IMG/VR virus record: IMGVR_UViG_3300005611_000061 | Location: 1 to 43,226 of that record | Direction: 5' to 3' (one strand) | Source of the DNA: a virus | Lineage: Duplodnaviria; Caudoviricetes | Length of the DNA: 43,226 nt | Part shown: positions 1 through 43,226 of the stretch, in pieces | Layout: the number at the start of each line of letters is the position of its first letter | Numbering within the stretch: position 1 is the first letter of the stretch | Made by a program: the position numbers and the translations under genes | The notes under the pieces: generated by a model | Told to the model about the DNA's origin: nothing | The model's database searches: none | What the model saw: only the letters and a program-made list of their open reading frames with translations

Positions 1-1881
1 ATGAGTATTAAACACTTATACCCAAATAGCACTCCAGCGTTAAACCTGAACCCCAAGTCATCACGTGTTGTAGATCCCCGCATTGTCTGTAACCGGACTG
101 GTGATCCCGCCACTTATGTTGATCCAGTGTCTGGATTAGTTAAAATAGCACCAGCCAATGTGGCACGTGTTGAAAAAGGTGGGTTGTTGGTTGAGGAGAG
201 TAGAGAGAACTATCTTCCAAACAGTGAGAACTGGACTGCATGGAATAGCTTTATCTCTGGTCCTGGAGAGACAATGCCTACAGCAAATAAACCTGCTCCC
301 GATGGTTCAACTAATGCTGTTGAGATAACCTTTAGCAGCACTTATGCTGAGAGTCAAATCTTTTACGCTTCTTACGGTGCAACTACCAGTTCAACACTAA
401 CAGTATCCGTTTGGGCGCGTTCAGTTACAGGTACTACCACTTTTCGACTTCAGTTAAGGGGTGGATCACCTACTAACAATTACAGTACCAACACTTTTAC
501 TGCTACCACTGAATGGCAAAGGTTTTCAGATACATTAACTGCCTTTACTGGTCAAGGTGACTTCCGTATTGTTAAAGACGGGACAGATATAGGACCAATT
601 CAATTTTGGGGTGCTCAATTAGAGGAAGGAGATTTCCCAACCTCCTACATCCCAACCAGCGGTTCAACAGTTCAACGCCTAGCTGATCAAATTACCCTAA
701 CTAACTCTGGTATCTTTAACCCTAACCAGAACACCATTATCAACGAGCCTTTTGGTGTTGTTGGTGGTAGTGACACGCTGACTATTGTTGGTGACGGTAG
801 TAAGGCTGAACGTACTTTTGTTTATAACTCTTGGCTAAGCCAACAGCAGACTGCTACTCTTACTAACACTGATGACTGGTGGAAATGGAGAATACTTGGC
901 AGTGATTTTGCGCTTGCCAATTTTTCTACTGATGGAGTAGTTAAAGTTGATTGGGGTGATGGTACAGCTATTGAGACATTAACTACAGCAGTGCATACAT
1001 TTACCACTGGTGGTGGTTATCACACTGTTAAGTTTAAGTTAGATAGTGGTACTTACTTTAAGCCCTCTATTAACGCCAATGCAACCCATAGGGATAAAGT
1101 TATTTCAGTAGGACCTGTTCCAGAAAGCATGGGAGTTGACTTCAACTTATCTTTTAGACGCTGTGGCCAGCTCAAAACTTTTGACGGAGCAGGTAGTTCT
1201 TCGATAAGCAATGACTATTCGTTTGCATGGAGGTATTGCAGTAACTTGCTTAGCTTTCCGTATATTGATACTACTAATGCTACTAAACTTTATCTTACTT
1301 GGGAAGGTTGTAGCAGTCTTACAAAATTCCCGTTACTTCAAAGCTCTAATGTTACAAATTTCGCTGGTGCTTGGTCTACTTGTGGTGGTCTTAGCGGTCC
1401 TTTCCCATCATTTGATACATCAGCAGCAACTAATGTTGGTCGAGCTTGGTCAGCCCTTACCAATATAACAGCATTCCCGTTTATTGATACATCTGGTTGT
1501 ACAGGGACTTTTACTGATACTTGGATTAGTTGTCCTAATTTAGCTAGTTTTCCTGCAATTGAGTGCAACGGCAATTCTTATAATGAATGTTGGAGAAATT
1601 GCTCCAGCATGACTGATTTTCCAGCAAACATGTTTGACTCAACGCCGATTACGGTAGGCAAAGGTCATGGCCGTAGCTGGAATGGTGCGTGGCGAGATTG
1701 TTCTCTAACGGCTCAATCTATTGAAAATATCCTTGTTTCTCTAGATACCAACGGCGCCCAAGATTGTCAAGTGAGTATCAACGGAGGTTCCAACGCTGCT
1801 AAAACTACCTGGTCAACTGCTGCAAACACTGCTTACACTAATCTAATTAACAAGGGTTGGACTGTTGACCACAACCCTTAA
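1..1881 (+). CDS. Tail fibre / receptor-binding-type virion protein with C-terminal BspA/DUF285-like repeats
   Basis: 626 aa. The N-terminus has motifs typical of cyanophage tail proteins (GLLVEESREN, WGAQLEEG-FPTSYIPT). A PKD-like VDWGDG follows, then ~23-aa repeats (AWxxCxxLxxFPxxDTS). It lies in the late tail region. Confidence 0.65.
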   Translation: MSIKHLYPNSTPALNLNPKSSRVVDPRIVCNRTGDPATYVDPVSGLVKIAPANVARVEKGGLLVEESRENYLPNSENWTAWNSFISGPGETMPTANKPAPDGSTNAVEITFSSTYAESQIFYASYGATTSSTLTVSVWARSVTGTTTFRLQLRGGSPTNNYSTNTFTATTEWQRFSDTLTAFTGQGDFRIVKDGTDIGPIQFWGAQLEEGDFPTSYIPTSGSTVQRLADQITLTNSGIFNPNQNTIINEPFGVVGGSDTLTIVGDGSKAERTFVYNSWLSQQQTATLTNTDDWWKWRILGSDFALANFSTDGVVKVDWGDGTAIETLTTAVHTFTTGGGYHTVKFKLDSGTYFKPSINANATHRDKVISVGPVPESMGVDFNLSFRRCGQLKTFDGAGSSSISNDYSFAWRYCSNLLSFPYIDTTNATKLYLTWEGCSSLTKFPLLQSSNVTNFAGAWSTCGGLSGPFPSFDTSAATNVGRAWSALTNITAFPFIDTSGCTGTFTDTWISCPNLASFPAIECNGNSYNECWRNCSSMTDFPANMFDSTPITVGKGHGRSWNGAWRDCSLTAQSIENILVSLDTNGAQDCQVSINGGSNAAKTTWSTAANTAYTNLINKGWTVDHNP

Positions 1882-1896
1882 GGCAATATCGCAAAA

Positions 1897-2256
1897 ATGA
1901 TTACTAGAAACCTTAGATTCCCAGATCTTGAAACCTGGGAGACACTAGCTAAAACACTCAACCTTTACGTTAACTACCCTGTTGAATCTGACGAAGAGGT
2001 AGCAGAGGGTGAAGAACCTGTAATGGTTGACAACTGGGTGTGGGACATGCAATCACGTACCCACGCTATTGATAACATCGGCACCATCTGGAATGATGAC
2101 GGTGTTTACGACGACGAAACCATGGAGGTAATTTCACCTCCTACCCCAATGGCTGGTTACCACGTCAACTACAAGTGTGACGAGCTGCCTGCATCTCTTA
2201 CTGTCTATGAAGTACATCCAGAAGTTCCATATCGGAAATTCCTTGGAGACCCGTAA
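1897..2256 (+). CDS. Hypothetical protein, probable tail-fibre-associated or assembly protein
   Basis: 119 aa, acidic, directly after the fibre gene, with an IDNIGTIW...GYHVN pattern. Confidence 0.5.
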   Translation: MITRNLRFPDLETWETLAKTLNLYVNYPVESDEEVAEGEEPVMVDNWVWDMQSRTHAIDNIGTIWNDDGVYDDETMEVISPPTPMAGYHVNYKCDELPASLTVYEVHPEVPYRKFLGDP

Positions 2257-2274
2257 ACCTTACACCTTATAAAC

Positions 2275-2442
2275 ATGATCACCCTTATCCGTCCAATCCT
2301 GTTCAGCTTTCTGAACTCTGACAAAGTAAAACTTCTTATCGTTGACATGCTGACTAAGTTGGCTGAGTCTACTGATAATGAGGTTGATGACAAAGCCGTT
2401 GAGTTTATCCGTAACGGTTTGTTCCCTGCTCCTAAACTTTAA
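2275..2442 (+). CDS. Small hypothetical protein, 55 aa (MITLIRPILFSFLNSDKVKLLIVDMLTKLAESTDNEVDDKAVEFIRNGLFPAPKL); not in the ORF track
   Basis: Translated by hand from ATG 2275 to TAA 2442. The stop overlaps the next ATG and the ORF fills the gap. Confidence 0.75.
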   Translation: MITLIRPILFSFLNSDKVKLLIVDMLTKLAESTDNEVDDKAVEFIRNGLFPAPKL

Positions 2443-3071
2443 TGTATTACATTGAGCTACCTGCTTACCAAACGCCTGGTAAAGCTTACGAAATCGACAC
2501 TGGTTCTACTTCTGTAAGCCAGCAACTTAGCCACGATTGCCGTCGTATCAGTATTCACCCTACTGGTCATGACATTTTTTACGGCATTGGCAACGCAGCT
2601 CAAGTAGCTGAAGGTGCACCTGCTGAAGCTGTTGCGGTAACTACTGCTGCATCTGCTGGTGTTGCCGAAGTTCGTACGGTTACCTTATCTGGTTTTTACG
2701 AAGTTGGTGATCAACTGACTGTTGTAGTTGATGGTACTTCACTTACTTATGAAGTAACTGCCGCTGACCAAAGCAACACTGCTGCAACAACTCTTTCTAA
2801 TGTGGCTGCTAGTGTTCGTGATGCACTTAACGCTAATGCAACTATTAGCGCAGACTTTACTGCTACCGCTAGTGGTGCTGTTGTAACAATTACTCACGGT
2901 ACTGATAACACTGCATTTACTTTGACTGCAGAAGTTACAGCTTACGACGACGATACTCACTTTGTTCAAACTGACGAACGTGTATATATTACAGTTCCTG
3001 TCGGTTCTTACATTGCTGTTAAAACTGTCAATAGCAACAGCGGTAAGTGCTATATTTCTGAATACCAATAA
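2442..3071 (+). CDS. Hypothetical Ala/Thr-rich beta-strand protein, probably structural
   Basis: 209 aa, coupled to both neighbours by TAATG overlaps. Confidence 0.6.
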   Translation: MYYIELPAYQTPGKAYEIDTGSTSVSQQLSHDCRRISIHPTGHDIFYGIGNAAQVAEGAPAEAVAVTTAASAGVAEVRTVTLSGFYEVGDQLTVVVDGTSLTYEVTAADQSNTAATTLSNVAASVRDALNANATISADFTATASGAVVTITHGTDNTAFTLTAEVTAYDDDTHFVQTDERVYITVPVGSYIAVKTVNSNSGKCYISEYQ

Positions 3072-3505
3072 TGGATTTAGGAGAGCCGCCCGTACTACCC
3101 TACATACGGCTCCCTGAGCCCGTTGCACTACCCCGTCCTATACTGGAGGTACCAAGCGCCGATATACCCTCGTATAAGCCGCTTGTAGTGCCTCCTAGCA
3201 ACCTTAGACCACCTCCGGGGATCAAGGGTACTACACCTTCAGAACAACCACCCGCTAAACCTTCAGTTCCACAGGTACCGCAAGCACCACCAGTCCCTAC
3301 AGTTCGTATACCTACGACAGAGATTGACGTGCCGGTACCTGACGGAATTGTACTAACGACAGCTGCTACAACTGCTGTTGTGTCTGTTGCAGCCACCCTG
3401 ACTGCTACCTCTTTGTTTAAGTGGCTAGTTACTGCGATGAAACCCATCATTAAAACGGCATGGACAAAGATAACCAAAAAAAAGAAGGATTCATCAAGTT
3501 CCTAG
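3071..3505 (+). CDS. Proline-rich membrane protein
   Basis: Pro-rich N-terminus, a hydrophobic helix, then a Lys-rich tail. Confidence 0.65.
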   Translation: MDLGEPPVLPYIRLPEPVALPRPILEVPSADIPSYKPLVVPPSNLRPPPGIKGTTPSEQPPAKPSVPQVPQAPPVPTVRIPTTEIDVPVPDGIVLTTAATTAVVSVAATLTATSLFKWLVTAMKPIIKTAWTKITKKKKDSSSS

Positions 3506-3639
3506 TCCTTGTCTGGTCCGCAGGACTCCTGACGGCATCATACGCAGGATGGATGGAAAAGATGGATCCCACTTACGTCGCATCAATTCTTAGCGGCACT
3601 CTAGCAACTTTCTCAATTACCCGCGAAAAAAAGGAATGA
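3460..3639 (+). CDS. 59-aa two-helix membrane protein, holin candidate; not in the ORF track
   Basis: MDKDNQKKEGFIKFLVLVWSAGLLTASYAGWMEKMDPTYVASILSGTLATFSITREKKE. It has two hydrophobic segments, charged ends and an ATGA overlap with the next gene. Confidence 0.6.
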   Translation: MDKDNQKKEGFIKFLVLVWSAGLLTASYAGWMEKMDPTYVASILSGTLATFSITREKKE

Positions 3640-3986
3640 AAAAGCTACTTCTGTTGCTGCTGTTGGCTGCGCCTGCATCAGCTCAAACTGTTACGCCTGC
3701 CTTTACACAAGGCAGTATGCAGTCAAATACTACCACCACTACCAACATCACCAGAACCATCAACACTGATGTATATGGTGGTGCTTATTCCTCATGGTCT
3801 GGCACAAACGTAACCCCAAGTGGGGATATAACAGATTCTTCAACTACCTGGTCACTTACTACCGCAGGAAACGATTTCCAACTGGAGACCGTTACCAGGG
3901 CAGCTGGAATTGTAGAAGACACCGACATCACCGAAACAATTACACAAACTTCTACTACTACTTCATTGTCTATCTTCTCGCAGTAG
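3636..3986 (+). CDS. Secreted Thr-rich protein
   Basis: Clear signal peptide MKKLLLLLLLAAPASA. Confidence 0.75.
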   Translation: MKKLLLLLLLAAPASAQTVTPAFTQGSMQSNTTTTTNITRTINTDVYGGAYSSWSGTNVTPSGDITDSSTTWSLTTAGNDFQLETVTRAAGIVEDTDITETITQTSTTTSLSIFSQ

Positions 3987-4495
3987 CACCAGCTTATGCC
4001 GAAGAACCTAGAGTACAGAATACGTCTAACCCAGTTGCAGCTGCAACAGGAAATGTTACAAATCAGGCGGTCCAGTTTCAGAATAACGGTGCTCCTAGCC
4101 GTCAATACTTTGGCGCTAACAATTCTTGTAATGGAGCTACTATGACGTTTAGCCCGTTTTACATGGGCAACGACACTATTCCTATGGATCCTAGTGGCTA
4201 TGTCACTAGCAACAACTGGGGTGCACAGCTAAACTTTAGCGTTCCCTTAGATGGTAGCATGATAGAAACATGCAAACATATCGCTAAGCGGCACGAACAA
4301 AAGATGAGATTAGAGTACGAGCTTTTTCGTGCTAAAAGTTGTACTGACATTTTAAAGGCTGGGTTTATGTTTAGACCTGGTAGTAGAGTAGAAGGTCTTT
4401 GTAATGACATCGTACCTATTGTATCTATAACAAATGCTGGAAGCCTTAATCAGCGTAGCGATAGCCGGGATAGCCGGCGGAGCAGCGCTCAATAA
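3794..4495 (+). CDS. Exported hypothetical protein; true start uncertain
   Basis: Signal-peptide-like FIVYLLAVAPAYA near 3960-4000, followed by a Cys-containing domain. Confidence 0.6.
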   Translation: MVWHKRNPKWGYNRFFNYLVTYYRRKRFPTGDRYQGSWNCRRHRHHRNNYTNFYYYFIVYLLAVAPAYAEEPRVQNTSNPVAAATGNVTNQAVQFQNNGAPSRQYFGANNSCNGATMTFSPFYMGNDTIPMDPSGYVTSNNWGAQLNFSVPLDGSMIETCKHIAKRHEQKMRLEYELFRAKSCTDILKAGFMFRPGSRVEGLCNDIVPIVSITNAGSLNQRSDSRDSRRSSAQ

Positions 4496-4688
4496 TCGAC
4501 TCCATCAACGAGTCAACAATGTACACGATCGTATCGGTGGTCTAGACCGGCGTATAGATGCAATTGAACTTGGCGTTGCTCAAGATTATGTGTCTAAAGC
4601 CGACTTGTCAATTATGACAAAACGTATGGAAGACCACATGGTGCGTATTGAAAACAAACTTGATCAAATAGTTTTGCGTAATGTCTAA
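4434..4688 (+). CDS. Membrane-anchored coiled-coil protein, possibly lysis-related
   Basis: Hydrophobic N-terminus plus a heptad pattern; lies immediately upstream of the small terminase. Confidence 0.6.
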   Translation: MLEALISVAIAGIAGGAALNNRLHQRVNNVHDRIGGLDRRIDAIELGVAQDYVSKADLSIMTKRMEDHMVRIENKLDQIVLRNV

Positions 4689-4926
4689 CAAAAAAGCAAC
4701 GGAAGATCAGTTTAACGAGCTACACAACCTTGTAACTAAAGAGTTTCTTGCCCGTATCAAATCGGGTGAGGCTACTACTCAAGATCTCAAGGCAGCTTGT
4801 GATTGGCTTAAAACAAACGACATCAGTGGTGTAGCCTACGAGGGCAACCCGTTGTCAAAACTGGCTCAAGTAATGCCACAGGTAGACCCCGAACTCGTAC
4901 AAAGTAGACTTTATGGCAAGCGGTAA
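4681..4926 (+). CDS. Terminase small subunit (T7 gp18-like)
   Basis: 81 aa with FNELH...RIKSGEATTQDLKAACDWLKTNDI; upstream of the large subunit. Confidence 0.8.
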   Translation: MSNKKATEDQFNELHNLVTKEFLARIKSGEATTQDLKAACDWLKTNDISGVAYEGNPLSKLAQVMPQVDPELVQSRLYGKR

Positions 4927-5158
4927 AACCTCAAACTACTACAAAAGTAATGATGGCGCCAGGAAGCGCCGCAATGCACAGCAAGCTAAGTACAACAAGA
5001 CTAAAAAAGGTCTGAAGATTCGTACTGCTGCTAACAAACTTAATCGTAAGCTGGGTACTTATGGCAATGGCGATGGTAAGGACGCTTCTCACACAGGACC
5101 AAATAAAGGTAAACTTGAAAGTCCTAAGAAGAACCGTACCCGACCTCGCCTTGCATGA
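4913..5158 (+). CDS. Small basic protein with a degenerate HNH-like GDGKDASH motif
   Basis: 81 aa, very Lys/Arg-rich; GDGKDASH...LESPKKNR. Confidence 0.6.
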   Translation: MASGKTSNYYKSNDGARKRRNAQQAKYNKTKKGLKIRTAANKLNRKLGTYGNGDGKDASHTGPNKGKLESPKKNRTRPRLA

Positions 5159-5484
5159 CCCCGCTATTCCCAACTCCTGATCATTATTTACACAACCTAA
5201 TAACCATGACGTCCCCTGAAGCAAAACGCCTTTGGAGGCGTGCCGTTAAGGAACACTTCGGCTGTACATGCGTTTATTGTGGAGAAACTTATGAACTACA
5301 CGAACTTACACTGGATCACGTTCATCCTCGCTGTCATGGGGGTGAAGACATTACATCGAATGTCGTACCAGCCTGTACCTGTTGTAACCAGGACAAGGGA
5401 AGCCACCATTGGCAATCTTGGATGAGAGCCAAATTTGGAACTAACCTCCTTAGGGAGGGATTAATATCATCACATATTAACTAA
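5155..5484 (+). CDS. HNH endonuclease
   Basis: CVYCG...LTLDHVHPRCHGG...NVVPACTCCNQDKG. Confidence 0.9.
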   Translation: MTPLFPTPDHYLHNLITMTSPEAKRLWRRAVKEHFGCTCVYCGETYELHELTLDHVHPRCHGGEDITSNVVPACTCCNQDKGSHHWQSWMRAKFGTNLLREGLISSHIN

Positions 5485-6296
5485 TGCCTAATGCAAGCAA
5501 AGCGGGAGTGCCGCCTGAAGTTATCGCAGAATGGAAAGCTGACTTTAAAAAAAAGCGAGAAAAAGCAGGCGGATCAAAACTTCCGTCTGGTGCTGCACAG
5601 TATACCTACAATGGTGTAACTTATACGGCTAAAAAATCTGGCAGTGGAATTGGTTTTCCAGAGGCTGCATATGAAGCTCGAGTTGAAGGACAACGTTCGA
5701 GAAAAGGTGAGCAACAAAAAATTAGGTTAAGTGAAGCTGAGCAATTATTGCAGCAATATAGGTATGAAGATGCTCAATTGTTGTCTGAACATTTGGGCCA
5801 ACGTATTGAAGTAGAGCATGGTATACCTATTGCTAAAGGTGGTTTTTCTAACGACCCTAATAATTTAGGACTTGCTACCAGTGAAACTAACCTTGCTAAA
5901 GGTAGTAAATTAGGTGGACCTGAATACAACCGTGCATTAGAAGAACATAAATACCTGTCTAACCTTGCTAATGAATTACGACAAGAACGTGGTGCTATTA
6001 AATTCCAACGTTCAGCCGTTACTGGCATGGCTGCGGCAGGTATTGCTGCTCTTGGTCCACTCGGTACTGCGGTTAGCGCAGCTGAAACAGCTGGACGCAA
6101 ACAGATTGCTGATGAAACCGGTAATCTAATTGACCGGGCTCAACAATACATTTCTGGTGCGTCATTAGCAGCGGATGCTGCATCTTACATACCACCGTTA
6201 ACAGTTCCTGCAACTGTTGTTTCTACTGGTCTTGATGCAGTCAACGTTGGCATTGACAGTACACGAGGCTTTATTAACCTATTTACTAGACGATGA
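5484..6296 (+). CDS. HNH-motif protein with an Ala/Gly-rich hydrophobic C-terminal region
   Basis: EVEHGIPIAKGGFSNDPNNLGLATSETNLAKG is an HNH core without the zinc cysteines. Confidence 0.65.
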   Translation: MPNASKAGVPPEVIAEWKADFKKKREKAGGSKLPSGAAQYTYNGVTYTAKKSGSGIGFPEAAYEARVEGQRSRKGEQQKIRLSEAEQLLQQYRYEDAQLLSEHLGQRIEVEHGIPIAKGGFSNDPNNLGLATSETNLAKGSKLGGPEYNRALEEHKYLSNLANELRQERGAIKFQRSAVTGMAAAGIAALGPLGTAVSAAETAGRKQIADETGNLIDRAQQYISGASLAADAASYIPPLTVPATVVSTGLDAVNVGIDSTRGFINLFTRR

Positions 6297-8023
6297 CTGA
6301 CGTTGTAACCGCCCTACAAGACGACTTTAAACTGTTTCTGCAAGCATTGTGGGGACAACTGGATTTACCAGAACCTACCCGTGCCCAATATGCCATCGCA
6401 GACTATCTACAAAATGGTCCTAAGCGACTCCAGATTCAAGCCTTCCGTGGTGTCGGTAAGTCATGGATTACTGGAGCGTTTGTTCTTTGGACTCTATTTA
6501 AAAATCCAGAAAAGAAAATCATGATCATATCGGCGTCAAAAGAACGCGCCGATAACATGAGTATTTTCCTACAAAAACTAATCATTGAAACACCATGGTT
6601 GACTCATTTGAGGCCGAAGAGCGACGACGCCAGATGGAGTCGGATCTCTTTCGACGTAAACTGCTCTCCCCACCAAGCGCCATCAGTGAAATCCGTAGGG
6701 ATTACTGGCCAGTTGACTGGAAGCCGCGCAGACCTTATGATTCTGGACGACATTGAAGTCCCTGGTAACTCAATGACAGAGTTTATGCGGGAAAAACTCC
6801 TGCAACTTTGTACTGAAGCGGAGTCTATCCTTACACCCAAGGATGACTCCCGCATTATGTATCTTGGCACACCTCAGACCACATTTACGATCTACCGTAA
6901 GCTTGCAGAACGCAACTACAGACCGTTTGTGTGGCCTGCACGCGTCCCACGCAGCCTCAGTAACTACGAAGGTCTTATAGCTCCACAGCTACAGGAAGAC
7001 ATCGATATGGGTGCTGAGGCGTGGGATGTTACTGACCCTGACCGGTTTGATGACAATGATCTTATCGAACGTGAAGCGGCTATGGGGCGTAGCAACTTTA
7101 TGCTACAATTCATGCTTGACACGTCCCTTAGCGACGCTGACAAGTTCCCGCTTAAAATGCAAGACCTGGTGGTTTCCTCTGTTAACCCCAGTACTGCTCC
7201 TGATTCCGTCATCTGGTGCAGCGATCCCAAGAATGTCATTCGGGACGCTCCCACTGTCGGTTTACCTGGAGATTATTTCTACAGTCCAATGCAGCTCCAA
7301 GGAGAGTGGCTCCCTTACGCCGAGACAATCTGCTCAGTTGATCCATCGGGTAGAGGCTCAGATGAGACAGCAGCAGCTTATATCTCCCAACGTAATGGTT
7401 TCTTGTACTTGCATGAAATGCGAGCTTATCGAGATGGATACTCAGACACGACGCTTTTGGACATTCTAAGAGGTTGTAAAAAATACAATGTAACCAAATT
7501 GGTTATAGAAACAAACTTTGGGGACGGAATCGTTGCCGAATTGTTTAAAAAACACCTCCAACAAACTAAACAGGCTATTGGCGTTGAAGAAGTCCGAGCA
7601 ACCTTACGTAAAGAACAAAGAATCATTGATGCTCTTGAGCCCATTCTTAATCAGCATCGGCTTATTATCGACCGCTCTGTTATTGATTGGGATTACACCT
7701 CCAACAGAGATGAAGCTCCCGAGAAACGTCTTATGTACATGTTGTTCTACCAAATGAGTAGAATGTGCATGGAAAAAGGTGCGGTTAAACACGACGACAG
7801 GATTGACTGCCTAGCTCAAGGTGTCAAATACTTTACAGATGCCATGGGTATATCTGCCCAAGAAGCAGTTAATCAACGCAAACGTGATGACTGGAACGAC
7901 CTCCTTAAGTCTACAATAGAAGACCCACAAGGTAGTGCTAATCACCTTGTATTTGGTATGAATAAAGAACAACGAGAGAAAGCTAGAGGTAACTATAAAA
8001 ACGGTGTCCCCACCTGGATTTAA
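6293..8023 (+). CDS. terL: Terminase large subunit (T7 gp19-like)
   Basis: Walker A AFRGVGKS, Walker B ILDDIE, nuclease motifs VDPSGRG and HDDRIDCL. Confidence 0.97.
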   Translation: MTDVVTALQDDFKLFLQALWGQLDLPEPTRAQYAIADYLQNGPKRLQIQAFRGVGKSWITGAFVLWTLFKNPEKKIMIISASKERADNMSIFLQKLIIETPWLTHLRPKSDDARWSRISFDVNCSPHQAPSVKSVGITGQLTGSRADLMILDDIEVPGNSMTEFMREKLLQLCTEAESILTPKDDSRIMYLGTPQTTFTIYRKLAERNYRPFVWPARVPRSLSNYEGLIAPQLQEDIDMGAEAWDVTDPDRFDDNDLIEREAAMGRSNFMLQFMLDTSLSDADKFPLKMQDLVVSSVNPSTAPDSVIWCSDPKNVIRDAPTVGLPGDYFYSPMQLQGEWLPYAETICSVDPSGRGSDETAAAYISQRNGFLYLHEMRAYRDGYSDTTLLDILRGCKKYNVTKLVIETNFGDGIVAELFKKHLQQTKQAIGVEEVRATLRKEQRIIDALEPILNQHRLIIDRSVIDWDYTSNRDEAPEKRLMYMLFYQMSRMCMEKGAVKHDDRIDCLAQGVKYFTDAMGISAQEAVNQRKRDDWNDLLKSTIEDPQGSANHLVFGMNKEQREKARGNYKNGVPTWI

Positions 8024-8024
8024 C

Positions 8025-8050
8025 CAGCTCCCCGCCTTATACAGGGAGAA
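8025..8050 (+). promoter_or_regulatory. Candidate phage RNAP promoter, copy 1
   Basis: CAGCTCCCCGCCTTATACAGGGAGAA is 25/26 identical to 12245-12270, and its 3' end resembles T7 TATAGGGAGA. Confidence 0.5.
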
Positions 8051-8079
8051 GGGATGGGTGGACCCGACTTTCTGTGATT

Positions 8080-8101
8080 GGGACTCTTCGGAGTCCCTTT
8101 T
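8080..8101 (+). terminator. Intrinsic terminator
   Basis: GGGACTC-TTCG-GAGTCCC-TTTT. Confidence 0.8.
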
Positions 8102-8178
8102 ACTACTGTAACTAGATTACTGAGAGACATATGTATTTATAATACATCTTGTCACAGCCACAACAAGTTTACTACTGT

Positions 8179-8805
8179 ATGCACCACGTTAATTACATCC
8201 ATTCTACACCCAAAGGTGATGATCTCGTAGCTTATATGGCACGTGTATCAAATCCAAACAATCAAAACAACACTGAGACCAGTGCTAAATTGATTAACTA
8301 CCTTATACGACACAAACATTGGTCACCGTTTGAAATGGTGAACATGTGTGTTGAAGTACATACGACACGATCTATTGCAGCTCAAATCCTTAGGCACAGA
8401 TCATTCAGCTTCCAAGAGTTTAGCCAGCGTTATGCTGTAGTAACAGATAACCCGGTTGTACCCGATCTACGCCGGCAAGACACGGTTAACCGGCAAAACA
8501 GTATTGATGATATGGATAGGTTTATTGTGCAAGACTTTCAAGTCAAGACACAACAACTATATGATATGTCACAACGTTTGTATAACGAGATGCTGCAGGC
8601 TGGAGTAGCTAAAGAGTGTGCTCGTGAGGTATTGCCCATGAGTAGCCCTACAAAGCTGTATATGAACGGCACATTGCGGTCTTGGATGCACTATTGTGAG
8701 CTAAGGTGCGCTAACGGGACACAAGAAGAACATAAACGTATCGCTACGCAATGTAAGAACATTATACGTGCTTATTTTCCCAAAGTATACGCAGCTATGT
8801 GGTGA
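8179..8805 (+). CDS. thyX: FAD-dependent thymidylate synthase
   Basis: HWSPFE and RHRSFSFQEFSQRY signatures. ATG 8179 is preferred over TTG 8149. Confidence 0.95.
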   Translation: MHHVNYIHSTPKGDDLVAYMARVSNPNNQNNTETSAKLINYLIRHKHWSPFEMVNMCVEVHTTRSIAAQILRHRSFSFQEFSQRYAVVTDNPVVPDLRRQDTVNRQNSIDDMDRFIVQDFQVKTQQLYDMSQRLYNEMLQAGVAKECAREVLPMSSPTKLYMNGTLRSWMHYCELRCANGTQEEHKRIATQCKNIIRAYFPKVYAAMW

Positions 8806-8806
8806 T

Positions 8807-9022
8807 ATGCTTACATTTTACAATTATGTCACAGCATTCTTTAGTGTTGTGGTTGTAAACTGCGCTCAACCCGCTAATTGGCAGTATTGTCTACCCGTGC
8901 ACCAATGGTTACCGCCATATGTACAGGATGCACGGGATTTTATTGGGAATGAACCGTATTACACCGAGAAAGAATACCTGTTAAAAATTGACAAAAATTT
9001 GTCTACCCATATAGCGTGGTAG
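8807..9022 (+). CDS. Small hypothetical membrane protein
   Basis: ATG 1 nt after the thyX stop; MLTFYNYVTAFFSVVVVNCAQPANWQYCLPVHQW. Confidence 0.6.
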   Translation: MLTFYNYVTAFFSVVVVNCAQPANWQYCLPVHQWLPPYVQDARDFIGNEPYYTEKEYLLKIDKNLSTHIAW

Positions 9023-9301
9023 CATGGACGGTTTTCCCCCCGGCACCCCCAGTTTTGCCCAGTTTTGAGCAGTAATACCTACGGTATTAAACTGTGTTTT
9101 TGCTGGGCTAAACCGCGTGCGCGATAGGTTTTACCGCGCTCAGCCGGGCGAAACTGACTACCGCGCCCATGTTACACGCGTTAATATCGCGCGATCTGTC
9201 GGCGACCTTAACCTACGGTTATGAGTCAGCAATGCAATGATAAGATTCGGTGATGTCCTTTGGTATGACTGGGGTTTGGTGGTGTAATGTGGAGCTTGGT
9301 C

Positions 9302-9346
9302 AACTGTCCACCGTGATTTGGGGCTGATTGGGGCTATAGTCAAAGG
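9302..9346 (+). promoter_or_regulatory. Candidate host sigma70-type early promoter
   Basis: -10-like TATAGT at 9335-9340, preceded by AACTGTCCAC (9302-9311) and a GATT(T)GGGGCT duplication. There is no clean -35. Confidence 0.45.
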
Positions 9347-9450
9347 GAGATCTGATTTGATAGTTGAGATACTCGAACTCTCCCTGAAAGGGTGAGGAGA
9401 GTTCTCGATCTTTCAACCATCAGATCTCTACCCTCAGCACCTCGACAACT
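9347..9450 (+). promoter_or_regulatory. Long leader hairpin followed by a boxA-like sequence
   Basis: Nested pairings GAGATCTGAT/ATCAGATCTC, GTTGA/TCAAC and GAACTCTCC/GGAGAGTTC, then GCACCTCGACAACT at 9437-9450. Confidence 0.5.
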
Positions 9451-9622
9451 TGCGACTGCCGACTGCGGCGACCGTGCCCGGCGATTGGGTCACACCTTCG
9501 GTGTGGGAGACATGCTCCGCAGGCTAACAGGCAGGCTACACACACATGTGTAACATATAACCCGCGCGTGTATACACACATACATGCGCCCGCGGATCCA
9601 CACGCGTAGTATGCTCATGGAC

Positions 9623-9689
9623 ACGTACACGGTGCACCGGCGCCCTGCCCGTTCGAGTCGGGCTGTATGTATTGGGTCACATGGACCCA
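9623..9689 (+). ncRNA. Minimal tRNA-like element 1 plus 3' hairpin
   Basis: 7-bp stem ACGTACA/TGTATGT stacked on T-arm GCCCG-TTCGAGT-CGGGC, then TGGGTC/GACCCA. Confidence 0.55.
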
Positions 9690-9712
9690 CCAATCACACT
9701 CATCATTTGCTC

Positions 9713-9949
9713 ATGTACACACAGTTCACCGCACGCCGTACCTCCGACGCTTGCGACTTCATCCGTGTTAACCTGTTCTCAGGGACTGCTGAGGTATCCT
9801 TCCGCAGCGGTAGCATGTACCGGTACACCAACGTGTCCCGCCGTGCTATCCTCAATCTCATGTACAACCCCAACATGAGCCTAGGGTTCTGGGCTAACCA
9901 CAACTGCGTGCAGTCTGACCGTACCAAGTACAGTCTCGCTGCTGCCTGA
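9713..9949 (+). CDS. Early protein, KTSC-like domain
   Basis: AEVSFRSGSMYRYTNVS...SLGFWANHN resembles the KTSC pattern; internal ATG 9713 of the ORF at 9584. Confidence 0.65.
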   Translation: MYTQFTARRTSDACDFIRVNLFSGTAEVSFRSGSMYRYTNVSRRAILNLMYNPNMSLGFWANHNCVQSDRTKYSLAAA

Positions 9950-10008
9950 TCACCGCGTGATGCCGGGGGATCGAATCCCCTGGTCAGGCGTTGGCACCTT
10001 GCGTGCCA
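9944..10008 (+). ncRNA. Minimal tRNA-like element 2 plus 3' hairpin
   Basis: GCCTGATC/GGTCAGGC stem stacked on GGGGG-ATCGAAT-CCCCT, then TGGCAC/GTGCCA. Confidence 0.55.
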
Positions 10009-10034
10009 TACACTACACACACATGGACTCACAC

Positions 10035-10364
10035 ATGACCGTTGCACTGCCCGTCACCCACATCATCCTGGGCGAGGAGTTCGATACTGACGAACTCAGG
10101 GACATCGCAGAACATGGCGCCAACACTGGTGTTCATGGCTTCACGTACTCATCAGACTTGCATGACATGTTCGACAAGTACGAAGAACAAATCATGGACG
10201 ATCTCGATGAGTGGTGTGATGACAACTTCGGACAATCTGCAGGCTCATACATTGCCGAGCAGCTAACCTTTGATGACAAATCATGGACGCTGCAGCAATT
10301 CAAAGAATACGCTTGCTGGATGTATCTAGAGATGCGTGCCTGGTTCATCACAGGCGGTTACTGA
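10035..10364 (+). CDS. Acidic early protein, possible DNA mimic (Ocr-like position and charge)
   Basis: ~109 aa, strongly Asp/Glu-rich, second early gene; alternative ATG at 10023. Confidence 0.6.
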   Translation: MTVALPVTHIILGEEFDTDELRDIAEHGANTGVHGFTYSSDLHDMFDKYEEQIMDDLDEWCDDNFGQSAGSYIAEQLTFDDKSWTLQQFKEYACWMYLEMRAWFITGGY

Positions 10365-10370
10365 TCTCAT

Positions 10371-10396
10371 GGACCCTGCTTCGGCGGGGTTCTTTT
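10371..10396 (+). terminator. Intrinsic terminator in the early region
   Basis: GGACCCTGC-TTCG-GCGGGGTTC-TTTT. Confidence 0.7.
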
Positions 10397-10437
10397 GTCA
10401 CACTCATCATTCTCCGTCCGTCATGGACGCACCAACT

Positions 10438-10572
10438 ATGAGAATCACACTGATCTTTTTATTCCTGGTGGTGGCAGCCAACCTTGGGCTGTCACTAGCT
10501 GACTGGATGCAAGCCCAGCAAGATAAGCGCATGGACGCCATGTGCCAAGCAAACCCTACACTCTGCAAATGA
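10438..10572 (+). CDS. Small early membrane protein (44 aa)
   Basis: MRITLIFLFLVVAANLGLSLA..., with an ATGA overlap to the next ORF. Confidence 0.6.
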   Translation: MRITLIFLFLVVAANLGLSLADWMQAQQDKRMDAMCQANPTLCK

Positions 10573-10688
10573 TCTGGTCTGAATCTAACATCATCTTTGC
10601 CATCATCGGCATGGTCGGGCTGTTCTCAACAGCTATCATCTGGCAACGTGCAAACCGTATCACCTCAAAGTATTATGGCAAACGCTAA
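10569..10688 (+). CDS. Small early membrane protein (39 aa); not in the ORF track
   Basis: MIWSESNIIFAIIGMVGLFSTAIIWQRANRITSKYYGKR: a single TM helix with a basic tail, coupled to its neighbours. Confidence 0.65.
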   Translation: MIWSESNIIFAIIGMVGLFSTAIIWQRANRITSKYYGKR

Positions 10689-10860
10689 ATCTTTGGATGA
10701 CGATTGGTTCATCAGGAACGCAATCGAGTGTTGGCTGCACTACTTTCCAGATCACAAATGGACACCTATCTATCAGGAACTAGCCAAACGTGACGCATAC
10801 ACACCAAAGCCTAAACCTCGACCAGCTCGCAGGCGCAAGCCTAAGTCAACCACTACGTGA
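10675..10860 (+). CDS. Small early hypothetical protein
   Basis: ATG 10675; MANAKSLDDDWFIRNAIECWLHYF..., basic tail. Confidence 0.6.
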   Translation: MANAKSLDDDWFIRNAIECWLHYFPDHKWTPIYQELAKRDAYTPKPKPRPARRRKPKSTTT

Positions 10861-10999
10861 GTACATTGTCACTCTATCTAGCGACGAGCCTACGTACATA
10901 CTCGCCGCCAATGCTGAGGAAGCTGCATGGCATGCCTTGGAATTGTCCGAAGATAGAGATGCTGTACTTATTGACGTGAGGTTGACTGATGAATGGTAA
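10790..10999 (+). CDS. Small early hypothetical protein; start uncertain
   Basis: Fills the gap; EYIVTLSS...YILAANAEEAAWHALELS. Confidence 0.5.
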   Translation: MTHTHQSLNLDQLAGASLSQPLREYIVTLSSDEPTYILAANAEEAAWHALELSEDRDAVLIDVRLTDEW

Positions 11000-11303
11000 G
11001 AAACCGTACTTTCCAAGTAACTGGAAGATGTACAAGGACGCACCAGATGATGCGTTTCAACAACATACATTTGAAGAGGTCATGGAATGGAAGGTTGCTG
11101 GCTGGGAATTACCAGCTGACATAGCTTGCATCATCCGTGCTACCAATCTCAAAACACGTAAAACAAAAGAGTTCATCTACAAACGCCAGCATGCTGCTGA
11201 GCAGAAAGTGATGGAACTCATGGACGCTAAAACACACGAGTTTACCGTGTGCACTCACGACTCAATCCACTATGTTGGACCTGAACCACCAATCGATGAC
11301 TGA
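10989..11303 (+). CDS. Early hypothetical protein
   Basis: 104-aa ORF tiling the early operon. Confidence 0.7.
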   Translation: MNGKKPYFPSNWKMYKDAPDDAFQQHTFEEVMEWKVAGWELPADIACIIRATNLKTRKTKEFIYKRQHAAEQKVMELMDAKTHEFTVCTHDSIHYVGPEPPIDD

Positions 11304-11433
11304 TTCTACCTACCAATTCCACGTTGACACACTCATCAACGAACTGGAAGAACATCCACACCAAGCAGAAGTACTTGCGCTTATGCAAGAACAGATGTTT
11401 GATGACATGAACACACTTTACCTTGAGGAGTGA
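11296..11433 (+). CDS. Small acidic early protein (45 aa); not in the ORF track
   Basis: MTDSTYQFHVDTLINELEEHPHQAEVLALMQEQMFDDMNTLYLEE; the stop abuts the RNAP start. Confidence 0.65.
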   Translation: MTDSTYQFHVDTLINELEEHPHQAEVLALMQEQMFDDMNTLYLEE

Positions 11434-13773
11434 TTGGCAACACCAGCAGAGATTGACAGGCAAGTAAAACTTGAGCGTGAACAAATAGCTCAAGGACTCA
11501 AGCAACTACGTGACAACACAGACAAGCTAGAGAGCAAGGACTACGCATCAGCCAGTGTGTATGGTGTAGCATCTATTCAACAACTCATCCCACTTGTGGT
11601 TGAGCGCATTGAGCAGACAGCTGCACGTGCAAAGCGTGGCTTTGTGGGTCAACACTTCAAAGAGATCAAAGCGTTGCTCAAGGACTTAGAGCCTGATGCA
11701 GCCGCGGCCATCACGTCAAAGGTTATCTTTGATAAAGTGTTCAGCTCCAAGCCACGTAGTGGACAGCTACAGAATGTGACTGATTCAATCGGTCAAGCTG
11801 TAGAGAACGAGTGCATGATGCGCTATTATGAGCAGCATGTGCCTGGACTTCTTCATACAATCAAAGAAAACTACTTCCACAAGTCCATAGGCACTCACCA
11901 AAAGGTCAAGGTCATCACCACCCTGATGAACCGCTACGACGTGCCTCACTGGCAGTGCTGGGGTATTGCTAACCGTGTCAAGCTGGGCGGTTGGCTGCTA
12001 GATTGTGTGTGCGAGGCATCACAATGGTTCATGCGTGAGACACGTAGGGAGGGACGCAAGACCTACAACTACGTGGTGCCGACACCTGAGTTCATTGCTA
12101 TCAAGGATCAGGTGATTGCCAGTGCTGAGATGTTCAGCCCACTGGCATGGCCAATGCTCATTGAACCTAATGACTGGACCAACGAAACACCAGGTGGGTA
12201 CTTGCTTAACGAGGTCATGCGAGGGCATGACATGGTTAGGCGTTCAGCACCCCGCCTTATACAGGGAGAAACACCAATCAAGTTTCTGAACACGATTCAG
12301 AAGGTTGCATACACCCTCAATCCATTCATTGTAGATGTCGCTGAGACACTACAAGAACGTGGTATTGAGGTAGGTAAATTTATCCCTGTTGTTGAGATAC
12401 CTCTACCACCTAAGCCAATAGATATTGCAGAGAACAAAGAATCTCGCAAGGACTACAGACGAAGGGCTGCTGAGGTATGTAACATCAACGCACAAGCGTT
12501 CATGAAGTCGTGTCGTACACGTATGACAATGAACGCAGTCAAGATATTCAAACAACATGCCAAGTTCTTTATACCTTGGTCGTTTGATTATCGTGGTCGT
12601 GCTTACCCTATCCCTGCATTCTTGACACCCCAAGATACAGACTTTGGTAAGTCACTACTTAAGTTTCATGTACAGTCGTACATGACACCTGATGCTGAAG
12701 GCTGGTTAGCCTTTCAGGTCGCTACTACGTACGGCTTGGATAAAGCTACTATGCTTGAGCGACTCGCATGGACACGTGAACACATCACACTCATCAGCAG
12801 GGTCGCAACAGACCCAGTAGGCAACCTATCAGAATGGGAGGTCGCAGATGAACCATGGCAGTTTCTGGCTGCATGTGATGAGTATTACCATTGTGTCATT
12901 AATTGTGATCGTCATTTTACAAGTCTGCCTGTAGCTACAGATGCTACTTGCAGTGGTCTTCAAATTCTTGCAGGACTTGCACGCGATGCCTCAACCGCTA
13001 AACTTGTCAATGTTTTACCATCAGACAAGCCTCAGGATGCGTACAAAGTGGTGGCTGAACAAGCTACCCCACACGTACCCGACTCAATCAAACCCTACAT
13101 GGACAGAAAAACTGTCAAACGTGTAGTGATGACCGTGCCTTACAACGCAAAACCTTATTCCAACCGTGGCTACATCCGTGAAGCACTCAAAGAAAAAGGT
13201 GTTGAGGTTGATAAGGATGATCTGACTCTTACTGTCAAGGCTGTACGTGATGCCATGGACATCATTGTCCCTGGTCCCATGGCAGTCATGACATGGATTG
13301 AGTTGGAGGTCGGTAAGGCGATTGACCGTGGTTTAACTGAGTTAACATGGACTACACCATCAGGGTTTGTCGTCACTCAACGACTGATGAAACCTGTGGT
13401 CAAAGACATTGAGCTACAGTTACTTGGCAGGTGTCACATCAAAGTAGCAACAGATGAAAGCGACAAGGTTGATAAGTCTCATCATAAGAACGCAACTGCG
13501 CCCAATCTGATCCATTCTTTAGATGCTAGCCTCCTCCACTTATCTGCACTCCGCTTCGACGCTCCGATTTCCTTCATACACGACTCGGTTTTATGTCGTG
13601 CTACTGACATGGGTGTTCTTTCATCCATTGTTCGTGAAACATACATGCACCTATTTGCGGAGCATGACTTTTTAACTGACTTTGCCCAACAAATTGGGGC
13701 AGAGACTGACCCACCGATGTGTGATACACTAGAACCATCATCGGTTATCGATTCCACCTATTTTTTCTGCTAA
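11434..13773 (+). CDS. Single-subunit T7-like RNA polymerase
   Basis: DYRGRAY, DATCSGLQ, RKTVKRVVMTVPY, APNLIHSLDAS, IHDS and C-terminal YFFC; TTG start. Confidence 0.98.
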   Translation: MATPAEIDRQVKLEREQIAQGLKQLRDNTDKLESKDYASASVYGVASIQQLIPLVVERIEQTAARAKRGFVGQHFKEIKALLKDLEPDAAAAITSKVIFDKVFSSKPRSGQLQNVTDSIGQAVENECMMRYYEQHVPGLLHTIKENYFHKSIGTHQKVKVITTLMNRYDVPHWQCWGIANRVKLGGWLLDCVCEASQWFMRETRREGRKTYNYVVPTPEFIAIKDQVIASAEMFSPLAWPMLIEPNDWTNETPGGYLLNEVMRGHDMVRRSAPRLIQGETPIKFLNTIQKVAYTLNPFIVDVAETLQERGIEVGKFIPVVEIPLPPKPIDIAENKESRKDYRRRAAEVCNINAQAFMKSCRTRMTMNAVKIFKQHAKFFIPWSFDYRGRAYPIPAFLTPQDTDFGKSLLKFHVQSYMTPDAEGWLAFQVATTYGLDKATMLERLAWTREHITLISRVATDPVGNLSEWEVADEPWQFLAACDEYYHCVINCDRHFTSLPVATDATCSGLQILAGLARDASTAKLVNVLPSDKPQDAYKVVAEQATPHVPDSIKPYMDRKTVKRVVMTVPYNAKPYSNRGYIREALKEKGVEVDKDDLTLTVKAVRDAMDIIVPGPMAVMTWIELEVGKAIDRGLTELTWTTPSGFVVTQRLMKPVVKDIELQLLGRCHIKVATDESDKVDKSHHKNATAPNLIHSLDASLLHLSALRFDAPISFIHDSVLCRATDMGVLSSIVRETYMHLFAEHDFLTDFAQQIGAETDPPMCDTLEPSSVIDSTYFFC
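12245..12270 (+). promoter_or_regulatory. Candidate phage RNAP promoter, copy 2, inside the RNAP gene
   Basis: CAGCACCCCGCCTTATACAGGGAGAA, a near-identical copy of 8025-8050. Confidence 0.45.
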
Positions 13774-14340
13774 ATGGCACGTACCATCATCAAAACTGAA
13801 CAGCCCGTGGTCCTTGAAGGCTACCAAGCTGTACTGCAACCCGGTAAATTCGGCTACAAGCTCATGGCTGTGGTCGGTCAAGACATCGTGGACCAGCTGG
13901 AAGCTGACCGCGTTGAGTCCATCAAGTGGGCTGAATCAAAACTGAAGAATCCGAAGCGTTCTGTGCTGAAGCCTGAGCCCTGGGAAGAAGTTTCTGAGGG
14001 TAAGTACACTGTTAAGTTCACATGGAATGACGAAACCAAGCCTCCCGTTGTTGACACTGAGGGAACTCTTATTGAAGACACCGATACCCCTCTATATGGC
14101 GGCGCTAAAGTTAAGCTTGCTTTCTTTCAAAAGCCTTACATCCTCAAGGACGGTGTAACCTACGGCACTAGCCTGAAGCTGAAGGCTGTGCAAGTTATCT
14201 CGCTCGCATCCTCTGCTGGTGTTGACACTGGCGACATGGACGAAGCTGATGTAGCTGAGCTGTTCGGCAAGACCGAAGGTTTCAAGGTTGGCGAGCCCAA
14301 CATTTCCAACGATGCAGGTGAACCCGATGACGACTTCTGA
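13774..14340 (+). CDS. ssb: Single-stranded DNA-binding protein (gp2.5-like)
   Basis: GTSLKLKAVQVI, acidic tail ending DDDF, position after RNAP. Confidence 0.9.
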   Translation: MARTIIKTEQPVVLEGYQAVLQPGKFGYKLMAVVGQDIVDQLEADRVESIKWAESKLKNPKRSVLKPEPWEEVSEGKYTVKFTWNDETKPPVVDTEGTLIEDTDTPLYGGAKVKLAFFQKPYILKDGVTYGTSLKLKAVQVISLASSAGVDTGDMDEADVAELFGKTEGFKVGEPNISNDAGEPDDDF

Positions 14341-14521
14341 TTTCCAATACACCGTATCTCGTGATGAGATCACTGGTGTGTACAAGGGCACGCTGGACAT
14401 CCAGCTGCCTCCGATCTGCGTGACTCGTTACAAAGCAGATAAAAACGATTTCAAGTACGAGATGTCTCGTGCAGTTACTGAAGTTGTTGAAGCCATCATC
14501 GAAAAACACATGGATGACTGA
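14327..14521 (+). CDS. Small hypothetical protein
   Basis: ATG 14327; the stop overlaps the endonuclease ATG. Confidence 0.65.
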   Translation: MTTSDFQYTVSRDEITGVYKGTLDIQLPPICVTRYKADKNDFKYEMSRAVTEVVEAIIEKHMDD

Positions 14522-14874
14522 TGGCTTTTCGATCCAGACTCGAAGAAAAGGTTGCTGACCTTCTCGTTGAGCTGGGTGTCAAGTACGAGTACGAATGTTC
14601 TAAAGTCCCATATACCATATCTCACATGTACTGCCCTGACTTCGTTCTTCCGAACGGTGTTATACTAGAGTGCAAAGGGTATTGGGACAGTGCTGACCGG
14701 AAGAAAATCAAATCAGTCAAGGAACAGAATCCTGACCTTGACCTACGCATGGTCTTCCAGGCACCCTACAATACAATTTCAAAGAAAAGTAAAACTACAT
14801 ATGCCAAATGGTGTGACAAACACAACATCCTTTGGTGCTCTTTCTCTAACATACCTATCAAGTGGCTCCTATGA
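14521..14874 (+). CDS. Endonuclease I / Holliday junction resolvase (gp3-like)
   Basis: FRSRLEEKVA, YCPDFVLPNGVILECKGY. Confidence 0.95.
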   Translation: MAFRSRLEEKVADLLVELGVKYEYECSKVPYTISHMYCPDFVLPNGVILECKGYWDSADRKKIKSVKEQNPDLDLRMVFQAPYNTISKKSKTTYAKWCDKHNILWCSFSNIPIKWLL

Positions 14875-16454
14875 GCGACTCTGAATTTGTACGGCACATG
14901 CCGTGCGACAACTGCGGATCGTCTGATGCAAATAGCTTGTACTCAGACGGTCACGCGTTTTGTTTCAGATGCTTTACGCACACAAGTGGTAACGACACCA
15001 CCCATCACACTCATCAAATGCGAGATGTCAACCTACAAGGCTCAGCTGGACGGCTGCAGAAGCGACGAATCTCAGAAAAAACCTGTGAACTGTTCAAAGC
15101 CTACAAGGACGGAGAACAGCTACGCTTCCATTATTACAACAGCGCTGGAACACTTCTCGGCGCAAAAATAAAAACTAAAGATAAGGACTTCCGTTGTGAA
15201 GGCGAGGTTAAAACTCTGTACGGAATGCAAAACTTCCGTCACAAAACCACAAAGAAAGAACAAAAGCTAGTCATCGTCGAAGGCGAGATGGATGCTTTGT
15301 CTGTGTGGGAGGCACAACCAAACTGGGATGTAGTATCTATCCCGAACGGTGCACCTGCTGCAAAGAAAGCACTTCAACACAACTACGAATGGATCAATTA
15401 TTACGACAAGATTGTTCTGTTCTTCGACAACGATGAAGCCGGTCAGAAGGCTGCCAACGAGGCTGCCGGTGTCCTACCACCTGGCAAGGTTTTCATCGGT
15501 GCTCTAGAGGACTACAAGGACGCCTCAGAGGCTCTACAAGCTGGAGACAACGAGGCTATCCGTGCTGTATGTAATTATGAGCACGTACAATACAAACCAG
15601 ACGGCATTGTCGATGCAAAATCCTTGCTCGACATCATCACCACACCGTCACCACCATCAGATCATGAGTACCCCTTTCAAGGACTGCAAAGTAAACTACA
15701 CGGGATCCGGTATGGAGAGCTTGTTACGATTACTGCTGGAAGCGGGATCGGAAAGAGCTCCTTTTGTCGTGAACTCGCAACTCACCTGCTATGTAAAGGA
15801 GAACGGGTCGGTTACCTGGCTCTTGAAGAATCCAACCGTCGTACAGCTCTCGGATTGATGTCAGCAAAGGTTGGTAAATCCCTACACTTGGGTGAGCACA
15901 GCCGAGCTGAACTGACTGAAGCTTTTGACAACACGATTGCCAATTGGAACTTACATTTGTTTGATGGTTTCGGGAGTTATGATCCTGATCACATCTACGA
16001 ACGTATTGAGTACATGGCATCGGGTCTAGAAACACGTGTTGTATTCCTCGATCACCTCAGCATCCTGCTTAGCGGGCTTGACGGTGATGAACGTAGGATG
16101 ATCGACACCACCATGACCAAGCTGCGATCACTTGTTGAACGCACTGGTATTGCATTGTTCCTTGTTTCCCACCTACGGAGAACTACATCAGATGTCAATC
16201 ATGAAGAGGGTGCTAGAGTTACACTCGGACAGCTCAGGGGATCTGCTTCAATTGCTCAGCTCAGCGACGCATGTATTGCGCTCGAACGAGATCAACAGAA
16301 CGGATCTGAACGAAGCCGTACGACTGTTAGAATCCTTAAGAATCGATATTCTGGCGAGGTTGGTATCGCTGGAGAACTCGACTACGACCTGAACACTTGT
16401 AAGTTTATTGAACATGAAGCTCAACCCGATTTCAACCCGGCTACCGATTTCTAA
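14862..16454 (+). CDS. Primase-helicase (gp4-like)
   Basis: Zinc finger CDNCGSSD...CFRC, TOPRIM EGEMD/FDNDEAG, Walker A GSGIGKS, LRGSASIAQLSD, KNRYSG. The likely start is ATG 14871. Confidence 0.97.
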   Translation: MAPMSDSEFVRHMPCDNCGSSDANSLYSDGHAFCFRCFTHTSGNDTTHHTHQMRDVNLQGSAGRLQKRRISEKTCELFKAYKDGEQLRFHYYNSAGTLLGAKIKTKDKDFRCEGEVKTLYGMQNFRHKTTKKEQKLVIVEGEMDALSVWEAQPNWDVVSIPNGAPAAKKALQHNYEWINYYDKIVLFFDNDEAGQKAANEAAGVLPPGKVFIGALEDYKDASEALQAGDNEAIRAVCNYEHVQYKPDGIVDAKSLLDIITTPSPPSDHEYPFQGLQSKLHGIRYGELVTITAGSGIGKSSFCRELATHLLCKGERVGYLALEESNRRTALGLMSAKVGKSLHLGEHSRAELTEAFDNTIANWNLHLFDGFGSYDPDHIYERIEYMASGLETRVVFLDHLSILLSGLDGDERRMIDTTMTKLRSLVERTGIALFLVSHLRRTTSDVNHEEGARVTLGQLRGSASIAQLSDACIALERDQQNGSERSRTTVRILKNRYSGEVGIAGELDYDLNTCKFIEHEAQPDFNPATDF

Positions 16455-16584
16455 TACCGACTTAGATTTGCGGCGCCCAACACCGCCCACCCCTGAAATG
16501 GTGGAGCGTGCTAAATTTGTAGACAAAACTTACCGCTGGAAAAATGCTGGTATTCGACCTGGAAAGCAACGGTCTTCTCAATGA
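16414..16584 (+). CDS. Possible small protein bridging helicase and polymerase (RRPTPPTPEMVERAKFVDKTYRW)
   Basis: 56-aa ORF read by hand; it spans the 16455-16543 gap. Confidence 0.4.
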   Translation: MKLNPISTRLPISNTDLDLRRPTPPTPEMVERAKFVDKTYRWKNAGIRPGKQRSSQ

Positions 16585-17059
16585 TGTTACCCGCATTCAC
16601 TGTCTGGTCATCTACGACTCAGAGACTGACAAAACTCTCGTATACAATGACGAGGGTGATACTGAGCCCATTACTCGCGGCGTTCAACGATTGGAGGACG
16701 CTGAAGTTATTGCCGGTCACAACATCATCGGGTATGACTTACCCTGCTTACAAAAAATCTATCCGTGGTTCCAACCGACCGCCCTGGTTATTGATACCCT
16801 TCTTCTCTCGCGGTTGTATCACACGGACATGAGAGACCTAGACATGAAGCACAAGTGGGAGAACATGCCACTGCAGCTTTACGGTCGCCACAGTCTCGAA
16901 GCGTACGGTCACAGGCTGTCTGAATACAAGGGCAGCTTTGGTAAAGACGCTGACTGGTCTGAATGGTCTCAAGAAATGCAGGACTACTGCATACAAGACG
17001 TTCAAGTTACTAAAAAATTATGCGATCACTTCCACCCCTACCTGAGTGGGTCGCGCTAG
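16544..17059 (+). CDS. DNA polymerase A, 3'-5' exonuclease part
   Basis: ExoI FDLESNG, ExoII GHNIIGYD, ExoIII YCIQDV. Confidence 0.93.
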   Translation: MLVFDLESNGLLNDVTRIHCLVIYDSETDKTLVYNDEGDTEPITRGVQRLEDAEVIAGHNIIGYDLPCLQKIYPWFQPTALVIDTLLLSRLYHTDMRDLDMKHKWENMPLQLYGRHSLEAYGHRLSEYKGSFGKDADWSEWSQEMQDYCIQDVQVTKKLCDHFHPYLSGSR

Positions 17060-18294
17060 AACATCAGGTTGCAAACATTCTTACGCAACAGGAACTTCAT
17101 GGATGGTATTTTGACGAACGCTCTGCATGGCAACTTGCATCGACTCTCAGAACCGACCTTGAAAAAACTTATCAACTACTACGCGACAGGCATCCTTTCG
17201 TTGCCGGATCATTATTTACTCCTAAACGAAATAATCGGACCCAAGGCTATGTCGAAGGCGCTCCATTCACACGCTTAAAAGATCTCAATCCCACATCACG
17301 AGACCATATATCATGGATCCTGCAAACATATCATGGCTGGAAGCCGACGGAGCTGACTCCTACTGGGAAGCCGATCATCGACGAAGTTATCTTGAAAGAG
17401 GCTGCCTCCGCTGGGATTTCGATTGCCGAGGACTTTCTGAAGTGTCTCGATATTACGAAGAAATTGGGGATGATCTCGGAAGGCACGAACGCATGGCTGA
17501 AGCTGTGTACGAATGCTAACCGAGTACACCATCACTGTTCCGTCGCAACTAACACACACCGATGTGCACACCGTAACCCTAACCTTGCCCAAGTACCCAG
17601 TGACTCAAACTTCAGACAACTCTTCCAGGCTAGTCCGGGTCAGCTTCTTGTTGGCGCTGATCTCGCTGGGATCGAGCTTCGTATGCTTGCTCATTACCTC
17701 GCACGTTATGATGCGGGTCGCTACGCTGACATCCTCCTTAACGGGGACATTCACCAAGTCAATGCCGACAAAGTTGGTATCTCCAGAAGGGCTGTCAAAA
17801 CCGTTACCTACGCCTTCCTCTATGGTGCCGGTGATGCCAAAATTGGATTGAGTTATGACTCCTCTCTCAGCCCAGCTAGAGCTAAATCCAAAGGTAAAGA
17901 AATACGTACAGCTTTTGTGGAAGCAATTGACGGGCTTGCCCAGCTTCTTGAGGCTATCAAAACAGCGTCTGAGAAGGGCTATGTTCGATCAATAGACACA
18001 CGAAAGATCAAAGTTGACAGTCCGCACAAAGCATTGAATTATCTGCTACAATCAGGTGCAGGTATCGTTGCAAAGCGGTGGATGGTCATCAATCACACAA
18101 ACACACAAGAGTTGTGCTGCTCACAGCTCGCATTTATACATGACGAATTACAATTCGAGTGCGACCCCGCCCACGCAGACGCTCTATCAGCATCCCTGGT
18201 ACAAAGCGCTGAAGCGGCTGGAGAACACTATTCACTACGCCTCCCAATCAGTGCAGAAGCAAAACAAGGGAGTGACTGGTCGGAGGTCCATTGA
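17020..18294 (+). CDS. polA: DNA polymerase A, polymerase part
   Basis: PNLAQVP, motif A DLAGIELR, motif B KTVTYAFLYG, motif C IHDE; in the -1 frame relative to the exonuclease ORF. Confidence 0.95.
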   Translation: MRSLPPLPEWVALEHQVANILTQQELHGWYFDERSAWQLASTLRTDLEKTYQLLRDRHPFVAGSLFTPKRNNRTQGYVEGAPFTRLKDLNPTSRDHISWILQTYHGWKPTELTPTGKPIIDEVILKEAASAGISIAEDFLKCLDITKKLGMISEGTNAWLKLCTNANRVHHHCSVATNTHRCAHRNPNLAQVPSDSNFRQLFQASPGQLLVGADLAGIELRMLAHYLARYDAGRYADILLNGDIHQVNADKVGISRRAVKTVTYAFLYGAGDAKIGLSYDSSLSPARAKSKGKEIRTAFVEAIDGLAQLLEAIKTASEKGYVRSIDTRKIKVDSPHKALNYLLQSGAGIVAKRWMVINHTNTQELCCSQLAFIHDELQFECDPAHADALSASLVQSAEAAGEHYSLRLPISAEAKQGSDWSEVH

Positions 18295-18695
18295 ATAAAG
18301 ATCTTAACGGACGCACGTGTACTAAATGTGGACGTTCCCATCCAGAAGTTGACTTTGGATTAAGACGTAATACACATGGTGTTGCTTATCCTCATAACAA
18401 GTGTAAGGGGTGTTATGCTGCTACTCGCCGGGGATCTGATGAAGCATTGCGGAAGCATTTCGGTATTGGAGTAAAACTAAAAGATGTAAAACCACCTGTA
18501 GGAACTCCTTGCCAAATATGTGAAACGCCAATGACACATGGGAAAGGTCCAAAAAGTGTCAATATGGATCATTGCCATCAAACAAACACCTTTAGAGGTT
18601 GGTTATGTAGGGAGTGTAACACAGGTCTGGGAAAGCTAGGGGACAACATCCACGGACTTGAGAAAGCCGTACTATATTTATCTACCTGTGTATGA
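18291..18695 (+). CDS. Endonuclease VII-family nuclease, probable free-standing homing endonuclease
   Basis: CQIC...DHCHQTNTFRGWLCRECNTGLG plus N-terminal CxxC pairs. Confidence 0.85.
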   Translation: MNKDLNGRTCTKCGRSHPEVDFGLRRNTHGVAYPHNKCKGCYAATRRGSDEALRKHFGIGVKLKDVKPPVGTPCQICETPMTHGKGPKSVNMDHCHQTNTFRGWLCRECNTGLGKLGDNIHGLEKAVLYLSTCV

Positions 18696-19462
18696 AACTA
18701 CTAATTGACGCAGACTACATAGTTTACAAATCCTGCGCCGGTGCTGAAGATGAGATTGATTTTGGCGAGGATGTAATCCTTGTTATCAGCAAGTTCTCCG
18801 AAGCACTATCCAACGTACAGCGTGAGCTGTCAAAGATTAAAAACAACTTCATGTGGGACACACCAGAACTGGTGCTGTTTTTCAGTGACTCTAAAAATTT
18901 CAGGAAAAAAATTTACCCAGATTACAAGGGACATCGAAATAGAAAGAAGCCCTGTGGTTATCGCCGGGTAATTTCTACACTCAAACAGCAGTATGAAGTC
19001 ATCATCTTGCCTGAGCTTGAAGCTGATGACGCTATGGGTATCTATGCTACGGCTAACCCCGGTAACATCATTGTTTCACCAGACAAGGACATGCGACAGA
19101 TACCTGGCAAGTTGTACAACATGGATGAGGTTATGACCATCACACCTGAACAAGGTATGCAATGGCATCTCATTCAGACACTTGCAGGTGATCAAACTGA
19201 CGGATACAGTGGTGTCCCTGGCATCGGTGTTAAGCGTGCGGTCTCTCTGTTTGAAGAGGATGGTTACACGTGGGATACTGTTGTCAAAGCTTTTGCTTCC
19301 AAAAATCTTGACGAAGAGGTAGCCTTGACCAATGCACGACTCGCACGTATTCTTACACACGAAAATTATGACGCAGAACACCGAACCGTCATACCCTGGT
19401 GTCCCACCGATGCCAGTATTGGAGCTGACAATGGAGCAGAGTTTCAAGCTAAGACGGCTTGA
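18692..19462 (+). CDS. 5'-3' exonuclease (gp6-like)
   Basis: LIDADY, YKGHR, LEADDAMG, SPDKD, GDQTDGYSGVPGIG. Confidence 0.95.
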   Translation: MKLLIDADYIVYKSCAGAEDEIDFGEDVILVISKFSEALSNVQRELSKIKNNFMWDTPELVLFFSDSKNFRKKIYPDYKGHRNRKKPCGYRRVISTLKQQYEVIILPELEADDAMGIYATANPGNIIVSPDKDMRQIPGKLYNMDEVMTITPEQGMQWHLIQTLAGDQTDGYSGVPGIGVKRAVSLFEEDGYTWDTVVKAFASKNLDEEVALTNARLARILTHENYDAEHRTVIPWCPTDASIGADNGAEFQAKTA

Positions 19463-19607
19463 GGATCTGCTTCCAGCAGCTGACAAAGATGACATCATTA
19501 CATTATTTTTAGCCCTCCAACGGCAGAACTTCTGCCTTGGCAATACCGTATCAAACCTAGTTAAACAGTGGCCAACTCACCACCCCACTACACCCGAGGA
19601 ACCATAG
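19368..19607 (+). CDS. nblA: NblA-like phycobilisome degradation adaptor; start uncertain (ATGs at 19332, 19368, 19410)
   Basis: ELTMEQSFKLRRL...LFLALQRQNFCL...LVKQW matches the NblA pattern L(S/T)xEQxF...L..Q...W. It overlaps both neighbours. Confidence 0.75.
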   Translation: MTQNTEPSYPGVPPMPVLELTMEQSFKLRRLEDLLPAADKDDIITLFLALQRQNFCLGNTVSNLVKQWPTHHPTTPEEP

Positions 19608-19849
19608 AGGTCTGGGATTTCATCAGAGATCAGCAGCTCAACTACCACCTTGGCAATGCAGTTAAATACATTTGCCGTGCTGGCTATAAGGACAGCAAGG
19701 TAGATGATCTAAAAAAAGCCATCCACTATCTTGAAAATGAACTCCTACATACACACGAGTCTTTTAGCTCAAGCAGAGAGCTTTCGATCTGCGTACAACC
19801 TGACGCATGGACCTCAACACCGAACTATACAGAAGAGTTTGATCGATGA
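19568..19849 (+). CDS. DUF3310 family protein (T7 gp1.7-like)
   Basis: SPPHYTRG-IEVWDFI...GNAVKYICRAGYK...DLKKAIHYL. Confidence 0.85.
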   Translation: MANSPPHYTRGTIEVWDFIRDQQLNYHLGNAVKYICRAGYKDSKVDDLKKAIHYLENELLHTHESFSSSRELSICVQPDAWTSTPNYTEEFDR

Positions 19850-20108
19850 AGAATGGTCTGAGTTTCATGAAGCTTACCATTTAAAAGATGAGTGTGACCA
19901 ATTGAAAGAACTCGCTGACCTGGTGTATGTCTGCTTTCAGTTTGCTGCTTCACAAGAGTGGGATCTCGATGAAGCTATGCACAGAGTACATGCTTCCAAT
20001 ATGTCCAAGCTTGGTGAAGATGGTAAACCTGTCTACCGAGAGGACGGTAAGGTTCTAAAGGGACCGAACTATGCACCACCTACATTGAACGATCTAATTC
20101 TTAAATGA
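19731..20108 (+). CDS. MazG-like nucleotide pyrophosphohydrolase
   Basis: LIDEEWSEF, KELADLVYV, VHASNMSK, DGKVLKGPNY. Confidence 0.88.
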   Translation: MKMNSYIHTSLLAQAESFRSAYNLTHGPQHRTIQKSLIDEEWSEFHEAYHLKDECDQLKELADLVYVCFQFAASQEWDLDEAMHRVHASNMSKLGEDGKPVYREDGKVLKGPNYAPPTLNDLILK

Positions 20109-21481
20109 CCACCTCTTATATCTCACGCACTGGACGTGTACAATCGTGGCTCGACAACCCTGAGTCACGGCTTCCAGTATCTTGCACAGTCTTTGTAGTC
20201 GAAGATTCGATGGAAGGTCCAGAAGGCATTGAAGCCAGCTGGAGGTTTGCTAGCCATGCTCTACGCAACGGAGCTGGTGTTGCTATTCACCTATCGAAAC
20301 TGCGTCCAAAAGGTACAGTATCCAACAAAGGTGATGACCAACTTGTTGCAAGTGGTCCGGTGTCCTTTGGTAAAATCTTCTCGACCCTAAATGAAATACT
20401 TAGGCGGGGTGGCACCTATCGGAACGGTGCGATTGTGTTGCATCTTGATCTATCTCATCCTGATGCCCTTGACTTTATTACTGCTTCTCGATCCGAGTTA
20501 CCTTGGGTCAAGAGATGCATCAACATCACCCCCGACTGGTGGGAGAGGTGTACGTTTAAGAAGGAACTCCTCCACGGAATTAAATCCGGTGACATTTGGC
20601 TCAACAAAGTAAAGTATGATGCAGACAACAAACGAATCCGAGGAAATGTATGCCTCGAAGTATACCTGCCCTCACGAGGAACATGCCTCTTGCAGCATAT
20701 TAATCTCGGTGCCTGCGAGTTCGACGACATCCCAACAGCTTTTAGTGAAGGTATGTCCCAGCTGTGCGATCTCCATGGCAAAACAGGTGTTGGATCAACT
20801 GGTGAGTACCTCCCAGCTGCAACAGACCGACAAGTGGGACTTGGAGTACTTGGACTTGCAAACTTACTTCGGCGGTACGGAGTAACCTACGAGCAGTTCG
20901 GTGTTGCTTTAGAGCAATACCTGGACGGTGAAACTGTAAAGACCCCAGCCTTTGAGCTGGTAGTACAGCTTGGCTTGGGTATTGATTTGGCTGCTAGCAT
21001 TGCACAAGCTAACAACATGGTACGTGCCTTTGCCATTGCACCGACTGCATCCTGCAGCTACCGCAGTAAAGATCTGGATGGTTACACCTGTACTCCAGAG
21101 ATCGCACCTCCTATCAGCCGTACGGTTGACCGCGATAGCGATACGTTTGGTGTAAAAACATATGATTATGGCGATGTAGAAATCGCTAGTGAAGTCGGTT
21201 GGAACAATTACAAGCGTGTTGCTGATGGCATCATGCGGTTGTTCAACCGTACGGGACTTCTTCACGGGTATAGCTTCAACAGTTGGAGTGATGTCGTCAC
21301 ATATGACGAAGCCTTTATCGAAGAGTGGTTGGAATCTCCTCAGACCTCCCTTTACTACAGTTTGCAGGTCATGGGCGACACTCAAGATAAGTCTGACGTT
21401 TACGCAGCACTTCAAGAGGACGTCGATGAGTATCTTGCAGACCTACTAAATGAAGAACTCGAATGTGACTGTCAAGAATGA
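20105..21481 (+). CDS. nrdA: Ribonucleotide reductase alpha subunit (compact, no ATP cone)
   Basis: PVSCTV, GNVCLEV, CLLQHINL, IAPTASCS, SLYY and C-terminal CDC. Confidence 0.92.
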   Translation: MTTSYISRTGRVQSWLDNPESRLPVSCTVFVVEDSMEGPEGIEASWRFASHALRNGAGVAIHLSKLRPKGTVSNKGDDQLVASGPVSFGKIFSTLNEILRRGGTYRNGAIVLHLDLSHPDALDFITASRSELPWVKRCINITPDWWERCTFKKELLHGIKSGDIWLNKVKYDADNKRIRGNVCLEVYLPSRGTCLLQHINLGACEFDDIPTAFSEGMSQLCDLHGKTGVGSTGEYLPAATDRQVGLGVLGLANLLRRYGVTYEQFGVALEQYLDGETVKTPAFELVVQLGLGIDLAASIAQANNMVRAFAIAPTASCSYRSKDLDGYTCTPEIAPPISRTVDRDSDTFGVKTYDYGDVEIASEVGWNNYKRVADGIMRLFNRTGLLHGYSFNSWSDVVTYDEAFIEEWLESPQTSLYYSLQVMGDTQDKSDVYAALQEDVDEYLADLLNEELECDCQE

Positions 21482-22194
21482 ACCCTTATGAAAAACTAAT
21501 GGCGCGTAAGCGCAAGTGGACACCAGTACAAACTACAGCTGGTGTCTGCAAAGAGGGTGCGGAGGAAACAATCTTCCGTGCTCTCGCACTCCGACACATG
21601 GAACTTCCTGTCGGAGACTTTATTACTGATGCTCTAGAAAAGAATGTCCCTGCTGCGGCTCGCACGCTCCTCGAAACAAACGTCAAAGACGAAGAAAACC
21701 ACGACGTGGCTTTGGGTTACATTGCCAACTCTTACGGCACTAATTCCAAAGCTGAAAAGGAAGCACTGGCGTTGCAAAAAGCGTGGATTGAGCATCCTGA
21801 TCACACGATCACCAAAGCAATGGTTGCCGAACGTGCGATTTTCTTTGTTCTATTACCCTTCTTTCGTTTTAACGGTGATTCTGGTATGCGAACAGTCTCA
21901 GCGGACATCTCACGAGACGAACAAATCCACGTGGCGTGCAACTCTCTCGTATGCAAAGAGCTGGGGCTTGAGATCTCGCCGTCCTTGGATAAATTGAGGA
22001 AGGCTACAATCAACTGGGTCATGCAACCCCTCAAGGTTGGTGCATCCGATAAATATTTGGACAAAAAATTTTGGGTCGATTCTAGTGATCGCCTAATGTA
22101 TGAGGGCAAAGCGCCCGAACTGTCTGCCACCCGTGCAGCTCGTATGCCTGCTTTCTTTGAACATGCAAATACAAACCTCCCACAGTACGCTTAA
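21478..22194 (+). CDS. nrdB: Ribonucleotide reductase class I beta subunit (short ferritin-like)
   Basis: Dimetal motifs DEENH and DEQIH; ends in a Tyr-containing tail; coupled to the alpha subunit. Confidence 0.8.
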   Translation: MNPYEKLMARKRKWTPVQTTAGVCKEGAEETIFRALALRHMELPVGDFITDALEKNVPAAARTLLETNVKDEENHDVALGYIANSYGTNSKAEKEALALQKAWIEHPDHTITKAMVAERAIFFVLLPFFRFNGDSGMRTVSADISRDEQIHVACNSLVCKELGLEISPSLDKLRKATINWVMQPLKVGASDKYLDKKFWVDSSDRLMYEGKAPELSATRAARMPAFFEHANTNLPQYA

Positions 22195-22354
22195 CATTGG
22201 CTTGACTGTGGACGCTCTAGTCTCTGAACTAGAGGATAGATTTCGGCTGACCAATCCCGGTCCAGATACAAACATCCAAACGATTATGTATCAAGCAGGT
22301 CAGCGTAGTGTTGTGGACTGGATTAACTCACGTATTGACAACGAAGAATTATGA
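22163..22354 (+). CDS. Small protein, T7 gp6.5-like position
   Basis: ELEDRF...IMYQAGQRSVVDWI, upstream of the portal cluster. Confidence 0.65.
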   Translation: MQIQTSHSTLNIGLTVDALVSELEDRFRLTNPGPDTNIQTIMYQAGQRSVVDWINSRIDNEEL

Positions 22355-22704
22355 GTAGCGGAGATGGCGGACGCGCCAGACGAGAAGCCGAACGAGCACG
22401 TCGTCGTGAAGAACAAGCACGTCGTGAAGCCGAGCGTCGTGCACAAGAAGATGCACGTCGTTACGAAGCTGACATGAGAGCAAGGGAGTCTGCTAACCAG
22501 CAGCGCCTGGCACAAATTCAAGCACAAAACGAGGCACAAGCTTCTGCAATGGAACAAACCATGCAGGCTAACTTGGCAACAATGGCAAAAGACCCCACCA
22601 CTATCAAGAGCCGTAAGAAAAAGAAACGCGGTTCTGGACAACGCGGTATGGATCGACTCCGTATCGCTATGAGTCAACAAGGATCTTCAACTAACCTAGG
22701 CTAA
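22351..22704 (+). CDS. Charged coiled-coil virion-associated protein (gp6.7/7.3-like position)
   Basis: Arg/Glu repeats and a basic KKKKRG...LRI tail directly before the portal gene. Confidence 0.65.
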   Translation: MSSGDGGRARREAERARRREEQARREAERRAQEDARRYEADMRARESANQQRLAQIQAQNEAQASAMEQTMQANLATMAKDPTTIKSRKKKKRGSGQRGMDRLRIAMSQQGSSTNLG

Positions 22705-24263
22705 TGCACGCACGTAGTAGGTATGATCATCTAACCAGCTACCGTAATCATTTTCTAGACATTGCAGTTGAGTGCTCTGAACTGACCCTTCCGTATCTTA
22801 TCCAACGTGATGAGATCCGACCTACATACAAGAATCTACGCCAACCCTGGCAAAGCGTAGGCAGTAAAGCGGTAGTGACCCTGGCATCTAAACTGATGCT
22901 AGCGTTGCTGCCGCCGCAGACTGCCTTCTTTAAACTTCAGATGGATGACTCCAAGCTAGGCACCGAACTGCCTGCTGAGATTCGATCTGAACTTGACCTA
23001 AGCTTTGCAAAGATGGAGCGTATGGTGATGGATTCGATTGCCGCATCTGGTGATCGTGTTGCTGTACACCAAGCTATCAAGCATCTTGTGGTCGGTGGTA
23101 ACGCCCTGTTATTTATGGGTAAGGATGGGATCAAGCACTACCCACTCAACCGGTATGTTGTAGAACGTGATGGTAACGGTAACATAATTGAGATCGTAAC
23201 CAAAGAACTAATTAACAAACAGCTCCTGCCTCAGGAGTTCCAAGAACTCAAAGCTAAAGAATCAGTTAGCATGGGTTCCAACACACAGGACGTTGAGATC
23301 TATACTCACGTCAAGCTAGACAACAATCGTTGGGTCTGGCACCAGGAAGCTTTCGATAAAGTCATTCCGAACACCGATGGTAAGTCCCCTAAAGATGCTA
23401 ACCCCTGGTTGGTACTGAGATTCAATTCGGTGGATGGTGAGAATTACGGTCGCGGTCGCGTAGAAGAGTTCCTTGGTGATTTCAAGTCACTCAACGCACT
23501 GTCACAAGCTATGGTAGAAGGCTCTGCAAGCGCTGCTAAGGTGGTGTTTGTTGTCAGCCCTAGCTCCATGACTAAGCCTCAGACAATTGCTCAGGCTGGC
23601 AACGGAGCTATCGTCCAAGGTCGTCCTGAAGACATCGGTGTTATCCAAGTGGGTAAAACTGCTGACTTTTCAACGGCTTTGCAGATGATGCAGACTCTTG
23701 AACGACGTCTGCTTGAGGCGTTCCTTGTGTTGAACGTGCGTCAATCTGAACGCACCACAGCTGAAGAGGTACGACTTACACAACTAGAACTGGAACAACA
23801 ACTTGGTGGACTGTTCAGTCTGCTGACCGTTGAGTTCTTAGTCCCCTATCTCAACCGTAAACTTTTGGTACTGTCCCGCTCTGGTCAGCTGCCCAAGTAT
23901 CCTAAGGATTTGATCAAGCCTACTATCGTGGCTGGTATCAATGCCTTGGGTCGTGGTCAAGATCGTGAATCGTTGACTGCGTTTATCACAACGATTGCAC
24001 AGACACTTGGACCTGATGCTATGATGAAGTTCATCAATGCTGACGAAGCTATCAAGCGTCTGGCTGCTGCACAAGGTATTGATGTTCTCAACCTTGTCAA
24101 GAGTATGGATGATCAACAAGCTGAAGCTGAAGCTGCTGCTCAACAAGAGCAAGAGATGATGGCTCTACAGCAGGCACCTCAGATGATGAAGGCGCCTATG
24201 TTAGATCCCACTAAAAATCCAAACGCTGAAGCCATGATGGCGGAGGCACTTTCACCTGAATAA
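22704..24263 (+). CDS. Portal (head-tail connector, gp8-like)
   Basis: LASKLMLALLPP, GENYGRG, ERTTAEEV. Confidence 0.96.
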   Translation: MHARSRYDHLTSYRNHFLDIAVECSELTLPYLIQRDEIRPTYKNLRQPWQSVGSKAVVTLASKLMLALLPPQTAFFKLQMDDSKLGTELPAEIRSELDLSFAKMERMVMDSIAASGDRVAVHQAIKHLVVGGNALLFMGKDGIKHYPLNRYVVERDGNGNIIEIVTKELINKQLLPQEFQELKAKESVSMGSNTQDVEIYTHVKLDNNRWVWHQEAFDKVIPNTDGKSPKDANPWLVLRFNSVDGENYGRGRVEEFLGDFKSLNALSQAMVEGSASAAKVVFVVSPSSMTKPQTIAQAGNGAIVQGRPEDIGVIQVGKTADFSTALQMMQTLERRLLEAFLVLNVRQSERTTAEEVRLTQLELEQQLGGLFSLLTVEFLVPYLNRKLLVLSRSGQLPKYPKDLIKPTIVAGINALGRGQDRESLTAFITTIAQTLGPDAMMKFINADEAIKRLAAAQGIDVLNLVKSMDDQQAEAEAAAQQEQEMMALQQAPQMMKAPMLDPTKNPNAEAMMAEALSPE

Positions 24264-24266
24264 TTT

Positions 24267-25055
24267 ATGGCTGAACTACTAACCTACGATCCTAGTAACG
24301 ATCCCCAAGCAATTCAGATTGCTGAAGAACGGGACGCCGAAACCCTTGCTGTCGGTCAGGCAATGGAAGATGCACAGAGCAACCTGCTTGCAGGTAAATA
24401 TAAAAGTGCACAGGATCTAGAAAAAGCTTACATTGAGCTGCAACAAAAACTCGGATCAAATGATCAGCAAGCCGAACCCACTCAAGAGCAGGAAGAAACT
24501 TCTGAACCTGAGGCAGAAACCGATGCCACCCTTGAACTCTTTGACAGCATTGACACTGAGATGTCAAGCAGTGGTGAACTCAGCGCAGAGTCGCTGGAGA
24601 AACTTTCTGCCATGGATAGTAAGGATCTGGTCGATGCGTATTTTAGGTATCAATCTACACTAGATTCTGATGACACTCCACAAGGACGTGAACTATCTGA
24701 CGATGAAGTTTCAGGTATCTACAACAGTGTAGGCGGTCAAGAGCAGTACCAACAGATGACTGCATGGGCTGCTGAAAATCTTGACGCTGCTACTGTTGAA
24801 GCGTTTGACAACGTGATCGAAACTGGTGACGTTGCTGCTATTAACCTTGCTTTGCTGGGTCTCCAATCACAATACAAAGACAACGTGGGCTACGAAAACA
24901 ACATGATTCAAGGTAAACCTGCTCAGGCAACTGGTGGTTATCGTAGTCAAGCGGAAGTCGTACGTGATATGAACGACCCTCGTTATGACCGTGACCCTGC
25001 CTACCGGCAAGAGGTTATGGAAAAACTTGCCAACTCACCTAGTCTTAACTTCTGA
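24267..25055 (+). CDS. Capsid assembly scaffold (gp9-like)
   Basis: Acidic; GKYKSAQDLEKAY, VGGQEQY...WAAENL, MNDPRYDRDPAYR. Confidence 0.92.
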   Translation: MAELLTYDPSNDPQAIQIAEERDAETLAVGQAMEDAQSNLLAGKYKSAQDLEKAYIELQQKLGSNDQQAEPTQEQEETSEPEAETDATLELFDSIDTEMSSSGELSAESLEKLSAMDSKDLVDAYFRYQSTLDSDDTPQGRELSDDEVSGIYNSVGGQEQYQQMTAWAAENLDAATVEAFDNVIETGDVAAINLALLGLQSQYKDNVGYENNMIQGKPAQATGGYRSQAEVVRDMNDPRYDRDPAYRQEVMEKLANSPSLNF

Positions 25056-25246
25056 TGTCTACTGTTATTGAAGACGGTGGACGCACTAACATTTACGCTA
25101 AAGAACCACCTATGTACATCGACGAAAACTCTATCCCCCACAACGAACGCGCCGAGCGTCTCAATGGCAGGCTTGCCATGCTCGGCGTGATGGCTGCGAT
25201 TGGTTCGTATGCTGTGACTGGTCAACTTATTCCTGGAGTATGGTAA
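25055..25246 (+). CDS. hli: High-light-inducible protein
   Basis: AERLNGRLAMLG...TGQLIPGVW. Confidence 0.95.
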   Translation: MSTVIEDGGRTNIYAKEPPMYIDENSIPHNERAERLNGRLAMLGVMAAIGSYAVTGQLIPGVW

Positions 25247-25335
25247 TGCCTTATGGTCCTGGAACTTATGGTTCCCAAAAAGGTCGCCCACCTGTAAAAA
25301 AGGGTAGCAAAAAAAATGGCGGCAAAAAAAAGTAG
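25246..25335 (+). CDS. 29-aa Lys-rich peptide (MPYGPGTYGSQKGRPPVKKGSKKNGGKKK); not in the ORF track
   Basis: TAATG coupling with hli. Confidence 0.65.
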   Translation: MPYGPGTYGSQKGRPPVKKGSKKNGGKKK

Positions 25336-25415
25336 TACACGTTTTGACTCCATCGGACTTTATTCAGGTATTGGCTAAATCCCAACGCCTGCCAATACGT
25401 AAATGGAAATGTTAA
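25316..25415 (+). pseudogene. Possible remnant of a small basic gene (start MAAKK..., end ...RKWKC*)
   Basis: Start-like and end-like segments are 100 nt apart, out of frame, with an internal stop. Confidence 0.35.
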
Positions 25416-25571
25416 ATGGCTAAACAAAAACCTGGTTTGTATGCAAACATCCATGCCAAACGCAAGCGCATCGCTGCCGGGTCTGGTGAAAAAATGAGAA
25501 AGCCTGGGTCTAAAGGAGCGCCCACGGCTGCTAACTTCAAACGCTCCGCTAAAACTGCTAAAAAATCCTAA
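25416..25571 (+). CDS. 51-aa basic protein (MAKQKPGLYANIHAKRKRIAAGSGEKMRKPGSKGAPTAANFKRSAKTAKKS); not in the ORF track
   Basis: Clean ATG-TAA ORF filling the gap. Confidence 0.75.
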   Translation: MAKQKPGLYANIHAKRKRIAAGSGEKMRKPGSKGAPTAANFKRSAKTAKKS

Positions 25572-25581
25572 CTTTTATTTA

Positions 25582-25932
25582 ATGAAATTCCTCGCTATCC
25601 TCCCCGCAACCCTCCTCGCCGCTGCTCCCGCACTGGCAGGTCCGTATGTGAACGTCGAAAACAACTCCGGTTTTAACGGTTCCAACTATCAGGGCATGGC
25701 TACTGATTTCCATCTTGGTTATGAAGATGGTAATGGTCTCACCTCTTGGGGTGTGCAAGCTGGTCCTACCGTCTTCTCCCCTGATGACGGTGAAGCTGAA
25801 ACTAAACTCACTGGCAAGGTGTTCGGCTCTGTTGCCGCTACCCGCCGTCTCGACGTTTATGGCGAGATCTCTTTTGTGTCCGACGACACCAATTCTTATG
25901 GTACTAAAGTCGGTCTGAAGTACAAGCTCTGA
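25582..25932 (+). CDS. Small outer-membrane beta-barrel-like protein
   Basis: Signal peptide, alternating beta strands, C-terminal YGTKVGLKYKL. Confidence 0.7.
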   Translation: MKFLAILPATLLAAAPALAGPYVNVENNSGFNGSNYQGMATDFHLGYEDGNGLTSWGVQAGPTVFSPDDGEAETKLTGKVFGSVAATRRLDVYGEISFVSDDTNSYGTKVGLKYKL

Positions 25933-25937
25933 TTATA

Positions 25938-25989
25938 TCCCAAGCCCTCCACTGGATGTGAGCCTTGGGAGGGCTCATTAAAGTGCTCA
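25938..25989 (+). ncRNA. Structured psbA leader (PhotoRC-II-like candidate)
   Basis: AGCCCTCC/GGAGGGCT stem; loop TGAGC is complementary to downstream GCTCA (25985-25989). Confidence 0.55.
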
Positions 25990-26025
25990 AATACATACCC
26001 TGTATAACAAATCTCTGCACTTTTA

Positions 26026-27105
26026 ATGACCGCTGTACTTTCTCAACAACAACGTAGGTCTGCCTGGGAAGAATTTTGTTCTTGGGTAACCTCTACTAAC
26101 AACCGACTTTATGTTGGCTGGTTCGGGACTCTTATGATCCCAACCCTACTGACCGCAACCGTCTGCTTTTTGGTTGCATTCATCGCTGCTCCCCCTGTGG
26201 ACATCGATGGCATTCGTGAACCCGTTGCCGGATCTCTACTCTATGGAAACAACATCATCTCAGGAGCAGTCGTTCCCTCAAGTAACGCAATCGGGCTACA
26301 TCTTTACCCAATCTGGGAAGCCGCTTCACTCGATGAGTGGCTCTACAACGGAGGACCGTACCAACTTGTCGTCTTCCACTTTCTCATTGGCGTCTTCTCT
26401 TACATGGGACGTGAATGGGAACTTAGTTATCGACTAGGAATGAGGCCCTGGATCTTTGTCGCATATTCTGCACCAGTCGCTGCCGCAACAGCTGTATTCC
26501 TTGTCTACCCATTTGGACAGGGCAGTTTCTCTGATGGAATGCCGTTGGGCATCTCGGGAACATTCAACTACATGTTTGTCTTCCAAGCTGAGCACAACAT
26601 TCTTATGCATCCCTTCCATATGCTTGGGGTCGCTGGCGTTTTTGGTGGTTCTCTGTTTTCAGCTATGCACGGTTCCCTTGTTACTTCTAGCTTGGTCCGT
26701 GAAACGACTGAAGATGTTAGCCAGAACTATGGGTATAAGTTCGGGCAAGAAGAGGAGACGTATAACATCGTCGCTGCTCATGGTTACTTTGGGCGTCTCA
26801 TCTTTCAATACGCTAGCTTTAATAATTCTCGCAGTCTCCACTTCTTCCTGGCTGCCTGGCCTGTTGTGGGGATCTGGTTTGCTGCTCTTGGTGTGTCTAC
26901 TATGGCGTTTAACTTGAATGGCTTTAACTTTAACCAGTCCATTCAATCCGCTGATGGTCGTGTTATTAACACCTGGGCAGACATCCTCAACCGAGCTGGT
27001 CTCGGTATGGAAGTTATGCACGAGCGTAATGCTCACAACTTCCCACTGGACTTGGCTGCTGCCGAGTCCGCACCGGTTGCACTGACTGCACCAGCAATCG
27101 GTTAA
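26026..27105 (+). CDS. psbA: Photosystem II D1 protein
   Basis: Full-length D1 (NRLYVGWFG...[13 protein letters not shown]), no intron. Confidence 0.99.
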
Positions 27106-27108
27106 TTA

Positions 27109-27179
27109 TTCGTACGTTCATCCTTCGGGACGCATACTGCCTGACCATGGAACGGGGGTCAGGTTTACCTCAGTACGAA
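27109..27179 (+). ncRNA. Glutamine-II riboswitch (Downstream-peptide RNA motif)
   Basis: P1 CGTTC/GGAACG, P2 TCC-TTCG-GGA, pseudoknot CCTGACC/GGTCAGG; followed by a YRG peptide ORF. Confidence 0.85.
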
Positions 27180-27181
27180 CT

Positions 27182-27298
27182 ATGTCTATCAACCTCATTC
27201 GTTTCATCAAAAACAATCAACGCCGCGCTGCTCGCTACCATGTAGAGACGCTCCGTTATCGCGGTGTTGACTATCGCAATCCTCACTATGCCCAGTAA
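27182..27298 (+). CDS. 38-aa DUF4278-like peptide (MSINLIRFIKNNQRRAARYHVETLRYRGVDYRNPHYAQ); not in the ORF track
   Basis: LRYRGVDY motif, directly downstream of the riboswitch. Confidence 0.85.
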   Translation: MSINLIRFIKNNQRRAARYHVETLRYRGVDYRNPHYAQ

Positions 27299-27446
27299 GC
27301 ATCAATCTAAAGCTGCTAAAGCAACTCCTGTCCCGTATACCCCAGTGCCTGCTGGTGCAGAGGTAACGTTCAAACGTTGCGGACATTGCGGTGATAAGAA
27401 ACCTGAATGTCGTAAACAAAAGAAGTGTCTTAAAGACCTTCTGTAA
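27288..27446 (+). CDS. 52-aa basic peptide with four Cys (CGHC...C...C), possibly zinc-binding
   Basis: ATG 27288 overlaps the end of the YRG peptide gene. Confidence 0.6.
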   Translation: MPSKHQSKAAKATPVPYTPVPAGAEVTFKRCGHCGDKKPECRKQKKCLKDLL

Positions 27447-27453
27447 ACAGCTT

Positions 27454-27574
27454 GGGAGGCACCTCAGAGTCGGACCTCCCTTGCATTGGTTGGAGCCGGT
27501 ACGCCGATACCTCTGACCGTCTAGACGGTGGGATAGACCACAACATTTTTAACAAAAAATTTCCAAACGTTTGG
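27454..27574 (+). promoter_or_regulatory. Structured leader / control region upstream of the capsid gene
   Basis: GGGAGG/CCTCCC hairpin, CGG-TACG-CCG hairpin, and palindromes ACCGTCTAGACGGT and CCAAACGTTTGG. Confidence 0.5.
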
Positions 27575-27606
27575 GAGCAAGTCTATTTTAATCTTACTCC
27601 TGTATA

Positions 27607-28743
27607 ATGGCACATCAATCTTCTACTCTGACCACGAGCCTGACTCGTCCTGGTCAGTCTAATTCCACGGGTGACGCCCGTGCTTTGTATCTCAAGCTTT
27701 TTAGCGGTGAGATGTTCAAAGGTTTCGAGTACAATGCAATTGCTCGTGACCTTGTGATGAAGCGTACTCTTACCAACGGTAAGTCTATGCAGTTCATCTA
27801 CACCGGTCGCACGACCGCTGAGTACCATACTCCTGGTAACGCCATCCTTGGCAACAGCGACGGTGCACCTCCGGTGGCTGAGAAGACCGTCACGGTTGAC
27901 GACCTGCTGATCTCCAGCGCGTTCGTATACGACCTTGACGAGACTCTTGCTCACTACGACCTGCGTGCTGAGATCTCTCGTAAGATCGGCTATGCTCTCG
28001 CTGAGAAGTATGACCGTCTGATCTTCCGTGCTCTGACTCGCGGTGCACGTGCTGCATCTCCTATCACCAAGGCTAGCTTTGTTGAGCCTGGTGGTACTCA
28101 GGTCCGCGTCGGTACTACCACCAACGCTTCCGATGCTTACTCCGCTACTGCACTGGTTAACGCATTCTACGATGCTGCTGCTGCAATGGATGAGAAAGGC
28201 ATCAGCCAGGAAGGGCGTGTGGGCGTTCTTAACCCCCGCCAGTACTATGCACTGATCCAACAGGTCGGTGAGAACGGTCTGATTAACCGTGACGAGCAGG
28301 GTACTGCACGTCAAAAGGGTCAAGGTATCGTCGAAATCGCCGGTATCAAGATCTTCAAGTCGATGAACATTCCGTTCTTCAGCCAGTACGGTACCAAGTT
28401 TGGTACTGGTTCTGCGACCAACCCCGGTACTACCGATCCTGGTAACACCGGTTCGTTCGTGTCTCCTGCTGTTGAAGATGCCGCTAACGATGTTACCGGT
28501 ATCAACAACGAGTACGGTGAAGAAACTGAATTTGCTAACAGCTGCGGTCTGATCTTCCAGAAGGAAGGCGCCGCTTGCGTGGAAGCCATCGGTCCTCAAG
28601 TCCAAGTTACCAGTGGTGACGTTTCCGTGATCTATCAGGGCGACGTGATTCTGGGTCGTCTCGCCATGGGCGCTGACTACCTGAACCCCGCTGCTTGCGT
28701 GGAACTGTTTGCCGGTACCGCTACCAAGCCTGCTGCATTCTGA
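27607..28743 (+). CDS. Major capsid protein (gp10-like)
   Basis: ALYLKLFSGE, GKSMQF, VDDLLISS; strong codon bias; followed by a terminator. Confidence 0.97.
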   Translation: MAHQSSTLTTSLTRPGQSNSTGDARALYLKLFSGEMFKGFEYNAIARDLVMKRTLTNGKSMQFIYTGRTTAEYHTPGNAILGNSDGAPPVAEKTVTVDDLLISSAFVYDLDETLAHYDLRAEISRKIGYALAEKYDRLIFRALTRGARAASPITKASFVEPGGTQVRVGTTTNASDAYSATALVNAFYDAAAAMDEKGISQEGRVGVLNPRQYYALIQQVGENGLINRDEQGTARQKGQGIVEIAGIKIFKSMNIPFFSQYGTKFGTGSATNPGTTDPGNTGSFVSPAVEDAANDVTGINNEYGEETEFANSCGLIFQKEGAACVEAIGPQVQVTSGDVSVIYQGDVILGRLAMGADYLNPAACVELFAGTATKPAAF

Positions 28744-28750
28744 TCTATTT

Positions 28751-28779
28751 GGGGGTACCTTCGGGTGCCCCTTTTTTTT
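28751..28779 (+). terminator. T-phi-like terminator after the capsid gene
   Basis: GGGGTACC-TTCG-GGTGCCCC-TTTTTTTT. Confidence 0.92.
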
Positions 28780-28792
28780 ATCTATTACTACT

Positions 28793-29407
28793 ATGCCTGT
28801 CACTCATGCTGCGTCCACCGAACTGGATGCTGTAAACCAAATGCTAAGCTCCGTGGGACAGGCACCTGTCACCACGCTAGATCTTCAAAACCCTGAAGTT
28901 GCTATCGTACTTACGACACTACGTGAAGTAAATAAGCAAGTGCAAAGTGAGGGTTGGATGTTCAACACTGAACGTTCATACACCATGAAGCCAGACTCTA
29001 CTACTCAAGAGATTCTGTATCCTACTAATGCTTTGCAAATCGATACCAACTTTGAAGTTAATCGTTCTGACTTTGATGTAGTACGCCGTGGAAAAAAACT
29101 CTACGACCGACTTCACCACACCTACAAATTTACTAAAGATCTAAAGGTAGATATTACCTGGCTTTATGAGTTTGATGAGGTACCGGCAGCTATTCAAAAT
29201 TACATTGTAGCACGTGCTGCACGTATGGCTGCTATTAAAACAGTTGGCGAGTCACAACTCGTTGGACTACTGCAAGAACAAGAATTAATGACCCGTGCCA
29301 CTGCAATCGAATATGATTGCCAACAAGGTGACTACAGCATCTTCGGGTGGCGTGACGGTGAAAACTATTACAATAACTATCAACCGTATAACGCACTTGC
29401 ACGATGA
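28793..29407 (+). CDS. Tail tubular protein A (gp11-like)
   Basis: TELDAVNQMLSSVGQAPV, VQSEGWMFN; ATG 28793. Confidence 0.93.
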   Translation: MPVTHAASTELDAVNQMLSSVGQAPVTTLDLQNPEVAIVLTTLREVNKQVQSEGWMFNTERSYTMKPDSTTQEILYPTNALQIDTNFEVNRSDFDVVRRGKKLYDRLHHTYKFTKDLKVDITWLYEFDEVPAAIQNYIVARAARMAAIKTVGESQLVGLLQEQELMTRATAIEYDCQQGDYSIFGWRDGENYYNNYQPYNALAR

Positions 29408-32355
29408 GTACAATTTCCCAAAGGATTCCTAACCTGTTACTGGGTGTATCCCAGCAGCCAGATAAACTAAAGTTTCCTGGTCAGGTTAAGGAGGCATCCA
29501 ACGTCTTTCCCGACTATGCACTAGGTTTGCTTAAGAGACCCGGTGGTAAATTTGAAGCAGAACTGTATGATGCAACAGCCCGAGGACGTTGGTTTCCAAT
29601 CCTTCGGGATGACAATGAAAAATATGTCTGTCAATATGATACCACCGATGGGCAGTTTCGTATTTGGAGTCTAATTGATGGACAGCCTCGTGCTGTGGAC
29701 ATGGGTACCACTGCTGCTACTGGACAGCCTAGTGGTTGTAATATCACTAATCTTAAATCAGATTTAGATAACTATCAAACTGCACTTAATACATCAGAAA
29801 CAGAACTGTCTGATCTACATGCTGCACAAGCTACGTTCAGTAAAACCAATGACGGTCAAGTAGCAACTAAAGAAAACCTTTTCGATGTAGACGTTACATA
29901 TAAAAACGGTTACTACGAAGAAACTCTTAACTCTGGTGTACTTGAGCGTATTGATAATGGTCAACGTATTATTAAAGACAACGGAACAAATGTAGGTTCT
30001 ATCGCCAAAGGCGTAGCGATGCCTGCAAACTATGCGTTAGGCAACGATCGTACAGATGACTATCCTTGGTTTAAACGTGATGGTTATCGTGTATATGAAG
30101 TAGAAAAAACTATTGCAGCTGCATACACCTCTGGTCAGTTAACCACTGCTACCAATGATATGAATACTGCAGAGACTGCGTATTCAACAACTGCATTAGA
30201 TGATGAAGCTGCTAAGAAAACTTTGTATGACGCTGAGGTCACAGCGTGTGCTATTGGTTCATCTAACATCCCTAGCACTGCATACCTGAAAGACGCTAAT
30301 CCTGAGGATATTGAACTACTCACGATTAACGACTTTACATTTGTTTTGAACAAAAACAAGGTAACGGCTATGAAGACTACCACTTCACCTGCTGTGCCTA
30401 ATGAAGCGTTTGTTGTTATTAAGACTATTGCTTACAACGCTAACTACACTGTTACCATTGACGGTACGGATCAAACCGAAACAACTCCCCAGAGTGTGAC
30501 TGGTGCAGTACTAGACGCTGGTACTATTGCGTCCAGCCTAGCAAGCAGTATTAACGGTATGTCCGGTTTTACAGCTACAGCTATTGGACCTGGTATCCAT
30601 ATTATTGGTACCTCTGCTTTTACTATTGAGACTTCAGGTTCTTCACAAGAGGAGGGTATCTATGCGTTCCAAGGTAAAATTGATGTAGCTGCACGGCTGC
30701 CTAACCAGTGTCATAATGGATACATTGTCCAAATCACAAACAGTGATGAGGTCAATGCAGACGACATTTATGTAGAGTTTAAGACTGATAACAATGCTGC
30801 TCAAGGTGTAGGTGTTTGGGAAGAAACCATTGGTCCTGGGCTTGAGTTTGAGATTGATGAGACAACCATGCCTCACCAGCTCATTCGTCAGGCTAACGGT
30901 TCTTTTAAATACGAGCCGATGACATTTGTGGATCGGCTTGTTGGTGATGAAAACACTAACCCTATCCCTAGCTTTATTGGTAAAAAGATCACTAACATGT
31001 TCTTTTACCGCAACCGTCTTGGGTTGTTGTCTGGTGAAGCTGTGATCATGAGCCGTGCTGGTGATTACTTTAACTTCTTTGCTAACAGCTCACAGGTTGT
31101 TGCTGCTGACGATCCTATCGACCTTCAGGCAACTTCGATTCGTCCTGTTACTCTAAACTATACCCTAGCTACTAGCGTGGGTCTTATGTTATTTGGTCCT
31201 AACGAACAGTTCCTGTTGTCTACGGACGCTGACGTTCTTAGCCCAACAACTACTAAGATCAATACTCTCAGTACTTACGAATGTGACCCATCTATTGATG
31301 CTGTTGCAGTCGGTGTAACCCAAGCATTTATTAGTAAATCTAATCTATACAGTAAGTTGTTCTTGATGTTAAACATCCAGAAAGAGGCTGCTGCATCGAT
31401 TGATGAAGCTACTGCAAACGTTCCTGAATACATCCCAAGTACTATTGATAGCATGGTAGCCTCGCCTGCTATGTCGATCACCTCTTTAGGACAGTCAGGG
31501 TCAGATACTATTTACCAACACCGTTTCTTTATTCAAGGCGAGGATCGTATCCAAACTTGGTATAAATGGAAACTGACTGGAGACCTGCGGTTGCAGTTCT
31601 TTGATAAAACTACGTTCTATGCTGTTACAAGCTCTGGTACTAACGTCTATTTGACATCATATGACTTGACACAAGCTAGTGAATCTGGCTATCTAACTCT
31701 ACCTACGGGTGAGAAAACAGATGTGTGTCTTGATATGTTCAGCATTAACCCGTATAGAACTTATGACGATTCAACTAATGAGACAACAGTAACACTACCA
31801 TTTGATCATATCACTGGTAAGAAACTTGCTGTTGTAGCTATTGGTACATATATTGGCGACACCATTTCTGCTAGCAGTGAGTCAGAAGGTTCAGTAATCT
31901 ATAAAGAAAATGCTGATATAAGCGGTACTAATACATTTACTCTCGATGGTGACTTCCGTGGGCGTGACCTTGTGATAGGATACGTGTACGATATGACCCT
32001 CGAACTACCTGTGTTCTATGCTACTCAAACTGAAGGTAGTAGATCTATCTCTGACCATACCGCAGACCTGATCCTGCACCGTATTAAGGTGTCTACAGGT
32101 CTTAGTGGTCCTGTCACTTATAAGGTGGACATTACAGGTAGAGACCGTTGGGACAATGTGGTAAATGTTACGTTGCCTAATACGTATGTATTGAACAACG
32201 TCAACCTTTCTGCATCTGCTGTACATGATGTGCCGATATATCAACGTAACGATAACTTGAAAATTACTATCCTTGGAGATACTCCTTTCCCAATCAGCCT
32301 GCTTAACTTGGTATGGGAGGGTAACTACAACCGTCGATTTTACCGCCGTTCATGA
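29404..32355 (+). CDS. Tail tubular protein B (gp12-like)
   Basis: GVSQQPD, GLLKRPG, TMPHQL, FFYRNRLG, C-terminal WEGNY. Confidence 0.93.
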   Translation: MSTISQRIPNLLLGVSQQPDKLKFPGQVKEASNVFPDYALGLLKRPGGKFEAELYDATARGRWFPILRDDNEKYVCQYDTTDGQFRIWSLIDGQPRAVDMGTTAATGQPSGCNITNLKSDLDNYQTALNTSETELSDLHAAQATFSKTNDGQVATKENLFDVDVTYKNGYYEETLNSGVLERIDNGQRIIKDNGTNVGSIAKGVAMPANYALGNDRTDDYPWFKRDGYRVYEVEKTIAAAYTSGQLTTATNDMNTAETAYSTTALDDEAAKKTLYDAEVTACAIGSSNIPSTAYLKDANPEDIELLTINDFTFVLNKNKVTAMKTTTSPAVPNEAFVVIKTIAYNANYTVTIDGTDQTETTPQSVTGAVLDAGTIASSLASSINGMSGFTATAIGPGIHIIGTSAFTIETSGSSQEEGIYAFQGKIDVAARLPNQCHNGYIVQITNSDEVNADDIYVEFKTDNNAAQGVGVWEETIGPGLEFEIDETTMPHQLIRQANGSFKYEPMTFVDRLVGDENTNPIPSFIGKKITNMFFYRNRLGLLSGEAVIMSRAGDYFNFFANSSQVVAADDPIDLQATSIRPVTLNYTLATSVGLMLFGPNEQFLLSTDADVLSPTTTKINTLSTYECDPSIDAVAVGVTQAFISKSNLYSKLFLMLNIQKEAAASIDEATANVPEYIPSTIDSMVASPAMSITSLGQSGSDTIYQHRFFIQGEDRIQTWYKWKLTGDLRLQFFDKTTFYAVTSSGTNVYLTSYDLTQASESGYLTLPTGEKTDVCLDMFSINPYRTYDDSTNETTVTLPFDHITGKKLAVVAIGTYIGDTISASSESEGSVIYKENADISGTNTFTLDGDFRGRDLVIGYVYDMTLELPVFYATQTEGSRSISDHTADLILHRIKVSTGLSGPVTYKVDITGRDRWDNVVNVTLPNTYVLNNVNLSASAVHDVPIYQRNDNLKITILGDTPFPISLLNLVWEGNYNRRFYRRS

Positions 32356-32774
32356 CTTACAGACCACGCCGCAGATGTCTGACATCTACAATTAAAATAG
32401 GTAAGCACATATGTAAGGTGTTCTTAGAACCCTGGCAAGACGTGCCTGATGGTACTGTGGTGTGGAAAGTAGGTTTTGGTGTAGGTAAATCAAGACGACA
32501 GATAAACGACTGGTATCATGAAAAACGAAACCGACACCGCCGATCGATGCACAAGCAGATGACTGGCACTGAGGGCTTCACCACAATCCCCCGTGGGTTT
32601 TATGAAGTCCTTAGGTTGCGTTGGCTGATACCAGCAGGAGATACGATCTTTATAGATTGTACAAGTGCTGACCCAGATAAACAATACAGAACGTTTTCTA
32701 GGTGGCGACGATGGCATCCTGACTGGTATGTCAACTCAGATCTAAAAGAATTTTATTGGACTAAACCATTATGA
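32352..32774 (+). CDS. Basic hypothetical protein at the gp13 position
   Basis: 140 aa with ATGA overlaps on both sides. Confidence 0.6.
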   Translation: MTYRPRRRCLTSTIKIGKHICKVFLEPWQDVPDGTVVWKVGFGVGKSRRQINDWYHEKRNRHRRSMHKQMTGTEGFTTIPRGFYEVLRLRWLIPAGDTIFIDCTSADPDKQYRTFSRWRRWHPDWYVNSDLKEFYWTKPL

Positions 32775-33523
32775 TTGGAGCAATCGGTGCTGGACTAGGT
32801 ATTGTCCAAGGTGTCGCGTCGATGTTTGGCACGAAACCTACCCCACCAATTAAAGATCGTTCTAGTGAAATTGGCGCTGCTGCGTACGGCAATGTATTAT
32901 CTCGTCGTAAGACTGAGATCATGAATGCCTATCGGCAGCGTGCTTACGAACGAAAAGTACAACAAGTTAATAAACAGTTTGAAGAAAACTTTGCAGCCGC
33001 AAACGCATCCTATCAAACTGAACAAGCTAAATTTGGTGAACAGATGATGGCATTTGCTTTCCAAAAGGAAGGTCTTATGCGTCAACTGTTGGAAGCTGAA
33101 GGCTATGCTGCTGCTACAGAAACCTACGGGAAAAGTGCAGACAGAGCTAAAGCTATCAAAACATTGGGTGACTACGGCCGCAACCAAGCAGAGTTTGTGC
33201 AAAGCATTGCCAGTGCTCAACGTCAATACGGACGTGACCTTGGTGGCATTGGTGGTGCTCTCCGCCAAGCTAACATGAATACTATCGCACCTATTATGGA
33301 TGGCGGTCCATTGATGGAAATGGCAGCTAGTGGCTACACTCCAGCTTACACACGTTATAGTGGTGGCAGCGGCGGCGGTGGTTTCTTTAACACTGCTATG
33401 AAGATCATGGGTGGTGTTCAGTCCGGTTTGTCAATGTATAAGAGCTTTGATTCGGCGTTTAACCCTAACTCTGTGTTTACTAAAGGCAGGGGTGGTACAA
33501 CTAACAATTATTATTACGCATAA
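32771..33523 (+). CDS. Internal virion protein (gp14-like)
   Basis: Gly/Ala-rich hydrophobic ends, helical middle, position. Confidence 0.7.
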   Translation: MIGAIGAGLGIVQGVASMFGTKPTPPIKDRSSEIGAAAYGNVLSRRKTEIMNAYRQRAYERKVQQVNKQFEENFAAANASYQTEQAKFGEQMMAFAFQKEGLMRQLLEAEGYAAATETYGKSADRAKAIKTLGDYGRNQAEFVQSIASAQRQYGRDLGGIGGALRQANMNTIAPIMDGGPLMEMAASGYTPAYTRYSGGSGGGGFFNTAMKIMGGVQSGLSMYKSFDSAFNPNSVFTKGRGGTTNNYYYA

Positions 33524-33539
33524 TCCTACGGGATAACGA

Positions 33540-36311
33540 ATGAAACTACCAGAACTTTCAGAGGTTCAGTTTCAGTCAGCTGCTCGATCTCAAGAGTTCG
33601 ATCCACTCCAGCTTCCTGATCCTAACCCATCTCTTTCACAAAACCTTTCGATCATTCAACAGAGCTTTGCCAATATGGCTCAAAGTGGTAAGTTGAATGC
33701 GGAAGCTTTATATCGCAGCGACCCGCAAAAACAAGAGTATTCATTTACTGACCGCCTTGGCCAGCTATCTGAGTTGCTGCCTAAGGCTATGCAAACTCTT
33801 AGCCAAGCTCAGGAGATTGACGTTGCTATTCAAATGGCACGTGCTGACGATCAATATTATCAAATGCTAGAGCAAGGTTTGATTCCACCAAACGGTGAGA
33901 TTCTTGCTATTGAGCAAAATGAAAAAGATAAGAAACTGATTCTTGATGGTGCAGCTGCAGATGCAGCAAAAGCAACAGATAGTTATGACATACCACGTGG
34001 TATCCTTAACTTCTCTAACCACGGTGAGATTTCTCTAAAGCGTAAGCTTGCCAAGCATATGTTTACTAACGTCTATCCTGATTGGATGACGACTCAACTA
34101 GAAACCAATACATCTACTATCATGGTAGAAGATGGTCAAGGTGGTATGGTTGAGGTACGTATCAACGATTCTGAGCTTCCTGATTTCCAGTTTAAACAGG
34201 TGATGTCACACCTACGTACTGCTTTTATGGGTCATGAGTTGCTGGCTAATACCAACAATGACTTGATTCAAAAGGAAATGGCTATTGGTTTTACAACCGA
34301 CGCTAAGTTGCAACGTGAGCATACACGTACATATCGTGCAGCTGATGGTAAACGACGTTTTACTAGCGAGTTTAACACGATGTGGGAAGAGTTTGGTAAT
34401 GGTAACTTGATGGCTTTGGCAGAAATGAAAAAGGCTGCCGAGTCAATGCCTGATGAAAAAGGTATTGGGTATACAGATACCAACTTAGCATTTTTTGACC
34501 GGTTGCGTAAAGCAGTAAAAACCACCGCTGCAAACGGTGCTGAGTTTAACCTAGGTGAGTTCCTTACAAAAGCTACGTTTGAAGATGGTCAAACTATGAT
34601 GCAACGTGCACCTGCTCAAGCTCGTATTATGATGCGTGAGTATCGTGATGAACGTCGTAAGTATCTTGGCAACAAACGTAAAGCAGATACGGAAGACCTT
34701 AAGTTTGGTGTTACTACGTTTATCTCTGACTGTCAGGAAAGCGGTCAATGTACGACTGCTGACTACGTAGAGTTTAACCAAATGCTTGCCCTTAAAGGTG
34801 GTGAGATTGGTGTGTCTGTATCTGAATTGCAAGGACTTGTTAGCCAGTCAATGCGGCTGTCTTCTGTAGAAGGTGAAGATCTTAATGAATATCGTAAACA
34901 AGTAGATATTGCTTTGGCTACGGGTCAAGCTACTTCTAAAATGGAAGCTATGCAAAACCCAACTATCCGAGCTGAGTACGGTGAAAAGGTTGCTAAGCAG
35001 GAAGAACGTACACAGTCTGACGAATATAAGTTTAGTTCTGGTCAAATTGAAGCAGCTATCAAGGGTACTCACTCAGCTCTAGTTGATCCTCAAGGTCAAA
35101 TGAAGTTTATGACTAGAGGTGCAAATGCTCACTATCAACGTGTTTACGACCAAGAATTTGCACGTATCAAAGATACTAACGCCCAACGTCCTGAAGGTCA
35201 AAAACTAACTGATCTAGCAATTGCTAAGCAGGCTGAAGAGTTTGTCTTGTCTCAATGGAACAAAGATAAAATTGACCCTGCACATGATTATTATGTTGAT
35301 CCAAAGAACGGCAACATGCCTAACTATCCACAGCCTGAAGAGGCTAAGGCGGATCAAGCTGTTCGTGCTAATGTAAATACTTTGGCGACTGAGGCTAAGA
35401 CACAATCTGGTATTCTTAACGCTGTAGTAGCTAACCCAGCACTGATGTACAATAGTGAAGAAGCTGCAGCTGCTGTTCAATTGTTCCAAACTACTGGTCG
35501 TATTGATCCAAATCTAGAGTACAAAGCAAAACTGATAAATGAACAAGTAGGTAAAGTCGTGATCACTAATCCCATCCAACTGGCGTTAGCCGCTGCTGTT
35601 GGTCATGGTCATCTTAAACCAGAAGACCTGAAATCAGTACAACCTCCTGCTGTTGTGCGTCGTTTGAATGCACGAGGTAGGCGTCAGTATATGAAAGATC
35701 TATTGCAGCTTGGAGGTTCTACTTATACTAACTTAGCTAAGTATCGTCCAGCAGGACCGGGTTCTGCTATGCCGGTACGTGGTAGTATGGCTGGTAGTGT
35801 GCAAACTACATCACCAGGTGTTAGAGGTTTGGGTGAATTAGTACGTTCAGGTGAAGGTGGTTACAATTCTATGTTCCCATCTGAAGAATACCCTGATCTT
35901 ACAAACATGGTTATCAACACTGAGCTTGTAAACTTCCAACGTCAAAAACTAGGCGATGGTCGTGCCTCTGCTGCTGTTGGTGCCTATCAATTCTTGGAAC
36001 CTGAGGTAGCAGCAGCTCGTGCTGGTCTACCACCTGATGCCAAGTTTACTCCTGAAAACCAAGATAGAATGTTCCTAGCTACTCTACTGACTAAACCTGG
36101 TCGTGAAGCTATTGCTCAATATCTGCAAGGCAGCAGTAATAATATTGAGTTAGCTATCGATCAACTGGCTATGGAATTTGCATCTATTGAATACCGTAAC
36201 GGTCGTAGCTACTATCAAGACGGTGTTAACAAAGCAAGCGTAACTCGCGCTCGTGCAGCTGCTGCGCTGTTGTCTGCCCGTGAAGAAATGATGAGGAGCC
36301 GCGCAGAATGA
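33540..36311 (+). CDS. Internal virion protein (gp15-like) with a C-terminal lysozyme/transglycosylase-like domain
   Basis: 923 aa; SGEGGYNS...SAAVGAYQF...FTPENQD near the C-terminus. Confidence 0.75.
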   Translation: MKLPELSEVQFQSAARSQEFDPLQLPDPNPSLSQNLSIIQQSFANMAQSGKLNAEALYRSDPQKQEYSFTDRLGQLSELLPKAMQTLSQAQEIDVAIQMARADDQYYQMLEQGLIPPNGEILAIEQNEKDKKLILDGAAADAAKATDSYDIPRGILNFSNHGEISLKRKLAKHMFTNVYPDWMTTQLETNTSTIMVEDGQGGMVEVRINDSELPDFQFKQVMSHLRTAFMGHELLANTNNDLIQKEMAIGFTTDAKLQREHTRTYRAADGKRRFTSEFNTMWEEFGNGNLMALAEMKKAAESMPDEKGIGYTDTNLAFFDRLRKAVKTTAANGAEFNLGEFLTKATFEDGQTMMQRAPAQARIMMREYRDERRKYLGNKRKADTEDLKFGVTTFISDCQESGQCTTADYVEFNQMLALKGGEIGVSVSELQGLVSQSMRLSSVEGEDLNEYRKQVDIALATGQATSKMEAMQNPTIRAEYGEKVAKQEERTQSDEYKFSSGQIEAAIKGTHSALVDPQGQMKFMTRGANAHYQRVYDQEFARIKDTNAQRPEGQKLTDLAIAKQAEEFVLSQWNKDKIDPAHDYYVDPKNGNMPNYPQPEEAKADQAVRANVNTLATEAKTQSGILNAVVANPALMYNSEEAAAAVQLFQTTGRIDPNLEYKAKLINEQVGKVVITNPIQLALAAAVGHGHLKPEDLKSVQPPAVVRRLNARGRRQYMKDLLQLGGSTYTNLAKYRPAGPGSAMPVRGSMAGSVQTTSPGVRGLGELVRSGEGGYNSMFPSEEYPDLTNMVINTELVNFQRQKLGDGRASAAVGAYQFLEPEVAAARAGLPPDAKFTPENQDRMFLATLLTKPGREAIAQYLQGSSNNIELAIDQLAMEFASIEYRNGRSYYQDGVNKASVTRARAAAALLSAREEMMRSRAE

Positions 36312-39300
36312 ACTACGATCCCTTAAAAGAGATTTCAATGCCGGACTTAGAAGTGCCGGTAGAAGATGAAGTTGTTGAGTCAATACTTCCGTCTGAAGAA
36401 GTAGTTGACGACTTTGATGTTGAAGGTATTACTGAGGCTTTGTCTGAAGCATATCCTGACATCAAAGTAGAAGACGAAGAACCTGCAGAAATCAAACCAA
36501 CGTTTACTGAAGAACAACAGGCTAACCTGGATGAGCAGGAACGTATGCGTACAGAGATGTATGCAAAAGATCCTAGATCTGAAAGTGGTCTTAATGAAGA
36601 CGATGGGTTTTTCGATGCCACAATGGACATCTTGAGTGCTCCAGCTGCTGGTATTAACGACTACCTAGTTGATGAAGTAAATAAACTACCTGGTGTAAAT
36701 TTCCGTAAGCAACCACAATACGAAAACGAGATTGCCAAAAGCATTCGTGGTATTAGTGGTCTAATCTTACCATTCTTGGGACTTAAAGGGTCAGTTAAAG
36801 GTGTTAGCGCAAACATTGCTGCTAAAAGCCCGTTAGCTACACGTACTCCTAAAACAAACCGAGCATTGAAATGGATGCTTGACTTGGGCATCGATACTGG
36901 TATTGGTGCATATGTTGACTCTACTGCTAAGACCAACCAACTAGACGACAACTTTGCTGGCTTTCTAAAAAAAGAATGGAAAGCAGTTGGTAAGTATATT
37001 CCCAGTGACTGGGCTACCCTTGATGGTGAGTCACCTGAAGTGTGGGCTGAAAAAAACCGCAACGAAGGTGTCATGATGGGTTTTACCTCTAGTTTCTTGG
37101 AAGCTGGCATTAAGCTGTTCCGTGCTATTCGTGGCACACGTAGCGTAACTGACTACGTGTTTGAAAACGAGTCTGCAGCTAAAGCATTTGCTAGAGCTGA
37201 GGAAACTAATCCACAAGAGTTCATGGAAAACATGGAGGCTGCTGCTGCTAAAACAGAGCAGGCTTTGGATGAAATTGGTGAACTGGCTCTATCTAAGAAC
37301 GCTAACCCAGAGGAGGCTACAAAGGGCGTACACGACGTTTTCCATCCTGATGAGGTTGGCGTACGTACAGCCGACGACATGGGGGTTGTAGGCGCTGCTG
37401 TGGACCAGGTGCGTATCCAAGACAACGTGGGTACCGTACACGGTAGACTGCGTAGCATGGTATCGGAAGCAGCTCTTAAATATGGCTTAGAAGCAGATCA
37501 ACTGCCTAAGCGTACTATTGTAGAAGCTGTACAAGAGCAGATCCGTAAAGCTGGATCTTATGATGCTTTCCTGCCGGATGGTGCTAAGATTGGTTTTGAG
37601 CAGATTGATGCGGCTGGTACCCGGCTTGCTGAACTGCTTACTGACCCACAAGCTGATCCTGGTTGGCTCAAGCTTATGTTGGGTGAGTTTACAGAAGAGT
37701 ATACACGTCTTGGTAAAAATGTCAGAGTATTGAACGATGAAGGTCTTAACGCTGGTATGAAAGCTATTAAGAAATACCTTGATGAGTATGTTAACCTTGA
37801 TGCTGATAAAGCTCGTGCATATCTTACAACTTCCTTAGCTGGTCAGGTTTCTGACATTGCTGAACAGGCACGTAATATGGAGGGTACTCTTGCTGTTAAG
37901 CAGGCGCAAGACCGTATCTTTGACCGCTTGACTTATCTCGTTATGGAGACTGGTTTGGCTAAAAAGATGCGTGGTCAAAAGCTTAACTTCCTTAATACTT
38001 GGAAGCGTAACCCCAGGTCTTATGAAGCTATTCAAGAAGCAGCGCGTGAAGCTGCTAAATCAGCAGAAGATCTTGCTCAAGAATCTGCAGATGAAGCACT
38101 AGCTTTTACACAAACACTGCGAGCTGTTGCTGAAGAACGTCCTGAGTTCTTTGATCCGCTACGTTTGGCTTATGAGTTTTCTGATGGCGACATCAACACC
38201 ATGGCTAAACTCAACGAGTATATTAAAGAAAGCCTACCTGCTATTCAAAAAGCTGTATACGATAAGCGTCCTGACATCCCCAACGTTATTGTACAAGGTC
38301 TGTATTCCAACTACTACAACTCTATCCTGACTTCTGCCTCTACTCCTGTAAAGGCGATTATGGGTAACACTGGTGGTATGATTGCAAAACCTGTGGCACA
38401 CCTTGGCGGTGCAGCTATTGGTCTTGATATGCGTCAGCTAAAACGTGGTTTTGTTACGTATAGTGCTATTATGGATTCCTTTATCAAAGGAACCAAGCAC
38501 ATGGGTAAGGTGTTTACCATGGCATCTAAGGATCCCAACAGTGTAAGTTATATGGTACGTGATGATCTTGTCACACGTAACCTAGAGAACTTTGAGCTTC
38601 TCAGGTCATATGCTGACGCTGCATCAAAACGTGGTGAAGATGGTCCCGCCGCTCTTTTAGAAATTGCAGAAACTCTTGACGCACTTGGCAACAATCCTAT
38701 ACTGCGATTTGGTGCTAATGTTATGTCTGCGTTTGACGGATTTACGCGTGCTGTCATGGCTAACGGTCGTGCACGGATGCTGGCATATGACGACTTTATT
38801 GACGAAGGTATAAAGCCTACTAAGGAAGCATTCCAAGCTAAAGCTAAGGAATACTACGACTCTATGTTTGATACAAAGGGTCTTATCAAAAACGACTACG
38901 TAGACTACGCAACTAGTGAAATTGCATTGAACCTCGATACTCCTCGTGTTCGTGCTTTTACTAATCTCATCAAAGCTAACCCTTGGATGAAGCCGTTTGT
39001 GTTGTTTCCTAAGACCAGTGCTAACGTTGTTTCTACTTTTGGTACTTACAGCCCAGTTACCATTTTTATGGATGACTACAAAAAAATTGTAGGCACCACT
39101 AAGATGCGTGACTTTACAGCTGAAGAGCTAGAAAAGCTTATGGTACCACGTGGTCTAAAACCAACTCAAGCTGAGTTTGACGGTCTACGTGCAGAGATTC
39201 GTGGTAAGAAAGCTATTGGTACAGCTGCCATTATGACTGCCTTTGGTATGTGGCAAGCTGGCAGAATCCGCGGTAACGGTCACTTTGACCCTAACCGTCA

Positions 39301-40267
39301 ACGTGTACGTGTTGAGGCGCAGAACTACCAAAAGAAAACCTTTATGGATGACGATGGTAACTGGCACAGCTACGACTGGCTTGGTCCACTCGGTGACTGG
39401 ATGGCATTTACTGTTGACGTCATGGATAACTTTACTAGCATCTCTGAACCTGATTTGTTCCTTAACAAAGCAACGTTTGTACTTGCTGCCGCTTTGACTA
39501 GCCGTGATATGTTTGCTGGTCTTGAACCTATGTTTGATGTGATGCGTGGTGACGCAGGTGCTCAAACCCGTTGGGCTGGTAACTTCCTGAGTCCTATGGC
39601 ACCGCTTCATGGTGTACGCCGTGATATTGGTCGGGTTATTAACCCAGCTTTACGTATTGTTGAAAACGAACTTGGTCAGCACATTCGTAACAAAAATGGT
39701 GTTGCTGATGTTTTGGACCCTGAAGGTGCGTTGCCTGAACTAAATGATTGGCTTTATGGTGACAAGGTTGGGTATACAGAAAACCCGTATCTCCGAGCTT
39801 GGAACGCTGTTATGCCTATGAAAGTGTTTGAAGGTCGTGATCGTCCAGAAGCTGACTTCTTGGCAAAGATTGAGTACGACACTCGACCTGTGTTTAACGT
39901 TGCTGAAAATGGTGTTAAATATACAGCTGACGAACAGAAAAAGCTGTTTGAAATCATGGGTAAGACTGGTTATTTTCGAGAGCGTATTGCTTATTGGATG
40001 GGCATTTATAATGCCGATGAGTGGCGTGATACTATCCATGGGTTGCGTTTGAAAGACGGTGAGGAAATTGACGAAAAGATTTTCGATAACCTTTACATCA
40101 ACATTGATGCTGCTGCTCGTGAAGCTAAAAAACTGGCTGAACAACAATTGCCTCAAGAGATGCAAGATGAACTTAACGCACGTATTTACCAAGCTGGTCG
40201 TAATATCGTAGACCAAAAAATGGGACAACCTCCCAGGTTTGACGTTCAAACTATGACTAACAAATAA
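36308..40267 (+). CDS. Internal virion protein (gp16-like)
   Basis: 1319-aa helical protein, the last gene before the tail fibre. Confidence 0.8.
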   Translation: MNYDPLKEISMPDLEVPVEDEVVESILPSEEVVDDFDVEGITEALSEAYPDIKVEDEEPAEIKPTFTEEQQANLDEQERMRTEMYAKDPRSESGLNEDDGFFDATMDILSAPAAGINDYLVDEVNKLPGVNFRKQPQYENEIAKSIRGISGLILPFLGLKGSVKGVSANIAAKSPLATRTPKTNRALKWMLDLGIDTGIGAYVDSTAKTNQLDDNFAGFLKKEWKAVGKYIPSDWATLDGESPEVWAEKNRNEGVMMGFTSSFLEAGIKLFRAIRGTRSVTDYVFENESAAKAFARAEETNPQEFMENMEAAAAKTEQALDEIGELALSKNANPEEATKGVHDVFHPDEVGVRTADDMGVVGAAVDQVRIQDNVGTVHGRLRSMVSEAALKYGLEADQLPKRTIVEAVQEQIRKAGSYDAFLPDGAKIGFEQIDAAGTRLAELLTDPQADPGWLKLMLGEFTEEYTRLGKNVRVLNDEGLNAGMKAIKKYLDEYVNLDADKARAYLTTSLAGQVSDIAEQARNMEGTLAVKQAQDRIFDRLTYLVMETGLAKKMRGQKLNFLNTWKRNPRSYEAIQEAAREAAKSAEDLAQESADEALAFTQTLRAVAEERPEFFDPLRLAYEFSDGDINTMAKLNEYIKESLPAIQKAVYDKRPDIPNVIVQGLYSNYYNSILTSASTPVKAIMGNTGGMIAKPVAHLGGAAIGLDMRQLKRGFVTYSAIMDSFIKGTKHMGKVFTMASKDPNSVSYMVRDDLVTRNLENFELLRSYADAASKRGEDGPAALLEIAETLDALGNNPILRFGANVMSAFDGFTRAVMANGRARMLAYDDFIDEGIKPTKEAFQAKAKEYYDSMFDTKGLIKNDYVDYATSEIALNLDTPRVRAFTNLIKANPWMKPFVLFPKTSANVVSTFGTYSPVTIFMDDYKKIVGTTKMRDFTAEELEKLMVPRGLKPTQAEFDGLRAEIRGKKAIGTAAIMTAFGMWQAGRIRGNGHFDPNRQRVRVEAQNYQKKTFMDDDGNWHSYDWLGPLGDWMAFTVDVMDNFTSISEPDLFLNKATFVLAAALTSRDMFAGLEPMFDVMRGDAGAQTRWAGNFLSPMAPLHGVRRDIGRVINPALRIVENELGQHIRNKNGVADVLDPEGALPELNDWLYGDKVGYTENPYLRAWNAVMPMKVFEGRDRPEADFLAKIEYDTRPVFNVAENGVKYTADEQKKLFEIMGKTGYFRERIAYWMGIYNADEWRDTIHGLRLKDGEEIDEKIFDNLYINIDAAAREAKKLAEQQLPQEMQDELNARIYQAGRNIVDQKMGQPPRFDVQTMTNK

Positions 40268-40298
40268 CCACCCGTAACCTAAAACATTAAAATGTGTA

Positions 40299-43226
40299 AT
40301 GGCTACAACTGAAGTATTTTACAACGGTGACGGATCTGACGTCACCTTTACAATTCCATTTGAATATTTAGAGGAATCCGACGTCAAAGTTTCTGTCGGA
40401 GGCACCTTACAAACTCAAGACACTGATTACACGTTTTCAACTCTAACTGAGATTACGTTTACTACTGCACCTCCAACTGGTACAGATAATGTAAGGATTT
40501 TTAGAGATACGGACATCAACACCCTGCGGAACGAGTTTTTCGCAGGTTCTGCCATCCGTGCACAAGACCTAAACGATGACTTCCTGCAAACCCTTTACAC
40601 GGTGCAGGAGATTAGTAATTACACCTGGGATAACGAAACAAATACAATCCATAGTGACGAAACGTGGGTAAGCTCTGATACTCAGATTGCTACCACCGCT
40701 GCTATGGATCAGCGGTTCCAAGACGAAGCAACTGAAACTATTGAAAGTACAGAGACGTGGGTTAGCGATGATGATCGTGTACCCACTACACTTGCTTCTG
40801 ACAACCGAGTAGATAGTAAGATTGATACTGCTATTGAAGGGGACATCCTCATTGATAGTACCGGTCTTACTAAGTCTGCTGCTGGTGGTCAGGTAACCAT
40901 TGGCATTGGTGCTAACTCTGTTGACCTTGACCGTATCAAAAATGAAGATATTGTCACGTATGCTGAGCAGAATGCTGGGTCTCCTTCTTGGGATAGTGAT
41001 AGTCGCATCCCTACGACTTATGCTGCTGCTAAGCGATTTGACACCCTTGTGCAGATCGCTACACCCACAGGAACCGACTGGGAAGTAGGTAAGACGTGGC
41101 TGCAAAATGACGTAGACAAAACCCTTTCTATTTGGAACGGCAGTGCTTGGGTAGCTGTTGCTTCTGGTGGTGCCTTTACTGAGCTTACTAAGGTTATCTA
41201 CGTTGACTCTGTTAATGGTGATGACACCTTGGCTGGTCACCGTATTAGTAACCCTAAGCGTACCATTAAAGCAGCTATTGATGACATTAACGCTGATCCT
41301 GATGGTGACGGCAGTATTGTATTGGTTGCACCGGGTATTTACGGTGAGACGTTCCCAATCTCGATTCATAAAAATGATGTCGCTATTGTTGGTCAGTCCC
41401 TAAGAAACTGCATCGTTCACCCTGCTATCCCTGCTGCTGATCAGGCTGGATATAGCGTAGATGTGCCAGAGGCTAACGAACTGTCTACCATGTTCGAAGT
41501 CAATAGCGGTACATATATCTATGGCTTGACCTTGACTGGTATGAAGGCTAGCGGTACTCGTGGCGGTAACAGCCTTGATACTGACTCTACCTACGGTCTT
41601 CCTACTAACCAAGGTTGGAACTTTGCGTTCCGTTCTGGTGCAACAATTAAGAAGTCTCCGTACATCCAAAACTGTACTAACTTCTCTGATAGCCAGATCA
41701 ACAACGTAACCTTTATACCGCATACGCCTGGTGAAGGCGCTGCTGGTGACCTTGATTCTGCTCCGTCTGGTGGTGGTATTCTTATCGATGGTTCTACTGT
41801 TGATTCGTCTAGCCCACTGCGGTCGATGGTGTGTGATAGTTACACCCATACTGCACTTGATGGTCCTGGTATCTTTGTTACCAACAACGGTTACTGTCAG
41901 GCAACTAGCTCCTATTCATTCTTTAACCACTTCCATCTAAAGACAAAGAATGGTGGTCAAGCTAACCTCGCTGCTTCTACTACTGACTTTGGTAGTCATT
42001 CATTGATTGCTGACGGACGTTCTCCGTACGCTATCTTTACTGCTACTACAACTGTAACTGCAAGCGACGGTAGTGCTACGTTTACTATCGGTACACCAAC
42101 CGCACGTACTGCAACACCTCTGCCTTGGCATGGTAACGCAACACGTCCCCAGGACAACATGCTTGTGGACATCGGCGGTAACACCTACCCAATCCTTAGT
42201 GCTGTTGCTAATGGCGCTGGATGGGATGTAACAATCAGCCGTCCTGATCCTAATGACCGTAACAGTAACCTTGGTCTTGACGGTACTGTAAATAGCGGTT
42301 CTGCTGTCAGTTTCTTCCTTCGTTCAATGATCGCCTCTAGCGGTCACACGATGGAGTACGTTGGCAGTGGTACTGATTATACTGCACTGCCTGAGAACGG
42401 TGGTGTACCTGATGACACCAAACAACTTACCGAACTAAACAACGGTAAGATCTGGGCTGCTATTACGGATCACCGTGGTACGTTCAAGGTTGGTGATACG
42501 TTTGAAGTTAATCAGCAAACTGGTTTTGTTGACATTGATGCAGCAGCTAGTAATGCTGTAACTAAGACAGCACAGACTGGTTCTGCCATCATTCCTCTTG
42601 GTACAGACGCTCAACGTGACGGTTCACCTAATAATGGTTACTTCCGTTACAACACTACTCGTGATGAGTTTGAAGGTTATGTCGGTGGTGCCTGGAGCAA
42701 AATTGATGGTGTGATTGATGGTGATAAGGGCGACATTACTGTGTCTAGTAATGGCGGTACTTGGACTATCGATAACGACACAATCACTAACGCTAAAATG
42801 GCAGATGATGCCATTGGTATTGCTGAACTGTCGGCAACTGGTACACCGGGTTCTGGTAACTTCCTGCGTGGTGATAACACTTGGGCAGCAGCTTCTGCTG
42901 ATCTAGTTTCAGATACTACACCACAACTTGGTGGGATGTTGGATGTTAATGGTCAGTCTATCGGTGATGGCACACTTGAGCTTCTTAAGTTTTCCGAAAC
43001 AGCTTCTGCTGTTAACGAGCTGACGGTTACTAATGCTGCCACTGGTAACGGTCCAACACTTTCAGCTACTGGTGATGATACCAACGTTAATTTAGACCTG
43101 ACTGCTAAAGGCACTGGTCTTATCCAAGTAACTGAAAATGGGCTATCTAAAGTACCTATTGTCACTCAACACGACATTGGTACTGCTGCTAATGAGATCC
43201 CATTGAACCAGTATCTCGGTACTGCT
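40299..43226 (+). CDS. Tail fibre / tailspike (gp17-like), partial, runs off the window; not in the ORF track
   Basis: MATTEVFYNGDGSDVTFTIPFEYL...VRIFRDTD is a T7 fibre adaptor N-terminus. A beta-helix-type start (IYVDSVNGDD...TIKAAI...VAPGIYGE) follows. The frame was open at every spot check through the last base. Confidence 0.9.
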   Translation, partial: MATTEVFYNGDGSDVTFTIPFEYLEESDVKVSVGGTLQTQDTDYTFSTLTEITFTTAPPTGTDNVRIFRDTDINTLRNEFFAGSAIRAQDLNDDFLQTLYTVQEISNYTWDNETNTIHSDETWVSSDTQIATTAAMDQRFQDEATETIESTETWVSDDDRVPTTLASDNRVDSKIDTAIEGDILIDSTGLTKSAAGGQVTIGIGANSVDLDRIKNEDIVTYAEQNAGSPSWDSDSRIPTTYAAAKRFDTLVQIATPTGTDWEVGKTWLQNDVDKTLSIWNGSAWVAVASGGAFTELTKVIYVDSVNGDDTLAGHRISNPKRTIKAAIDDINADPDGDGSIVLVAPGIYGETFPISIHKNDVAIVGQSLRNCIVHPAIPAADQAGYSVDVPEANELSTMFEVNSGTYIYGLTLTGMKASGTRGGNSLDTDSTYGLPTNQGWNFAFRSGATIKKSPYIQNCTNFSDSQINNVTFIPHTPGEGAAGDLDSAPSGGGILIDGSTVDSSSPLRSMVCDSYTHTALDGPGIFVTNNGYCQATSSYSFFNHFHLKTKNGGQANLAASTTDFGSHSLIADGRSPYAIFTATTTVTASDGSATFTIGTPTARTATPLPWHGNATRPQDNMLVDIGGNTYPILSAVANGAGWDVTISRPDPNDRNSNLGLDGTVNSGSAVSFFLRSMIASSGHTMEYVGSGTDYTALPENGGVPDDTKQLTELNNGKIWAAITDHRGTFKVGDTFEVNQQTGFVDIDAAASNAVTKTAQTGSAIIPLGTDAQRDGSPNNGYFRYNTTRDEFEGYVGGAWSKIDGVIDGDKGDITVSSNGGTWTIDNDTITNAKMADDAIGIAELSATGTPGSGNFLRGDNTWAAASADLVSDTTPQLGGMLDVNGQSIGDGTLELLKFSETASAVNELTVTNAATGNGPTLSATGDDTNVNLDLTAKGTGLIQVTENGLSKVPIVTQHDIGTAANEIPLNQYLGTA

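Follow-up and report, generated by a model that had tools for sequence, protein, structure and literature searches.

A selected coding-strand word in early genes across clade-B T7-like cyanophages and its possible role as an early-mRNA tag

Why does one heptamer, CATGGAC, recur on a single strand near one end of a phage genome? The window analyzed here, a 43,226-nt stretch of viral DNA, is a permuted genome of a clade-B T7-like cyanophage, which supports the initial annotation's assignment to the T7-like cyanophages. Clade-B phages are abundant marine viruses, and the timing of their early genes and their passage past hosts are poorly known. Alignment with S-SBP1, P-SSP7, and S-TIP37 places the probable physical left end at ~9010, where the following features lie:

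9010..9193, + strand: direct terminal repeat, aligning with the start of S-SBP1 (180-bp repeat); the ends of P-SSP7 and S-TIP37 are alike
9023..9029, + strand: terminal CATGGAC, 13 bp from the left end
9194..9199, + strand: ATCTGT, directly 3' of the terminal repeat
9200..9599, + strand: motif-free leader (0 copies), probably the host-promoter region

In RNA run X1, available as assembled contigs rather than reads, one contig ends at 9193. ATCTGT resembles the concatemer-junction pause signal of T7 and is absent from the late genes of 21 clade-B genomes (0 observed versus 89 expected). The counterparts of the terminal CATGGAC in relatives read GGGACGCA, CAGGACGCA, or CAGGCCGCA; it is the most degenerate copy, and some phages are without it.

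Enrichment of the word and its onset in the first leader

The 17 CATGGAC copies had been located correctly, and all of them are on the + strand (17/17, with 0 on the - strand), 15 falling within 9023-14241. Over both strands, dinucleotide-shuffled sequences contain 5.9 copies on average and at most 13, and CATGGAC is the top-enriched 7-mer of the region from 9000 to 14300 (15 copies versus 0.44 expected under an order-2 Markov model). We redefine the word as CA(A/T)GGAC (CAWGGAC), often with GCA next, which brings in nine CAAGGAC copies from 11033 to 15678 that had been overlooked. The copies thin out through the RNA polymerase (RNAP), SSB, and primase genes, the total run extending for ~7 kb through genes:

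9616..11225, + strand: dense early cluster, with CATGGAC at 9616, 9680, 10022, 10193, 10282, 10368, 10422, 10530, and 11219 and CAAGGAC at 11033
9695..9705, + strand: second motif, CACACTCATCA, with further copies at 10399, 11328, 12786, and 15006
11434..13773, + strand: T7-like RNAP gene, with CATGGAC at 12767, 13098, 13254, and 13346 and CAAGGAC at 11491, 11535, 11679, and 12447
13774..15684, + strand: gradient tail in the SSB and primase genes, with CAAGGAC at 14145, 15104, 15515, and 15678 and CATGGAC at 14235

Selection acts on the word itself. With 1,000 synonymous-codon shuffles of the genes of the window, the early, RNAP, and SSB genes together hold 9 CATGGAC copies against a mean of 2.4 and a maximum of 7, and 15 CAWGGAC copies against a mean of 3.6 and a maximum of 10, so that the enrichment persists under both the codon- and the dinucleotide-preserving nulls proposed as checks. 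Positions where CATGGAC is synonymously codable are realized in 4/4 cases in early genes, 4/4 in the RNAP gene, 2/5 in middle genes, and 1/17 in late genes; one of the two realized middle sites is in the SSB gene, and codable sites through SSB are thus used 9/9. A by-product of codon or amino acid use (C-ATG-GAC or C-AAG-GAC) could account for 73 of 96 coding copies by their frame, some RNAP sites encode conserved residues, and codon use alone can yield full polarity, as in phiKMV, where the word is polarized 19:0 without any early concentration. However, besides the rejection of the codon nulls, six of the 15 copies fall outside gene models, such copies are conserved, and one-letter neighbors of the word show no enrichment. 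We therefore regard this explanation as already largely refuted and barely tenable.

Polarity itself needs a more careful reading. GTCCATG, abundance of which would have spoken against the signal, occurs 0 times on the + strand of the whole window, and the initial annotation was right that reverse-complement copies are not to be seen; yet their absence from genes (0 versus 1.06 expected; P = 0.34) is not significant alone. Likewise, the placement of the cluster in the first-entering DNA holds insofar as the region is the left end, but after 9023 no copy follows until 9616. The onset is in the leader of the first gene, not at the DNA end: in the 400 bp following the terminal repeat of 25 motif-rich regions, we counted 3 copies versus 33.8 expected (22 of the 25 are nearly empty there), and the density leaps within 100 nt upstream of gene 1. 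There, the copy lies in a predicted hairpin that has undergone compensatory changes:

9673..9689, + strand: hairpin TGGGTC-ACATG-GACCCA, containing the 9680 copy, 33 nt upstream of the first gene
10371..10396, + strand: intrinsic terminator, with the 10368 copy overlapping its 5' arm
10415..10429, + strand: hairpin CGTCC-GTCAT-GGACG, containing the 10422 copy, 9 nt upstream of the ATG at 10438

Relatives have a hairpin of like position and predicted fold. The strict word occurs at -29 to -40 in 24 of 64 distinct gene-1 leaders, and with a looser pattern, the predicted fold beats shuffles in 28 of 30 leader variants (z < -1.5; median, -3.0). Stem swaps include GCGTC/GACGC, GGGTC/GACCC, GCGAC/GTCGC, and TCC/GGA to ACC/GGT, along with wobble pairs and one bulge. 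Most copies are without a stem, and none of the 55 RNAP copies has one reaching 5 pairs. A general overlap with terminators was rejected, being found at only 2 of 13 terminator-like sites, both in near relatives. At the gathering score, Rfam matched only a glutamine-II riboswitch, elsewhere, in the window, S-SBP1, and S-TIP37.

Conservation and spread among phages

The word recurs in many clade-B relatives, bearing out the expectation that relatives share it (S-TIP37 has 23 copies on the + strand). In nine relatives, motif letters at noncoding copies are conserved 143:4, versus a background of 4,544:789, and at site 11679, CAA/CAT/CAC-GGAC is retained while the encoded residue varies among K, M, and T; conservation at synonymous sites alone is marginal (P = 0.055). 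Pooled unique contexts from 142 kb of early and 304 kb of far DNA gave early/far counts of 182/33 for CAAGGAC, 100/16 for CATGGAC, and 109/15 for GGACGCA, with reversed copies nearly nil; because these genomes are related rather than independent, the P values from pooling are too small. No such cluster was found in clade A, T7, or the T4-like phages Syn9 and S-PM2, although Syn9, S-PM2, and clade A have hosts in common with clade B; since a scan with the Syn5 RNAP gave only 2 loci, the clade-A result rests on five isolates. Within clade B, density ranges ~20-fold, and it differs several-fold among phages of one host (in copies/kb, 3.9 in S-SBP1 and 0.9 in 7B11-B on WH7803; 1.8 in S-CBP3 and 0.4 in S-CBP1 on CB0101). 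A tandem-pattern scan that covered 2 of the viral collection's 64 parts returned 14 of 121 loci with at least 7 co-oriented copies per 4 to 8 kb, all of 54 to 68% GC, dispersed, and without T7-cyanophage genes, which we read as codon background.

Late genes mildly avoid the word. In 21 clade-B genomes, they hold 58 sense copies versus 93 expected with class-matched nulls (ratio, ~0.6), whereas antisense GTCCW is neutral (650 versus 655); clade A has 22 late sense copies versus 27 expected, and the window's own late genes show no avoidance (4 versus 3.6). An apparently strong avoidance (gp16, 2 versus 18.7, with early-gene codon use) fell to ~0.6 with the class-matched nulls. Realized RNAP sites number 6 to 9 where the gene lies at ~2.5 to 6 kb (the window, G154, and S-SBP1) and 0 in P-SSP2, S-CBP3, G165, and G161, where it lies at 5 to 8 kb. 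A pure effect of distance from the end was rejected, as S-TIP37, L386, and L007 keep 4 to 5 RNAP sites at 5 to 7 kb; gene and distance effects are thus inseparable.

Candidate readers and competing explanations

We propose that selection maintains CAWGGAC(GCA) as a coding-strand word throughout early genes in clade-B T7-like cyanophages, where it is probably read on early mRNA by an RNA-binding protein that would mark these transcripts for later shutoff; as a whole, we hold this tentatively, at a probability of roughly 40%. It is likely that the word tags early mRNA rather than shielding the entering DNA end. It would be read as RNA, not as the nontemplate DNA strand, by a putative small phage-encoded RNA-binding protein, and the mild late-gene avoidance suggests that the effect may be repression or decay of early transcripts, as with T4 RegA and RegB. 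The early region encodes two candidate readers:

9713..9949, + strand: first gene, encoding a 78-aa basic KTSC-fold protein; first candidate reader, its own leader bearing the structured copy
10035..10364, + strand: gene for an acidic DUF7222 protein (profile match; 109 aa, 23 D/E, 5 K/R)
10989..11303, + strand: gene of uncharacterized type, present in 28/28 clade-B and 0/5 clade-A genomes; second candidate reader

The first-gene product falls below the curated Pfam KTSC cutoff (E = 4 × 10^-4; score, 20.5 versus 25), and 48 of its 97 homologs match KTSC. Its predicted model (pLDDT, 86) nevertheless has the KTSC fold, matching PDB 4RGI and 7X8C at TM 0.69 to 0.70 (Foldseek versus 4RGI: E = 6.5 × 10^-4, TM 0.69). 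KTSC is termed an RNA-binding domain in one source (PMC7824862) and DNA-binding in another (PMC9503650). KTSC as the sole reader is contradicted by presence/absence and independent-pair tests: it is not necessary (5 regions with neither a KTSC nor an ArdA-like gene have 0.7 to 4.8 copies/kb), it is not sufficient (0.3 copies/kb in both P-SSP10 and L466), and it follows the motif in only about one of five independent pairs. The model of the 10989 product (pLDDT, 75) matches no PDB entry at E ≤ 0.001, Atlas leads are under 0.9, and homologs in the viral library are from cyanophages only. Further observations count against the mRNA tag: the terminal-repeat copy lies outside early mRNA, late avoidance is mild while ATCTGT is fully avoided, and an anticorrelation with an ArdA-like gene is left unexplained.

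That anticorrelation is the basis of another reading, which we consider unlikely, in which the word is a counterdefense or antisilencing element that acts in cis within the transcribed early DNA and for which an acidic ArdA-like protein mimic can substitute, so that phages with the protein, in some fused to a host AbrB-like N-terminal domain, need few sites. The ArdA-like gene is present in 19 of 45 nonredundant complete early regions, all at ≤1.76 copies/kb, and in 0 of 20 regions at ≥2.0 copies/kb; the median density is 0.68 copies/kb with the gene and 2.84 without it. Four of five independent pairs go in the same direction and none in the opposite, but P is 0.125 and significance is out of reach with such pairs. 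The N terminus matches host proteins in 5/5 genomes (the three tested are PF14250 AbrB-like), although at E < 1 × 10^-3 only 4 of the 19 members match, and the ArdA label is itself weak (Pfam E = 0.02; no ArdA among the matches to solved structures). Further, the RNAP excess persists in ArdA-like-positive loci without integrase (23 versus 7.0; negatives, 60 versus 18.4), so the anticorrelation may reflect block inheritance of the early module, and the present phage carries its own acidic gene, DUF7222, which never co-occurs with the ArdA-like gene and whose product has no match in the Atlas. The sites might then form a cis code that neutralizes or diverts a conserved host factor, with lineages swapping the code for the mimic, sometimes in AbrB-N-fused form; this, too, we doubt, but if true, one host barrier in picocyanobacteria would have two interchangeable answers, a dispersed word and a protein that mimics DNA. 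The variation between phages of one host (S-SBP1 versus 7B11-B; S-CBP3 versus S-CBP1) is in keeping with it. The suggestion of a decoy or methylation site for host defense accordingly survives only in part: the anticorrelation hints at counterdefense, but restriction or methylation is weakened, as one word serves across Prochlorococcus and Synechococcus phages, yet same-host phages differ. A type IIL or type III restriction site was rejected, position 3 being degenerate and the word enriched several-fold.

Transcription by host RNAP also draws the T7 genome into the cell, and the word, limited to the host-transcribed region from the first leader onward, could be a nontemplate-strand DNA or nascent-RNA element that boosts host polymerase processivity by antipausing or antitermination. 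The 10368 copy forms the 5' arm of a terminator, but the scarcity of terminator-like sites overlapping a copy, the unexplained late avoidance, and the fact that known antiterminators use one or two loading sites, not dozens, make this rather unlikely. The original proposal of a Chi-like entry signal (GTCCWTG on the bottom strand, taming host RecBCD entering at the left end) we now regard as improbable. Marine Prochlorococcus and Synechococcus carry recBCD (PMC5101192), and one copy is 13 bp from the end. Host-family genomes were found via L141, a psbA scan having given no marine Synechococcus directly, and in one of them (G152, not a proven host; sampled in 60 20-kb tiles that cover 1.2 of its 2.44 Mb), raw leading:lagging counts agree in polarity (GTCCATG, 72:55; GTCCTTG, 106:56) and a 10-mer tracks replichores in 13 of 14 places. 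However, the predicted host enrichment is lacking (127 versus 128 and 162 versus 152 expected), the leading strand barely departs from a codon null (52 versus 57, z = -0.7; 82 versus 67, z = +1.9), and the 10-mer pattern is missing from five other single-contig genomes (origin assumed at base 1). The near-empty 400 bp, the ~20-fold density spread within clade B and several-fold spread within one host, and the lack of the word in clade A and in T4-like phages that infect the same hosts also stand against it. In several phages, a copy sits at a fixed 13 to 17 bp from the left cut, and the letters of lambda cosQ are presumably similar to the reverse strand of the word; this would fit a packaging-termination signal that terminase encounters as right-to-left packaging nears completion. 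Such a signal accounts for one copy, not about 24, and the terminal copy shows the greatest degeneracy, is absent from some phages, and adjoins an empty leader, leaving little likelihood that the word functions as does cosQ, a 7-bp termination site (PMC4669245). A Shine-Dalgarno role was rejected (no start-codon peak 5 to 10 nt downstream; 147 of 225 copies within clustered open reading frames), as was a primase recognition site, given the lack of a strand switch and of GTCCATG on the + strand.

Significance and comparison with known systems

A word selected clade-wide against codon choice points to an unrecognized regulatory or counterdefense layer, gives two unannotated early genes a first lead to their function, and brings an AbrB-N/ArdA-like fusion protein to light. 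We found no description of the motif in open-access text, subscription journals and supplements lying outside the search. As S-TIP37 carries the motif and an engineering method exists for T7-like cyanophages (PMC8776855), the idea is directly testable.

The type IIL site of DrdV, CATGNAC, includes CATGGAC (bioRxiv 10.1101/2021.01.06.425610). Since DrdV does not recognize CAAGGAC, both strands carry CATG(A/C/T)AC (7 on +, 13 on -), and more sites would aid cleavage, we take this match as coincidence. Like Chi of RecBCD/AddAB, the word is short, asymmetric, co-oriented, and sited in coding DNA; unlike Chi, it has no host overrepresentation and weak skew, is missing from the first 400 bp, and is tied to lineage rather than host. 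T7 likewise has a same-strand heptamer at its left end, CCTAAAG (11 copies within the first 2 kb), but as a tight noncoding array beside the terminal repeat, whereas CAWGGAC shuns that zone and extends ~7 kb through genes. The CsrA/RsmA consensus, (A/U)CANGGANG(U/A), is nearly identical in letters, and both have many single-strand copies; CsrA was nevertheless rejected, as the closing pair is underrepresented here (66/288 versus 93), the GG is predicted to be paired rather than looped, and PF02599 was above cutoff in 0 of 5 genomes (the phage and four host-family genomes). Among T4 systems, RegB sites (GGAG) are likewise short and lie on early phage mRNAs, which a phage protein switches off through them (PMC1702504), and RegA operators are short early-mRNA sites for shutoff by a phage protein (PMC3014915). 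No RegA or RegB homolog was found among 49 proteins with PHROGs or 28 with Pfam, the word differs from GGAG, and RegA sites are AU rich, lack structure, and sit at the start codon, whereas CAWGGAC is mostly within genes or 30 to 40 nt upstream; the word does share with the RegB and RegA systems its sense-strand location in early transcripts.

Left end of the genome and its clustered heptamer

We identify the window as the circularly permuted genome of a T7-like cyanophage, whose RNA polymerase (RNAP) is 84 to 85% identical to those of the isolates S-SBP1 and S-RIP2. From the terminase, the gene order runs through thyX, small early genes, RNAP, replication and structural genes, and psbA, and includes the following:

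6293-8023, terminase
9713-9949, + strand, gene 9713, the first gene
10035-10364, acidic DUF7222 gene
10989-11303, + strand, gene 10989, early gene
11434-13773, RNAP

In alignments with isolates whose termini are established, the left terminus maps to about 9010 and the terminal repeat extends to 9193, where one public contig ends; thus, the motif region is the left end, as the initial annotation had it. In T7, the left end is the first into the cell. The leader contains a long inverted repeat (9368-9415) that is also kept in S-SBP1 and S-TIP37. An identical 16-mer, CCGCCTTATACAGGGA, occurs at 8032-8047 (after the terminase gene) and 12252-12267 (within the RNAP gene) and is likely the phage promoter.

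All 17 + strand positions previously listed for CATGGAC were confirmed, as was their early clustering, with 15 copies between 9000 and 14300 against 0.44 expected. The contention that coding alone is insufficient to explain them was borne out by a null model in which synonymous codons were permuted within the gene set (1,000 shuffles): the early, RNAP, and SSB genes contain 9 copies (shuffle mean, 2.4; maximum, 7), and 9/9 positions that could encode the word do so, versus 1/17 in late genes. CAAGGAC is likewise enriched under this null (12 versus 3.3 expected in all genes), and the word is therefore CAWGGAC (W, A or T). Reverse copies are indeed absent (0 seen), but this is not informative because coding predicts only 1.06 (P = 0.34); phiKMV shows a 19:0 strand bias without an early cluster. 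The signal is carried by clustering and realization rate and not by polarity.

Distribution and selection in related phages

CAWGGAC was recovered across clade B (80 RNAP loci and 33 long genomes were searched), confirming its presence in related phages, with early densities ranging from 0.2 to 4.8 per kb among 28 genomes of clade B and from 0 to 0.7 among five of clade A. It is absent from T7 and HTVC019P and forms no cluster in Syn9 or S-PM2. Pooled unique contexts (early, 142 kb; far, 304 kb) yielded the consensus (T/A)CA(A/T)GGAC-G-C-A, with early versus far counts of 182 versus 33 for CAAGGAC, 100 versus 16 for CATGGAC, and 109 versus 15 for GGACGCA. Among nine close relatives, copies alternate between CAT and CAA, and noncoding motif letters were kept or changed in a ratio of 143:4, compared with a background of 4544:789. 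At 11679, the word persists despite a K/M/T residue change, while conservation at synonymous C positions is marginal (P = 0.055). The motif is real and selected in clade-B cyanopodoviruses. Clade-A Syn5 (L164, 255-4374) carries a same-strand repeat of its own, TCACCATCA, with 13 copies on the + strand and none on the - strand; seven of them lie within the initial 4.4 kb.

A second same-strand motif is lineage specific, occurring in the window as CACACTCATCA at 9695, 10399, 11328, 12786, and 15006, and in relatives (also including loci L035, L027, and L036) as TTCGGTACGAC (15 copies in L072), TCGATACGAC (11 in L080), TTCACAGTC, ACATTCAC, and CACAATCG; it often lies 5 to 15 nt upstream of CAWGGAC or of a start codon. 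At 15006-15020, it directly precedes in-frame Met50 of the primase-helicase, past the zinc-binding cysteines, as in several relatives; by analogy with T7 gp4B, Met50 is likely an internal start. Elsewhere, the window contains a glutamine-II riboswitch match directly after psbA (27112-27164; also in S-TIP37), nblA overlapping the exonuclease gene end (19332-19607; Pfam E = 5e-6), a DNA polymerase split over two overlapping frames (16544-17059 and 17020-18294; annotated likewise in P-SSP7 and S-TIP37), and two minus-strand open reading frames of 266 and 149 aa after the internal virion gene (40569-41849), with no PHROG match.

A proposed entry signal and associated early genes

The initial annotation favored a signal acting during entry, such as a Chi-like site, and hosts are described as possessing recBCD (PMC5101192). 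This reading was not supported: the word occurs at expected frequency in the counted half of a host-family chromosome (G152, which does not represent the known host), where its reverse complement has leading:lagging counts of 72:55 and 106:56, and the codon null accounts for most of the leading-strand lean. A 10-mer tracks the replichores there and not in five other single-contig genomes. More telling than these chromosomal counts is the near-empty leader, as the first 400 bp past the terminal repeat hold 3 copies versus 33.8 expected, with none in 22/25 motif-rich regions. A lone, often degenerate copy 13 to 17 bp from the DNA end may have a separate packaging role.

Gene associations were assessed in 45 early regions, complete and nonredundant, drawn from a set of 225 with gene 10989, of which 88 carried an end marker. 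The strongest is negative: an acidic ArdA-like gene is present in 19/45 regions, all at ≤1.76 copies per kb, and in 0/20 regions at ≥2.0, and it never co-occurs with the DUF7222 gene. Four of five independent pairs are concordant and none opposite (P = 0.125; five pairs are too few for significance). The excess of the word in RNAP genes of ArdA-like-positive phages, three-fold in the locus set (23 versus 7.0) and smaller in whole genomes (8 versus 5.0), counts against a causal link. The ArdA label is itself weak (profile match, E = 0.02), with no ArdA match among solved structures. In some members, the N terminus shares 52 to 57% identity with the corresponding part of AbrB-like host regulators, without their AbrB domain; 4/19 match this host N domain at E < 1e-3. 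Early phage proteins joining this N-terminal domain to an acidic ArdA-like domain (L026:4405-4965, L165:1127-1693, and L389) are possible antisilencers, and a host-family chromosome encodes a stand-alone ArdA-like domain match (L605, G045:C1:343955-344218; E = 4e-9).

The gene 9713 product adopts the KTSC fold by profile and predicted structure, a fold described as RNA binding (PMC7824862) and as DNA binding (PMC9503650). KTSC presence accompanies higher motif density (median, 2.7 versus 0.7), but some KTSC-bearing regions are low in the motif, five regions lacking both KTSC and the ArdA-like gene span 0.7 to 4.8, and KTSC agrees in about one of five independent pairs. Every clade-B genome carries gene 10989 and none from clade A does; the model of its product has no named structural match. 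Both products are candidate readers only. The CsrA consensus resembles CAWGGAC; CsrA was rejected as reader, the protein being absent from the phage and four host-family genomes and the CsrA-type closing pair being under-represented.

A probable signal in the early transcript

Word density climbs immediately upstream of the first gene; in 24/64 distinct leaders, the strict word lies between -29 and -40. Under a looser pattern, 28/30 leader variants fold well above shuffles, and their hairpins show compensatory base changes, a bulge, and G-U pairs. No Rfam family covers this leader. Most nonleader copies are unstructured: none of 55 RNAP copies reaches five pairs, and 9/95 early coding copies reach six (2.5 expected). 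Sequence separates RNA from nontemplate DNA at the leader motif hairpin only. Directly before it lies a tRNA T-arm-like hairpin with a GTTCGAGTC loop (9647-9663), kept in many relatives.

In the late genes of 21 genomes, the sense strand shows mild avoidance (58 versus 93 expected) and the antisense strand is unchanged; clade-A late genes have 22 versus 27 expected, and the window's own show no avoidance. ATCTGT (0 versus 89) provides a benchmark for strong avoidance. Abundance in early mRNA with slight avoidance in late mRNA fits a repression or decay tag: an RNA-binding protein would read CAWGGAC on early transcripts, leading to their repression or decay, by the logic described for T4 RegB (PMC1702504) and, likewise for shut-off, RegA (PMC3014915). 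Alternatively, the word might be an antipausing or antitermination element for host RNAP. We put the probability that it acts on the early transcript, by either route, at about 0.55 to 0.6; shut-off by an RNA-binding protein is the single most likely mechanism, at somewhat under even odds.

The motif is apparently undescribed in clade-B cyanopodoviruses: the openly accessible literature searched contained no relevant report of the word or of such a motif in these phages. Its sole match was the DrdV site, CATGNAC, and work on plasmid leading regions reports codon adaptation and not motif enrichment (PMC13478746). By the tests run, the word belongs neither to Chi nor to the CsrA sites, nor is it a member of the RegA/RegB family, whose sites it is proposed to resemble in manner of working.

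What the first reader, a model, noticed from the sequence alone, without database searches (positions are those of the whole stretch)
9623..10008. Two minimal tRNA-like elements with shared architecture punctuate the early transcript
Seen: element 1 (9623-9670) has a 7-bp acceptor-like stem stacked directly on a 5-bp stem with the 7-nt loop TTCGAGT. Element 2 (9944-9989) has a 7-8-bp stem stacked on a 5-bp stem with loop ATCGAAT. Both have only a short linker where the D and anticodon arms would be, and neither has CCA. Each is followed after exactly 2 nt by a 6-bp hairpin with a 5-nt loop, then a C/A-rich spacer and an early gene. The primary sequences differ while the geometry is kept. Established: RNase P and RNase Z recognise the acceptor/T-arm stack, and T7 cuts its early mRNA with RNase III hairpins. 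Inference: tRNA-mimic punctuation that processes or stabilises early mRNAs, or releases small decoy RNAs, for example against anticodon nucleases.
Basis: partly seen in the sequence, partly recalled or inferred. Interest (0 to 1): 0.8.

Follow-up and report, generated by a model that had tools for sequence, protein, structure and literature searches.

The report
Anticodon-less mini-tRNAs punctuating cyanophage transcripts
Between the first genes of this virus of marine cyanobacteria sit two ~47-base RNA elements that copy the top half of a tRNA but have no anticodon arm, belong to a family conserved across many cyanophages, and likely let the host's tRNA-trimming enzymes cut the long viral message into separately stabilised pieces, though no cut has been shown.

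Summary
Real and conserved. The window is a T7-like cyanophage. A generic tRNA-top-half descriptor finds exactly these two sites in 43 kb (0.125 expected). In element 1's family its loop co-varies with the T-loop as in the tRNA elbow: 111 of 111 viral matches are G19-C56 or A19-U56, none mixed. Element 2 is a deviant 13-bp subclass whose elbow is not shown. Family members occur in Syn5, S-TIP37, S-SBP1, P-SSP7, P-SSP10 and the RNA-polymerase-less S-EIVl group, and also before capsid genes. The same gene junction can instead hold a complete CCA-less tRNA-Asp or an unrelated hairpin family. Nearly all have U74, no CCA and a hairpin 0-2 nt further on. The upstream stop codon often lies inside the element. 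Best reading (0.65): host RNase Z, probably with RNase P, cuts here and frees hairpin-capped mRNAs, like plant mitochondrial t-elements. No cleavage or RNA end was shown. A decoy for anticodon nucleases is unlikely. Not in Rfam, not in 10 paper searches. This scan noted the family twice before on other genomes.

The parts
9335..9340 (+). Candidate host sigma-70-type -10 hexamer (TATAGT) ahead of the early region
   Evidence: TANNNT hexamer at this place in 55 of 61 unique relatives; not found by the strict two-box scan; promoter function inferred
9350..9428 (+). Long conserved hairpin at the likely 5' end of the early transcript
   Evidence: Fold z -3.2; core seen in L001-L005; role not tested
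9612..9620 (+). Conserved motif just 5' of element 1 (second promoter box or RNA element; unresolved)
   Evidence: Used as anchor for 49 unique relatives; not enriched elsewhere in the window
9623..9671 (+). Mini-tRNA element 1: 7-bp acceptor-like stem, D-like hairpin, 5-bp T-arm, discriminator A9671, no anticodon arm, no CCA
   Evidence: covariation in 27 relatives
9631..9644 (+). D-like hairpin, 4 bp with 6-nt loop; G9639 and G9640 are the equivalents of G18 and G19, G9640 predicted to pair with C9654 (C56)
   Evidence: 3 of 4 pairs with two-sided changes; tertiary pair G-C 9, A-U 18 of 27; 111 of 111 viral matches
9673..9689 (+). 6-bp hairpin, predicted 5' cap of the downstream mRNA after a cut behind A9671
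   Evidence: hairpin within 2 nt of position 73 in 125 of 160 elements against 25% of control sites
9713..9949 (+). Early gene, KTSC-like (weak Pfam match, below cut-off); its stop codon lies inside element 2
   Evidence: PF13619 E 4e-4, 20.5 bits against cut-off 25; conserved family
9944..9990 (+). Mini-tRNA element 2, deviant subclass: 13-bp stack, ATCGAAT loop, small GNRA-like hairpin next to the T-stem, discriminator G9990; holds TGA 9947-9949 at +4 to +6
   Evidence: 9-member alignment read by eye; weak match to model R1, E 0.14
9992..10008 (+). 6-bp hairpin, predicted 5' cap of the next mRNA
   Evidence: conserved position in relatives
10023..10364 (+). Early gene, DUF7222
   Evidence: PF23864 E 1.4e-13
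10371..10400 (+). Terminator-like hairpin with T-run at the third junction, where relatives carry a third mini-tRNA, a tRNA or a type-B hairpin
27442..27487 (+). Variant element at the pre-capsid junction: same T-stem and same downstream hairpin as the S-SBP1 mini-tRNA, but a 15-nt loop in place of the T-loop; holds the stop codon 27444-27446
   Evidence: Read by eye; membership not established

Best explanation
These are anticodon-less tRNA mimics (an acceptor/T-arm stack of 12-13 pairs plus a D-like hairpin that in element 1's family is predicted to close the tRNA elbow), and they likely act as cutting signals at which host RNase Z, probably after RNase P, divides the phage's polycistronic RNA. 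Shown: the fold, its covariation, the elbow covariation in element 1's family, the fixed stack length, U74 with no CCA, the hairpin that follows, and the interchange with real tRNA genes and with an unrelated hairpin family. Inferred: RNase Z would cut behind the discriminator (after 9671 and 9990), so that the next mRNA starts with 1-3 free bases and a hairpin that would shield it from RNase J and RNase E. Inferred with less confidence: RNase P would cut at 9622/9623 and 9943/9944, release a ~47-nt RNA, and at element 2 remove the stop codon from the KTSC-like mRNA. In effect the phage would use tRNA enzymes where T7 uses RNase III.
For: Helix covariation on alignments chosen by sequence motif, not by pairing: 99.3% of 432 cells paired, 11 of 16 pairs with two-sided changes, slid controls 31-39%; second subfamily 93.2% of 370 cells; RNAalifold finds the same fold. 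Elbow: with both positions left free in the pattern, viral hits are 60 G/C and 51 A/U of 111, none mixed, while chance hits in cellular genomes are 61/24/18/17 of 120 and 0 of 120 fold. Position 18 follows position 55: G with U in 49 of 49, A with G in 33 of 33, in line with adenosine intercalating into UGNRA T-loops (bioRxiv 2022.12.26.521914, passages). Ruler: with no length imposed, stacks of 12 bp number 35 of 181 T-loop hairpins on the sense strand against 1 of 94 on the other, split 5+7, 6+6 or 7+5. RNase P, RNase Z and the CCA enzyme all measure from the elbow (PMC4810234, passages). U at 74 in 141 of 160, CCA in 0 of 160; cytidines there inhibit RNase Z, and D and anticodon arms are dispensable for its binding (PMC7479834, passages). 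After the KTSC-like gene, 99 unique junctions hold 29 minis, 2 complete tRNA-Asp genes, 41 type-B hairpins and 27 others (tRNAs). Type B also yields a downstream hairpin from its 3' strand in 39 of 41 (control 24%). Cyanobacteria have RNase P, RNase Z and RNase J (PMC10989914, passages). Precedent, including mRNA ends upstream of the stop codon: plant t-elements (PMC1920247, passages).
Against: No RNA end, cleavage or even transcription was shown: the 7 runs found are contigs, mostly of doubtful RNA status. RNase Z usually needs a mature 5' end, yet an RNase P cut would strip the upstream stop codon in 18 of 29 and 6 of 12 junctions, a cost that is unexplained. G at +1 is only 76 of 160. Element 2 has 13 pairs, A at 54 and no evident 18/19 partner, and model R1 finds it only at E 0.14 and misses element 1. 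13 of 22 members of one subfamily have a mismatch at the helix junction. The elements are absent from the loci examined of S-CBP1, S-RIP1, S-TIP28 and 7B11-B. The 18/55 covariation separates two classes and may be one event, and some of the 33 rows came from a pattern that fixed those letters. That type B is an RNase III site is my inference only.
Confidence: 0.65

Rival explanations
1. The element is not cut. It is a compact fold that blocks exonucleases (RNase J from the 5' side, PNPase or RNase II/R from the 3' side) or binds a tRNA-elbow reader such as the ribosome, and so sets mRNA stability or translation.
For: The elbow is read by many proteins and RNAs besides nucleases. Stop codons inside the element would then cost nothing. 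A terminator-like hairpin fills the third junction in this window.
Against: A barrier does not need a fixed 12-bp ruler, U74, absence of CCA or a second hairpin 0-2 nt after position 73. Real CCA-less tRNA genes fill the same junction with the same trailing hairpin, and those must be cut out.
Confidence: 0.17
2. The purpose is the released ~47-nt RNA, which would receive CCA and act as a decoy for defence toxins or tRNA enzymes that read the acceptor end or the elbow; splitting of the mRNA is a by-product.
For: Several copies at the very start of the genome, up to 4 in a row in L550. Elbow kept under tight selection. A flanking KTSC-like protein might bind RNA (recalled, not tested).
Against: No anticodon arm, so anticodon nucleases have nothing to bind. 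No conserved acceptor identity (A6: all 5 acceptor pairs change). Unrelated type-B hairpins replace it at 41 of 99 junctions. It also stands before capsid genes.
Confidence: 0.12
3. Decayed tRNA genes or integration (attP) remnants without present function, or DNA hairpins.
For: Real tRNA-Asp genes occupy the same junctions in some relatives. Several relatives carry integrases.
Against: Two-sided covariation in all helices, kept G-U pairs, and 148 against 2 hits by strand. Both acceptor strands change together, which an attP copy of a tRNA 3' half does not need.
Confidence: 0.03

Closest known systems
Plant mitochondrial t-elements (Forner et al. 2007, PMC1920247; passages read)
   Same: tRNA-like folds inside long precursors whose ends coincide with mRNA ends; RNase Z proposed to make the 5' end of the next mRNA and RNase P the 3' end of the previous one; ccmC and nad6 mRNAs end 46 and 17 bases before the stop codon; tRNAs, t-elements and simple stems are interchangeable as signals.
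   Different: Organelle, not phage; about 74 nt cloverleaf-like, not ~47 nt; no described G18/U55 to A18/G55 class, no sliding 5+7/6+6/7+5 split, no fixed trailing hairpin; their ends are mapped, ours are not.
mascRNA and menRNA (PMC11693755; passages read)
   Same: Small tRNA mimic with reduced D stem-loop, two guanines forming the elbow with the T-loop, processed by RNase P then RNase Z, not aminoacylated.
   Different: They keep an anticodon-equivalent stem, sit at the 3' end of a nuclear lncRNA, and occur once per transcript; ours have no such stem and recur between protein genes.
Phage RNase P substrates: P1/P7 C4 antisense RNA precursor, M3 RNA, T4 tRNA-like species (named in PMC11143913; passages and reference titles)
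   Same: Phage RNAs other than tRNA that are matured by host RNase P.
   Different: There the small RNA is the product; nothing read describes repeated elbow mimics between phage genes.
T7 early-region RNase III sites (recalled, not read)
   Same: Same logic and position: structured signals between early genes of a host-transcribed polycistronic RNA.
   Different: Long irregular hairpins cut by RNase III; here tRNA geometry. The type-B family may be the RNase III equivalent (untested).
Bacterial Y RNA YrlA (PMC4201824; passages read)
   Same: Mimics D arm, T arm and acceptor stem; one member is cut by RNase P and gains CCA; found in phages too.
   Different: Encoded beside Ro60 and joined to a Ro-binding module; the genes beside our elements are KTSC-like and DUF7222.

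Membership tests
tRNA (RF00005) | Acceptor stem stacked on T-arm, 12 bp | tested here: met
   Element 1 is 7+5; element 2 is 13 bp; family mode 12
tRNA (RF00005) | Anticodon arm | tested here: not met
   Absent; ARAGORN and Rfam give no hit
tRNA (RF00005) | D-loop/T-loop elbow (18-55, 19-56), element 1 family | tested here: met
   By covariation only:
tRNA (RF00005) | D-loop/T-loop elbow, element 2 subclass | tested here: inconclusive
   9 members, GNRA-like hairpin abutting the T-stem, no varying partner for position 56
t-element type processing signal | tRNA-like fold with T-arm placed at gene junctions of a polycistronic RNA | tested here: met
t-element type processing signal | Element ends coincide with mapped mRNA ends | not testable with these tools
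   Only contigs available
t-element type processing signal | Cleavage by RNase P and/or RNase Z | not testable with these tools
   Sequence features fit; no assay
mascRNA/menRNA | Anticodon-equivalent stem and position at the 3' end of a nuclear lncRNA | tested here: not met
   Three-way junction only; between phage protein genes
Bacterial Y RNA (YrlA) | Encoded next to a Ro60 gene | tested here: not met
   Flanking genes are KTSC-like and DUF7222; no such match among 24 window proteins scanned, which is not all of them
tmRNA tRNA-like domain | Part of a tmRNA gene with tag frame | tested here: not met
   ARAGORN and Rfam find none
Any Rfam 15 family | Score at gathering threshold | tested here: not met
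   Window and 20 related loci; nothing on the elements at E up to 10

The most novel reading that the evidence does not exclude
Cyanophages run a modular tRNA-punctuation code with a built-in off switch. Each junction carries an exchangeable cutter cassette (mini-tRNA, real tRNA or type-B hairpin). Where the stop codon sits at +4 to +8 of the mimic, ribosomes finishing the upstream gene melt the acceptor stem and delay cutting; once RNase P cuts, the upstream mRNA becomes non-stop and is destroyed through tmRNA, while RNase Z frees a hairpin-capped mRNA for the next gene. One ~47-nt element would then time gene shut-off, couple it to translation, and be the smallest natural elbow-bearing substrate of both enzymes.
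Probability: 0.25. Interest if true: 0.88.

Novelty: new variant of a known kind. Interest (0 to 1): 0.72.

Why it matters
tRNA punctuation of messenger RNA is known from mitochondria and from MALAT1-type RNAs. Here the same device appears, in a smaller form, across T7-like cyanophages of Synechococcus and Prochlorococcus and in an unrelated S-EIVl-like group, including laboratory models (Syn5, P-SSP7, S-TIP37, S-SBP1), and neither Rfam nor ARAGORN sees it. If the cuts are confirmed, it explains how abundant marine phages process their RNA, gives natural minimal substrates for RNase P and RNase Z with alternative elbow pairs (A19-U56, A18-G55), and offers a ~47-base portable cutter for cyanobacterial expression. 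The predicted ends are exact to the base, so the test is direct.

Tried and rejected
Rfam at gathering score (window; 20 loci) and at E up to 10, and ARAGORN: no hit on the elements. Sequencing runs for the S-TIP37 early region: 7 runs, all contigs; 4 laid, patchy cover, nothing on ends, strand or level. Two-box promoter scan found no + strand promoter. The motifs at 9612 and 9439 are not repeated beyond chance in the window, so no support for a phage-polymerase promoter. Cellular genomes: 120 matches at about chance level, 0 fold; the scan covered 47 of 64 parts. A tree of 54 KTSC-like proteins needs 15 changes of the 19-56 label (10 forced), but identical proteins carry both labels, so this reflects module exchange and is not a count of independent mutations; element backgrounds only 2-4 letters apart do carry both forms. 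Model R1 covers only the UGC-loop class. My first junction classifier miscalled three minis as full tRNAs and missed others; one search replaces it. The 160-element set includes some chance hits with odd loops and under-calls the element-1 class (40 called). Considered by eye and dropped: twister-sister, hammerhead and other ribozymes (no Rfam hit), permuted tmRNA, attP. Papers: 10 searches listed nothing that describes these elements. The S-SBP1 transcriptome paper has no passage on non-coding RNA, promoters or intergenic regions. In Fremin et al. 2023 the two alignment archives and three large files could not be read; the tables gave no hit for my motifs or contig ids but list Synechococcus 38 times, so the family may be among their unnamed candidates. 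Lindell et al. 2007 on P-SSP7 non-coding RNAs is recalled only and was not available to check.

Full report
Setting. The window is a circularly permuted T7-like cyanophage genome: T7-type RNA polymerase at 11434-13773, primase/helicase, capsid, terminase and psbA, with closest cultured relatives among Synechococcus podoviruses (RNA polymerase 84-85% identical to S-SBP1 and S-RIP2). The finding lies at the start of the early region, about 290 bases after a candidate -10 hexamer at 9335-9340 that has a TANNNT counterpart in 55 of 61 unique relatives. The gene between the two elements (9713-9949) is KTSC-like below Pfam's cut-off, and the next (10023-10364) is DUF7222.

The observation. A descriptor for a tRNA top half finds these two sites and no other on either strand of 43 kb, against 0.125 in shuffles (written after seeing them). 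Two corrections. The linker is not unstructured: in element 1 it is a 4-bp hairpin with a 6-nt loop ending in GG. And element 2 has 13 stacked pairs and contains the stop codon of the KTSC-like gene at its positions +4 to +6.

The family. I collected loci by RNA polymerase, KTSC-like and DUF7222 relatives and from five annotated phages. In these 248 redundant sequences the descriptor gave 148 hits on the sense strand and 2 on the other, 50 unique, a few of them probably chance. With no length imposed, the stack measured 12 pairs in 35 of 181 sense-strand T-loop hairpins and 1 of 94 antisense ones, and 13 pairs in 10 against 2; the sense set includes a few true tRNAs. The split between acceptor and T stem slides (7+5, 6+6, 5+7) while the sum holds. 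For element 1, 88 of 172 loci with the KTSC-like gene had the two anchor motifs, giving 49 unique sequences, which I split by eye into two subfamilies and aligned without a structure. In the window's subfamily (27 sequences) 99.3% of 432 cells pair and 11 of 16 pairs show two-sided changes; slid controls pair 31-39% (I left out one acceptor pair that shifts with a bulge). RNAalifold predicts the same fold. The second subfamily (22) pairs at 93.2% of 370 cells, with a junction mismatch in 13. A third class with a UGC T-loop (33 sequences, chosen on structure, so partly circular) pairs at 97.2%.

The elbow. In tRNA, residue 19 pairs with 56 and residue 18 slots into the T-loop (PMC4810234, passages). 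A pattern that left the last D-like loop base (G or A) and T-loop base 56 (C or T) free matched 111 viral stretches (81 unique): 60 G/C, 51 A/T, none mixed; 104 of 111 form all three helices, and 64 of 64 with enough DNA have the KTSC-like gene downstream. The same pattern's 120 chance matches in cellular genomes show all four combinations and none folds. Position 18 is G in all 49 elements with U55 and A in all 33 with G55, which fits the rule that UGNRA T-loops take an intercalating adenosine (bioRxiv 2022.12.26.521914, passages). How many independent switches this represents is unknown. Element 2 belongs to a small subclass (9 aligned) in which the stack co-varies by eye but no elbow partner is evident.

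Spread. Descriptor or model R1 (E-values rough) find members in S-TIP37, S-SBP1, S-RIP2, Syn5, S-CBP2 and P-SSP10, larger T-loop forms in P-SSP7 and P-SSP2, and none in the loci examined of S-CBP1, S-RIP1, S-TIP28 or 7B11-B. A second pattern scan led to 46-81 kb phages with no T7-type polymerase match (0 of 5, with no positive control ringing) that share sequence with Synechococcus phage S-EIVl. These carry 2-4 copies each; L550 has four in a row, each holding the upstream TGA and each followed by a near-identical hairpin, leader and start codon. Whole-genome searches also place members before the major capsid gene of S-SBP1, P-SSP7 and, weakly, Syn5, and at one further site in P-SSP2 whose neighbours I did not look up. 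In this window that junction keeps the same T-stem and trailing hairpin with a different loop.

What the junctions hold. After the KTSC-like gene, 99 unique junctions hold 29 minis, 2 complete tRNA genes, 41 'type B' hairpins and 27 others; after DUF7222, 85 hold 12, 1, 20 and 52. The tRNAs are CCA-less tRNA-Asp(GTC), followed after 2-3 bases by a hairpin like the minis. Type B is a stem with a small internal loop whose 3' strand can switch into a downstream hairpin in 39 of 41 and 18 of 20 cases (controls 24% and 31%). Three unrelated structures thus end in the same product, an mRNA 5' end with a hairpin, if each is cut on its 3' side. Among 160 unique elements (some chance hits included), position 74 is U in 141, CCA never occurs, and a hairpin starts within 2 bases of position 73 in 125 against 25% of control sites; +1 is G in only 76. 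The upstream stop codon overlaps the element in 18 of 29 and 6 of 12 orthologous junctions, and in 71 of 90 elements with an assignable frame, 28 of them at +4.

Mechanism. Shown: fold, elbow covariation, ruler, 3' signature, interchange. From established knowledge: RNase P and RNase Z read the elbow and measure the stack; RNase Z cuts behind the discriminator, is blocked by cytidines there, does not need D or anticodon arms and mostly wants a mature 5' end; cyanobacteria have both enzymes and the 5' exonuclease RNase J. Inferred: RNase Z cuts after 9671 and 9990 and frees hairpin-capped mRNAs; RNase P probably cuts first at +1. That a 5' hairpin protects mRNA is recalled, not read. The awkward point is the stop codon inside the element. 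Plant t-elements give a precedent, with ccmC and nad6 mRNAs ending before their stop codons, but in a bacterium this would make non-stop mRNA. Either only the 3' cut matters, or the loss is a timer (novel case). I put processing at 0.65, an uncut barrier or binding element at 0.17, released decoys at 0.12 and non-functional remnants at 0.03. No RNA data bear on this.

Known and new. It works like a t-element or mascRNA but fails membership of tRNA, mascRNA, Y RNA and tmRNA, and its t-element defining test (mapped ends) could not be run. Rfam and ARAGORN miss it, and 10 paper searches found no description; it may be among the unnamed candidates of Fremin et al. 2023, whose alignments I could not read. 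All papers were seen as search listings or passages only. Two earlier notes of this scan describe top-half tRNA elements in other cyanophage genomes with the same proposed function; they are AI notes, not support. One gave me the t-element paper, which I then read in passages. Verdict: real, new variant of a known kind, interest 0.72.

Noticed in passing
L004 4283-4330, L005 2052-2110, L550 about 2636-2690 and 61 junctions: Type-B element: 6-7 bp lower stem, small pyrimidine internal loop, upper hairpin, and a competing downstream hairpin. Not in Rfam. Possibly an RNase III or Mini-III site; a second uncatalogued family.
   Followed up: partly
window 27442-27520: Pre-capsid junction: T-stem and trailing hairpin as in the S-SBP1 mini-tRNA, but a 15-nt loop replaces the T-loop; upstream stop codon inside. 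Perhaps a further cassette type.
   Followed up: partly
window 27112-27164: Glutamine-II riboswitch directly after psbA and ahead of a tiny ORF (Rfam); also in L175.
   Followed up: no
window 9347-9620: Conserved long hairpin, then a conserved motif at 9439-9449 that may pair, imperfectly, with the motif at 9612-9620 and enclose a variable ~170-nt structured domain.
   Followed up: partly
window 9713-9949 and relatives: The KTSC-like protein ends in LAAA and several DUF7222 relatives end in AA or LAA, like protease degradation tags (recalled); may also just reflect the GC-rich acceptor strand.
   Followed up: no
L583 (P-SSP7) about 709-966: Unannotated KTSC-like reading frame flanked by two ~70-nt T-loop elements (580-649, 975-1044) with a long middle arm.
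   Followed up: partly
L227 1375-1446, L245 1591-1662, L246 2663-2736, L075 2945-3018, L042 about 1460-1530: Complete CCA-less tRNA genes in the early region of T7-like cyanophages, each followed by a hairpin; L227 also has a 39-nt mini with only an 8-nt linker (993-1031).
   Followed up: partly
L493, L502, L520, L571 near position 1500: tRNA-sized elements with a UGCAA T-loop in other viruses; ARAGORN calls a tRNA in two of the four loci.
   Followed up: no
L196 and L197, about 170 nt upstream of the KTSC-like gene: Longer form at element 1's position, with extra arms between acceptor and T-arm.
   Followed up: no
window 40569-41369 and 41400-41849, minus strand: Two long reading frames against the genome's direction with no Pfam match.
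   Followed up: no
window 16544-17059 and 17020-18294; 20105-21481 and 21478-22194: DNA polymerase and ribonucleotide reductase regions appear as two overlapping frames each; the polymerase split is annotated likewise in relatives.
   Followed up: no
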